A stretch of DNA of 64,000 nt, taken from assembly GCA_030141605.1 (NCBI GenBank), contig JAQGDQ010000076.1:647202-711201 (forward strand), in the 5' to 3' direction. Positions 1-64,000 of the stretch are shown here, one piece after another. Below the pieces are notes generated by a model. That model made no database searches and was not told where the DNA came from. It was given only the letters and a program-made list of their open reading frames with translations. This stretch comes from Tubiluchus corallicola (taxonomy: Eukaryota; Animalia; Priapulida). Within the stretch, counting starts at the first letter, position 1. Each line of letters starts with the position of its first letter. The translations under genes were made by a program, and so were the position numbers.

Positions 1-3000
1 TGACATTCGCCTGTAGGTATTGCAATAAAATGGTTTTGTTTGGCTAATACGGAAATAATAATGCTCAATTTCACATTTCTGGAAATCAATAAGAGTGTGT
101 GATTGAAAGCAGGAAATTGACGCTGATCCATCTTAATTAACTTGTAGTTTACTGCACAGTGTTCTGATAGCACAAGCTTCTGCGAATAGTGCAAGCTTGC
201 TAATTGTTGTCTTTTGGTTAAGTTTTTCAATCTTTTGTAAAAATAGAAAAAATAAGTTGTTGACGAATGAAAGTTTGTGACTATCTTTTTGCGTTTTTAA
301 TATTCGTTCATAAGCAAGCGTGATTTTGTTTCGTTTAACGGGGCGATTTCAAATAAATTTTCTACACTTTTGCGCGACTTTTTCTGTAAAGGTAATTTTG
401 TGAGCGAGTTCCTGTGACTGAGAGCTGGTTAGGCCAATACACACCTTTGCGTTGTGTCTTTACCTGTATATGTTTCAATACAAGGTAGTCTCACCTGCCT
501 AAAATTACTGTTTTCCCCCATAGGATGAAACTGTTTGTAGTTATTGATGGGTGGAACCCACGAACAGTTTCTGTAACAAGTCTTAGCCGAAAATAATGAA
601 TTTTCACAAAGTTGGGAGCCTCAAGAATGAGCATGAAACCAGAGACCCTTGGGTTACAAGTTGACTGTTATACCACTAAACCACTGTAACCACACGTACC
701 TTTTACATTGCTGTCTTGCAGAGTAATAATAGCTTACCAACCATAAATGTTGGATCACGCGAATAGTAAAATAAATGGTCTAGTCGCCAGTGAAAAACTG
801 TTTTTCAAACTTTAGAGACTACGTTATTTATCGCGTGTCGCATAAACAGCTGGAGAGACAGTCCTCTGAGATTAACGTTTGCTTTTATTTGCTTGATTTT
901 ACTCTTAGTCTTGTTTTCTTAACTTTCGTATAGCATTTTTTTAAATAGTTTTTTCTATCTTTTACCGCATGATGCTTTTCCATATATGCAGAAACCTTAA
1001 ATTGTTTGAGTAGTTTATTATGTTAGTGAACTGAAAATGTTCTTTTGGGTTAATTCAAAATTGTTTAAAACAACTCTAGTGTAAAAACATTATTTCTTTT
1101 TTATTTGGTAACACTTGAGCGTCCGTGTTTCCGTGGAGACTATGGTTTTGTGGAAATGACTCAGGGCTTCTCTGACTCATGATTGACGCGTTTGCTGTGC
1201 CGCTGGCAGACCTAGTACTGGCTTCATAGATTGCGGCAGCCGCGGCTGACCAAACTTTATTAAATTTACTGGAACTCGTCGATCTTTAAATATCTCGCCT
1301 TTTTGGTACATTTTGTGCGTCTGTGGACAGGTGGCAAAAATACGCAGTTTAGAAATCTGCACAATGAATGCTTGAGTATTTCTTACTCCCCCCGCCCCCT
1401 TTCCCCCGATTGATCTGTGCCTCTCCATGCTGTATGATAGGCGACGTGGCGCAATCAATACATAATAGAGGCTTATGTGTAACACGGCACTACAGGTCGA
1501 TATTGTAAGCTTTGCTTGATCCAGACACTCAGACAGCCTATCCAACATCTAATGAAATGAACTTTTCGGTGGCCTGGTAATATTTTTTATGTATCTCTCA
1601 AAAACTTATCTTTCAAAGAGTTAGAGAACTGCTTTCTGTTTGGACTGTTTCGAAAACGTTTTGGTCTCACGCTAATGATGTTGAAAAGCACTTCCGTATC
1701 ATTTGCTGATCATTTTCAAATCACATTGTATTAATTAAACTAAAACTAAGTGTATGTATAGCGTTTGTATATATTTATGTAACATAGCACACATAACATA
1801 ACCCTTACATAACATACACTTGAATATTTAACCACCTTGGTCCTTTCAGCCAATCAGCAGCGCATATTAAATGATATTATATATTCTCACTACCAGCTAA
1901 TATTGGTGAGAATATCAACTCTTTTGTTCCCGGTCCTTAATCTGTTCTAATAGACTTCCAGCTTAACTCTTTGATCAATAATTATGTGTGATAATTACTA
2001 GCTAATTGGATTCGTTTTATAGTACATGATTTAAGCCTTGTAGTGATCAGTGATATACATCATGTGTACATAAAGTTAGTGATTTTCAAACAATGTGACA
2101 ATGTGGGCAAAGCTTTATACAATATAAACATTGCACTGAAATCTGCACTTAAATTGGAAATACTGGCAAGGAAGTCAAATTGCGTATTCATGTTTTAAAT
2201 TAACAAGATCGTTGATATGGGACCAAATAATGAGCTTCTTGTGATATAGACAGCAGTTCATTGTTCTCAGACATTTCTTCTGTGCAACTACATAGCCTAC
2301 CTGCCAGAGATAATTAAACTGTGAGTGTAGATTCATGTTATTTTGTGCAGCTGTGGCTTGTAATAAATTATTCACGAGCTTTCAGACAAGCGCTTGGCGT
2401 CCCAGTAATTATCTACTAATAAGATCAAACAGGCTTTTTTACTTGCCTGCAGCCCAGCTGCTACGGCTGAAGTGCTTTTTAGGTACTGTCAGTTTTGAGA
2501 CTGTATTTGTATTTATTAAAGTAATTTTACATTATGAATTAAAATTTTCAGCAAAAGGAAAAATGTATTACAAGTATATTACATATACAGTGTACTTGTA
2601 TTACATGTAAAAATATCTTTCTCCCACAACAAATTTTGATGGCAAAGCGTTTTTTATAAAATTTTATTTAATATTTCACTGCTTACCATCATTTTGGAAA
2701 GTTTATGTTTACAAACATCATTATTTATATGCATGTATTTCTAGTTTAGGTTTAATGTGTGTTTTATTTGACACTATTGCCTGGTATCAGCTATCTAAAT
2801 TATTTTTGTAAAGATTTAATGCTTATATAGTATAAAGCTTTTTAGCAAATCCCTTTAGTACTATCAAATATGAAGCATATGGGAAAATTAACTACTTATA
2901 ATTAAAAAGTTGTTAACTGTTTTTGTAATTTCTCCTTAACAAATGTACCGGTTAGGAAGAAATTACACTTAAGTATGATTTTTTTCATTGTAAAATCACT

Positions 3001-3879
3001 TTCTTTACATTGTTTTTGGTCCATTCTTATTTTAGTAGTACTATAAAATCATTTTGTCTGTTATAAGTAAAAAAATACATACATTCCAGTCTCTGGGCTT
3101 TTAGTTCAAAAGACCGAATTACACACACAAAAACAAATGTACACAGTAACGCTGAAACAAAATGTAATCTGGCAAGCACTATATAAAGATATACACAGAA
3201 GATGTACATTAGACTTAAACACTGGTGCAATATAGATTAAAAAGTACAGAATTGATATCAAATTTCATGTTAAAATAATTTCTACATTGTTATAAGTTGA
3301 TTTCAATATTATAAAAAGTTGTATAATGTCTAAAATTATTGCAATGATAATATAGTAAAAATTAAATTGAGAAACAGGACTAAAAACACTTACGGAACTA
3401 AAAAGGTTGAATCTGCCCAACCAGGTTCGTTTCTGAATTTAGAAACAATAAAAGATGCCAGTATAGCTAATTTTGCAGTTTTCTGTTTGAAATCTTTAAT
3501 GTTCGTGTGGTTCGGGTGTTATATTAGAAGTTTATGGAAGCTTTTCAACCTTTTTTCATTGGTTTTTGAAATGAAAAACAACTCACAATTTCGATAGCAG
3601 AATATTGTACTTCAAAACCGTTTTCTTTAATGTCTGCCACCAAGCTTGCACATTTATTCTCTTTAAACTGGTGGGCTTTTTTAATGTTCAGGCCAAAAAA
3701 ACTGTCAGCTCGAATACGAATAGTTTCTTCAGTAGTTTATTAAATACCCATGTCAGGGATGGATGTAGTTTGTGTGCGTTTAAGTGGTATAGTGCTAATT
3801 CTATTGTTGTTTAAACCAGATTAATCAACAGAAACAATGAAGCCAGTTGGCAGACACTGAAGAAGCTGCTTATACCAAA

Positions 3880-4165
3880 AGTGAACTATGTTGTTGTGGC
3901 GCCAAGTATATCTACCTTATTGAAGGAAAATTTTACAAGAGTTGAAAATGTGAGACAATGATTCAGTCGAGTTGCAGTTTGAGTACTTGGCTGTGGTTTT
4001 CTTTCCCCAGACAGAAAAGTTGTAATTAGTCGGTAGCGCATCGACTGCTGCATTGTACATGAATTTCAAAACGTCCTTTGGGAGATTATAAGCCATACTT
4101 TTCAAGTCAATGCATTTTTTGTCTTCGATAAGTAATTCTAAAAAACAGCCTTGCATCACCAGAGT
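3880..4165 (-). mobile_element. Decayed fragment of an RLE-type non-LTR retrotransposon (HERO-like)
   Basis: KF..AAVDALPTNYNFSVWG..NCNSTESLSHIFNSC..LQ*GRYTWRHNN: the zinc-knuckle and RHN motif preceding the restriction-like endonuclease; in-frame stop present. Confidence 0.75.
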
Positions 4166-5339
4166 TTTGATTTTATCTTGTCAAGCAGAGAAGGATAAGA
4201 GGTTGAATTTTAGCCTTTGTTTCTTTTTTGAGCTTAACTGTGGTTTCTTCTCCGGGGTAACAAAGGTAACTGCTGAGTAGTTTTGTATATGGTGCTTGTA
4301 AAGTTCACGTACTAAGTGCAAAATGGCTTTGTTAGTTATAGTGCAGTATGTAAATTTATATTACTGTAACTTATTGGCCTGCAAATAGATACCTCGTTTA
4401 TATATACCCATTGATATACATTTATAAAATAAAGAATTATCATCTTCATCATCGTTGCGACTATCGATGCAAAGCTTTATTAGCTTTTTGTCTATGATTT
4501 TTACTCAGAAGTTTTAGTGCTTCTTTAAACCACTTTTGTAAAGATTACATTCATATTGTATAAAGCTTTGTAGCAAATCGCTGTAATACTATCCTTCAGA
4601 TATGCAAATTATGAAAAAATTAAATAATAATTTGAAAAGTAGTTAATATTGGTTAAGGAGAAATTACAGTTAATACAGTTTTTTCATTTTAAAGTTGCTT
4701 TGTTTAATTGTATATCATTTATATTTTTCCATTCTTGTCTTACTTTTGATTACCTTGAAAGTTGGGGCAAAGCTTTATTAGTTTTTTACCTATGGTCTTC
4801 GCTCAAAAGTTGTTGATAGTTTTTAAAGCACTGCTGTTCATTATTATGTTGCTGTGCAGTGTTTATCGGTAATAGTTTTTGCAAATGGGTCTGGCTGTAA
4901 TGGATCGTGGTACATTTTGGGATTTCTCTTCCAAAATTAAGCCACTTCTCTTCCCTTTCAGTGAAGATAGCTTTACTCTTCCAGTATGTTCCTTATATTT
5001 CAGATTGCATAATCCACACACTAATTTCGTGACTTGTCGCTTGAACCAATTCCACTTTACTGACTGAATCTACACAAGATGGATTTCATTTGATATTTCC
5101 AGAGCTAATTTTGTAGCTCTGTTATTTTTTTAAAAAAGTTGTGTAACAGTCACCCCATTATCACAAAAGTTTGCGCAGTGCAAAAAATGAGTACTAATGC
5201 GGAAATGCACTTACAAAAATGTTTGCCAAAATGATGCAAATTTTAAGTTTCTTACTAACTGAATTACTAACTAGCCATACATAATTAATTCTGCATGTCT
5301 AGCAAAAATAATAATTGTAAACCCTTTCTTTGATTTTAG

Positions 5340-5491
5340 ATGAGAGAGAGGTTGTGCAAAAGAAGACATTCACAAAATGGGTGACCTCGCATTTGTTGCG
5401 TGTCAACAGTCGAGTGGGAGACCTTTATGTGGACTTGAGGGATGGAAAGCTTCTAATCAAATTATTAGAGATACTTTCTGGAGAAAGACTT
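5340..5491 (+). CDS. SPTBN1: beta-spectrin exon, CH1
   Basis: tttag|AT GAG AGA GAG = (D)[27 protein letters not shown]|gtaagt. Confidence 0.95.
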
Positions 5492-8400
5492 GTAAGTACT
5501 GTACCATAAAAAATTGAGGAACCACTTGTGTAATGTGACGAAAAAAAATTGCTCGTTGTTCACACTAACAATGTAAATGAAGAACATGTGTTTTTGCCTT
5601 ACCTAAGCCACTATGTGTAATGATGACACGTTAAAATCTTCAAATATGACAGTGTCATTTTGTCCTTAATATTTTTTTGATAGTTCATGTACCTTATAAA
5701 TGATAAATTTCTATTACATGTAACATGATTGTCAAAAAGTTGTGATAGAAATTGTGTCATATTAATTATTTTCAAATAATGACAAATCATTAGCAGTTCA
5801 CTTGACATCTCAAATGCTATGATCATTAATTTTTACTAGTTATTGTAGTCTAATCATACAGTTGTGCATTTCTATATTTCATTCTGTTGTAATACTAATA
5901 AATTACATTGGTTTGTGACTGCCACACCCGCTTTTCTGTTTCTTGTTTAACATCTCAAACTGTGTATTCCTTTGCAGCCAAAGCCAACGAAGGGAAAAAT
6001 GAGAATACATTGCCTGGAGAATGTGGAAAAGGCTTTACAGTTTTTACGTGAACAGCATGTTCACTTAGAAAATCTCGGTGCACATGATATTGTAGATGGT
6101 AGCCCACGATTGACCCTTGGACTCATATGGACCATTATTCTACGATTCCAGGTTAGCTTGAAATATTCTGATAAGTTTCGTTTGAAAAATAATTTAGGTA
6201 GAGAGCTAGAGACCTACTTGTTTTTAAGTACAAATAAAAATAACGAAAGTCTTTGTTTTTCTTTGATAAGAATGAGAAAAGACCCACAGGAAAATTGAAT
6301 TCTTTAGAACAATTGTCATATGTAATGATATTGAGTGATGGCGAAAATAGTTTGTTAAGTTTTTAAAGTTTGTTTAGTGTTTGACGTTGTTGCCATACTG
6401 TCATTAGAAATTATATAATTCCATTTATATTGTGGTTATTTCTATTCAAACACTAAATTGCAAGGTTTCACTGGAACAATACTCGCTGGTACAATACTTT
6501 TATGTCCCTATTTGCCTGTAACATGTCCTTCAAGTTCATTTCATTCCATAGATACAAGATATCACTGTTGAAGAAGTTGATAATAAAGAGACCAAATCTG
6601 CCAAAGATGCTCTATTGTTGTGGTGCCAGATGAAGACAGCTGGCTATCATAATGTTAACATTCGCAATTTTACCACTAGTTGGCGTGACGGTTTAGCATT
6701 CAATGCTTTAATACATAAACACAGGTGAGTGGCAAATTGCCTGTAAACAAAACATCTCAAGCTTATTGCCCTTATAGCTTAAATAACCTCTTCTGTGAAA
6801 ATCATTCGTTTCGTTTGATTACCTTGATTGCATTTGGGCATTTGGCCGTGTGAAAAGATGCACGATTAATTTGCAAAAAATAGTTTGGATAATGGAGTTT
6901 TAGTACACTTGAAGTTTTGATGTTGGTTAATGAAAGACTCTGTGCTTGTTCTTAATTTTTCCTTAATTTTGTCGAAATTATCAAACTAAACTGCACAGCT
7001 TAGTCTCTTAGGCAGGGAAAGTGTAACTGACGTTTTGCAAGTTTAAGTTTGGCTTGAGTGCTTTTGATTTGGTGTCATCCTTAAGCAATATCACTTACCA
7101 ACTGGCATTGCTTGCACAGGAAAAAGAAGACCTGAGATGATAGTAAAAGATATTTCCTCTAGGATAAACTGTAAATTCCATACACACTACTTGCTTTGCT
7201 GAGGGTATATTATGCTTAGTGTGTGAAAAGCTGTGTAGCTTTGTATGACAGTGCATATTGAGCAATATTAAGAAAAACACATCTTTTTATCTATTTAATT
7301 CAGCATTCAGGTGAGCTATATTGTGGGTTCATTTGAAGTACACAAAGGATAACTGTGCATCGGCTTTATTGCTTTTCAGGCCAGATCTTATTCGTTACGA
7401 ACAGCTACAGAAATCAAATGCTATCCACAATTTAAACAATGCATTTAATACGGCAGAAGAAAACTTAGGCATTCCAAGACTTCTTGATGCTGAAGGTAAC
7501 ATGTTGTTAAGTGCACAAGCTTACTTAGGCTGGTAAATTGTTGGCGTTTTATTTTTTGCCAATGGTATCATCAGTGTTTGGTACACCAAACATGAACAAA
7601 ATATGTGAATGACTGTTATTCATTTTACAAACGAAACCAATTGGAATTTTAGGCATTCGCAATAAAACGTGAACGAAACAAACCAAATTTTGGCATTTGT
7701 CAGGCAATTACCCAATAAATAAAAGATTATTAAACCCAGTAAGATTATTAAGCCTAAATAAGCATTAGTAGTTATAAAAGGACCACTAAAATATTTTCCC
7801 ATAAAAGATAATTATGAGAACGTTGAATTTGCTAACTATGATAATACGTAATAATAAACTGAAAACTGCCTAGTAAACTTTTTACAGACATTTGCAAAAA
7901 TAAAAAATAATGCAATTATTTCTATGAACAACAAGTATGTAGCAACACATTATAATTGCTCATGGAAAGAAGCGGCCACCTAAGGTGTAACAGTCAGCAG
8001 CCTGCTTTTGCTGATGTGCTTAACATGACGACCATCTTGGCATATATGAATTGCAAGGAAGATTTTTATTTCCTTTACCAAAAGAGATGTTGCACAAAAT
8101 AGATGGTAGGTACATGCAGATGCTGGACTAAGTAGAAGTAAATACATATAGGTGCTGAAAAGTAGATGTAGTTTAAAGGTAAATGAGAAAAAAGTAGATG
8201 TTCCAAGTATTGGGTGCTGTGTTATCCGTGCTGTGATAACTCATGTCTGAGAAATTCTGAAGTACTGGAATTGATTTTGATTTACTGTTGCATTTGGGGC
8301 CCCAAAGTGTGTGAAATTCAGAGGATATCATGGATAAGTTTTTCCAAATCTTTTGAGGCTACTGCTATTTGTGCTAGTGCTAGAACTGATTCAATTTTTT

Positions 8401-11400
8401 TCATACTTTATATGTCAAATCTTTACAGTACTTATGCCTTTATAGTACTTGTTTATGTTAATGTATCATCTGTTGTTGCTCTTGTACAAATACTTGTTTT
8501 GTATGCGTGTGCTAACACTTTCTTTTCTAGAATGCAAAAATCAACAGTTGGTTGTTACAGTTTTTGAATTATGTTCATTTCAATATCAGAAAGGGCTCTA
8601 ATACCATAGAGAGCAGGCAGAGAAAGTTTGCAAAGAAAAATTTGTTACTTTATAGCTAATTATAGTTGTTAACAAGAATATATTCACCCCACTACCTCGT
8701 TGGTTTGCTATTACAGAATGTATTGTTCAAAATTTCTTTTAGATTTTTGATGCAAAGCAGTCTTTTAGAGACAAGAGTGCAAGATATTTCACACTTTTAA
8801 GGCTTTGACTCAGCAGAAATTAGCTTAGCCCTCACAATGCAAGAAAAAGGCTCGGCAGTACTGTCTCAAAATTTATATCTACCAAAAAACATTCGCAACC
8901 ACATATCTCACAATGACACAATGAACCACTAATAAGCAGTATTTTTTGTAATGTGATTTTTGCACAATGATTCAACATGATGTGGCCTAAGCAAAGGTTA
9001 CATCTCATTTCATAGATCACCTGTGTTTTGTTTCAGATGTTGTTATGGATTACCCAGACGAGAAGTCTGTTATTACGTACGTTGTGGCGTACTATCATTA
9101 TTTTTCACGCATGAAAGCAGAAACAGTGCAAGGCCGTCGTATTGGGAAGGTAAAGTGCTCTGTCATTATTCAGTTGCTCTTGCTTTAAATACCTTAAGAG
9201 AATTTCTTTATTTGAAACATACATGGATCGCTTATTAACTGCCATCTGGTGATTTCATGAGCAATTGTACTTATCCTAGATCCTAGTACTGCAGGCATTA
9301 TAACGGATTTTAGATGTAGTAGACTGTTTATATTGGTTACCATATAGGCGATGTGTAAGCATCAAATATGGCATTAACAAAAAGCATGAAGCAACTCCCA
9401 GTGCCTGAAGTATTCACTTTTTTACATAATGTATATTGTTTACTGCAACATGGATATTTCTATGTACATATTTTTTTTCTGCACCTTGTATGTTTTCCAC
9501 AGTCACACATGCTGTATTCATATCATCCCGACTCTTGTCGTTATTAAGGAATATGAGGAAGCTTAACAAAAGCATTGTTCTCGGTGAGATTATCACTAAT
9601 CAAAAATGAGAACAATGCTAAAACATTGTACAGTGAGAAAGGGTAAAAAGGCACATTGGTTTAATGTAATGCGTTCTGTTTTCTATAGGTTGTCGATATG
9701 GCACTGGAGAATGAGCGAATGATGCAAGAGTACGAGTCACTGACGTCCGATTTACTGGACTGGATCCAGCAAACAATAACGACATTAAATGACCGAACAT
9801 TCAGCAACTCTCTCCATGGTGTGCAACAGCAATTGCTACAGTTTAATACATACCGTACTGTAGAGAAGCCACCAAAGTAAGTAGGAATTCATTAAGAGTA
9901 ATGCGAAGAACTGAATTGATTCATTAATTTCACTTGTTGCTGTGCTGCAGGGAGTGTCAAAATCTGGTAATTGTGCAAAAAGCAACATTTTTGAATTCAC
10001 TGTCAATTCTTTCTGCTTTCCAGTATTTTGTGTAAGAAGCTGAAATTTTTTTAATTATTTAGAAATTAATAATTTTAGTTAATAAAAGTTGAATGTGTAT
10101 AGTAATTAACTTGCTTAAAGATTTCTAATTTTCATGTTAATCATATCAACTGTAAGTCATTAATTACCAGCTTAATTAAACTGGCTAGAAGTTGCTGAAT
10201 TAGGGCTGATTGTTCGGTAGTAATTCAGTGATTAACGAAAAATTAAGTGCTTTGAAGAACATTAATTTGCATTAAAGGAATGTTGCATTTTCATGGCGTG
10301 ATTTGATTTCTTTATGTGCTGGTTATTTATTTATTTATTTCGAAGTGCCAGATTGTCATATTAATTAATAGTACAAAATAATTAGTAATGATTAAATTTC
10401 CTCGAATTGCCCTAGTTTCTAATTTGGAAATTTTTTCTGCATAAAAACAATTGATTTTTTTATCGTAGTTTGAACTCAAAGCTTGAATTTCTATTAAACT
10501 CATTGTCTGCCCTTTAAGGCTACACTCTTCATTCTCTGAAACGTTATTAAACAGTAAATTAATGAATCTGTGAAGTAAAGGTTGATAGTTAGTGTGTCTT
10601 ATATTTAATTTATATTTTACACATTAAACAATTTGTGTTAACAATTTCACCTGGTTAATTAGGTATTCGTAGGTTTGATTTTCTATTGTTTACTAGATTT
10701 GTCGAGAAAGGAAACTTGGAGATTCTCCTCTTCACGCTACAGAGTAAAATGCGTGCAAACAATCAGAAGCCCTTCTTTCCTAAGGAAGGGCGCATGATTT
10801 CTGATATCAACAAAGCCTGGGAGAAACTGGAGAAGGCCGAGCATGAGAGGGAGTTGGCTCTCCGAGAGGAGTTGATCAGACAGGAGAAGCTGGAGCAGCT
10901 GGCTAACAGATTCGATCGTAAAGCTGGAATGAGAGAGTCTTGGCTGAGTGAGAATCAACGGCTTGTTTCGCAGGTGAGCCTAACATTAGTTCAGTGTTTT
11001 CACTTTCAAAAGGTAATACAGTGCTAGATGGATTTAACAAACAATGACTAGCACTACTCTTTCAGTTAGACCAGTCACGTCCGTGCATTGCTTTATCACA
11101 ATAAAACTTTTCTACTTTACTTCAGCTTTCATTGTGTCATAATACTAGATATTTAGAGTTTCTTAAACATAAGAAGCAGTATTGTGTGGATTTTTTAAAT
11201 GAATGTATAGTCTTAGTTTTGGCATGTCATGTATACACGAATGACCTGTGTGCTAATCAATTTTTCTGTGTCTACAATCTCAAATGACCATCATGTCTAT
11301 TTGAAACGATTTATTACAGGATAACTTTGGCTTCGACCTACCTGCATTAGAAGCAGCTACGAAAAAACATGAGGCAATAGAAACAGATATATACGCTTAC

Positions 11401-14400
11401 GAAGAAAGGGTTCAAGCCGTAGTTGCTGTAGCACAAGAATTGGAAACAGAAAATTATCATGATATTGATCGAATTATTGCAAGGTAATCAAAATGTTTCG
11501 TCATCAATTAAAGCACAAGAAAACCCTCCACTTACATAAAGCTTAAGAAATTCGTCTCGAAATTTATACCACTTACGTACTACCTTTTCGTATGCATGGC
11601 TTGCATCGGCCGTAACGCTGTATAAAACATGTAAATTTAAACTCCTGCGATAATCATTAGGCGCAGCCATTTTAGTGGTAGGTCGTTTGAAACAAGTTTT
11701 TATAACATTACGTAAAGTTTGAAAAAATAATCAGGGCATTCGTAGCATACATGTTGCTAATTAAGTAAAATTTTAAATTACTGTACCTTGTCCATAAGAT
11801 TAAAAATATGTTTTTGGCTAGTGAGTGGTGCACCCTGGAGGGTGAGTCAGCAACATTTTACCAGCTGACACAAACATATTTTAATATTTAAAAAATGTTA
11901 GTCTAGTTACATAAGTCTTTCCAGCAGGTAAGTGAAATGCTAAGTAATATAGATTTGCATGGAAAGTTTTTTGGGTCATAATTTAACATTGCCTTTTCTT
12001 CCCCTGATTTACGTGTTTTAGTGACGTCATGTAATGGCGCCGTCGGAACAGTATTACGAGAGATTTAAAATGAAAACAAATGAAAATTCCTTTCAACGCG
12101 AATATGATATGTGCATAAAATTGCTGTAAAGTAGTATAATTTTTTAAGGTGATTTTTCTGAAACCTACTTCAGGTGCCCCTTTTCTTGTCATTTAAAGCA
12201 TAATAAGTGTGACGTTGAATTTATCTCGATTGACCAATCTTATTATTTGCTACAGTGATGTAGTATCTGCTCTTTTGGTAAAACAGTACCTTAATGCTTA
12301 GCTATGTTTGTAGGAAAGATAATGTACTTCGACTGTGGGACTACCTTCTTGAGCTGCTGCGCTCTCGTCGCATACGACTCGAACTTTCCATGTCTCTGCA
12401 AAAAGTTTTCCAGGAAATGATTTACATTGTCGACTGGATGGATGAACTGAAGGTATGTATTTTTGACTGTTTGTGCAATCAAAGTGTGTGCAACTTGCTA
12501 CATTTAGCAGCTAAAGGGAATTATATCAATTCAGATGCAGAGATGTTGCTTTCTAGATTCCAAGGACCAGCAATACTTCAAAGTACTAGGCATTTGATTA
12601 ACTGATGAAAATTATAAACAGTTTTTTCACTTGATCAAAAATTCAGAATAACTTTACAGAGCATGTAGAGTAAACTGAATTATCTTTCAGCACATTTGAC
12701 AATGTTTTACTTTATTGTTTATGTACGAAACACTGGGAAGTGAGCATCAAAGAGGGTTTTGCCCAGATGTCAAAATATTCTTGATACTGAGTATTTATTT
12801 CCACAAAGTTTACTGATATTCTGGCTCACATGTAAAGTAATTTATACTCATAGTTCATGTCTATTCTTACATAAAATGCCACAATATTACTTATAAAAAA
12901 TTTTGTTGTAAACGATGATGTTTCGAAAACCCCCAAGTTTTCATCTTCTGGTGATTATAACATAATTTAATTATTAAATTAAACTAAAAATGTTTCTTGT
13001 GATTTCATGGCAACTCTTGTTTAAATGTTTTCCATTGTTATGAATCTCTGTCTTTTTTTTTTAATTTTAGCATCTTTTAGGTTATATATTGTAGGAATCT
13101 GAAGATGAAAACTAGTGAGTTTTCGAAATATCATTGTTTATTACAAAATTCTCTATAAATAGTATAAGATTTTTTGTATAAATTGTTTCGTTCCTAATGC
13201 TTACCTTTATAAAATCGCTTCATTTTGCTTTTCTATTTATTTACACTAACTACACAAAGTAGTGGATAAAAAGACTTAAAATTATAAGCTTGTCAGATGC
13301 AGAATCATTTTCTTGTACTTTTGCCTGGCAGTAACGACTATCTCTGTTCTGAATCATATTGGCAAAGTATAGAGAACCCTTTATACACGTTGATAGTGAC
13401 ACTTTGATGTCAAATACACTGCACCATATTTCTAGTGTCAGTTTCCCAATCATGTGCAGCTCACATAGATAAGTAGTATGTTTATCGTAGTAATATGTTT
13501 GCCTGTTGCAGCTTACTTATACTCATGAATCATTATGACAAATAAAGTTGTGTTTCATAACTAGCAGCCATTTAAGTACACAGCGCTGAATGCACTTAAT
13601 GATGTTTTTCTGTTGCATAAATTGCCCAACTTCAGTATCGTTTTTATCATTCGAAATAAATTATTGTATCGTCTAAGAAACAGATTATCGTTATCGTATC
13701 GTTGGAAAATATATCATATCAAAATTTTTATTGTTTAACATCCCTAGAGCAAGCATTTGAGCATGGATACGGCTGCCCAAGGCCAGCAAATACTTATATT
13801 TTCTTAGTTTTGTCAAGCCTCGCAGTTGGAGTTTGTATTTTTTAGGGTTGTCTGTTATCTGAGGATTATGGTAAGCATCTCATGGGAGTTGAAGATCTGC
13901 TACAGAGACATAGTATGCTAGAAGCTGATATAGCCGTACTTGGAGAGAGAATCAAAACAGTGAATGGACAGGCACAAAGATATATCGATTCAGACGATCC
14001 AGAATTTGGTGGTATGCTGAACTTTTTTACATCTGCTTTAATTTCGACTAAATACGTTTATTATACAAAATGCGTGAAAATTCATGGCTTGTTATTTTTT
14101 TGGGTTCTGAAGTTTTGATATCTGAATATACCTGCTTACCTGGAAAGCAGTACTTCATCATAAATTTTGTTTGTCCATTTATGATTTTGTCTCTACTAGG
14201 CTACCATCCAGTTGACCCAGCTGTTATTAAAGAACGGACTGAGAACTTGGATGCTCACTACGAAGAACTGCTTGGCCTGGCTGCTGACCGTTACAACAAA
14301 CTGCTAGAATCACGGCGCCTCTGGCAGTTCTTCTGGGAAATGGCAGAAGAGGAAGCATGGATAAAAGAGATGGAGCATACCCTATCGTCCCCCGATCTTG

Positions 14401-17400
14401 GTCATGACTTGACCAGTGTAGAGCTATTGTTGAATCAACATAAGGTTTGTGGATTGTTCATATTTCATCTCTAGTCGCTACACTTCTTTCCTTGCTGTTG
14501 CAACGAATTATGAGAATCCGTTTTAGCTGGTTTAATATCTATGAAACTATAAATTCTATTTTTAATTGAGGGAGATGTTGCTGAAATGTTTTTTTGTGTT
14601 TGTAAAATGGCACCTTATGATTGTTATGATTCAGTTCTGGTTTCCCATTCACTGTTAGTATTAAAGAGTACATATCTAGCTTCCGTAACAGTTTTACAAG
14701 CATTTCTTTGCTTTCCCTAAAAGGGTTTAATTTACAAAAACTGATGATGTTTATCAATACATAAAATTTATTATTTTATTACGTATTTTTTTATCTTTTA
14801 CCATGCATTTTTGGTGTTTCATTTTTGCATTTTGCTACTACAAACAATTCAATTCTACTGCGACTGCTTTTATCAAATGATTAATTCATTCCAGGCATTA
14901 GAAGCAGAAATCAGTGATCAACATAATCATTTGAACATTGTTATTGCGGGAGGGGAGGAGCTCATTGGCGAAGGGCACTTTGGTTCCGATGATGTTAAGA
15001 ATAGAATAGATGAGATCAATGCAGCCTGGGACGCGCTGATAGAGTTGGCTGCTTATCGGAAGAAACGACTTTTGGAGGCGGTGGATTATTACAAGGTAAT
15101 AAAGTTACATTGTGAAACAAAGTGAGACATTGAAACATCTTTGCTCAATATTCGTGGACTATTGCCATATCATTTCTTAATAAACTTAGCAAACTGTTTT
15201 TGCTTTTCAGCACATATTGTCTGGTATTAGCCGAAGTATGTGAGTTATCGTTAAGTAGATACAGGCTTTTATACGTAATCGACGGTGAAGCTTCTGGTAA
15301 TATTCTACACAGAATGAAATCTGTGGATAAGCTTTGTAGAGCACATAGTGTTCGATTGGCATCTCGAGAGAGTAGTGTTTCTGCATGACAGCTATTCTTT
15401 CATAAGAAATAATGTAACTGTATCAGAGTGTGTTCCAGTGGTGTCCATCTAAAAAGTCAATCGTGCTTGACTGGTCTAAATCGAATGATTTGCAAAATTT
15501 ATTGCTTGTATTTATAAATTATTTTTTTATAAAAGAACCATTTATTATAATCGTAAGGCAGTGGCTTATGCACAATTAGCATAAAATTCCTGGTAATTTT
15601 TAAGCTTAATGTTATTAATGTTTGTTTCGAACGTTACATTACAATATATTGTTAAATAATAAAAAATTTGTTAAAGTAAAACTTTTTCATTCATGAAGTC
15701 AGCAAATTGGTAGCAAAAGATTATTACCACGAAAAAGGTCAATAGGTTAGATTTTGATTTAGATTTGTTAGTTGTTTAAAAGGCTACTGCTAAAACGAAA
15801 AATAGCAACAACATTCGAATTTTTTATTACAGTTTTAGTTCAAAAATTGTTTGAGAACAAGTTACTGGTCAAATATCAGCGCTAAAATTAATCGTGATTA
15901 AATACTACATCATTCAGGAAAGAAAATTGCTGTACTACAAAAAAGATAGTCTGCACGATATCATTGAGACTATATGCATTATTTTATTTTCCTAAGCCCT
16001 GCCGAGTCATACACGGGTGTTTTGCATGATTCTGAATTATCGCTAAACTGTTTTTGTTGCGTTTTCAACTCTCTAGGCTATTTCATGTCCGGTATTGTTA
16101 CCATTTGCATATTAATAAAGGTTTCATATTTCAGTTTTTCGCTGACTGTGATGATGTTGATGCATACTTGTTGGAGTTACTACGCATTGTGTCAAGTGAG
16201 GATGTCGGACACGATGAAGCCAGTGTAAACTCTTTGATGAAGAAGCATAGGGTACAAATTACTTGAAATTTTTTTGTATCAAATTGTCTCCATTTATGTA
16301 AGACGGTGAAAATTACAGAATTTTTTTTATTAAAATAGGCCTAGTATTTTTGTTCTGGTCATGCATCCGTATGGCTGCTGAATTTTAAGTAATATTACTA
16401 TAGTGATATGCACAGGTAAAGCTGTTTTTCAAAAAGACAGTAATATAAAACAACACATAAAACTTGTTCATTGTCTTTTGTGTGCCCAATTTTAGGGGTA
16501 AATCACAAAAAAAAGATTGAAACAAAGGTGTATGAATATTGGTGTTTAAAACTGTTTTGAGTTTACTATGTTGTCTTTATTTTACGACATTGTATTACAG
16601 GAAATCACTGATGAGTTAAAGAGTTACACATCCGTGTTAGAAGGGCTTCACGAACAAGCCGACACACTAGGTGAGCAGGATCGCAAGTCACCGGAAGTGC
16701 AAGAACGTCTGGCCAGCATTGAACGGCGCTATCGAGAGTTGGCTGAATTGGCTGAAATTCGGCGTCAGCGATTGATTGATGCTAACACCCTGTACAGACT
16801 GTATTATGAATCGGATACAGTAGAAGGCTGGGTGAATGAAAAGGTAGAGAGACATTTCTTAAGTTGAGTGTAATTTATCCAATAGCACAAGGAAGTTATT
16901 CAAGAACTTAAACATTTATTACTTTGTCAATAATAATAATTTTCAAAAATCATTAATCTTGATATTAGAATCCATTTTCTAAATTTTCTCCCAGAGTTTG
17001 TAGCTCAAGTCGCTGCAAATTGGGATTGTTTCTGTGTAAAGTATGTTTAAATGGGTTTTATTGCATTGGTCCTTTTTCATGTTTTGTTATGTCCAATTTC
17101 ATCAAGCATGTACATACCAGACAAAAATTTTTGGTGAGATTTTAGTTGCTTCAAATAATTTGAACTTTTGATGTAAAAATATTTTATAGTATTAATTTTT
17201 TTGTGTTCTGTAACCTGTTTTAGCATTATGTTTCAATGAAGCCTAATTTTCTGACAGGAAAGACTTTTGGCTACGATGGTACCCACCAAAGACCTAGATT
17301 TTGAAGATTTGGAAGTGATGAAACACCGCTTTGAAGGCTTTGAACATGAGGTAAATGCCACCCAGCCAAAAGTGCAGACAGTCAATGAACTGGCAAGTGG

Positions 17401-20400
17401 TCTAGTTGAAGCTGCACATCCACATGCTGATGATGTAGTGAGACGTCAGAATCTGCTGAATCAAAAGTATGTGTTTTGTTTTCTTGTGTATGTTTGGTGT
17501 GAAGAGTGACGCGACGCGACTGAGAGACACTGACTCTGGTCAGTAAATGGATGAATCAACAATGTGAAAATACTTCTGGGCAAGGTTTATCTGACATATT
17601 TGGCTACTTTTCTAGCTGACGAAAGATGTATGCGAATCTGAATGTCGCTGTTGAATCTTTCACAAATTCTGTAATTTGTGTATAATGATTATTCTTGATA
17701 GTGAATTAATCTCCAATCACATCATAGTCTAATGAGCTGCCTTTCGTTTTTTTCCACAAGTACATACATTAAGTAAGTAAATCTGTTTGCACATTTTGTG
17801 AGTATACATCAAGTTACATTTTTGCTTTTTTTGCAGGTGGTCGGAACTGCTAGAGAAATCAGATGGAAAGAAAGATGAGATTAAACAATTCCATGGTATT
17901 CAAACATTCCATATTGAAACAGAGGAAACAATTGTAAGCTTGCAGTTTAAGCTCATTATTCAACTTCAAGAAATAAACTGTCAGAACGAAATTTATCATT
18001 TACTGTTTTTTGCAAACAGCATTTTTACAGCCTGAAGTTGCCACTGTGTTACCTTTTTCAGACTTGGATCAACGAGAAATGTAAGATTTTAGAAGAAACT
18101 CAGGAATATGGTGATGATTTGGCAGGAGTGATGAAGTTACAGCGCCGTATGAGTTTTATGGAGCGTGATATCAAAGCCATTCAAGACAAGGTGACAACGA
18201 TTTACGTGCACACTTGATTACTATTTTTATGTGTATATCAGAATTTCTGTATACATACGGGATATTCTATATATTATGTACACAGACATGCACGCACGCA
18301 CAATGTGCCAAAGTTTTGATCACAATATTATAAGAAAGAAATAACCGAGTCACTTGAAAATTACCACATTGAAGTTACAGACATTTGTGTATAAACACCA
18401 CAAATTTGCGGTCATTCATTTAGATTATTTAAATGATACAGCAGTTTTAAATCAATAAGCCAAAAAAATAAATGCCAGGAAAAATTTTATGTCACTATTG
18501 TTAAAATTTACAGCAAATGTGCCACCATTTTCAACAAAAACTAAACATTCTTCCAACAGCTAACACAGTTTCATGCACTCAGCAATTTTTGCCTCTAGCT
18601 CCTCTGCATCAAACGGTTATGTGCAGCCATCGTACGCTTTCTCTTTAAACGAATGTCTGATATCATAATCCAGAAGGTCCCATTTTTTTTCTTGGCACCA
18701 AAGCTTTGTTTTCTGTGCCAAAACCTATGATGTAAACCTGTTGATTTCTTTGTTTTTCTGCCTTGTATTGAGTGGTTTATATATCAACGCAGCAGTTTTT
18801 TAGCCGTAACTTAACTCCTTCACGACGACGAATATATGTGTAGTTTTGATATCCCCTTACAAAAATACCCATAACGGCCTAATTGCATGAGCTACTAGTA
18901 CAACACTACATATTTTGTGAAAGAGAATTAAATTTTCTTTGTAGCATTGTAAATAAAATGCTTAGATTTTTTTTTATTTGTGTAATTAACACGATTATAC
19001 GAAAAGTCTGTAGAATTTTCAAGGAATTTTCGTTTCAAAGCGTTCTAGTTTCCACGTCATAGCTTGTTCAACATAAAAACTGTAGAGCATCCTTTCAGAA
19101 GAAGATTTTGCGAGAAGTATTGAAATCACACTAACCTTCCAAATTTGACAGCTGCTCAAATGCACTAAGGTGTTACGAAACTTGTCTAGGAACCCAACCG
19201 CTTGCTGCACGTGAGTCTGCCCTGCGCTGGCTATTGAATTGACAACCGGTACTCCCAGAACAATCAGTAGCTGTATAGTAATTTAGAATGCGTTAATCAA
19301 TAATTGTTTTATGAATTTGTTTACTTGCAACAGATTTTTGACAGGCTGAAATTTTGATAGTTTATATACAATTTTATTAACAACTGTACAGAAATTACTG
19401 CTACATACTATATACAACATGTAAATGATTCTACCCAATTGATAAGTCTAGCTGTGAAATTGTTCCAAATTTTAAAAAAAAAGCACTGTTAATATTTTTT
19501 CACTCTTTGTATATTGTACAGTCAAAAGCACAATAAATGCAAGTGTGTTCAGAGTACTGCTTGCTGGATAGCGCTTGCTGCTGTTACATTCTGTGAACAC
19601 ACACCTAGATGACAACAAAAGTTACCTTTGCGTGCTAACAATAACCTGTGCTAATGAGTGCATGGCAAATCAACGTTCGATGCTACACTGAGATGCTGTA
19701 CAAGTGCAAAGCAAAAGTTTTATCCATTAGTTTGCAAAAATCTTCTTCAAAGATTGAAAACGAAGTATACAACAGAATTTTTTGTGCTTTACTTGCATGT
19801 TGGTCGTTTCATTCTCAAATTTCATTCAATTTGGAGAGAGGGAAGTTTAGTTAAAAAGGCATTGTTTTTGTCCATCACAGTTGATAGGTAAATGTATGTA
19901 CCCATCGGGAAGTTGTTAAAAACCACTAACACTGAAACTATAAACTTGTAGCTTTCTCATCCAAAAGTTATTAATGTATTGTAATGTTGTGCTGTGAAAT
20001 TTCAACCTTGTAGCTTACTTGCTTCTAATATTATTGTGGTCAAAACTTTGAAACATTTTTTCTGTGCTGCCTGATATGTTTGTGTGTGTGCATGGATGTG
20101 TGCATGTGTGTGCATGCGAATATGGTCTAGCTGTGCATACTTTGTGCAAAACCTGAAATTATTTATGTGTAATTGAATTTTTAACCTACTATTTTAGATC
20201 GGGAACTTCACTGATTGTATGTATTAGTAAAATCTGCCCCAAGTGGTTATGCTACAATCTTAATAATGCTATTAACTACAGGTAGATGATTTGGAGAAAG
20301 AAGCGGATCGGATTAGCCAAACTCAGCCAGAGGAAGCACAACAAATCCGACAAAAAGTGGAAGTATTGCGCAGAACGTATGCTGATTTAAGTGCACTGGT

Positions 20401-23400
20401 AGGAATCCATTCCGCTTTACGTTGTAACAGGATTTCATCTCATTTCTTTACGTCTGTTTGTCATAATAGTGTATTCACTTGTTTCTGCTGAAATTTCAAA
20501 ATGATTTTGACCTGTTTTCTGCATTGTATCAAAAAGTAATCTTATACAGTGTACAGATGCCATTCAAGTAAATAAATTAAGTGAACCTTGCAGTTATCAT
20601 TCATGTGTTAATTCGTAAAATATTTTTTTCTGAATAGTTGGCAGACAGAGAGGAAAAATTGGCTGAATCTGGAAATCTCCAGCACTTCCTGCGGGATTTG
20701 GACGACTTCCAAGCATGGCTTTCGAAGACTACTGTAGCCGTTGCTTCAGCTGATCAGCCTAATGATTTACAGGTTTGTTTTACTTTAAATGTCAATTATT
20801 GTTTATAAAATTTCTTATTTACTAGCAAGCTATAACTAAGAATGATTGCTTAATTAAATAATGTTTTCAAACTTTGGTATGTATGCAATAAAATCCAAAT
20901 CTGCATACAGATAAAGCAGTGCCACTCACATTATTTATAAAAAGTTGTGGTTGTTTCTCATTTTGAAATGTTGTGAAACAAGGAGATTTGTCAACCTGTA
21001 AATGTTAACGTTCTTAAATGTACATGTTTTATATTCAGATATTCTCTTAGCATTTTTACACTGTCTTTTATTACGGTAATTTACGTTTGTATGCGAAAAT
21101 GTTACGTGAGCTAATAGTTAACTGATTAAGATTATTTTGTATGATTGTGTCTTGTTCCCTTTTACCATTGGATATAAGTTTCATTCTTAGTACAGTTAAT
21201 TTTTTTTATGTTCATTTGTTTTCCATGTTAGTTGCTCTGATTATGTACGATTATTTGCAAATACGAAATTACAGTTTTACTGTGTTCGTACACAAAAAGC
21301 ATCGTGTTATAGAATTCATGCCCAGAAGAAAAACTGAAACTCAAATGTCTGAACATTTGTCCAATCTAAAGTGCATAACTGTTCTACAGTGGCTTTCTTG
21401 GGCCTGTAATTTAAAATCGTTAGCAAAATGTGCTTTATAGTTGATTGTCTACAATTTTTAATGCCCGAATTTGTTTTGCATCGGTTATGAAATAAAGGAA
21501 GGTGGGATGAGAAAGAGCCTGTTTTTGTCCAGAGATAAACATTAAAAAACTGAAATTTTGACATATGTGAAGTGATGAAATCAGTCTTGTTTCCTTGACA
21601 ACTGAACGAACGTGGCAGTGAGATGCATTTTGTGCAATCTGTGTCACAGATGCAAGCATTTAATTTACAGTTTATTATTAATTTTGATTTGTAGTTTTAA
21701 ACTTTAGTTTTTCATTACCACTAAGTCAGTGCTGACATCTGTTTGTACACTTTGAAGTTTTCAATATATCTATGTACTTGCTACTGCTATATGTTTGTTT
21801 GTAATTGGGTTACTTGGCTTCTCCGTGAATGTTGTAGTTTTCACACTTGGTATCTAGATTAGAAAGAAAGCAATAGGTTTAAACAGTTGTGTGGTTATAA
21901 CAACGTTTTGACTCAGGTGCCATGATATATTGGCCGATGGATTGACTTTAACTTTTCTTTACTACTGTTGATTATTTTCACCATTTTTGTATACATGTGG
22001 ATTGACTATGAGACTGTGACTTTGAGTAAAATACAGATCGCAAAGTTAAACCATGTTTTCATCCATTGATTTCATCTGTTTAACACGAACATCGCAATTT
22101 CAAAAACAGTCTGATAAACCTGCCAATGTCGGTTGTTGGCTCTTCCCAAAACACCCCAGCGACAGCCGTCATGACAATCTGTAACAAACCAGCTATGGTC
22201 TTGGGCAAAACTTTGCTTGATATTATATACTTTTTATGTACATATTTATTTATTTACAAGATAGTAATTATGCCAAAAATAATACATAAACAACAAATTA
22301 GCTTGTTTTTCCTTCGTTATCTGATTTAATCCATTTGCAGCTTTGTCTACAATACCATCAGTTTGCTACGTCTTGTGCAGAGTCAAGACAGCTAATTGCC
22401 CCATTGCCATAAAAAACTTTAACAAAGAGAGCATTTACATTATACAACATGCTGTGAGAATTTGTCAAAGTTACCGACATAGTTTTCAGTAGGATCCAGT
22501 ATTGCAGAAGTGACTATGGTGACTGTAAATAACATTGCCTGACTTTTACTGTTGTGGTTCTTACAGGAGGCTGAGAAACTGCTGCAGGAACACCAGGCTT
22601 ACAAAGTTGAGATTGAGGGTTATGAGGATGAATATTCAAAGCTGAAGGAAACAGGCGAACAAATTACGGCCAATCAGACGGATCCACAATACATATTCTT
22701 GAGACAAGTAATTATCCAGTTCTAGCAATTGTGCGGCAGATTGCAAGTGTTGGGTAGCATTTTTGCAGTACCAAGTTACAGATTTATTAAAAAACTATTA
22801 CTTGGCTTTACGTGAATAACAGTCACAGTTGTTAATGTGGCATTTTACGAGCTTGCTTTGCCTGCTGCCAGTATGGACTGGATGTGAAACAGTACTATAT
22901 GTTGGTGTTAATTAAACATTGATGAGATCAATTTCTAATCAAGAGTTACAAATGTCTTAACAAACAAAAGACCAAAATGGCAGATTCCTGTTTGTAATAA
23001 GTTTGTAAAACAGATATTTATTTTTGTGTTACGTTTTTTCATTAAAACTAAATATAAAATTTTAGCGGATTGAAGCTCTTAATGATGGTTGGAATGACCT
23101 GCACCAGATGTGGGAGAAGCAGCAGCGATTCCTCTCTGATGCACTTAACATGCAGGTGTTTATGAGAGATGCCAAGCAGGCAGAGCTCCTCCTGAACAAG
23201 CAAGACAATCACCTAGTGAAAGATGACATTCCAGTGAGTATTTAGAGGGACAGAGTTATCCAAATTCATTTGTGGAGAATTGGGTGTTCAACAAACGTGA
23301 AAGGGAAACAATAGAAAAGAAATGTAATGGGATGGAGACTACTTATTGTCTTAATTTGTTAAATGATGTCTTTCTTTCTTAATTTCTAAAAGAAAGTGAA

Positions 23401-26400
23401 TGGCTTGCAGCAGTCAAAAAGTATATAATTCACTAGAAATATCTCAGACTGCTTGCTTTGAAACTTTTTCATTAAAAATCATGTTTCATGTTGATAGTAA
23501 ACTGTGGATGTGGATTTTAGTGCTGTAATTTGCACAATTCTGATTTTATCTGCATTGTTTTTTCTGAATTGCTGAGATATTAATTCGTTGGCACTCAAAA
23601 ATTTGCATTGTAAGTTTTACAAACTGAATTTTGCAAACTGATGTGTCTTCCCCAAATGTTTTACATCCTCTAGTTTACTTTTACTAATGTACTAGTAAGT
23701 GTTTAGTGTTGTCATACAAAAACTTGTTGATTAGCAAACGCTGGAACAAGCTGAAGCAGCTGTGAAGAAACATGAAGGTTTCATGACCACCATGGAGGCC
23801 AACGACGAGAAAATCAACTCCGTGATTGGTTTCGGACAACGCCTGTGCGAGGAGGACCACTATGATGCTGACAAGATTTATAAGAAGGCGGCAAATATAG
23901 AAGAAAGGTATGTGTTCTCCGTATCGCATGTTAAAAGATGTATAAAAAGCTTGAAAAACTTTATTCTCTGAATGAGAGCGACAAAACTGTTTAGTTTTTG
24001 TAAAAATTTCACTTGATATGAACATATTTTTGTTGTAATTAGTTCACTATAGCACAATTGATTTGGAAGAATCTGAATTTTCTAATTGTTAGCAAGTGCT
24101 TTGTTAATCACAGTGTCAGATGAAGGTCAACAAAATTCAAAGTTGCACGATAAATCATTGTAAGACTTATCAATTCAGTTGTTTCAAACTTCATGACCAA
24201 ACTGTGGTTTCTCCCTCACACCTACTTTTTTCTCCTAACAAAAATAATTAAATGTGTGAAAAGTAGAAAACATATTATGGCCTCACTGTGTTAACGTGTC
24301 TGTCAGGAAACAAGTGATAATTGTGCATGCAAGTTCCTACAGAAGAGTGCCTGTCATTGCTAAGCTGCCGAGTTTTTTATGTCCCTTTAATATTTCATTG
24401 GATCATGAGAACATTAAATATTACAAACTCACGATTATTTTTTAATTTTGATTTCAAGCTTGAAATAAAAAATGTGAAAGAATTTTAATACAGAATGGAT
24501 TTGAACTAGGGGACCTCTGCTTACATCATATATGTCTGAGGCCACTAGCGTGCTGCATTCCTCAGTGGTCAAGGCAGTCCAAATTCATCCCTTATAGCTG
24601 GCCGATCAATTTTCACATTTCCTGCCTGTCAAGTTTAGTATCAAAATTCAATTAATTCTGGGTTACTAACATCATTCATATAACGTGTTTTTGTTGTTTG
24701 TGTCATTATTAAGTCTTATCCATGTTGAACATAGCTTAGAAGTTAATTTCTTTTGCTGTGCTCATGCTGCAATGTATTGTTAATGTGTAATTGTATAACT
24801 TGTATTTTGTCGTATTGTGCTAAATGGATGAGTAAATAAATCTAAATCTAATAATCATGACATTAAGTATATAATAATTAATTATTTGGCTTTATTGACT
24901 ATTTGATTTTAACAGGCGAAATGCCAACCGTGAGAGAGCAGAGGAGATGCTACAGCGGTTGAGAGATGCACTTGATCTTCAGCATTTCATTCGTGAGTGT
25001 GAAGAATTCGGATTTTGGTGTGGAGACAAATTCATTGCTGCCCAGGATGAGACATACCGGTCGGCAAAGACCGTCCACAGTAAGTGGACACGACATCAAG
25101 CATTCCAGGCTGAACTAGATGCCAATAAAGACAGATTAGACAAAATTTTGGAGGTACATTGTTAGATGTTCAAACTTAGTAACCTAGATTTACTGTCATA
25201 ATCATTTAATTAAATATGATTTCAATTGCATACCAATTTGAAGTTTAAAAGTTCAAAATAATAATGTCATTATTATACGTACTGTGGCAAGGTGATTTTG
25301 TTTTGTTTACACAAGAATCAAATGCACTTTTAAAATAGCCTTTTTCACAAAGTTTCTGTTTTGCAGAATAACTTCCACAAAAGTAAAAGTTGAGCCAGTA
25401 GTTTTTCGTGTGTTGATTTCAATTGATTTTTTGGAGAAATATAATTTCCTTTAATTGCAATCACCGTTACTTTAAGAGGAGCATCAGAAACTGTCTCCTA
25501 TCAGTAGCAAATCACCATCAGCTTTATCTTCACTTCATTGTCACTTTTAACTGTAAAAAATACCCCACCTACCCTTCCAGACTGCCTCTTAGTGTAAAGT
25601 GTTCAGTACAAGAAAGACTCGCTGTACTTATTTATGATAAAATATCTGTTTTGATAATGATGTTAATAATAAATTCATTTTCATATTCTTTTCACCATAG
25701 TGCAAGGCAGTTTAGGTTTACATGCACAATGTGCAATTTAACATCACTGCATTACATTATAAATTTATAATTATATCTACATGTCATTAGCACTGTGCAT
25801 TTTGTTAGGAGATTATAAACTTCAACTGTTTTAATATTACCAGGAAGGAGAAAAACTAAAACGGGAGAAACAAAATCTGGCACTGGAGATACAAGAACGC
25901 ATGGATCAGTTGAAAGAAGAATATGATCAACTGCAGGAAACAACACAGGAGAAAGGGCAGAAGCTGTTTGATGCTAACCGCCATGTTTTGTATGAGCAGT
26001 CGGTGCAGAATGTGGAGGAGTGGATGACCGAACTGGAATCTCAGATTGTACAGGATACGGGGACAGATCTGACGAGTGTCACACTGTTGATGCAAACTCA
26101 ACAAGTGAGTGGTGAATAATGGAATTTTTGTTAAACCTTCATTTCTGTGAATGTGTTTATCAGCTGTTGAATCTGGGCCCATCACCCACCACATGTCTGT
26201 ATATGCCTTCATTTTTTTCTGACCTTCTTCTTAGGTGTGCAAACTTTTTTAAAAAATTTAATAATTGTAAATACCGAATATTATTTCTGCTACAAATTCT
26301 TACATACAACTCCAACCAGTCAGAAAATGGGGGAATCATTATAAGACATCGTACACAGCATTGGAGTGTGTTAGGAGCCATGTGATGACGCATTTGTCTG

Positions 26401-29400
26401 GCCTGACGCATAACGTTGTAATATATTTAGTAACAAAATTGTTTTCATGCAACAATAAAACTATTACATTGTGCCACAATTTTAAGTTTAAATCAGTCAT
26501 CCATAGTACATACTATGGAATGTTGCATCTACACTTTGGTTTTGACTGGTCTTATGGGAGAATTAATCACAAGCATCTGAATTGTTCTGCTGTCTGTACA
26601 AGAATTGATTTTAGGTAGATGTGTTCTTTCGCAGCTTTGGCATTTACACTTCTTAATTCCTCTCTATTTCTAATTTTTCTTGTAAACAATTCACTGTTAA
26701 TACTAGTAGTAAATTGTGCTCAAAGAGTCTCGTGGACTGTACTATCTATCTTTTTTCCAGGTTTTAGAGACGGAAATGAATGCTAAACAAGCTCAGGTGA
26801 TTGAACTTGAATCTCAACGAGATCACCTGGCCAGGCTGGAACCAGAAAATGTCGAAAAGCTTGAGCTCATTGAGGCACAGAAAGTGCAAGTTGAAGAAAG
26901 GTGTGTCTTGCACTGCCATAATTTGATTTTTTGAACTATTGTAAACAACACTTCATGGAAAAATTTACTCTTCACAATATCTGCTTGCAATTTCTATATT
27001 TTTATTGTTTTATCATGTTACTTCTAGGAGTATTAGGGTTAATACATAACTTAAAGTCTGTGAACTAATGCTATTTGAATCTCCTGTATTTCAGGTTCCA
27101 GAAACTCAAAGCTCCGCTGGACGAACGAAGAACTCTACTGGAACGGAAACGGGAAGTGTTCCAATTCCTACGAGACATCGAAGACGAGTTGCAGTGGGTG
27201 GAGGAAAAAATTCCACTTGCCAAAAGTAAAAATTATGGGAACAGCTTGTACCAGTGTCAGGCGCTGAAACGCAAACATCAGGTGATTATGGTCTGCACTT
27301 TGCATTTGCATTAATTCTTGTTGCAAAAGTTAGTGTTTAGTTTATATACACCTCCTGAGTGTAAATGTTTGAACCATAAAAGAAAGCGTAGAATATCACA
27401 ATCTGGTGGAGATCCGATCTAGTGAATACCCGCTACTTTATTACTAGCAGTTATCCAAACTTTAATTCCTGTTTTCACTATTTTACTACTAACATTTATC
27501 TAAACTTTAATTCCTAATCTTTCGCATTCTTTAATTCCATGTTGACAGAATCTGCGCAATGAGGTAACAAACCACGAGCCCAGAGTCGTTAGCATTTGTG
27601 ACACAGGTCGTCAGCTAATAGCAAGCGGACATGAGCGGGCGGAAGAATTTGCAGAAAAATTGGAGGTATGTGTCACATTTTTGATATTGGTGATATACTA
27701 CTTCGAAATTGAGGAAGATAGAGAAAGTTATGTGAAAAATTTTAGTGTCTTGTAATTATGTCAACTGATAATAGCACGGTAAATAGTAAGTAACTCATAC
27801 GAGACAGACAGCCCAAGTATAGACCGGTACAGAGATATGTTGGTGTCCCAGTTCAGTAAAATAACAAGGGATAAATAGGTGGAAGCAGTGCTGGTGGGTC
27901 ATGTGCTGAATCATAACAATGGGTCAAGAGACAAAGACAGATTCACAATTTCGGATTTGATGATTACTATGAAAAATGAAATCATAGCATGCATGGAGAC
28001 AAGACTGAATGTTATACTAGATTTGCAATCAGATAATGCCGACATTGGATAAGACCATCATGACTATTGATAAACAGCATGAGATTCTGGATGAGCAACA
28101 GCATTTTCTGAATCGAGTGGATTTGAAAAAAATAAAAATCTCATCCTGCAAGGAAGTAAGTGAGGGTGAGCCATTAGCAGGATATACAACTGACAATAAT
28201 AAAATGAAATTTATTCTTCTGGCATGTGGTTATGATGGCTGCTCTGAGGATGGTAGCATCGCTGGAAAATTTTAACTAAGGGCAGAAGACTAAAACACAA
28301 CATTTCTGCTAAAGAGATTTTCTCGAAGAAGGATGTATAATTGTATATCCATTGGTTACAAAGGAACACGTGAGATTATATAGAGTCCGTACAATATTAC
28401 ACCCAAAAAATAAACCCGAGAAGTACGACGGAAAGTGAAAAGAAAAGACAGAAAAGTGTACATCTGAGCAATGATGAATTTAAACCCCTTTTTTCCGTTA
28501 CAATTTCACTGCAATATTATTGTGTAGTGCCAATGTAAAATGATGTGTATAGAATGGGTCCTTATTGTTATTGTTATTTGCTTAGTTTTGATGTGTTTAT
28601 ATGTTTGACTCAAGTGGTGTATTACTTGTATGTGTACAATGTTGAACTAATGAAAATAAACAACTGACACGACTATGTAAGCATTCATTTCTTGTGTGAT
28701 TATTTTTCCCTTGTGTCTTTGCACATTATTCTTTAATCAAAACATTGCAAACTTAGAACTACTATTTTTGCATAGTAAACAGCACAAAAGAGAATTTCTA
28801 TCCTTTAATTTCTTTAAAATGGGGATTTTTTGTTAATTGTTCCAATTTTTGCCATTAGGAATTATTTCAATGTTTAATTTTGGCAGTTCACGGTACAAGT
28901 TAAATATGCCTCAGTGAAATAAAGCAGTTGTATGACAGTATGGTCTATTGAGTAAAACAGTTCAAAATATCGAATAGCTGAAAATTAATGTCATTTGGTG
29001 TAAAATCTAGTTATCAACACTGTAATTGCTGAGGTCTGACATATACAAATACCAATATAATCATTGTAACAGTTTTCACAAATTTTGCTTAGATGTTGGA
29101 AAACCGTTGGCACGATCTCCGTGATGCTCTCGACGAAAGAGAATTTGCTTTGAACGAAAATGAGCATGCACAACGGGTGAGTAAGAACACACCACTAGTG
29201 TGACTTGCATTTGTTCATTTTGTGTGTCTATCTTTACTAGACTTACTCAGAAAATTGTCAACCAGCACTTTAAAGCAGGAAATTGTGAAAAAATGGTACC
29301 ACTGAAATCTCTTAAATTTTCATTGATAATCTTCCAAGGATGGGCGGAACTGACAAATGTCCATCTTCGTAAATGCTAGGTAAAATTATGGTGAAACAAA

Positions 29401-32400
29401 CAGAAACAGTTTTCTTGGCAGTTGGCATTCACCCAACCATCTACTAATCAAATTCGGCTGTGTTTGAGTTGGAGTCAAGCACACGCTGTGACCATTCGAC
29501 TATTCCTTTTGCCAACTTTGTCAACGGCTAGTAGAAATCGTAGTCTTTCTTGGTTGCATTTCTCTTACTGAACCATACATTGAAGAGAAAGTGATTTTTA
29601 CTACAGAATTCTGGCAACTAGGCTTCACTATGCTGTTCATTATGCGACTCTGGAAGTTTATAAGGAAAGAGTTACAAGCTTGACCATCACATCGTACATA
29701 GAATATTCCCGCACAGAAGACTAAATAGTAAACCCACTAAAAATTTTGATAAGTGGGTAAACATGTTTGTACTGTAATAGTCTGCTGTGTTCTCAAATTT
29801 ATTTTTAGGTGGTCTTTATAGCATTCCTGAGCAGACACGTGATTGCACTGCCCTATCAGTTTTTTTGTAGTAAAATTTGTCTTTAATAGCTGACCCTGCT
29901 AACGATTGACTTTATGAACAACATATGGCTGTTGGTGTCTTCCAAGAGAAGAGAATCTGCACAGTATTGCAGACAGTTTTACAAAAGTGCTAAGTTTCTC
30001 TTGGGTGTATACAAGAAGCTAGTTGCTAGCAAATTTAGGGAAAGAATGATTGCATGTTGTTGCATACTATTAGAATTGATGGAGAAATGGATGTGTTAGA
30101 AGTATGTGAAATTTATTACAGTGCCGATGATTCATTATCAGATGGTGAGGAGGTAAAGGCTTTTATTGTGTTAGAAATTTGAAGTCATTTGAATCTGTGA
30201 TTGTTGAAAGTTTTAGGTAACTGGTTACGTTGAGCTTATATTATTTTTACGTTCTCAAAGTGCTATTTATGTTTCTGCAGAAGTTTGCCTTACTCTCTGA
30301 TAATTCTCTTATTCCAGAATAGGATTTCTAATACTGCTCGCATTGTTGTTCTTGTTCTTGTTATAGCTCACTTGAGCTCGTTATTTCATTCGTATTCAAA
30401 ATTATCAAAATCTCTTCATTCTGAAAACGAGGAATTTATAATGATTTAATTTGGTAGATAGTACAGCAGAAATTTACTTTCGTGCCATCCAACTTTCGCA
30501 TATTGTTTTGAATTCATTATCTTGTATTGTATTAACATACAACTTTAACGTTTGCTTGTAATATTATTTTGCTTATATTTGAGTAACTGGTTGGGTAACA
30601 GACAAGAAATCTGCATCTGGTCGGTTGCGTCTGCAATATACTTCACCCAGCTGTTTACCTTTGGAAAGGGTACATACACGTTTGAACTTTACAAAAATCT
30701 CTGTCAGTTTACTGTTTCAGCCTACAGGATTATCATTAATAAGAGTTGGGTACTGGCCCAGCCATATGCAATAGTATATAGCCCCCTTACATTGATGTTT
30801 AACAAAAAATAAATAAATGTCTTAGAACATTCCTGTGTGTACATGTTCATTTTATGCACATTAATTAATTGTCAAAGATTTTATGTACACAGTTTAGGTA
30901 AATGCTCGATATCGAGCTGCAACAAAACACCGTCTCTTCGTAGCAATAACTTGAGCAAAATACAATACTAGAAGAAGCTTTCACATTAGTTAATTTTCAA
31001 AGGTTTTATTTACTGCAGTGTTTGTTAACTGCTAGTCCTTCTTATCTTTGAAACAATAACCTGGACAAAATACATCCATGTAGAAGAGGTCAGAAAGACT
31101 TGTTCGTGCAAAAAAACAATTATTTTTTATCCTCAACCCTGTGATGCACCTGACTTCCATTTCTTTAGCAATCCATGGTGCCAAGTTCGGATGTCACCAC
31201 TGCATGCAAAAGTGTTTCCCATCTACTTTTGAGCGCGTTTAAGTGCAGTAATCGTTCTGAGTCACCAATGACCAGATGAAACATGTTGTTTCAATTAAGT
31301 CATCTTCTTAAACTGCTAACTAGTTTATTCTGAGACGAGCTCAAAATAATACACGTAGTCTTGCGTTACCCAACAGCTTTCGTCTACGTTGCTGTGGAAG
31401 AACATGAGTAGACGTGTTTGTTCGGTATTTTCAGCAGTGGGATATCAGCAAAAGAAACACTTGACCTGTCCGAAATGTCTCGGGCGGATAGAAATATCCG
31501 GACGGGTTGTTTGTCTTATCTCGGATATCTCAGTAGCCTCGTGTTGATATGTTGTTCCAAGCCAGAAGAGCAACATTTTGTTAAACTCAGTTCTCAGGAG
31601 GGAGATGCCTTGTTTTTATTTGGTGGCTGCTGCTGACACATTTCCTTTACTTCTCTTCTTTGGTTATTATGTAATTTAAAAAGCACTTTGTTAACCTGCT
31701 GAAGTTTTCTTCTGACACTGTTTACTTAGGCACAGTTTATAACACAAGAAAATATATCTTGCTGCAGTTTCTCTATTTTTTCCAGGAAAAAGAGGTGTAA
31801 AAGACCAGGAAAGTCTGAAATTTTAACCTTGATTTAGTGACGCCTGTTACTAAAATAATTCTCTTATTTAATAATTAGTTAATTCGTTAATCAAGGTTTA
31901 CAACAAAAGCATACTGACTCTCCTTGTCCTTAATAAGAGCCAAACTAAGTCTTCCTGCTTGATTCTTCAATTGTGATCGCCAGACTAGTTATTTTTTGCG
32001 GAGGCAAGGTCAGTTTCTCTTCAGTTGCTGCCGATTTTGTTGTCTCAGCATTTCCATTTTTGCTTGTTTCATTCCCATTGTTCTCCTCTGGGTGATAATG
32101 GATGTAACCACAACTTCTTTTTTTGTTGTTCAGCTTTTCCAAAGTTCACATTTTTTGTTGGTTTCCCTTGTGGATTTCCCACGTCAGATTTTTCTCACGT
32201 CCTCTGGATATTTTTGTTGTTTATATGTAGCCAGATGTTTTTCCGTTCTGTTTAAAGTCTCGGCAAGTTTTTCAAGATCTAAATCGAGAGTCGTGTTTTT
32301 ATTGGTCGTCGGATCGATGCCCTGCAGGGGAACTTTGTTTATTCGAGAATATTGTGCAGTGGTGCGAAAAATTGTTGTTCTCACTTATTCTAGTAAAAAG

Positions 32401-34346
32401 ATGCATAGAAAACTCCGTAAAATTCTTCTAATTTATTTCTTTTTTTCGAATTTGCAGTCGAAATCTAGCCCTCTATATGTTTTCGAAATTCAGCCGCGTA
32501 TATTATTAGGTAAAAGGGTGTTTTTGTAATGAAGCAAAGCTGTGGTTTAGAGCTTTCCTAAGCAAGTGATTTATTTCGTTAGAAGGTCCGTCGATATTGA
32601 TTATGTCTAAAAAATAAAGGCGTGTCCATAAACGGAATGCCAGCTAAGGGTACGGGTTCCACAACTTCCACTTGTTTAGAGAGAACATTCAATTAAATTA
32701 GTGTACCAAATTCTAGAGCCTCAAAGAATTATGTTTACGACTTACCCAGTCCAAAATGCATTTAAAATGGCTGGCGTCTACCATCACCTCAGTGGATGTG
32801 GCTGAAGTTCTACTCTTTAAGTCATTTTTACACCAAAACGCAGAAACCAGACTGTGTGGTGGAAATACTATTCTACTAAGCCGTTAATTTTCAAGCAGTT
32901 ATTCTTCAACGACATGGTAGTACAAATTCTGCGATTATTATCATATTATGCGTCTTTTTATAGCCGTGATGCAAACTGCGTGATAGAAATTTTGTTCCTC
33001 GTATTACGTCATTTTACAGGCCAGTCGCAATCGCTGAATGCAAAAAGGTGGCACTTAACTTGATAGGCGCCCCGCTAAGTGTTGGCAGCTCTGTGGGCTT
33101 CACTGCAACTTTTTTAGCTTGGATACTATATTCAGCTGCCAACGTTTTACATATGTTAGCGTTGTGTTGGTTATGGCAGCTTGACTGATAGGCATCAGTC
33201 TCTGGGCTTCTCGTGCGCTATGCTGGTGCCCCGCTTCTCGCTGGCTTCTTTCTCTGGTGTTTTGATAGATTTAGTTTAACGTTTCTTGGAGTAAAACAAA
33301 TCCCTTGTTTAGATTTCGATAATAATTAAGTGCTGCTGTCTAATGCAAAGTGTTTGGTTGTAAACAGTGAAGTGTTTGTGTTTCAAATTTCGCGTGTTTA
33401 CCTGTAAATCACCTGACCACACGTGTGCAAGAATCTGCGGAATAATTTATGGTTTCACGTGGATCAGTCAGTCAACAGAACCATTATCGGGTGGTGTGAA
33501 TCTGTCCTAACCCTTTTGACACTAGGTTTTTTGGGAGCTAAATTCTCAACCTGTGTATCTTGGTTAAAAGTGGGTAATTTTCATGAAAAATGTCAATTGC
33601 GCTATCCTAAAACAAGCTTTCCCTCAAATCACACGAAATATTTTAGTGAGAAACCCATTACTTTCTGGCAAAGTGTCCCGATCCATTGCCGGGCAGGTAA
33701 AAATCATGACATTGTTCCAATAATCGCGTACCTTTGTTGGTCGCTACGCTATTTCCCGCGCATTTGACTTATTTTCCCAAGCATGACGTAAACAGATTCT
33801 CAGCCTGCAAAGACTTCCATGTTTCTCGCTGTTTGTTGACAGTTCCTGAACAAGTTCATGACAGTTTGCTTTTGGTTAACGACCGATTCTGCCAATAGGT
33901 TATGATGGGCATAAAGCTAGTTTTTTCCGGAAGGTCATTTACATCTTTGGAAGGAGCTTCCAAGTCACATATATACATGTTGCTTAGAATAGTTGAAAAG
34001 CGTTTTTGATAATACTCACTATGCTTGGTTGTGTTTTTTTAATGTTGTGCCCTTCCGTTTGTGTTGCGCTGATCTTATATAATTCAGTGTGTTCTTGGTT
34101 TCCCTAATTCACCTTTAGTCTATGTTACATTCGAATGCATTTCTTCGATATTATGGTTGCACCATATTTCAGATCTTGCTGCTATTCGGTCTGTGCCATA
34201 TAACGTTATAAAGTTATTTTTTATCTCTTTATGATTGCTTGTCTTTTGTGCGTTTTTCCTTCCGTTTACTTTTCCTCAAATATCATTTCCCAGCTTTGTA
34301 TTATCATCTTCTTTTTCTTAATTCTTTTCCTATCTTTCGGCCCCTT

Positions 34347-34406
<60 letters not shown>

Positions 34407-37400
34407 TTTCTCTCTTGCCGTTTCTTCTTCTTTTCTCCTGTCTCGCTTCTTTTTTCTTTTCCTTTTATTCTCGCCCTTTCCCTTTTTCGTTCTATCTTTT
34501 ATTCTGATTTGCCCTTATTTGCCATTCGTTCATTCTATTCTGTACCGTTCCAGTCGTATTTGGTCTCGCCTATTCTGTTCTATTGTGTTTACATTGTTCA
34601 GAGTCATATTCGGCCCGTTAGTCATGTTCTGTTCAAATCTATTCTGTTTTATTCTGTTCTTCGTTTTGTTGTGCCGGTCTTATATAACTTAAAATGTGCT
34701 GATCCTATATGTTTTTTATCTGGAACTTGCATTTTGAATTAGGTGAGAAAAATGCATGTTATCATTTAGTAAGTCTGATTTCATTCTATTTCATTTCATT
34801 TCAATTCTTAACTGGGCCCACATTTAGTTTGTCCACACCATATGGTTTCAAATTATTTTCTCTATCATGTTGTCAAAATTCTTTTTCCCAATTCTAAATG
34901 GTATCTGGAATTTTCGAAAATTAATTGACAAATTAAGTGGATTTGGGTAACTGAGCAAACAGCCATTGCTTGTTTTGACGAGGCTTTATTTTGTTTAACT
35001 AGACGTCTCTTTCACTTCAGCTGATGTTGTGATAGCAAGACCTTAAAATTGCTAGAGTGTGGCTGAAGAGTATAATATAGTGGCTCCTATAAATCTTGCT
35101 GTTAAAGAATGTGGCTTTTCTTGAGAATAGTTACTAGTACCACTGGCACTTCAAAAGGTTAAAAACTGGAGATCATTGGTTTTGTTGCCCTCATAGGATG
35201 TACGACTGAATGTGTTGTGCATTTGTTGCATAGGAGATAATCTGAACTTTGTCAAATTTAACAGAGGATTGCCGCTCGTGTAAACTGTATCTGAATTATG
35301 TTTCTGAGGTCTAAAGGTCAAGGTCACAAACCGACTTTGGGAAGGGTATACAACAAATCACATAAAAGGAATCAGTGAAATAAAGCCAAATTTGGGGTAA
35401 TTGTAGGTGTCATTTTTGTTTTGGTGCTCGTTAAGCTAGGTGTTAAGAACTTGGGGTCTTAATCAATTTTGCATTGTCAGTGATATGTTTCAGAAATTGG
35501 TGGCGGACAGTCAGGTATCCCTCCCCCACCACAAGTTTATATTTGAGCTTGTTAACTCAAGACAACAATCTAATTATTACAAGTAATCTTTGGTTTATTA
35601 GATATTCAACAACAAGTCATGTTACTTAGAAGGAGTTTTCATATAATTCACATGGTTACAGTATAAGATCCGAATATCAAATATTCCCTCATTTTGAGTC
35701 TTGAGTGATTTGAGTGATTGGTCTCTCAACGATTCCCCCCTATGAAATTTCTTGGGATTAATTATTTCCTTACTACTTAAAAAGTTGAAACGTAATTAGT
35801 ATGTTTGCAGTATTCTGACATTTCTTTGACCTTGGCCAGATATATGGTTTCTCTTCGTTGTTCATAGTATCACTGGCTACATAAAGTGATTGACAATAAG
35901 AACAACATCATCTTGATTCCAGCTGTCAAAAGCCATGTCTTATTGCATCGCATTTATCTGAGCCACTAATTGCCCTAGCTTCTGATGCGGATTCCATTTG
36001 AGAATGCTGACAACAGTGATGTTGTGTTTATCAGTTTGCATCGCGCAGCCAAGGTCGTATTCGTTAAACGTGTATCCTACCTACATTCCTGACAAGATGA
36101 GGAATTTAAGCCTGTTAAGTGGACGCTGGAACGATTTCACGAGATGTTTCAGAAATGTTTCAGCTACTGTAGGCTGTTGCTAAATATTCGTTAGGATTCT
36201 TAGGATATAAGTAACTTAAGTACAAGAACCAACGTGTGGTGGATAGTTTTCGGCAATTCGGAATTTGTAACTCTTCGGTATGTGCTGCCAAAAAATAATC
36301 TAATAATGAACTCGCAAATTAAGAAGCGGTGCTTATTCTGGGTACTGTGGGAGTTCCTTATGCCTTTCTGCATATTTTTTGGTGTTTGAAGCAGCATCAA
36401 GAAAAAAGCTGATGCACCAAATACTGCCCCTCCCTCACCTTCATAGCTCTTCGATTCATCTTAACCACATCTCTGCTTCACTCCACATTAAATAGTGGCC
36501 CCCTGGACCACATCTCCACATTGGTCCACGTTGGAAAGTTAAACTGACCAGCTGTCATGTTACTGACACTTAGGGAGTAATTACAAACTGTACGTAAACA
36601 ACAAGCAGAAGATATGTGAATAATCACATGCTAACAATGTTAAACGCGTTTACAAGAAAGAAGCCACTCTAGTATCAGAACTTTGTTCATCAGTGATTAA
36701 TTCTTGCCCCCATATAGGATGGTGTTTATTTCAGTGGTGACATTCGTAGACCTTGATCACTTTTCTAGGGAGTAAGCAACCATTTACTGAGAAATGCAGT
36801 ACAGTGGGTTCTAGATACACCTGATACTGCAGCAAATGCGTATAGCAGTATTTCTAACCGTGCTATACGCATTGAAATATTTTGGTTTGAGTTTGCGATG
36901 TTTGTGGAAAGTAAGAGCGCCCACGCGCTGCCTCCCCGTGGAGATTTCGAATCTGATTTCATTTCAACGACAGTTTTTTCTTGCAAGCATTGCGTCGCCC
37001 TTGTGGCTTCACCCACGATAAATTAGCTAGGAATTTGGCGCGCGACAGCTGATGGGGCTTAAAACTTAATTTGATGCCGATTTTTTTCTTGACATGTTTA
37101 TGCAGCTTATGAAATGGAAATGTTGTGCCCTGGCCCAGAAGTTCCACTGCCGTGCTTGGCGTACGACGTGTCAGATGGCATCTGCTAGTAATGATTCTGC
37201 GGTATTATTTACCGCACGACTGTTTTGTTATGCTTATCTGCTGGATCTCTTTGACGATCACAAAGACCGCAAACAGGTGCTTCTTGTGATTTGGCCAATT
37301 CTGGGTTGTATTTTATACGATGTTGTGCGGCCTTTACACTTCAGACCCTGGTAAATATGCGATGAAGATAAGCTGGTCGACAAATATCTGATTAAATGAC

Positions 37401-40400
37401 AGGAATTTGCTTGCTTTTTGTTTTAACCTTCCCGCTCTCTGTTTTACTTTCTTCTTTTTCTTATTTTTGCTCGTCCTATTCTGGGTTTCCTCGTTTTGTC
37501 TTTTTACTTCTCAACCTGCTCTTTCAAAACTTTCAAAAATCACGTGCTATACATGCTTCTGAGATGGATATGTTTAATTAGGATAGAGGTGATGATTATA
37601 TTTAATCATGGAAAATTTTATGGTAAGAGATTCCTTTTAAAGTTCTTTTTTCAAAAAAATAGTACGGAAGAATTTGGGTTAAAAACCAGCGCAAACCAAA
37701 CGAAATTTGAATTGGTTCGGGCGCACTTAAAACATTTCAGTTTGGCATAGAGGAAAAATCAGTTGATTCCGAGGTTGCATTAAGGTCGTCTGTTATAATT
37801 AGAAGACTTGTCCCTGAAGCGTGGCAAAAGCGACTGTATTGGAACATTATTTAACAAGTGAATTATGTTTAAGTAACAAAGTTCTTGGAATTTACTGACG
37901 TCTACAGCTGCCTGTAAAATACTGGTATTTCGATAATTTAGAATTTACCAAATTAAGTACTGCCATCATTGACTTAAGTCCAAAGACTGTCTGAATCGTA
38001 CTAGTTAACTTCGGGGGTGAATGTGCGTGGTCTGTTTAATTAATTAGTGGAATATAATTAGAACTATGTTGCAACTACGCTATCCTTATCTGTTTTTTCC
38101 TTGCGTTAGTCTACTTAAATATTTTTCGACGTTTAGTTTGGAATCCAAGCTATATATACCTAGGTACTGGTTTCAGCCAGAAGCCAGACCACATAATCTT
38201 GTACTCGCTTTCCTTGAACTTGTAATACTAGAAGACAAGTTGTAACTTAAGCTTGCGGTCATTTTTGCTCGGCATTCCTGAAGTGAATGTGGCCCAGGTT
38301 TCAGCTCTAATAACATCAGCACGTCTTAAAAAGATTTTCTTTGCTGTGTCTTGGTGACATCTTAGCACCTCGATGCCCCTGTGAAGTTGTATTAGAGTTC
38401 TCAAGTACTGCTTTAGCTATAAAAACGAACTGGCAATGATGCATTTTAAGACTATTTCTTTCAAATATCTACGATTACAATCATAATTTTTGATATCGTC
38501 CTTTAATCTTGTTCAGTTTTTCAACAGAATATTTATTAAAATAACTTCTGATTTGTATAAAAAAGAAGCCAAGCTGCAGTCCGCGGCATAAGCCATACAC
38601 AGTAGCTGCGTATGGATTTCGCTATCAGTGTAGATCACACTGTAAAGTTCAGTTTATGGCAAATCTGTTTGTTTTTGCACCCAGTTTCTGAGCTATATGT
38701 CGACACTGTTGCGATGAGGTGTCGAAGTGATGTTTGTTTTTCTTGACCCGGTTACTGGTTTTGTCTACTCCATTGGTCCATTATCCTAGATTATTTTTGT
38801 TTGTTCAAGGAGCAAATTTTTAGAAGAGAATTAAAGTTGGGGTTTATCAGGGCAGTTGTAGTTTTTCTGGCGAGCTTTCGATATTTGTGGAATTATGACT
38901 GACCAATGAAGATATATATCACTTAATCTGTGGCCATCTTCCCTTCATAGTTTTGCATTATTTTACTATTTATTTCAAGAACTGTAAACCGTTTCTTAAT
39001 CTGTGCTTCTTAGTTCTTGGTTTAATTTGATTAGAGAAATAGCATCACACTGTATTTGTTGGTGTAAAACCGTGTTTGTAACTTGCATCATATTTAAGTG
39101 TTCAGGTCTATGTGAGTCAAATAAATTGTATTTCTCCAAAGTCAACGTTAAAATTAAATGCTCAAAAATTCACAACTCAGTTAAAGCACCCAATTTGCAA
39201 CCTATTTGGAATGACCAATTTTTGAGGTTTTGTCGCATTGCGTGCAGGTGACATTGATGTAACAAATGACATTAATATGTAATGGACAAGAGATAACGAT
39301 TAATTGTGAACTATGTTAGGTTTCTTTGGTTCTTTTTTCTGGTCTTTATTATCAACTCTGACCTCAAGCAGGTTTTATTTAGACCTACTCATGTGTCACG
39401 TGAAATAGTCACACCGCTACCCAACTCATGACTTCACGTATTGCTGCTCTGGGGTCGAGCTGATGTAATCCGCATAATTTCAAACAAGATTAAAAGGACT
39501 TTCGGTTCTTAGAATTCCTTTTTTGTATTCCCGAAAAATAAGGCTCTTGCTTCCCGTCCGACCAATAAACCTTCTTAATCCGACTTCTCGACTTCTCTGG
39601 AAAATTGCATGGCGATAATTTATACCACATGAATCCAGACAACAAGATGTGAGGAAGGGGTTAAACTGGGAACGCGTGTGAAGCCAAGCACTGTATGTGG
39701 TACTCTAATACAAATGTTTTAGTGTATTTTTCATATGCTCGAAAGTTGCGCAAGCAGTTCGGTGTTTTCAACTTACTGGTTTATCTTACATAGTTAAGGA
39801 ACTTCTTATAGCTTTGGGCTGCAATAACTGGACCTCCAGTGACTTTAAGCCTTCCCGAACTTGGAAAAAGATCGTTTGCGTTCCAATTGTGCTTACTGGC
39901 TTTTTGAAATGCTAGACGTTTTCCTGTTATTATTTTACCTGTTTGACGGAGATGCTAATTGTGTTATGAATATTTGGTTGCACTTTCTGGTTAGCATTGA
40001 CCATCAGATGCGTAGAGGCTTTATTCGTCAACCGTTTAATAACTTTACCTTCGAGTTTAACATCCTGTGTGCCATAGTTTGTTAATTCTCAATACTCTTT
40101 CACTGAGTTGTTTTAACAAGACAGGAGGCATTAAACACGGGAGGCGTTTAGCAGTGTGTTTAACGATCTAAGAAAATGGCACAGAAGACAGTAGAACAAC
40201 AGAGCTTCCAGCAGAGGATGGCTGTCCAAGTGGGTGTTGTGGCACGTGGTGACGAGCAAAACTATAACACTCAAGAGTACCAGACTGGGGTCAAATTACT
40301 GGAGGTGTGCAAGTCTTCAAACGCCATGAAAATGGATAATCATGGTCCACCGAAAAAACCCAAAGACAAAACGAACAAATTAAACTGTCAGTCTAGTACT

Positions 40401-43400
40401 AGTAAGCAAAATTGTTACGTGGAGGGTAATGACCCATTTTCAGAAGTGTTTAGCGATGTGCAAGATAATGAAGTGAAATTTCACTCGTTGCCAAGAACTT
40501 CTTCTGGTTGGAAGTATAATCCGTTGTCTATGGAACACAATGCAGACATGTTTAATTCATTACCACGTGGCAGCTTTGAAACCCAACAACAACCAAAGTT
40601 CTACTCATTGCCCAGGCGACGCCGACGCCGGAAGAGATCAGCCATTTGTGTTATCAACTTGGCCCATGTACAAAGTCAAGAAGACCTTGGTTCTCAGAGC
40701 TCCATCAGTTCTACAGACACTCTTACCTCCGATTATGGCTTAGAGGGTAGACTTGGTAAGCCATACAGCAGTCCGCGGTTCAATGCAATTCAACGAAGCA
40801 TCAGTGCTCAGGATCTAACAGTACATTCCAGGGGCAGCGTGTTCAGGCGCAGTATCAGCACCGGCACCTCTATCGTGGACTTGTCAAAAACAAAGAAGTC
40901 AACCTCTAGGGATTCCCTCTCATCCATTAATGTTGATCTGGAGGTTAGATACATTGATGCTGCATACAAGGAAAACACGGCCGATGCTGGAACTGGAGAT
41001 GAGTTGAGCATACATGACAAAAAGATAAATATCTATTTTTTCTTCTTAATCACAATGTATCGAATGTTTTCTAAAATTGCAAGTGTCAGTGTGTAACATT
41101 ATTCAAAACTAATCATTATAAATATAGTATGTAACTCTTTCTTGGCAGGTAATTTTTACGTCAGCTACCTTGCACTAATTATTGGTTATAGACAACACAC
41201 AGATGTGCAAATGTTTATTAATACACGGCTGTACACTTCTAAAGTTGCAAAATGACTGCACATACATATATTTTGTAACCTAGCAATTATTAATTTTTCC
41301 TAAATTATGTTTTTGATATCATTGCCCCAGCAGTTTGGACTGATATCAAAACTATACCGCATTAATAGTGATGCTAAAATAATGCACACATATTGAAATT
41401 GTGCAGAATTCATTGCAAAAGCCATTAAGTATCATCACTACAACCATATCAGCCTATTTATTGGTTATCTAACATGATAAAAATAAAACTAACTTGCTCA
41501 CTTTTCATTTAACAAAACATCGTAATATTGAAATACATAATAAAGCTTCTCAAATCAAGATATGCTTTAAATCTGGGATAAAAATGCTTAATTCTAAATA
41601 CGTCATTGTTATCCTGGTAATTGCTGTTTTCAGGAAACTCCCAAAACACTATGGCACTGTTTATTTTAAAGACATTTATTTGCTAAAAGCAAAGTTTAAT
41701 TACTTAAATATTATCGTAGTTCACGTTTGGGTATGATGGAAGAGTAGCTTGTTTGCATAAAACAGATGTTGGAGCAGAAAAACGTGCTAGCGTACGCATA
41801 GAGTTATGTTTAGCCCGGGTGTAAGCTGTAATCTCACAGCTGTTGAAACATCGAGACCCTTAATGGTGGAGGACAATGATGCATAGGTTGTTGTGGAAAC
41901 TGAAGCATCGGCAACTTTTTCTGGCGGCATCTGAAACAGCCGCAGGGCGGTGACACCTAGTTCTGGATTTTGTCAAAAATTTTGTAGTCTCACTGCAATT
42001 TTGCACATGCTGCTGGAATATTGCCTGCTAAGTAGGCGTGGGTCAAATTTTATAATTTATTAATTTTGGTGCAGCACAAACAACATATAAAGTATAGCAA
42101 AAACACACAATGAAGTACAATGTATTCTAAAAATGTTGTACAAATAATTTACTTTCTGGCAAAGCCTGGAATATTATTACAATATATATATATATATATT
42201 TTAAATTATTAGATGAAAATATATGTATCTGCAGTAACGTATTCCAATATTTGTACAAGTTCATTGTGAAAAACAACTGATTAGTCTTGGTTTTGTAAAT
42301 TGAACTCAAATTGTTTAGAAACATTTCTGTAAAATCATATAAAAACTCAAGTGCTGCAGCACATTTATCAATTAACAAACTAATTAATAAACAAAAAGTT
42401 ATGCATAAAGGATGTAGCTGTAATGTGTGTGAAACCAAGCTAAAGTCACCTATGAGCACATTTCTGACATGGCTTTTTTGGGCCTTCCATAAAACTTTTA
42501 CAACAGTTAGACCCATTGTGAATAAATGTAATTTCTATGGCAACATGTACAAATTCTGATTAAAGGGAAATATAGTTTCCACAAATAAACTAAGCTTTTA
42601 GGATTCAGTTGTAAACTGTTATTGGTTTAGCGCCACCTGTAAAAGTTATCATCATAAGTTCTGTGTTTCTCGAAACAGGCAATGACCCTATTAATCCAAT
42701 AAATGCACGAAAGCAGTACTAAATTAGAAAGCCCGAAAATAAGTTTTTGTGTTTTCATTCGGACTTGAACCCAGGCCTTCTGCTTTCCGGGCAGCTGTAC
42801 TAACATCTACACCACAGAGGCACGGTGACTTTTCAGACTTAGAATAAGGTACTAGACGTCTATTAGTAACAATGACAGTGATTGTTAGTGATATAACTGT
42901 GGTAGATTTACACAGAAATAGAGTTTTTCATTTTTTGACCTTTTGTTATGTAAATTTAGCATTGCAGACTAATCTAAAATTTTTACGTCTGTTTTTCTAC
43001 ACAAACGACTTTTTGTTAAACGACTTTAACTAATCACACATCATAATCATCATTGATTTACTATATATGGTGACTATCGTGTGTGTGGTGTAGCTGCTGC
43101 ATTTCTCTGCATTTTTCTCTTTTCCCTTTCCCCCAAACAATATATATTTCTTTTATCCCACAAAATTATTTTATAGAAAATAATATTCATGTTAATTTTA
43201 AATATTAGTAGCTGACAATTAAAGAAAACACCACGCGATTAAAGAAATAAGTCAAGTGACTAAAGAAAAAGGGGTGCAAAATTAGAAACTTACTAATAGT
43301 TGCAATGTGTAACCATATATGCAACAGTTTGTGGTATCTATGAAATGCTGTCATGAGTACTAAATTATAAGTGATGGCCTGGAATTTTAGATTACATAAG

Positions 43401-44168
43401 TATGCAGATTTTTGAGAAGGCAAACTACAACATTAGCAATTTGATTATATGCAAAACATTGTATACATGAATATGTCATGTCATCGTCGTCTCCATCGGG
43501 ATTATCATATGGTCATTGTCAACATAATTATTGCTGTTGTAGTCATCATCAGTGTCTACTATTACTTATTTGTATGTGGCTGGTGTCTTTCACTGTCTTG
43601 AAGTTAGTTGCCCAAGCAATTGGGAATGACTTTGCAATTTATTTCAGTACTTTTTCGACACGAACGAAGCAGAGGCATGGATGTCGGAGCAGGAGCTGTA
43701 TATGATGACAGAGGAGAGAGGTAAGGATGAGACGAGCTGCAATGCACTGATCAAGAAACACCAGCAGCAGGATCAGGCTATAGAAGATTATGCAGACAAC
43801 ATCCGCGAGTTGGGTGAAACTGCTAGACAGATGATCGATGCCGGACATCCACTCAGGTTTGTGAGAACTCTGTGTCATGGGCACGTTAAAATTTTTATTT
43901 TATTTTAGGCTCATAAACTCATGCAATTACTTCTTTTTCAATTGCTAAGCATCATCATAGGCTGTTTTTTTAAAATGCATTTGTGCAGCTAGCTTTTCTG
44001 GTACTGATACTCAATCCATTTTTGTGGATAATGAATGGATTGGCATATTGAACTATGGAGTCTCTATGATGATATTTGTTCAGTTGGTCAATTTGAACAC
44101 TGAGTCACATACCTTGTTTCTTACCCAAGGACTAACAGAAAATTGATTTTTCAGATATTAATTTAGAT

Positions 44169-44225
<57 letters not shown>

Positions 44226-47200
44226 GAGGCAGAAGCAAGGGGCAAGAAGGCGTAAAATTCTTCTAGAGTTTACTGACTGTTAATTATTAATTACTAATCT
44301 GACATTAGAATGAACAAAAGTTTTGAAATTGCACCAAAACTGCCTAATCAGAGATCATCGTAACTGACTTAGTTTCTATGTAGGCTACAACATAGAAGCA
44401 AGGCTAATGTTGTTACTTAATGGCGTGTGTAATGTGGCATGTGGCTTAGCAGATTGAAATTTTTTGGAGAAACTCTGGCATTATTCTCTAAAATTTTTAT
44501 GCTGTTTGTATTATTGTGAAAACCTGTATTATTCTGTATCCATCATAATCTTTTCCTGTTTTAATGACTCTCATGTTACAAGCAACTTTTCTAGATCACT
44601 TGTAGAAAAGAGTTATTCTGGTGCAATATTTCATTATTGCAGGGCGATTCATTAACATTCTCAGAAAAAAATTCGTTTAACTTTATCCCATCAAAGAAAG
44701 TGAGACTCGAGGATGCAAAAAACATGCACAATTGTGTGGCTTCACCCACAAAACAAATAATCAAAACATTAAAAGGGTAAGGCATCAGAATTATTTTTGC
44801 CCCCTTGTGCCACAAGCACTTGCTACACCACTGGATGATGATGTCAGCAACAGAAATAACAACAATGATGACTTAACATGTATTATTACCATTTTAGCCT
44901 CTCAAAATGAGTGCATAACAGGCTGTGCTGTGCACTAGTTTTGATAATATATTTTTCAGTGACCAAATAGCAGTAAAGCAGTCTCAAGTGGACAAGTTGT
45001 ATGCAGGCTTGAAGGACCTGTCGCAGGAACGGAGAGGCAAGTTGGATGAGACCCTGAAACTCTACATGTTAAACAGAGAGGTGGATGATTTACTGCAGTG
45101 GATCGCAGAGCGTGAGGTCATCGCCGGGTCACACGAGCTGGGACAGGACTTTGAACATGTCTGCGTACGTAAAATTTTACTATTTGTTATTGTTCTATTG
45201 TGTTTCCTCTCATGTCAAAAACTACTTCAAAATAATATAATTGCGACACTAACTATTTCTTGTTATAGTTTAGCTGAAAAGTTATTATAGTTTCTAAATT
45301 CAAAACTCTTTCATCGTAATTTTTTTAAATCTTTACATCATTGAATATCTTCACCCAAAATGTCACTTTTCAAATTATGAATATGCGTGTATAAATTAGC
45401 AGCTCTCCTGTTATACATATTACACATATATGTGCAATTGGCAGCTGCACTGGTATTTATCTCTGGTAGTAGAAAAGCTACATTTAAGCGCGTTAAGACA
45501 CTCAGATTTTAAGCCTTGTTCTTGGATCAGTTCTTGGACACAACTGTCCTACTGCAGCATTGAAAGCAACGTTTATGTTTTTGTTCTTCTGTGAATATTT
45601 TTATAAAATTTTTGTGGTGAAAATGTTTACGCAAACATTTGTAATTAAATTATGAAGCTGGTATTATAGCTTCAAGAGACACGAAATTGAATCAATGGGT
45701 GGAAAAGGTTTTTTGCACAGAATGCCAAAAAGCCATTGAAGACACATTATTTGCTAGTGCTATTTTGTGGTGTTTTTCAACTATGGAGCTCACCTAAAAT
45801 ATAAAGCTAACGAAACATTTTGTGACCAGATGTTACAAGAGCGCTTCCGAGAGTTTGCTCGTGATACGGAATCAGTCGGCACAGAGCGAGTGTCTGCAGG
45901 TAACGACATTGCAGATGCACTCATCAATGTCGGTCACTCAGATGCGGCACTGATTGCTCAGTGGAAGGATCAGCTGAATGAGGCTTGGACAGACCTTTTG
46001 GAACTTATCGACACTCGGACTCAAATGTTAGCTGCCAGCTACGAGTTACACAAATACTATCATGACTGCAAAGATGTGTTAAGTATGATACAGGTAAGTA
46101 CGAATTTTTTTAAACATTTTATTTCTATTAATGTGTATATTAAGAATGCTGATAATTTTCGGTTTCGCTAATGACTCTTTTTATTGCTTGCATTTTGATA
46201 TTGTTTGATTAGATTCACTGCTTGTTCATAGCTTTTCATATTCTGATGTCTTAAGTGATTTACCTTGATGAATATGAATCAAGCTTAATTAATTCAATCT
46301 GACTTGCTAATGATATTGAGATTTGACAAATTTTAGAATTATTTTCACAGGAGAAACAAAATTCCATGTCAGACGAACTTGGTCGTGATTCTGGCAGCGT
46401 TTCTGCTCTCATACGCAAACACTCCAACTTTGAATGTGATCTGGGCACATTGGAGAGCCATGTGCAGGGCATCACAGCCAAGTCTGTCACACTACAGACA
46501 GCATACGCTGGCGACAAAGCCAGAGAGATCCAAAACCGAGAAGCAGAAGTCATAAATGCTTGGAAAAATCTCAAGACCAGCTTAGACGCTCGGCGAGAAA
46601 AGCTGATAGAAACAGGTACATTAATTCTGAATGTATTTGAGTTGTTTTTTTCCCTTTTTTAAGTAATTAAGTGGTTGGATGCTTGCCAGCAATAGAAGAG
46701 CTAGTCATGATTGAGCAAACCCACTTTTCTAACTTTCTGAATCCGAGAAAGGACTTGAAAAAAATTACTACTGAGCCAACATTTGAACCAGGCACTTTAA
46801 ATGACAAATTCAGCATCGTAGACTAACTAGAAGTCGTCTCGGTCATCTGTAATCAAAACAGATTTTTACGTACATCTAACAGTTAAGAAGCTCGGCGTTA
46901 ACAAGTCATATGCTTTTAGCAGTTCTCAGTTTCTGTTCCAAAGTAGTCTAATGATTGTACATACCACTTTGTGTGGTGAATTCAGGGGGATAACTGAGTA
47001 CTTGTATATGTGATTTGTAATCACCCGTCACTCATTTGTTTCATTGATTAGGATTTATACGCATCCCAATTTGGCTGGGACAAATCTTTTATTTTATTGT
47101 TTCATTTTAGGGGATTGTCCGTGAAAGAGAAAAAGATTCTAATCCTGCCACAACAACTTTGCCTTTCAATACTGGCTCCTACCTGCAGAACTCTAAAATA

Positions 47201-50200
47201 AGTGTACATTTGTGACACATTTTAATTCACAAATGTTCTTGCAGTTTTGGAAGGAAAATGAAGTTTTGTCAGTCATTTGATTGGTAGCAATTAGCTGTTC
47301 CTGTACAATCAAAATTGTGGTTTGAGCTGAAAAAGTACTTTGCACCAGCAGTAAAAAGTTTTGCCAAGTTTTAAATGGCTTCTTTGAATCTTGTTTCTAT
47401 AGCTACCCAGTGTTTATCCCAAGTAAAAAAGTATGTTTATCTGATTTTATCTCCATGACATACAGGAATAATTTTCTGCGGCTGTACTTATAAATGTTTA
47501 TTACTTCATTCAGGTGATCTGTATCGGTTCTTTAATCTCGTTCGTGATCTCATGTTATGGATGGATGACATGATGACTCATATGAATTCACAGGAAAAGC
47601 CTAGAGATGTCGCAGGTGTAGAAGTGCTAATGAACGACCATCAGACTTTGAAAAACGAGATTGATTCTCGCGAGCAGAACTTTGAAGTTTGCGTAGCACT
47701 GGGACAAAATCTACTTAGTCGACGACACTATGCTTCAGAGGAAGTAAGGAAAACATTTTATTTAAATCACTGCACAAAATTAAAGGAAAAATTGTAATTT
47801 TAAATGTATCTGTGTGCTTTTCTAGTTAAAATTGCAAGTTCGCTTATGCATTTCGTGGATGAAATTGTTTCTGTAGTTTCTCGCTTCTGCAGTTAATTCC
47901 TTTATGAATTCTCTTTTTTTCAAGATATAGATACTATGTGATTTATAAAAGACTGTAACATTTGGCGAAAATTGTAATATTAAACGTATTTGAAGGCTTG
48001 TTGTAATTTCCAGTTAAGACTATAAAACCTTTATTTAGCAATTTCTGTGATGAAATAGTGTCTGTAGTTTCTTATGTAAATTGCTGCATGTAATGATAGA
48101 CACATCTTCATGCAGTTTAAAACTGTTGTACTAAAGTTTTGGTTTTTGTAATCGTTTAAGCATCATTTCTTTATTAGCAGCTGGTTATTGTTATATTATA
48201 TGTAGTTATTGATTTTTTTGTTTGCTATTTAATTTTGCACATTTTGCTTGCAGATAAAAAGTAAATTGTTAACATTGACCAATCAGAGAACTAAAATGAT
48301 GGAACAATGGGAACACAGATGGGAGCATCTGCAACTGGGTAAAGTATTAAAGCTTACATTATACTTGTACTGTTTAATCTTTTTCATTACAATATTCATG
48401 CACGCAGCAGTTACAATTGATTTGTTGTTTGGTATGTACTAACACAGGTTTGATGCCAGGCTTGTCTAAACACAGAAATATTGTTTGCAAAAATACTTAA
48501 CAAGCAGCGTGAGCTTGACAGCATACCCAGAACCAAGTAACCAATCTTAGTTCCAATTAATAGTTTATTTTTTATTTTTCTAGTATTGGAAGTGTATCAA
48601 TTTGCTCACGATGCCTCCATTGCTGAAGCTTGGTTGTTTTCCATGGAGTCTTACTTAATGCAGGAAGAATTAGGAGTAAGCTGCAGTTGCATTTTTTATA
48701 TGTTTAGACCATATAAAGGTAACCTGTTAGTGCGGTTATTCACGTTTCATTATGAATTGTTTTAATAAGCTAAGTCATTTGCTGAATAAATGTTTGCTTT
48801 TGTCAACAGAGGACGCTTGACGAGGTCGAATCATTAATCAAAAAACACGAAGATTTTGAAAAGTCAGCTTTAGCTCAGGAAGACAGATTCACTGCACTGA
48901 AGCGACTAACTACGGTAAGCATTCAGTAACTCTCACAGTTTTTAACTTGCATTGTGATATGAAAATACATATAAAAAACTTAGACTTTCTTTATGCAATA
49001 GACTGACGTAAAGTTTTCTGTAATTTTTTAAGGTTCTTTCACAGATGATTTGTTGTGTTATACAGCTCTGTTTTTTTCTGACGTAGATTTTTGCTAATTA
49101 GTATTCAAAAAACAATCCACAATGTACGTACAGGGGATTTCATACTGTTTTCCATTTACGGCAGCATTACAGAGTTCTTGCATAGTTTTTTGCATACTGG
49201 TGCAGCCATTTGTATTCATTTTTATTCTATATACATATACATATCAATAGGTTGTCATTAGTTTTTACATAGAAAGTAAACAATGTAATTTCCCAACTAG
49301 GTGGAACTACAGGATCAGCGTAAAAGGCTTCATGCTGCTGTGTTGCTACGGCAACAAAAACAACAGCAAGAAAATGGGGTAAAATGCTATTGCACGGCAC
49401 CTGACTTAAACTAACAATGTGTTCCTTGAAGTACATTAATTCATTAAATTATTAATGTTAGACAAGTAGTCTCATTTTGTGGTTTACCTTGTTTGTGCAT
49501 CAGAATGATGTGCTTGTGTGGATTGAAAAAAATTGATGAGTTCAGTTTGCTATCAAGTGATTAGACTTGTAATGTGTTTAGGGTATCCACCTTGTAAGGC
49601 ACTATTGCCGATACTAACTTGAAATGTTTAATGCATCTAGATTACTAACTTTGCATTGTTAGGATTTTGCTTTCTTGGACCAATGGCTTAAACATCTAAC
49701 ACAAGTGCTCAGAACCTACATTACCCCTTTTAAGAGCAATCAGCTGTTGCATATTGAAGTAAAAAATATTTTGGTTTCACTTTAATCCAAGCATCATTTT
49801 CAAACATAAGAAATTACTGGTTTGCAATCAGTAAACATAAAACAATTGGTGATACTAACTTATTTTTGAATGTTTATAAATATTAATTTATGTAAAGAAC
49901 GAATCATATTGATTCTCTGATGGCTTATTATTTAGTAATATGCTTTGCTTATGCTAAATGTAAACAATAAAATTATACATTACTATTTTAGTGCATTATG
50001 ATTTTCCTAAGCTATAAGTCTCATGGTTTTCCCACAACTGATAACTTATGAACAATTGTACCGTATTCATGTATTTTGAAGTTATTGGGTTATCTGTTTT
50101 TAGTGCTTTCAAGTAAACAATCACAGTTTATTTGTAGTCAAGATTATCAATTTATGATGGAATGAGCCCATCAGATTTTTCAGTTCTTCAGCTTTTCTAA

Positions 50201-53200
50201 TCAAATTAGACTATATAAATGGAAATGAGAGATAATCAGAATTTGGCCTGGATTTGAGTCAGAGACTTTGGAATATAAATTCAGATTCAGTGTCATGATC
50301 ATCAGATGAATATAGAGATATAGCCTTAGCCTTTTGTCTCTAGCAGTAATTCAGTACAAATAGTTCAATCTGGATGAGCTCGTTGTTACATTTGAATCAG
50401 AGCGCGCTTTGATTGCAATAGTCTAGTTGTCATAGGCTTGCAATTTAAAGATCAGTAGTTCAAATCCATTCTGAGTCTTAACTTTTTTGCACTTCTTTCC
50501 TTTCAAACTAATTCATTTAAATTTAATGTTTTGTAGTAGTTTGTTTTATAGATAATAAAATTAGTGCGGATGTGACTTTATTGATATTGTTCCTATTTAG
50601 TAATCTCTTTTCATCTTGTTTATGGTTGTTTGTTGTTAATGTTAAAACATTGTTTAATTCGTTACAGTTTGAATTGAAAGAATTAAGACGTAGACAAGAA
50701 GAGGAGGAAGAAAAAAGGCGGGCTGAAGAGAAAGCCATGCAGGAGGAAGCTGAAAAGATACGAAAAGAACAGTAAGACATAAGACTAGCTTTAATTTTTT
50801 GTTGAAAGTAGTGCTGATAAAGTTAAAGTTTTATGTATTTATGATAATGAGATGACTGCATCAACTATATCTCCTCAGTATTGGAACCTTATAAAACCTC
50901 TTGCATTTATCTGATTTCTATAAATCCTTACAATGTATAAGCACTGTACTTGTACAACAGTATTTTTTGCAAACAGTTTCTTTCCTCTGACAGAAATATG
51001 ACATTTGGAAGTTATATATGTAATATGAACAGTGGGATTATTGATCTGTATCTGCCAAACGTGGAGTCCGACACGCTTCACATCGGCAGAAATAGATTTT
51101 TTTGTTATGTTGTTTGCAATAAAATAAGCTGGGAAGAAAAATTACCTGTGAAATTTTTTTCTGTTAAAATGAGAATGTTCAACACAGTATTTGACTTAAA
51201 ACTCAAGTAACATATGTGGAACAGTATATTAACAATTTTTTAAGACTAGAAAGTATAGTGTTTGAACAGATTTTGATTCGGTAATTGTTTATTAAGTGCT
51301 GTAGGTAATAATCGGCCATCTAAAACCAGTCACACCTTTGCCGATAACTTTGAATTTTAGATCACTTTGACTGAATATTCGTGGACAGAAGGTCAGTACC
51401 TTTCCATAAGAGTGGTGTAAGCCCTTCTTTCAAGTAATATAGTCTACAACCCAAGTAAGGTTGCTTATCAGGATTGTATTGATTTCTTGCCTAAAGATAG
51501 ATTATCATATAGGTCATGTTTTTTATGCTTGGTCCAAACTAGCAAGGTAGACTCATGCTTAGCTATTTAAACTAGGTGTCAGCATACATAATTTCTAGTC
51601 TATACGGTAAATTATGAATGAAGTCTTGCAAACAAATCAACAAAACTATGATAAACGTGTTTAAGCTGTCGAAATCATCATCCGAACACTAAGACACTAT
51701 TTGTATAGCTTAGCGTATAGACACTAACACATACGCTAAGCTGCTAGTGCTTTGTTATACTGCAACATGCCATAGGATACAAGATTAATCCTACTTTGTT
51801 GCACCATTTAGAGGAAAATAGCAAAATCAACATTCAAATAAGATTTTTTCTGGTAGCTAGGTTGCTGATAACCCTATGATAATAGTTAGGTGTCTAACTA
51901 AATGCATTAAATTTGTATATCTTTTAGAGATGAAGCCGATGCTGCTAAAAAGGCAACTGCAAGAGCAGAAAGAGCTGGCTCCGGCGATGCTCAGGTTTCG
52001 TCAGAGTCTAGTCCTCCATCCGGTAAGCAATTCTAAACTTTTCTATTTAGATACAATTTTTGGAAAATGAATTTCGCCTTCTGAACATCATTACTATTAT
52101 TACATGCTCATCATTTGCCTTGTTATTTAGTTTGCATCTTAATGCCAAACATTATTTTCTGCATTGTTTTCTCTATTTTGTGCTGTAGTGGCATGTCACT
52201 ATTTTACAGTTATTTCAGTGCACTTCAGAATTTTATTGATTTTTTCTTTTTGTTTTCTGATATTTATCTCTGTGATTTAAATGTTTTTCGCATGGAAAGT
52301 TTTCGGATATTTTTAATCACTTAGGTCAACTAAATTTGCTTAGCTGTGCTTGAAATTAAGTTTGTGTAAGTTGAAACACTTTTTTGGAAAGTAACACTGA
52401 CTATCTACTGTCATAGCAGTGTTTAGTTTTTGTCGGACGGTCTATTTACTAAGAGCGGTGGCACATATTAAGCTATAGTAGAGTGCTGCTAATCAAAGTT
52501 CCTTTTCATTGATCAGCACTTCTTGCACTACAAATGTGATCTAATCATCGTAATGATATGATTTAGATGCTGTTGTTGATTTTTAAAATTTCTACTTTCA
52601 GTTTTCTACTACTGAAAACCAGGAAAACTCCAGTTCAGTTATTACCATTTTTTGTTTTTCCCATTAAGTAAACTTTTTATTTACACACACATATTTCAGC
52701 TCACACTGGCACTGTGTTAGTTTGCATGAGCACTTCACACGCATGTGTTTTTGATTTCTTTCTTTAGCAAAACCTAAAGCTAAGGTTGCGACTAGTAAAG
52801 CATCGCCTGCACAACAGAAAAAGTTGAAAGTACAGGGTGAGTTTTTCAAATGGGTATCGAATCATTTATTTTAACTTTTTATTGCACATTTGTTAACTAT
52901 TGTTACACCAGTAGCTGCATGTTTGTAGTTACTGAAAAAAATCCACTTATTATTGTTTGCTGTAAGAAAATGTAAGGTAAACGTGGTTCAGTGTCTGTTT
53001 GTACATTTACAATATGTGCAAGTGCAGGTAGTACAAAATTTTTTATTTATCGAACAAATCAAAATTAAATCACCTACAGTTTATTGTTGCTGTTGCTTCG
53101 TCATGACATGAGTCATGCGGCACTTTTGAATTCTCGTTGCTAGGAAACTTATTGTATGCTCTTTTGCTTTCTCAAATAAACATTCTTAGGACTACCTGGC

Positions 53201-55803
53201 CGGTGATCCTAAGAAAGAACAATGCAGAGTCTATAGGAAGAAAATGAATGAATTCTTAGCAAAAAGTGATCATTGAATTCCATTATATAAACACTATGCC
53301 CAATAGTGATTTGATTGTCAAACCAACCAGAATTTTTAAGCAGCCGCTACTCATGAGACAGCCCGAGTGTTTCGTGCTCATATTCTTTTGGAATTGAAGC
53401 GCTCAGGTCTTGTATAAACACTATACGCAATACTAATTTAATTGTCAGACCAATTAGAATTGAGAAGCAGCTGTTGTTTGTGGGTCAACCTGATTGTTTC
53501 ATGCTCATGCTCTATTGGACCTGAAGCTCTTAGATCCATAGAGATTTCTAAAGACTTATTTGTAATTTTAGGTGAGGCTGGTGATACGCAGATGGAAAAC
53601 ATCCTACTCCGAAAGCAGGACCTTATTCCTGGTGGCAAGAGGTCATCAAATAGGTAAAAATAAAAATAGGCTTTGATCTACGACTTACGGCCATTTTTTT
53701 TATGACTATGTGTTATCATGTTTGAGCATTGTAAATCCCTCAAAAAAAGACTGTTCAAATGCGGCGCTAGAATCTTATCATATGCTTATGCTGTTGTGTC
53801 CTTCCATGAGTCTTTTGCAATTGAAATATCCAGTGCACAGCAAATGCAGAAGAACTGCTGATCTTGCAGCTAGCTGACTGTCTCGTGTTGCAACCTCCCA
53901 GGCATACCAGAAGTACAGTACCTTTATATTTCCAGTAGCATCTGTTTTTAGAATTAAAACACACTTATTTTAAGAAAGGTCAGAAATTTGTCTTTAAAGC
54001 GAGAATTTCATCAATAAATAACTTAACTTCGCTTGTTTAGCTTAATTTTTAGGCCAAAAATGTGTGTCTCATTCGTCAACTTTAATTTTTTTCAGATCAT
54101 GGGATAAACTTTACACCATGCTCAGAGGAGCTAATCTCATTTTCTATAAGGATCAGAAGCATGCCAAACAAGTAAAATAGTTATTTTTCACGTCCAAATG
54201 GTTCATGTTGGAAAATCAGCTGTTATAAATGGGAGAAACATCACTATGTTATAATGTTATAAGAAATAATAAACAGAGAGAGACAATAATGGAGAAAAAT
54301 GGATCAAACCCAGAACCATCTAGAATGGTTTTTTTGCATCACATTTCTGTTCATTTGTTGAAGTAAATTTTGATTTACTTCTTTAATAAATCTGATCGGT
54401 TAAATTTGTCAGCGTTTATCAGTTCTTCGTGATTACAGTTCAGTTACAGCATCTTGGTGTACTTAAATCTACTCACAGTTATTTTTAAATAAATGTCATA
54501 CCATTTGATGGTAATTGTTCACGACGTTCTTTGAAAAAACAACGTTAAGTACCATCCTGTGAAATACCAGTAGCCTATTATGTACATTAGTTTCATTTCT
54601 TCTACAGTTAACAATTTTCTTCCAGGAAGGTGCTACGTTCCGCAACGAAACACCGCTAGACTTGCGAAGCTGCACTGCTGAAGTTCCAAGCGATTATACA
54701 AAGAAAAAACACGTTTTCCGCCTGAAGTTAGTATATTTTTGTGAACTAAAATCATGTGCTTTATTTTATTTGTTAAACACAATTGTGTATATACTAAAAT
54801 AAATGAGTTTTATTTTATTAATTCGGAGCTTACAAAACACAAAACAGTCCAACAAAACTATTGTTTTCTGAGCAGTATGGCCAGGGTGATGTTACTGTGC
54901 AAAAGTAGCGTCATCTTGCTTGATTTCACCGATTTTGTTTCTTCCGAAAAATAAATGCAAATTAGGGGTGCTCAAGGTTGGGACGCGATTAACAGTGTGG
55001 GATTAGGATTCGGGTCAGGTCCGAAAATTCTGGATCAGGGATCCTGGTTGCCAACCCTTAACACATAATTATCAATAAATTGAGATAAAAAAATTACAAG
55101 AACACAAGTTCAGTCGGGCTTTAATTATAAAGACCTTGTATCCTGGACAAAAAAAGTGTAGTCTAGACTGTGAGTAGATTCCACCCACACACCGACTGGC
55201 AGTGTACCAGCTATAAATACGTTAATTGCCATTTTGTCAATGGTAAAACAGTTGTTTACTGTAAAGTGTTAGCATTTTATTTATTTATTCTGCACTGATG
55301 TTATCAACATGGTTAGCAAACTTGGTGTTATACAAAATACATTTGCGGTGAAGACATATAAGACATGGCAACAAGTGTATTCTCTTACCTTTCCTTGATG
55401 TCTGCATAATCAAAACTTGCACAGTTTCACTATGCTAAGTAAATATAAAAGTGAACATGGTTCAGCATCCAATTGCATATTTACAATGTGTGCAAGTTCA
55501 ATTCTTTTTTATTTATCAAACAACACAAAATTACATTTACAGTTTGTCCTGCAGTTGATTTGCATAACTTGTTTTAGAATTCCCATTGTTCTTGTGCTAC
55601 CTTTCAGACTCGAAGATGGCAGCGTATACTTATTCCAAGCTAAGGATGACGGTGAGATGGAGTACTGGATACGAGCAATTCAGGCTGTAAGAGACACACC
55701 CATCACTCCGCCCTCCCCCTCCAGAGCGCAAACGCTTCCCGTTGCCATCGCCGAGAAGAAGGAAGAACCGAAAAAGCGCAGTTTCTTCACACTGAAGAAA
55801 TAA
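5340..55803 (+). CDS. SPTBN1: Beta-spectrin (conventional, non-erythroid type), 43 coding exons in window, 5' end incomplete
   Basis: Exons joined at GT-AG sites give one continuous frame: CH1 ([21 protein letters not shown]), CH2 ([34 protein letters not shown]), 17 spectrin repeats, PH domain, C-terminal [17 protein letters not shown]. Symbol is the nearest vertebrate name, not a one-to-one orthology claim. Confidence 0.97.
5978..6151 (+). CDS. SPTBN1: beta-spectrin exon, CH1
   Basis: cag|[26 protein letters not shown]|gttagc. Confidence 0.95.
6552..6724 (+). CDS. SPTBN1: beta-spectrin exon, CH2
   Basis: tag|[38 protein letters not shown](R)|gtgagt. Confidence 0.95.
7380..7495 (+). CDS. 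SPTBN1: beta-spectrin exon, CH2
   Basis: cag|[28 protein letters not shown]|gtaac. Confidence 0.95.
9037..9149 (+). CDS. SPTBN1: beta-spectrin exon, end of CH2
   Basis: cag|(D)[31 protein letters not shown]|gtaaag. Confidence 0.95.
9689..9876 (+). CDS. SPTBN1: beta-spectrin exon, repeat 1
   Basis: tag|[32 protein letters not shown](K)|gtaagt. Confidence 0.95.
10697..10973 (+). CDS. SPTBN1: beta-spectrin exon, repeats 1-2
   Basis: tag|[34 protein letters not shown]|gtgagc. Confidence 0.95.
11320..11483 (+). CDS. SPTBN1: beta-spectrin exon, repeat 2
   Basis: cag|[38 protein letters not shown](R)|gtaatc. Confidence 0.95.
12314..12452 (+). CDS. SPTBN1: beta-spectrin exon, repeats 2-3
   Basis: tag|[26 protein letters not shown]|gtatgt. 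Confidence 0.95.
12884..13165. repeat. ~65-bp imperfect inverted repeat (MITE/foldback)
   Basis: aaattttgttgtaaacgatgatgtttcgaaaacccccaagttttcatcttc pairs with gaagatgaaaactagtgagttttcgaaatatcattgtttattacaaaatt. Confidence 0.75.
13846..14011 (+). CDS. SPTBN1: beta-spectrin exon, repeat 3
   Basis: tag|[27 protein letters not shown]|gtatgc. Confidence 0.93.
14200..14444 (+). CDS. SPTBN1: beta-spectrin exon, repeats 3-4
   Basis: tag|(G)[34 protein letters not shown]|gtttgt. Confidence 0.95.
14895..15095 (+). CDS. SPTBN1: beta-spectrin exon, repeat 4
   Basis: cag|[26 protein letters not shown]|gtaata. Confidence 0.95.
16135..16251 (+). CDS. SPTBN1: beta-spectrin exon, repeat 5
   Basis: cag|[39 protein letters not shown]|gtacaa. 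Confidence 0.93.
16601..16843 (+). CDS. SPTBN1: beta-spectrin exon, repeats 5-6
   Basis: cag|[17 protein letters not shown]|gtagag. Confidence 0.93.
17258..17466 (+). CDS. SPTBN1: beta-spectrin exon, repeat 6
   Basis: cag|[32 protein letters not shown](K)|gtatgt. Confidence 0.93.
17837..17933 (+). CDS. SPTBN1: beta-spectrin exon, repeats 6-7
   Basis: cag|[32 protein letters not shown]|gtaagc. Confidence 0.9.
18062..18190 (+). CDS. SPTBN1: beta-spectrin exon, repeat 7
   Basis: cag|[43 protein letters not shown]|gtgaca. Confidence 0.93.
18811..19919. mobile_element. Non-autonomous TTAA-flanked DNA transposon (piggyBac-like)
   Basis: Ends ttaactccttcacgacg and revcomp ttaacaacttcccgatg; internal inverted copies of ctttNNNgaagaagattttgc near 19092 and 19733; no transposase ORF. 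Confidence 0.55.
20282..20398 (+). CDS. SPTBN1: beta-spectrin exon, repeat 7
   Basis: cag|[27 protein letters not shown]|gtagga. Confidence 0.92.
20638..20772 (+). CDS. SPTBN1: beta-spectrin exon, repeats 7-8
   Basis: tag|[36 protein letters not shown]|gtttgt. Confidence 0.93.
22567..22707 (+). CDS. SPTBN1: beta-spectrin exon, repeat 8
   Basis: cag|[30 protein letters not shown]|gtaatt. Confidence 0.93.
23066..23233 (+). CDS. SPTBN1: beta-spectrin exon, repeats 8-9
   Basis: tag|[31 protein letters not shown]|gtgagt. Confidence 0.93.
23735..23907 (+). CDS. SPTBN1: beta-spectrin exon, repeat 9
   Basis: tag|[31 protein letters not shown](R)|gtatgt. Confidence 0.93.
24916..25153 (+). CDS. SPTBN1: beta-spectrin exon, repeats 9-10
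   Basis: cag|[42 protein letters not shown]|gtacat. Confidence 0.95.
25844..26104 (+). CDS. SPTBN1: beta-spectrin exon, repeats 10-11
   Basis: cag|[34 protein letters not shown]|gtgagt. Confidence 0.93.
26761..26900 (+). CDS. SPTBN1: beta-spectrin exon, repeat 11
   Basis: cag|[24 protein letters not shown](R)|gtgtgt. Confidence 0.92.
27095..27281 (+). CDS. SPTBN1: beta-spectrin exon, repeats 11-12
   Basis: cag|[33 protein letters not shown]|gtgatt. Confidence 0.95.
27549..27665 (+). CDS. SPTBN1: beta-spectrin exon, repeat 12
   Basis: cag|[39 protein letters not shown]|gtatgt. Confidence 0.93.
29093..29176 (+). CDS. SPTBN1: beta-spectrin exon, end of repeat 12
   Basis: tag|[28 protein letters not shown]|gtgagt; followed by a 14.5 kb phase-0 intron. 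Confidence 0.92.
34351..34402. repeat. (TC)n microsatellite within a pyrimidine-rich tract
   Basis: Direct reading. Confidence 0.97.
40176..40943 (+). CDS. Putative alternative first coding exon of a short beta-spectrin isoform (256 aa, Ser-rich, probably disordered)
   Basis: Longest ORF in the window (306 aa unspliced). ATG in AAAATGG context with in-frame TAA at 40161-40163 upstream. Phase-0 donor GAG|GTTAGA matches the phase-0 acceptor at 43648. Confidence 0.65.
42754..42821 (-). mobile_element. tRNA-derived SINE-like head / tRNA pseudogene
   Basis: Revcomp GCCTCTGTGGTGTAGATGTTAGTACAGCTGCCCGGAAAGCAGAAGGCCTGGGTTCAAGTCCGAATGAA has A-box and B-box (GGTTCAAGTCC) but no acceptor-stem pairing. 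Confidence 0.6.
43648..43856 (+). CDS. SPTBN1: beta-spectrin exon, repeat 13
   Basis: cag|[33 protein letters not shown](S)|gtttgt. Confidence 0.95.
44169..44225. repeat. (GAT)n microsatellite
   Basis: Direct reading. Confidence 0.97.
44960..45164 (+). CDS. SPTBN1: beta-spectrin exon, repeats 13-14
   Basis: cag|[29 protein letters not shown]|gtacgt. Confidence 0.95.
45830..46093 (+). CDS. SPTBN1: beta-spectrin exon, repeats 14-15 (ankyrin-binding region)
   Basis: cag|[43 protein letters not shown]|gtaagt. Confidence 0.95.
46351..46615 (+). CDS. SPTBN1: beta-spectrin exon, repeat 15
   Basis: cag|[34 protein letters not shown]|gtacat. Confidence 0.95.
47514..47743 (+). CDS. SPTBN1: beta-spectrin exon, repeat 16
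   Basis: cag|(G)[32 protein letters not shown]|gtaagg. Confidence 0.95.
48254..48338 (+). CDS. SPTBN1: beta-spectrin exon, repeat 16
   Basis: cag|[28 protein letters not shown]|gtaaag. Confidence 0.93.
48584..48675 (+). CDS. SPTBN1: beta-spectrin exon, partial repeat 17 (tetramerisation site)
   Basis: tag|(V)[30 protein letters not shown]|gtaagc. Confidence 0.93.
48810..48914 (+). CDS. SPTBN1: beta-spectrin exon, partial repeat 17
   Basis: cag|[35 protein letters not shown]|gtaagc. Confidence 0.95.
50668..50771 (+). CDS. SPTBN1: beta-spectrin exon, charged helix after repeat 17
   Basis: cag|[34 protein letters not shown](Q)|gtaaga. Confidence 0.92.
51928..52022 (+). CDS. SPTBN1: beta-spectrin exon, linker
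   Basis: tttag|[33 protein letters not shown]|gtaagc; phases 2->1 fit the neighbouring exons. Confidence 0.85.
52768..52836 (+). CDS. SPTBN1: beta-spectrin 69-nt symmetric linker exon (possible cassette)
   Basis: tttctttag|(A)[23 protein letters not shown]|gtgagt; phase 1-1. Confidence 0.75.
53572..53653 (+). CDS. SPTBN1: beta-spectrin exon, start of PH domain
   Basis: tag|(G)[26 protein letters not shown](R)|gtaaaa. Confidence 0.88.
54096..54171 (+). CDS. SPTBN1: beta-spectrin exon, PH domain
   Basis: cag|[25 protein letters not shown]|gtaaaa. Confidence 0.92.
54626..54726 (+). CDS. SPTBN1: beta-spectrin exon, PH domain
   Basis: cag|[33 protein letters not shown](K)|gttagt. Confidence 0.93.
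55608..55803 (+). CDS. SPTBN1: beta-spectrin terminal coding exon (end of PH domain and tail)
   Basis: cag|[44 protein letters not shown]. Confidence 0.95.
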
Positions 55804-57049
55804 CCCATAGTTTAATCACTATTTACTTGTGTGTTAGTCACGTCGCTTGTTGATGTTTACTAAATATTTATAAATAATTAAACACCAGGCTTGTATGTAA
55901 TTTTACTGTGTTATTAGCTAAACTTGTGCAAACGTCAGATGTTTGGATATGATAATTGAAACTGCTAGTTGGCCTTTTAGTTGCATTTACTTTCAGTGCA
56001 AAGCTGCATTATCAAATAAAGCTCATTTCCATTCATAAATGCAGCAGTCATTTGACTAATGTAATCCTTTATTGCAGGTTTGTGAGTGTCATAGATTCAA
56101 GTGATATTACACTCACTTTCTTACCCAAAGCTTACATGACAAACTATAATACCATCATTCACTTGTGTACACTGAGATGGTGACTATGAACTCTACTTGT
56201 TCTATGAATGTCTCTTGAAGGCCGAAAAAATTGTTTTCTTCGTGGTAACGTAGAAAGATGACAATCTTTGATCTGTCTGCAATTGTGAATCCTTGTCAAA
56301 TTTCATTTTTTCACTTCATTTTATTTGTATCAATAGGCTGACGGAGTTATGATGTTGTGACTTTGCTCATCTACTTGGCCTTTATCAACTAGTCATATTA
56401 ATATACTCTTTATTATTTACAGTCTAATTTTTAAATTTATTTTTTCTTTGAATTTATTTCTAGTATGTTTTACTGTGTATCTAATAAATGATTAACAATT
56501 TTTACTCTGATTAGTTGTAGTTTTCCATCAGTATTCTTTTGTGTGCAGCTAATTGCTGGTTGTAATAAAATTCTCGTTAAATCATTAATATTATAACCCA
56601 GAGGCTGTGATGGTGTTTGTGTCGATTTGACCTTTCATTTTGTTTCTTAAAATACATGTGAAAGTACAGAGATAATGCTGTTGCATTGTATTAAAATTCA
56701 CCATAAAATCATTGCCCTATAAACAATTTGACACTTTTTTATGTATATAAAATAGTGTTAAATTATCAAATCCGTAGTTCTTAGTCATTCATACAGCAGA
56801 ATAGTGCTCTGTGAGACATTGCCTGACGTATTTTCTACGATTGTCTTACAAATATCTATGCATTGCTTATCTCTGGTTTTATTCATATAACACTCTACCA
56901 GTCTATCAAGTTGTACGTGTGAAAAGATTTGGTTCTACGATCTGTGTTTTTCCTCCCACATTTCTTCCAAGTTTTTACCTTTTATGTAAAAATGTATTTC
57001 TAGCCCATTATATCAATTCATTTCAATCTCTTAATTAGCTTTCGCCAGA

Positions 57050-57055
57050 AATAAA
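57050..57055 (+). terminator. Candidate poly(A) signal of beta-spectrin
   Basis: AATAAA about 1.25 kb after the stop, followed by a GT/T-rich tract (tttgtttatgtattgt); other AATAAA hexamers occur earlier in the UTR. Confidence 0.35.
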
Positions 57056-57258
57056 TCTGTACTGTGTAATTGAAAATGGTCGATGCTTTGTTTATGTATT
57101 GTAACCTTTGTAGACCAGGCTGCAAATAGGAAGATACAAGTAATGAAGACTCTGAATTAAAGAACTATAGTACCATTATCATATGAAGTACTGGCTAGAT
57201 TCATTAGTGAAAAATTACTGGCTGGAGAACTGCTGCCACTGAGCTCATAAAAACAGTT

Positions 57259-57584
57259 TCTTTACGCTTAAATTTGAATACTGCATGCATACCGTGTGCA
57301 TAAATTATGATTATTAAATAGATCTGTGAATGAGCAAGTTTGCGAAATTGGTTGTGACACATTAGTTAGCAAATTATCCAAGAGCTTCGTATATATTTAC
57401 AAATAAAAAGTATTACACATCTTTACGCTTAAATGGGAATACTGCATCCATACCGTGTGCATAAATTATGATTACTAAATAAATCTGTAAATGAGCAAGT
57501 TTGCGAAATTGGTTGTGACACATTAGTTAGCAAATTATCCAAAAGCTTTGTCTGTATTTACAAATAAAAAGTATTACACATCTT
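57259..57584. repeat. Tandem duplication, 2 x 161 bp
   Basis: Units start tctttacgcttaaat at 57259 and 57420 and differ by only scattered substitutions. Confidence 0.93.
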
Positions 57585-59776
57585 ATGATGGTATGTCTGA
57601 TTTGTTTATGCTATGTTACGTGAAAATCACAACACTGATTAGACGTCTGACTTTGAACTTTATTAAATATAAAGAACGTTTACTAACAGACCCGACAATG
57701 TTATTACACAAACTTCCAGCTAAAAATATACAAACAAAAACTGAGTAGAAAATAAAAAATGATCAGAAATCTTTTGTGTTGTGCATGATTGTTGCATGGC
57801 ATGATAAAATTTAATGGTAAAAATTAGATTTAATACGAATAACTACCAAAAGCACTTCCGTGACTAGCATTGACTAATTGCCACATTTTAACTGAAATTC
57901 GAAGCACCAATAAAGTTAAGCAAGTGGTATGTACTGTAGTATCTGAAGTAGGCAACTACAGCAGATATTTAGAAGCTGAAACACAGCGTTTTAGCACAAA
58001 TCTATTAATGACAAGAACAGCAACAACGGTGTAAAAATCTGCCAATCAAAAACCACAAGACAAAGACTTTTATAATAAAAATGATAACAAAGAATTTTTA
58101 CCCGTGTTTTTTCTTAAGTTTTTATAGTGGAACTTTTTTAATTCAGAAGTTTTTAGTTTTCACCAACTAGTTATTACTATAATGCAACACCATTATTGCA
58201 AACTGTTGCAAATACATATACATAAAACAATCGCTTTTAGCTTACACTGTTTAATGAATGAGTTTCAAAAAGGTATCAAGATCATTCTCCTAAAGTGTCT
58301 TAAGTTAAAAAATGTAACATTTACAGTTTGAAGTGACAGATATCAGTGTCATTCTTGGTTTTACACACCAATGCAGTGTCTAAAATCAGACACAACATAA
58401 GATAAAATAAGGTAGAAACTACATAAATATAGTGAGGCATTCTTTGTATCACTCACATGATTAAATATATATATAAATCAACATATGTATGCATAAACAA
58501 AGCTGACACTTATCTGCTTGGAAAATAATATGTGACTATCAAAAACTGCTAAACAAATATTATTATGGATAATTATTTGATATAGTTTTAATGTTTATTA
58601 TACAATTTATAATGTTTGCTGTTAAAAATGGCTAACTGCAGTCTGATGTGCCATATTTCAAAGGTTTTGCACATAACAGTACCAATGACAATGCATTCAA
58701 AAATGTATACAAGTAATATACAGTCAACTCTGCTCAAACAACATATGTATAGCTACATGCTCCAAATTAACAGATAACTACTAACATTGCATAGAATTAT
58801 GCCGACTATAAGTATCTATAAAGTAGTATTAGATGATCAAACTGCTTCCATTTTACCAACAGTAAACACTGCCATGCATTTTCTATCACTTGTATTAGTA
58901 TCACTTATGTCACTACTCATGTTGCTTACAAAAATAAAAAACCACATCACTTTTAGGGTGGCGTTAACAATTAATGACAGTAAAATGTACATAAAAAACA
59001 AAAAAATACCTAAACATCAACTGAAAACTATAAAAATGTATTATACATAAAATGTAAACGAGAATTTTTTTACACACAAATTTATTAAATACAATATTAA
59101 CATAATATCTATGTGGTTAATAATTTGAAATATACCATTTTTGTAAAACTTTTGTTCAAAATGGCATGTAAAATTGTTGTGCACTTATACTAGATGCACA
59201 TGACAAATTGTCTGTAAACAGCCTTAGACAAAATTTGTCCGTACACAGGAACACAAGAACACGGGTAGATAAGTTTGCGTCAAACAAAAAAATTAAGCAT
59301 GTTTAATAATAATGTGCAGTAAAGTTGGTAAAACAGGGTTTATCAAGCAGTGAGTGCGAAGATGAGCAAAAAATCTATGTAAGACTGGTTGTTGCAAGCA
59401 GATTTTGCATCGTGTGTGTCAGCCCATGTATTACAACTTGCAAATATAAGATTTATTAACAGTGGCATAACACAAATTTGAATCATTTCTGAAAAATTAT
59501 TGTTACCATTATTAATATCATCATTAATATTACTTGCAGAATAAGTGTAAATGTGTAACAACAATCAGTGTATATTGAAATATAATTAAAATGGTAAATC
59601 CATCATCAAGCATAAACACGGGTTATCTGTTAAAAATATATGCACAATTTATTCTATTCTACAACTAAGTCAAACACGGGGTATTAGCAGTGCTTACAGT
59701 GACTTAGCATCACATAATTTCATGACATGAAGAATCCTTAACTCAATTTATATGCCTTCCTTTGTCAGCAAACTGA

Positions 59777-60083
59777 TTATGCCTTAGCTGCCTGATAGGT
59801 CGCAAGCAACAGTGTCAAAAATCCAGTGATCGAGAGTGACAGGCAGAGAGATAAGGAGGTCCAGTACTTCCCCAGAAGACTAGCGATGGTATTACATTCG
59901 TTGTGCATTTCAAAAGACTCCAACATTTTGTCAGCTGAGAAGTTGATGGTCAAAACTTCGCCACAGATATTTTTACCATTTCGATCGCCATATGAGATGT
60001 AATTAAGAAGAAGAACGGTGGCACCTAGGGCTATCCCACAGCCAAGCACCGAAGCAGTGGCAGCAATAACGCATATTGTTTTC
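59777..60083 (-). CDS. MS4A/CD20-like tetraspan membrane protein, coding exon 2 (spliced product 191 aa)
   Basis: cttacag|G KTICVIAATASVLGCGIALGATVLLL (TM3), loop with two Cys, SLSLCLSLSITGFLTLLLA (TM4), stop; phase 2 matches exon 1. Confidence 0.8.
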
Positions 60084-60774
60084 CTGTAAGCAAACAAAAC
60101 AAACAAAATGTCACTTAAAATAAGAATCTAAATGACGTAAAGCTTTCCTTTTATTTTAGAAGACACAAATCAACATGTCAAACATCATCCCTGGCTTTTC
60201 ATAGAATTGATATTTACTCAAAATTACCGCATGTGAATAATTACACGATTAATTTGCTGCTGTACGCATTTCAGAATTCTAAAAAGAAGACAATCACGAG
60301 TCATTATCATTTTTTAAAATCCAAAATTATTTCAGGAAAGGCAAGTGTTAAACCATAATGCAAACTTTACATAAATTTTTGCAGAAATATATCATTTTCA
60401 ATATATTTCTTTACAAAAATTACTTCAATTTCAAATCAGAAAGGGGAAACAGGCCAAACGTTTATCACATGGTAAGGGATAAGGACCCTAAAGGCTCTAT
60501 TGAACCCCCATTTCCAGCTTTTAACGGATGATTTCTCAAGAAATTACAATATCTGAATTTGCTTCCAGACTAGGACAGAAACAGAGAGAAGAGAGAGAAA
60601 GCAAAAAGTACAGACAGCAAGAGGTGGGGAAGAAAGCTAAAGTCAAATAGACAGAAACGGAAGCAAAAAAAAAACAAAGAGACAGAAAACAATGGGAAAA
60701 CGAAAAATAGACAACATAAGAAAGACAGTACAGATAAAACAGGTGTAACTATGCACAATATATTAACTACTCAC

Positions 60775-61043
60775 TTATTCCTGACACCAGCAATGACTAC
60801 AAGAATGCCCGTAATAATGAATGCAAGACCACACCAAATTCCTTCTCCAACACTATCAAATCTGTTTTGTGAAATTAGTACTGTTCCCAATACAAATGAT
60901 ATTATTCCAATGACGATTTCGGCAATTCCAAGGCAGAATAGTGTCACTCTTTGCCAGCCAGATGCCTTACGAAATTTCCGACATTCTACTTCTTCTGATG
61001 AACCAAGGCGTTGCAGTTCATGCTCTCCAGCATGCGTCGCCAT
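60775..61043 (-). CDS. MS4A/CD20-like tetraspan membrane protein, coding exon 1
   Basis: MATHAGE..LGIAEIVIGIISFVLG..GEGIWCGLAFIITGILVVIAG..N(K)|gtgagt; LGxxxIxxG and GxWxGxxFIxxG are typical of TM1/TM2 of the CD20-like family. Confidence 0.8.
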
Positions 61044-63002
61044 GACGACTAAGTTTTAGCATAAAAAATGAAAGAAAAATTATTTTAATGATAACTGGAC
61101 AGCTTGATTAAGTTTCAAAAACATGTAATACACATGTTCATTCTCTCAGCTACAGAGCCTTTGATCTTTTACTTTCTCAGCACCGTATTTATAGCTTGTG
61201 CTAAACAATGGTCTTATATTGACTTAATTACTCTGTGCAGAATTATTGTTCAGTGAACGAATCTGCCAAAGAAGCGTGCGACAAAAGCTTACAAATTACA
61301 CGAAAAGCTTGTTTTTTAATTTTGAATCCATAAAAAATGGTTAATGAATAGACAAATCGGGTCTCGCAAGTCCAAAATGAATATAATCACTCGAAACTCA
61401 GTCATTAACAGATAACATTATAATTATGCAGTGACATACCTATACTGTTGTAATAATAGTTATATAAACTGATGTAAACAAATTAAGTAGTATTAGACAG
61501 CTACTATTAGTAGCTACATCATTAGACCAGTTTATTTATAAACAGATATTTACAATACTTAAAATAGTAGGTATGCCGTTGGATATCATCTATTACACTG
61601 TTTTCTCTGTGGGAGGAAATGCATAACTATAATCGACAAGCAGAAATCTGGCTAGGCATATTTTGATGACAAGTATAACTTTCTAAACATAGAAAAGTTA
61701 GTGTTGCGAGAATAAAGACATATAACTTATGGCATATGAACATAATTTTGAAGAAAACAAAGTGGCAGGGAACACACAATTGATATTATGCCTAATCATG
61801 TTTTTAGCCTTCACTTTCATCAAGCAAAGTTTTTCCTTGATGGCCAATAATGACAAAGTTATATCAATGATGAGACCAATTCTGAACTATGCTAATGTGA
61901 TTTGGAATTAAACACACAGGAAGACATGAGAAGTGAAAACTGTTCAAGGTCTAACTACAGTCAACAAAAATCAAGAAAGGATCAATCTTTCAAAAACTAA
62001 AATAAAAGCAGGACATGAATCAGTCTTTCAGTATAATTAAAAGCTTGATCTTCATCGATTTCAGTGGGTTTATTTCGCATACGAGCGACACGGTCTATGT
62101 CTCGGTCACTCAAGGTCCCATGGGGGTTTGTTTTTTGATCTGAGATGTCTGGGAGGAACCATGCGTTTGCCCTTTTTGCAAAACTTATAAAATTCAGCTC
62201 TAAAAAACCTTAGCATGAGATACAGAGTGCTACATATCACTGGAAAGAGCTTTTAACGTAGAATATAACAAATATGATTTGGTTTCCCAGAAAATTCGCA
62301 AGCCGATGCAGTAGGCATTTTAACGGATCCACCCACCAAAATTTTGTGAAAAAATGGGCAAACAGCCCCTAGAAAAAATAAATTTTTTACTGTTTGGGCA
62401 ATTTTGGATAAAATGAACAAACTCTCAGAAAGAGGACAAAATGGTCTATAAAGTTTGAGTGTTTGGTTTAGAAACATTAATGGAATAATTAGGGAGTGAG
62501 AATTGGATGTTCTAATTCTTTTCAAACCTAAATGTATAGATACAGCACTTCAACCACAGACACTCTTTATCTTCTTTGCAATGAAATCGGGACCTAAATG
62601 TCAACTCATGTATGGTCCTTTCTCATATTCATTTTAAAGTTATCGACAGATGCTGCATGCACAGCATCAGCGGAGAGTGAGTTCCATAGATGGGCCCTTC
62701 GAGGAGCAAATTGGAACAGATGGAGCTAATTCAATGAAAAGTTTGGAATCATAACCTCATAGTTCTCTGTTAGATCTTGAGAGGGAAACCTCGATTTGCC
62801 TGACCTGTTATGTGATTAACGTGAATATTACACTTTAGGTCATTGGATACGAAGCTGCCCAAATCACGTACAACAGATTTCTCTTCTGACTCCACTACCG
62901 ATATAATATGGTGTGTGAGATTTGTTCCATGCACGTAATAAGAAACATTTGCTTCACTTTGCTAATGTCGTCGTCATCGGACATTACTTTACACTATATA
63001 TT

Positions 63003-63126
<124 letters not shown>

Positions 63127-63285
63127 AGTAAGCTCAACTTCCTACGTGATTTGGTTTTTACTTTAGCCAAGGCTAGTCTGTGAATGGATGGGTGAATGCC
63201 TTCCAAGCTCACTGTGGGAGGAGTGACTGATCCTAACCTTTTATCTATAGGAGCAGAGATATATGGCTAACATACGTCTGCTGGA

Positions 63286-63440
63286 TTTAGATTAGATTTA
63301 AATTAGATTACTTTATTTTATCTCCAAAAACATATATATAATTTTATTAGACACATTTCATAACAGAAAACAAGGAGCAAATTAAATGAAACAAAAAAGG
63401 AATTTAAAACAAGAGAAAGGGTGGCGAAGAATTAATATTC
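63286..63440 (-). mobile_element. Probable LINE (CR1/L2-type) 3' tail
   Basis: Minus strand ends in ATAAA followed by TCTAA-type tandem units; a similar tail (aataaatctaaatcta) lies on + near 24834-24850. Confidence 0.4.
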
Positions 63441-64000
63441 GTTATCAAATCATCGAGCCTTGTCCATCAGTTAGAAATTTTTATAAGCCTAGACGCAATT
63501 TGCGCAGATTTGCCGAACTACTAAAGAAATATTTACATAACATAATTTGCCTTTAAAAACAAAACCCCGACAAATCTAATTATTATTAATAAAACTAGCA
63601 TCATGATCATCAGTGTTATTAACGTGTCAACTTCTACATACTGGTACAGATTAAGAAAAACAGAACTGGAAAACACGTCCATAAAGCAAAAATAAAATGT
63701 ACCAATTTAATGCTATATGAAGACTTACGCCTATTGCATGTAATGCAAGAAAAATACTTGCAAAAGTTACTGTTTCACAAAACGTAATTATGGCGGATTC
63801 CCAAACCACTAACGGAAAATCACAACCCGTAAGTGTGACGAATATTATATTCTCTGATGCCCAGTGCCAGTGCCTAGATGAGCTGTTTGTTACTGTACGC
63901 GCATGCGCAATTGGTATGATGCCTGCGCATTAAGTTGCTACGCATGGCTGTGCGCTTACGATTTTATTTTTCTCAATTTTACTGACCTGAATCTTAAAGC

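Follow-up and report, generated by a model that had tools for sequence, protein, structure and literature searches.

A possible short beta-spectrin in a priapulid, with a conserved coding head inside a large intron and a candidate AT splice donor

The closest described counterpart of the gene form considered here is mouse betaIV-Sigma6, which arises from an alternative first exon within its gene, has neither the actin-binding domain nor the early repeats, and keeps repeat 15, the ankyrin-binding repeat of betaIV (PMC2199236, PMC2063985), together with repeat 17 and the PH domain (PMC2199236, PMC6546920, PMC2063985). Sigma6 has been called unique to betaIV (PMC2199236), and its place in the membrane skeleton, given that it has no actin-binding domain, is described as an open question (PMC2199236, PMC6546920). 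A second relevant system is the U2-type AT-AC intron, a documented class in which, according to one study, a +1 G-to-A change was rescued by C at the intron's last position and which accounted for 24 of 610,067 introns over five species (PMC1557818); in a reporter assay of GC, TT and AT sites, AT was the weakest (PMC6280755). Here we describe a locus in a 64,000-nt stretch of DNA from the priapulid Tubiluchus corallicola (the window) at which both systems may meet: a conserved coding sequence in the sense orientation within the largest intron of a beta-spectrin gene, with a U1-like AT site at the end of its conserved part.

The host gene and the open reading frame in its largest intron

The host gene was rebuilt as 43 exons encoding 2282 aa with no internal stop and with GT at every donor (the model begins at 5340, an earlier first coding exon lying outside it). 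It is a conventional beta-spectrin with CH domains, 17 spectrin repeats and a C-terminal PH domain in one frame (repeats were numbered by counting backwards from the C-terminal end); its exons are collinear with beta-spectrins by tblastn and its nearest homologue carries Spectrin and PH domains. Among 122 proteins compared, the closest spectrin was from Priapulus caudatus (81% over 415 residues) and the next reached 71%; a 19-row tree gave no supported clade for the host spectrin, and its lineage is therefore taken from nearest identity. Between repeats 12 and 13 lies an intron of 14,471 nt, the next largest being about 2 kb, and within it an ORF at 40164-41096 (+ strand, sense relative to the host) that is the longest among 29 stop-to-stop ORFs of at least 100 aa in the window (310 aa against 188 for the next). 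From the ATG at 40176, which has a strong start context (A at -3, G at +4) and an in-frame TAA upstream at 40161-63, it runs for 306 codons to the TAA at 41094-96. Its length is above chance expectation, the maximum over 200 first-order resamples of the intron sequence being 209 aa. The sequence-only reading that drew attention to this locus had described the longest ORF of the window, sense-oriented in an intron of about 14.5 kb and preceded by an in-frame stop, and had placed a phase-0 exon at 43648; all of this holds, and the upstream exon end at 29176 is likewise phase 0. Its count of 725 aa downstream of the intron becomes 728 aa in the rebuilt model (702 without the exon at 49301-49378). 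The features needed below are as follows.

5340..29176, + strand: 28 upstream exons of the exon model, encoding the CH domains and repeats 1-12 (1554 aa modelled), which would be absent from the short form
40117..40175, + strand: likely 5' leader of an internal first exon (change point at 40117, putative start site)
40176..41024, + strand: coding head of 283 codons, predicted disordered; residues ~141-283 conserved, residues 1-140 unmatched in two relatives
40428..40727, + strand: 299-nt unspliced contig of sequencing run X2, differing by 23 substitutions and lacking 1 nt at 40648
40476..40646, + strand: three F-x-SLPR motifs (residues 102, 126 and 142) and an Arg/Lys run
40941..40949, + strand: GT donor proposed earlier (GAG/GTTAGA), inside the conserved coding block
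40944..41024, + strand: best-conserved block, residues 257-283 (18/27 identical to the protein P0121; the match to P0098 reaches 41006)
41022..41032, + strand: candidate non-canonical 5' splice site AAG/ATAAATAT, phase 0, then a T-rich tract (U1 match, change point)
41025..41096, + strand: remainder of the ORF up to its TAA, AT-rich at 25% GC; translated intron in the preferred reading, C-terminus if the ORF is a nested gene
43620..43650, + strand: shared acceptor region, with TGAC at 43627, the ordinary AG at 43646-47 and AC at 43649-50 (candidate AT-AC partner in the same frame)
43648..55806, + strand: 15 exons of the exon model for repeats 13-17, linker and PH domain (728 aa), five of whose joints are also in X2

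A phmmer search of 1.84e9 representative proteins gave two matches, P0121 and P0122. P0121 is a protein of 166 aa (E 4.5e-16) in which 73 of 152 residues (48%) are identical to the ORF; P0122 (E 1.7e-8) was rejected as a homologue, being a tandem repeat of low complexity. Among the 120 spectrins listed of 503 found, one, Priapulus caudatus XP_014662872.1 (P0098), starts with the same head, matching 40596-41006 at 47% (E 2e-26), and then runs on into spectrin repeats and PH, so that in a second genome the head precedes the same exons. P0121 and P0098 were compared with the window as protein sequences, and at that level the ORF is conserved in relatives. The blocks common to the head and the relatives are K-[YF]-[HY]-SLPR with the basic run, CVI[DN]L, YGL[QE]G, SA[SQ]DL, STGTSI[VI]D and residues 257-283; both relatives start with M-[AS]-E-Y-V-D-L, the window head having about 140 more N-terminal residues than either. 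Other searches added no relative. A profile search restricted to proteins of 330-2000 aa, which the tool itself flags as weak, had P0098 as its sole match, a search with the head alone against 449-2000-aa proteins gave none among 1158 candidates and was insensitive, since P0098 sits in that set, an exact look-up of ORF starts gave 0 of 6, and metagenome scans matched 0 of 320 stretches in one case and 1 of 229 in another, the single match (L001) being rejected as bacterial, matched across the wrong frame and with no spectrin. A transposon ORF was also rejected: there was no Pfam match (E up to 1), the ORF is single-copy in the window with no flanking repeats, and the depth of sequencing run X1 is low there against 130-158 at true repeats. 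The ORF is established as genuine, conserved coding sequence, neither a transposon nor a chance frame.

On the start side, composition changes from intron-like to exon-like at 40117 and no AG site scoring above 3 bits lies between 39813 and 40615, which together with the common Met motif favours an internal first exon over a cassette or last exon; the ORF is thus likely, as judged from sequence, to be a first exon. The head it encodes has short motifs: SLPR with the basic run, Arg-Arg-Ser sites and two VIDL-like motifs (one of them VINLA in the window), the relatives having a single SLPR motif plus the basic run against three SLPR motifs in the window. The head has no Pfam family (E up to 1), no usable match in the PDB (best E 0.65) or the Atlas (0.78), and Rfam had 0 matches over 29000-45000. 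AlphaFold with a three-sequence alignment gave a pLDDT of 42 and no fold, which suggests a disordered head, the alignment being very shallow. VIDLT is the core of the PIAS SUMO-binding motif (PMC3901395), and the basic run with two VIDLT-like motifs offers a weaker lead towards a possible nuclear role.

Two sequencing runs bear on the locus. X1 behaves as DNA near the window sequence, with no indel listed in the ORF and, at 40648, a depth of 8.6 with no deletion. One X2 contig is spliced at six GT-AG joints; these include the ordinary join from 29176 to 43648, which places the AG at 43646-47 in use. Of 6 X2 records placed over 19.9 kb, those listed comprise this mRNA, one record in the head and others at a repeat at ~44280-44790, and at 80% likeness there was no other X2 match in 39700-43720. 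X2 carries 66 differences in 1259 nt of spectrin exons, which hold about 259 synonymous sites, and all 7 changes listed there are silent; set against this, the 23 differences in 299 nt of the head lie well below neutral divergence. Of these 23, 19 are listed; read in the ORF frame they give 8 silent changes and 10 altered codons, compared with 4/15 and 1/17 (silent/changed) in the other sense frames; the synonymous excess is non-significant (8/19 against 4.7 expected, P = 0.063 allowing for change type). The deletion at 40648 would end the frame near 40741, and X2 also changes M119 to V; the three X2 changes past the deletion, read in the original frame, are two silent and one conservative. 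The deletion may be the error of a single amplified fragment or a real allele, and the unspliced contig could be DNA or pre-mRNA. No head-to-43648 joint occurs in the X1 and X2 contigs, which weighs neither for nor against a join (contigs drop rare forms, and X2 has no cover of 40728-41030), and no RNA record is listed over 40050-41000.

The 3' end of the conserved exon

The sequence-only reading had ended the head after codon 256 with a phase-0 donor, GAG/GTTAGA, joined to 43648, and had pointed to similar donors at 6151 (gttagc) and 54726 (gttagt). These sites are all present, the first at 40943. A product with a 256-aa head spliced from there (984 aa in the rebuilt model), whether as main or minor product, has in its favour that the GT is canonical, in phase and scores 7.0 bits, as good a score being found at 14 of 939 intron GT sites, and that the homologous codon of P0098 (137) is Val, so that GT stands there too. 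It does not stand out, however: 16 of 40 real donors have an equal or lower score, and three further GT sites in the ORF outscore it, two of them phase 0. The 27 codons that follow it are the most conserved of all: identity to P0121 is 53/113 for residues 136-256 and 18/27 for residues 257-283. The P0121 codon homologous to this GT is Ile and so cannot begin with GT, and the P0098 model reads through; moreover P0121 has no Val after residue 95 and hence no phase-0 GT donor in or beyond its conserved part. Composition also stays exon-like for 81 nt further, GC being 45% in 40176-40943, 43% in 40944-41024 and 25% in 41025-41096, and the T share at +9 to +30 of 40943 is 23% against a mean of 41% for real donors. 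A change-point model trained on the exons and introns of this gene put the exon end at 41025 (interval 40998-41033), with 40943 worse by 13.8 bits; on 21 training-set donors the model was at most 14 nt off in 12 and too far downstream by 77 nt or more in 2. Misses of that last size are about the distance from 40943 to 41025. From conservation and composition together the donor at 40943 is probably wrong, and with it the 256-aa head; as the end of the exon it is quite improbable.

No good GT or GC was found at the exon boundary near 41025. What does lie there, at 41024 and in phase 0, is AAG/ATAAATAT, which agrees with the U1 sequence at 8 of 11 places; 2 of 1212 intron AT sites do as well, and so do 19 of 42 real donors. 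Scored with the matrix of this gene and its +1 letter treated as G, the site reaches 9.9 bits, the third-highest value among the 168 xT sites of the ORF other than GT. It carries A, not G, at +5. The triplet AAG stands before 10 of 42 real donors, and 6 of 42 have a downstream T share equal to or above the 55% seen here. The similarity of P0121 stops at K-K-I-N-M, residues that, as deduced from the protein, fix A+1, T+2, A+4, A+5, A+7 and T+8 as in the window (6 of 8 intron letters). The stop after the conserved block is kept in neither species, the tails being 23 residues in the window and 10 in P0121; both are rich in AT codons (14/23 and 9/10) and their lengths are within the range of 0-50 found for read-through at real donors. 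Two sites that outscore 41024, a TT at 41003 (10.8 bits) and an AT at 40998 (10.6), were rejected, as they precede conserved codons and are absent in P0121. A U12 intron at 41028 was rejected for two mismatches and incompatibility with the P0121 residues. RTATCYT does not occur in 41024-41036, and the 90 nt next to the acceptor hold no branch site of U12 type. Editing of the +1 A into a GT donor was rejected as well: there is no local structure (z -0.06), and A-to-I editing disfavours a 5' G.

At the acceptor the sequence reads CAG, TAC, giving an in-frame AC 3 nt past the AG, an arrangement seen in 1 of 38 exons checked; more in-frame ACs follow at 43659 and 43665. A Tyr is expected at this position and 6 of the 13 Tyr codons in these exons are TAC, so that the AC is weak as support. 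The candidate intron has these sequence traits of the U2-type AT-AC class: a U2-consensus 5' site except for A at +1, and an in-frame AC behind a candidate branch point (TGAC at 43627) and pyrimidine tract.

The proposed short spectrin and competing explanations

We consider it rather probable that a short isoform is made through some junction. In the preferred reading an internal first exon (about 40117-41024, 283 codons) would be spliced by a U2-type AT-AC (or AT-AG) intron to give a spectrin of 1010 aa; this falls slightly short of even, as does, taken by itself, the use of the AT donor. Transcription would start from an internal promoter near 40117 and translation at 40176, U1 would pair with AAG/ATAAATAT, and the major spliceosome would join 41024 to the AC ending at 43650 or, less likely, to the AG ending at 43647, the full-length mRNA using the GT at 29176 with that AG. 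The modelled product (about 116 kDa) consists of the head, repeats 13-17 and PH, so that by exon content the actin-binding domain would be gone while repeats 15 and 17 and PH remain. Of the sequence-only reading, a short isoform retaining repeats 13-17 and PH still stands as the likeliest product, and the 256-aa head finds no support; the Priapulus model places the head before the same exons. In conventional beta-spectrins the partial repeat 17 binds alpha-spectrin head to head and repeats 1-2 nucleate the lateral dimer. From this anatomy the product would keep its ankyrin site (repeat 15, with 14), the partial repeat 17 and PH; without CH domains and repeats 1-2 it would neither cross-link actin nor zip up with alpha-spectrin as a lateral dimer, and it could cap alpha-spectrin ends while holding ankyrin-bound membrane proteins. 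Its most probable function would be to cap the lattice or to act as an adaptor for ankyrin, in line with the cap or adaptor suggested by the sequence-only reading. Most speculatively, motifs of the head might anchor the protein to a partner that is not F-actin, with phosphorylation as the control.

The main competitor is a nested single-exon gene on the same strand, or a short transcript from an internal promoter, encoding a disordered protein in its own right, 306 aa long here and 166 aa in the species of P0121, with an unconstrained tail. It requires no rare splice site, and it has a start, a stop and AATAAA at 41482 and 41539, although AATAAA occurs 11 times in the intron, the background rate. 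P0121 is indeed recorded as an ORF of 166 aa and both tails are hydrophobic for about five residues past K-K-I-N; a strong GT donor at 41148, 52 nt beyond the stop, could let such a transcript run on to the spectrin exons while the two frames stay separate. Against a nested gene, the position of the stop differs between the species, GC drops from 43% to 25% within the frame, a U1-like site of the grade of 2 in 1212 AT sites coincides exactly with that drop and is in frame with the exon that follows, and the head has no family, fold or Atlas match. The very low prior of U2-type AT-AC introns is what holds the AT reading short of even and keeps the nested gene in contention, unlikely as we judge it to be.

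Other joins would use the GT at 41084 (phase 0, 1031 aa), a phase-2 GT leading to exon 44960, or the ORF as a last exon after repeat 12. There are eight GT sites in 40944-41096, of which two are phase 0 and four phase 2, and P0098 does connect its head to a 44960-type exon; yet all eight score 3.4 bits or less with at most 6 of 11 U1 matches, P0121 ends ahead of any phase-0 GT, and no acceptor was found for use as a last exon. The P0098 model, moreover, has no repeat-13 exon and makes its connection through residues that read like the translated acceptor tract of an intron, so it is probably a forced gene model and does not show the 41024 junction. Taken together these joins are highly improbable. 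The X2 frameshift and M119V, which also count against the preferred reading, could instead point, with the 140 N-terminal residues unmatched in relatives, to a once-functional exon now decaying in this lineage; but the frame is intact in the window, X1 shows no deletion at 40648 and no indel listed in the ORF, and the X2 changes past the deletion fit a recent allele or a library error. To decay we give very little credence.

The preferred reading carries a wider proposal, namely that priapulids have an internal promoter and a conserved short beta-spectrin made through a U2-type AT-AC intron whose tandem AG/AC acceptor is shared with a GT-AG intron, an independent counterpart of betaIV-Sigma6 hidden from gene finders by its splice site. 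In this full form it is possible, with doubt the stronger. If true, the short-form design arose outside vertebrates too and the conserved head points to a replacement of the actin link, while the choice between an AT first exon and a GT one, with AG and AC 3 nt apart, would be unusual splicing missed by standard annotation. If the nested gene is true instead, it would be a lineage-restricted one.

Comparison with known systems

Searches of the open-licence literature turned up neither a short beta-spectrin from an invertebrate nor a paper on priapulid spectrin, nor any AT-AC intron in a spectrin gene; the head is already within a public automatic model, XP_014662872.1, and no description of it was found in that literature. 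This model ('spectrin beta chain-like', 832 aa) has the same head, strand and downstream spectrin exons as the window, with 81% identity over 415 spectrin residues. It differs in that it was predicted automatically, its head is 157 aa long, the repeat-13 exon is missing and its junction looks forced. Human betaIV-Sigma5, reportedly described by Tse and colleagues in 2001, is said to be a truncated beta-spectrin at PML nuclear bodies; the priapulid form would likewise be truncated, with a basic run and VIDLT-like motifs in its head, a resemblance confined to five-residue motifs.

At the splice sites the nearest relatives of the candidate intron are the U2-type AT-AC (AT-AC II) introns of SCN4A, SCN5A and TAF2, which share with it a U2-consensus 5' site with A at +1, a 3' AC and no U12 consensus (PMC1557818). 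Unlike these, the proposed intron would be an alternative first intron and would share its acceptor region with a GT-AG intron, AG and AC lying 3 nt apart. As to the protein, translation of betaIV-Sigma6 begins at the internal Met 1321, inside repeat 10, and its first exons are non-coding (PMC2199236, PMC6546920, PMC2063985), whereas the priapulid form would add 283 coding residues, start at repeat 13 and belong to the single conventional beta-spectrin of an invertebrate. It would, by analogy, work like betaIV-Sigma6 without being a member of that group.

Splice-like sites of the 14,471-nt intron

A strong GT donor (CAG|GTAATT, 9.3 bits) lies at 41148, 52 nt 3' of the stop codon of the 306-codon ORF, and has a pyrimidine run ahead of it. 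At 43395, 250 nt 5' of the shared acceptor of the repeat 13 exon (43648), there is an AT site, TAC|ATAAGTAT, with 8/11 U1 matches; apart from the candidate AT donor of the ORF at 41024 this is the only AT site of the intron to reach that level, and its likeness to a U1 target is probably due to chance.

Repeats and a tRNA-like stretch

The repeats are as follows (X1, the sequencing run that behaves as DNA).
34340-34471: CT microsatellite, inside 34200-35240
within 34200-35240: T-rich repeat, high X1 depth
44254-44870: high-copy repeat, high X1 depth, in the intron that follows exon 43648

Those of 34200-35240 give rise to two spurious long ORFs. The repeat at 44254-44870 shows many loose ends and joints in X1, and pieces of it are also present in X2, the run with the spliced spectrin contig. 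A tRNA-like stretch on the minus strand (42739-42830) resembles a tRNA-derived SINE on visual inspection, and X1 has a loose end related to it; an Rfam search over 29000-45000 gave no matches.

Ends of the gene and the exon near the tetramer site

59777-60127, minus strand: hydrophobic frame of 116 aa, downstream of spectrin
49301-49378: 26-codon exon, end of repeat 17

The N-terminal coding exon(s) of full-length spectrin were not located in the window before 5340. The hydrophobic frame may be one exon of a gene for a membrane protein; it had no match in Pfam. The 26-codon exon can be omitted without loss of reading frame and its start closely resembles that of the next exon (50668); it is a possible cassette adjoining the tetramer site, where alpha-spectrin binds. 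It has the same position and length as residues 586-611 of the Priapulus caudatus 'spectrin beta chain-like' gene model (XP_014662872.1, 832 aa).
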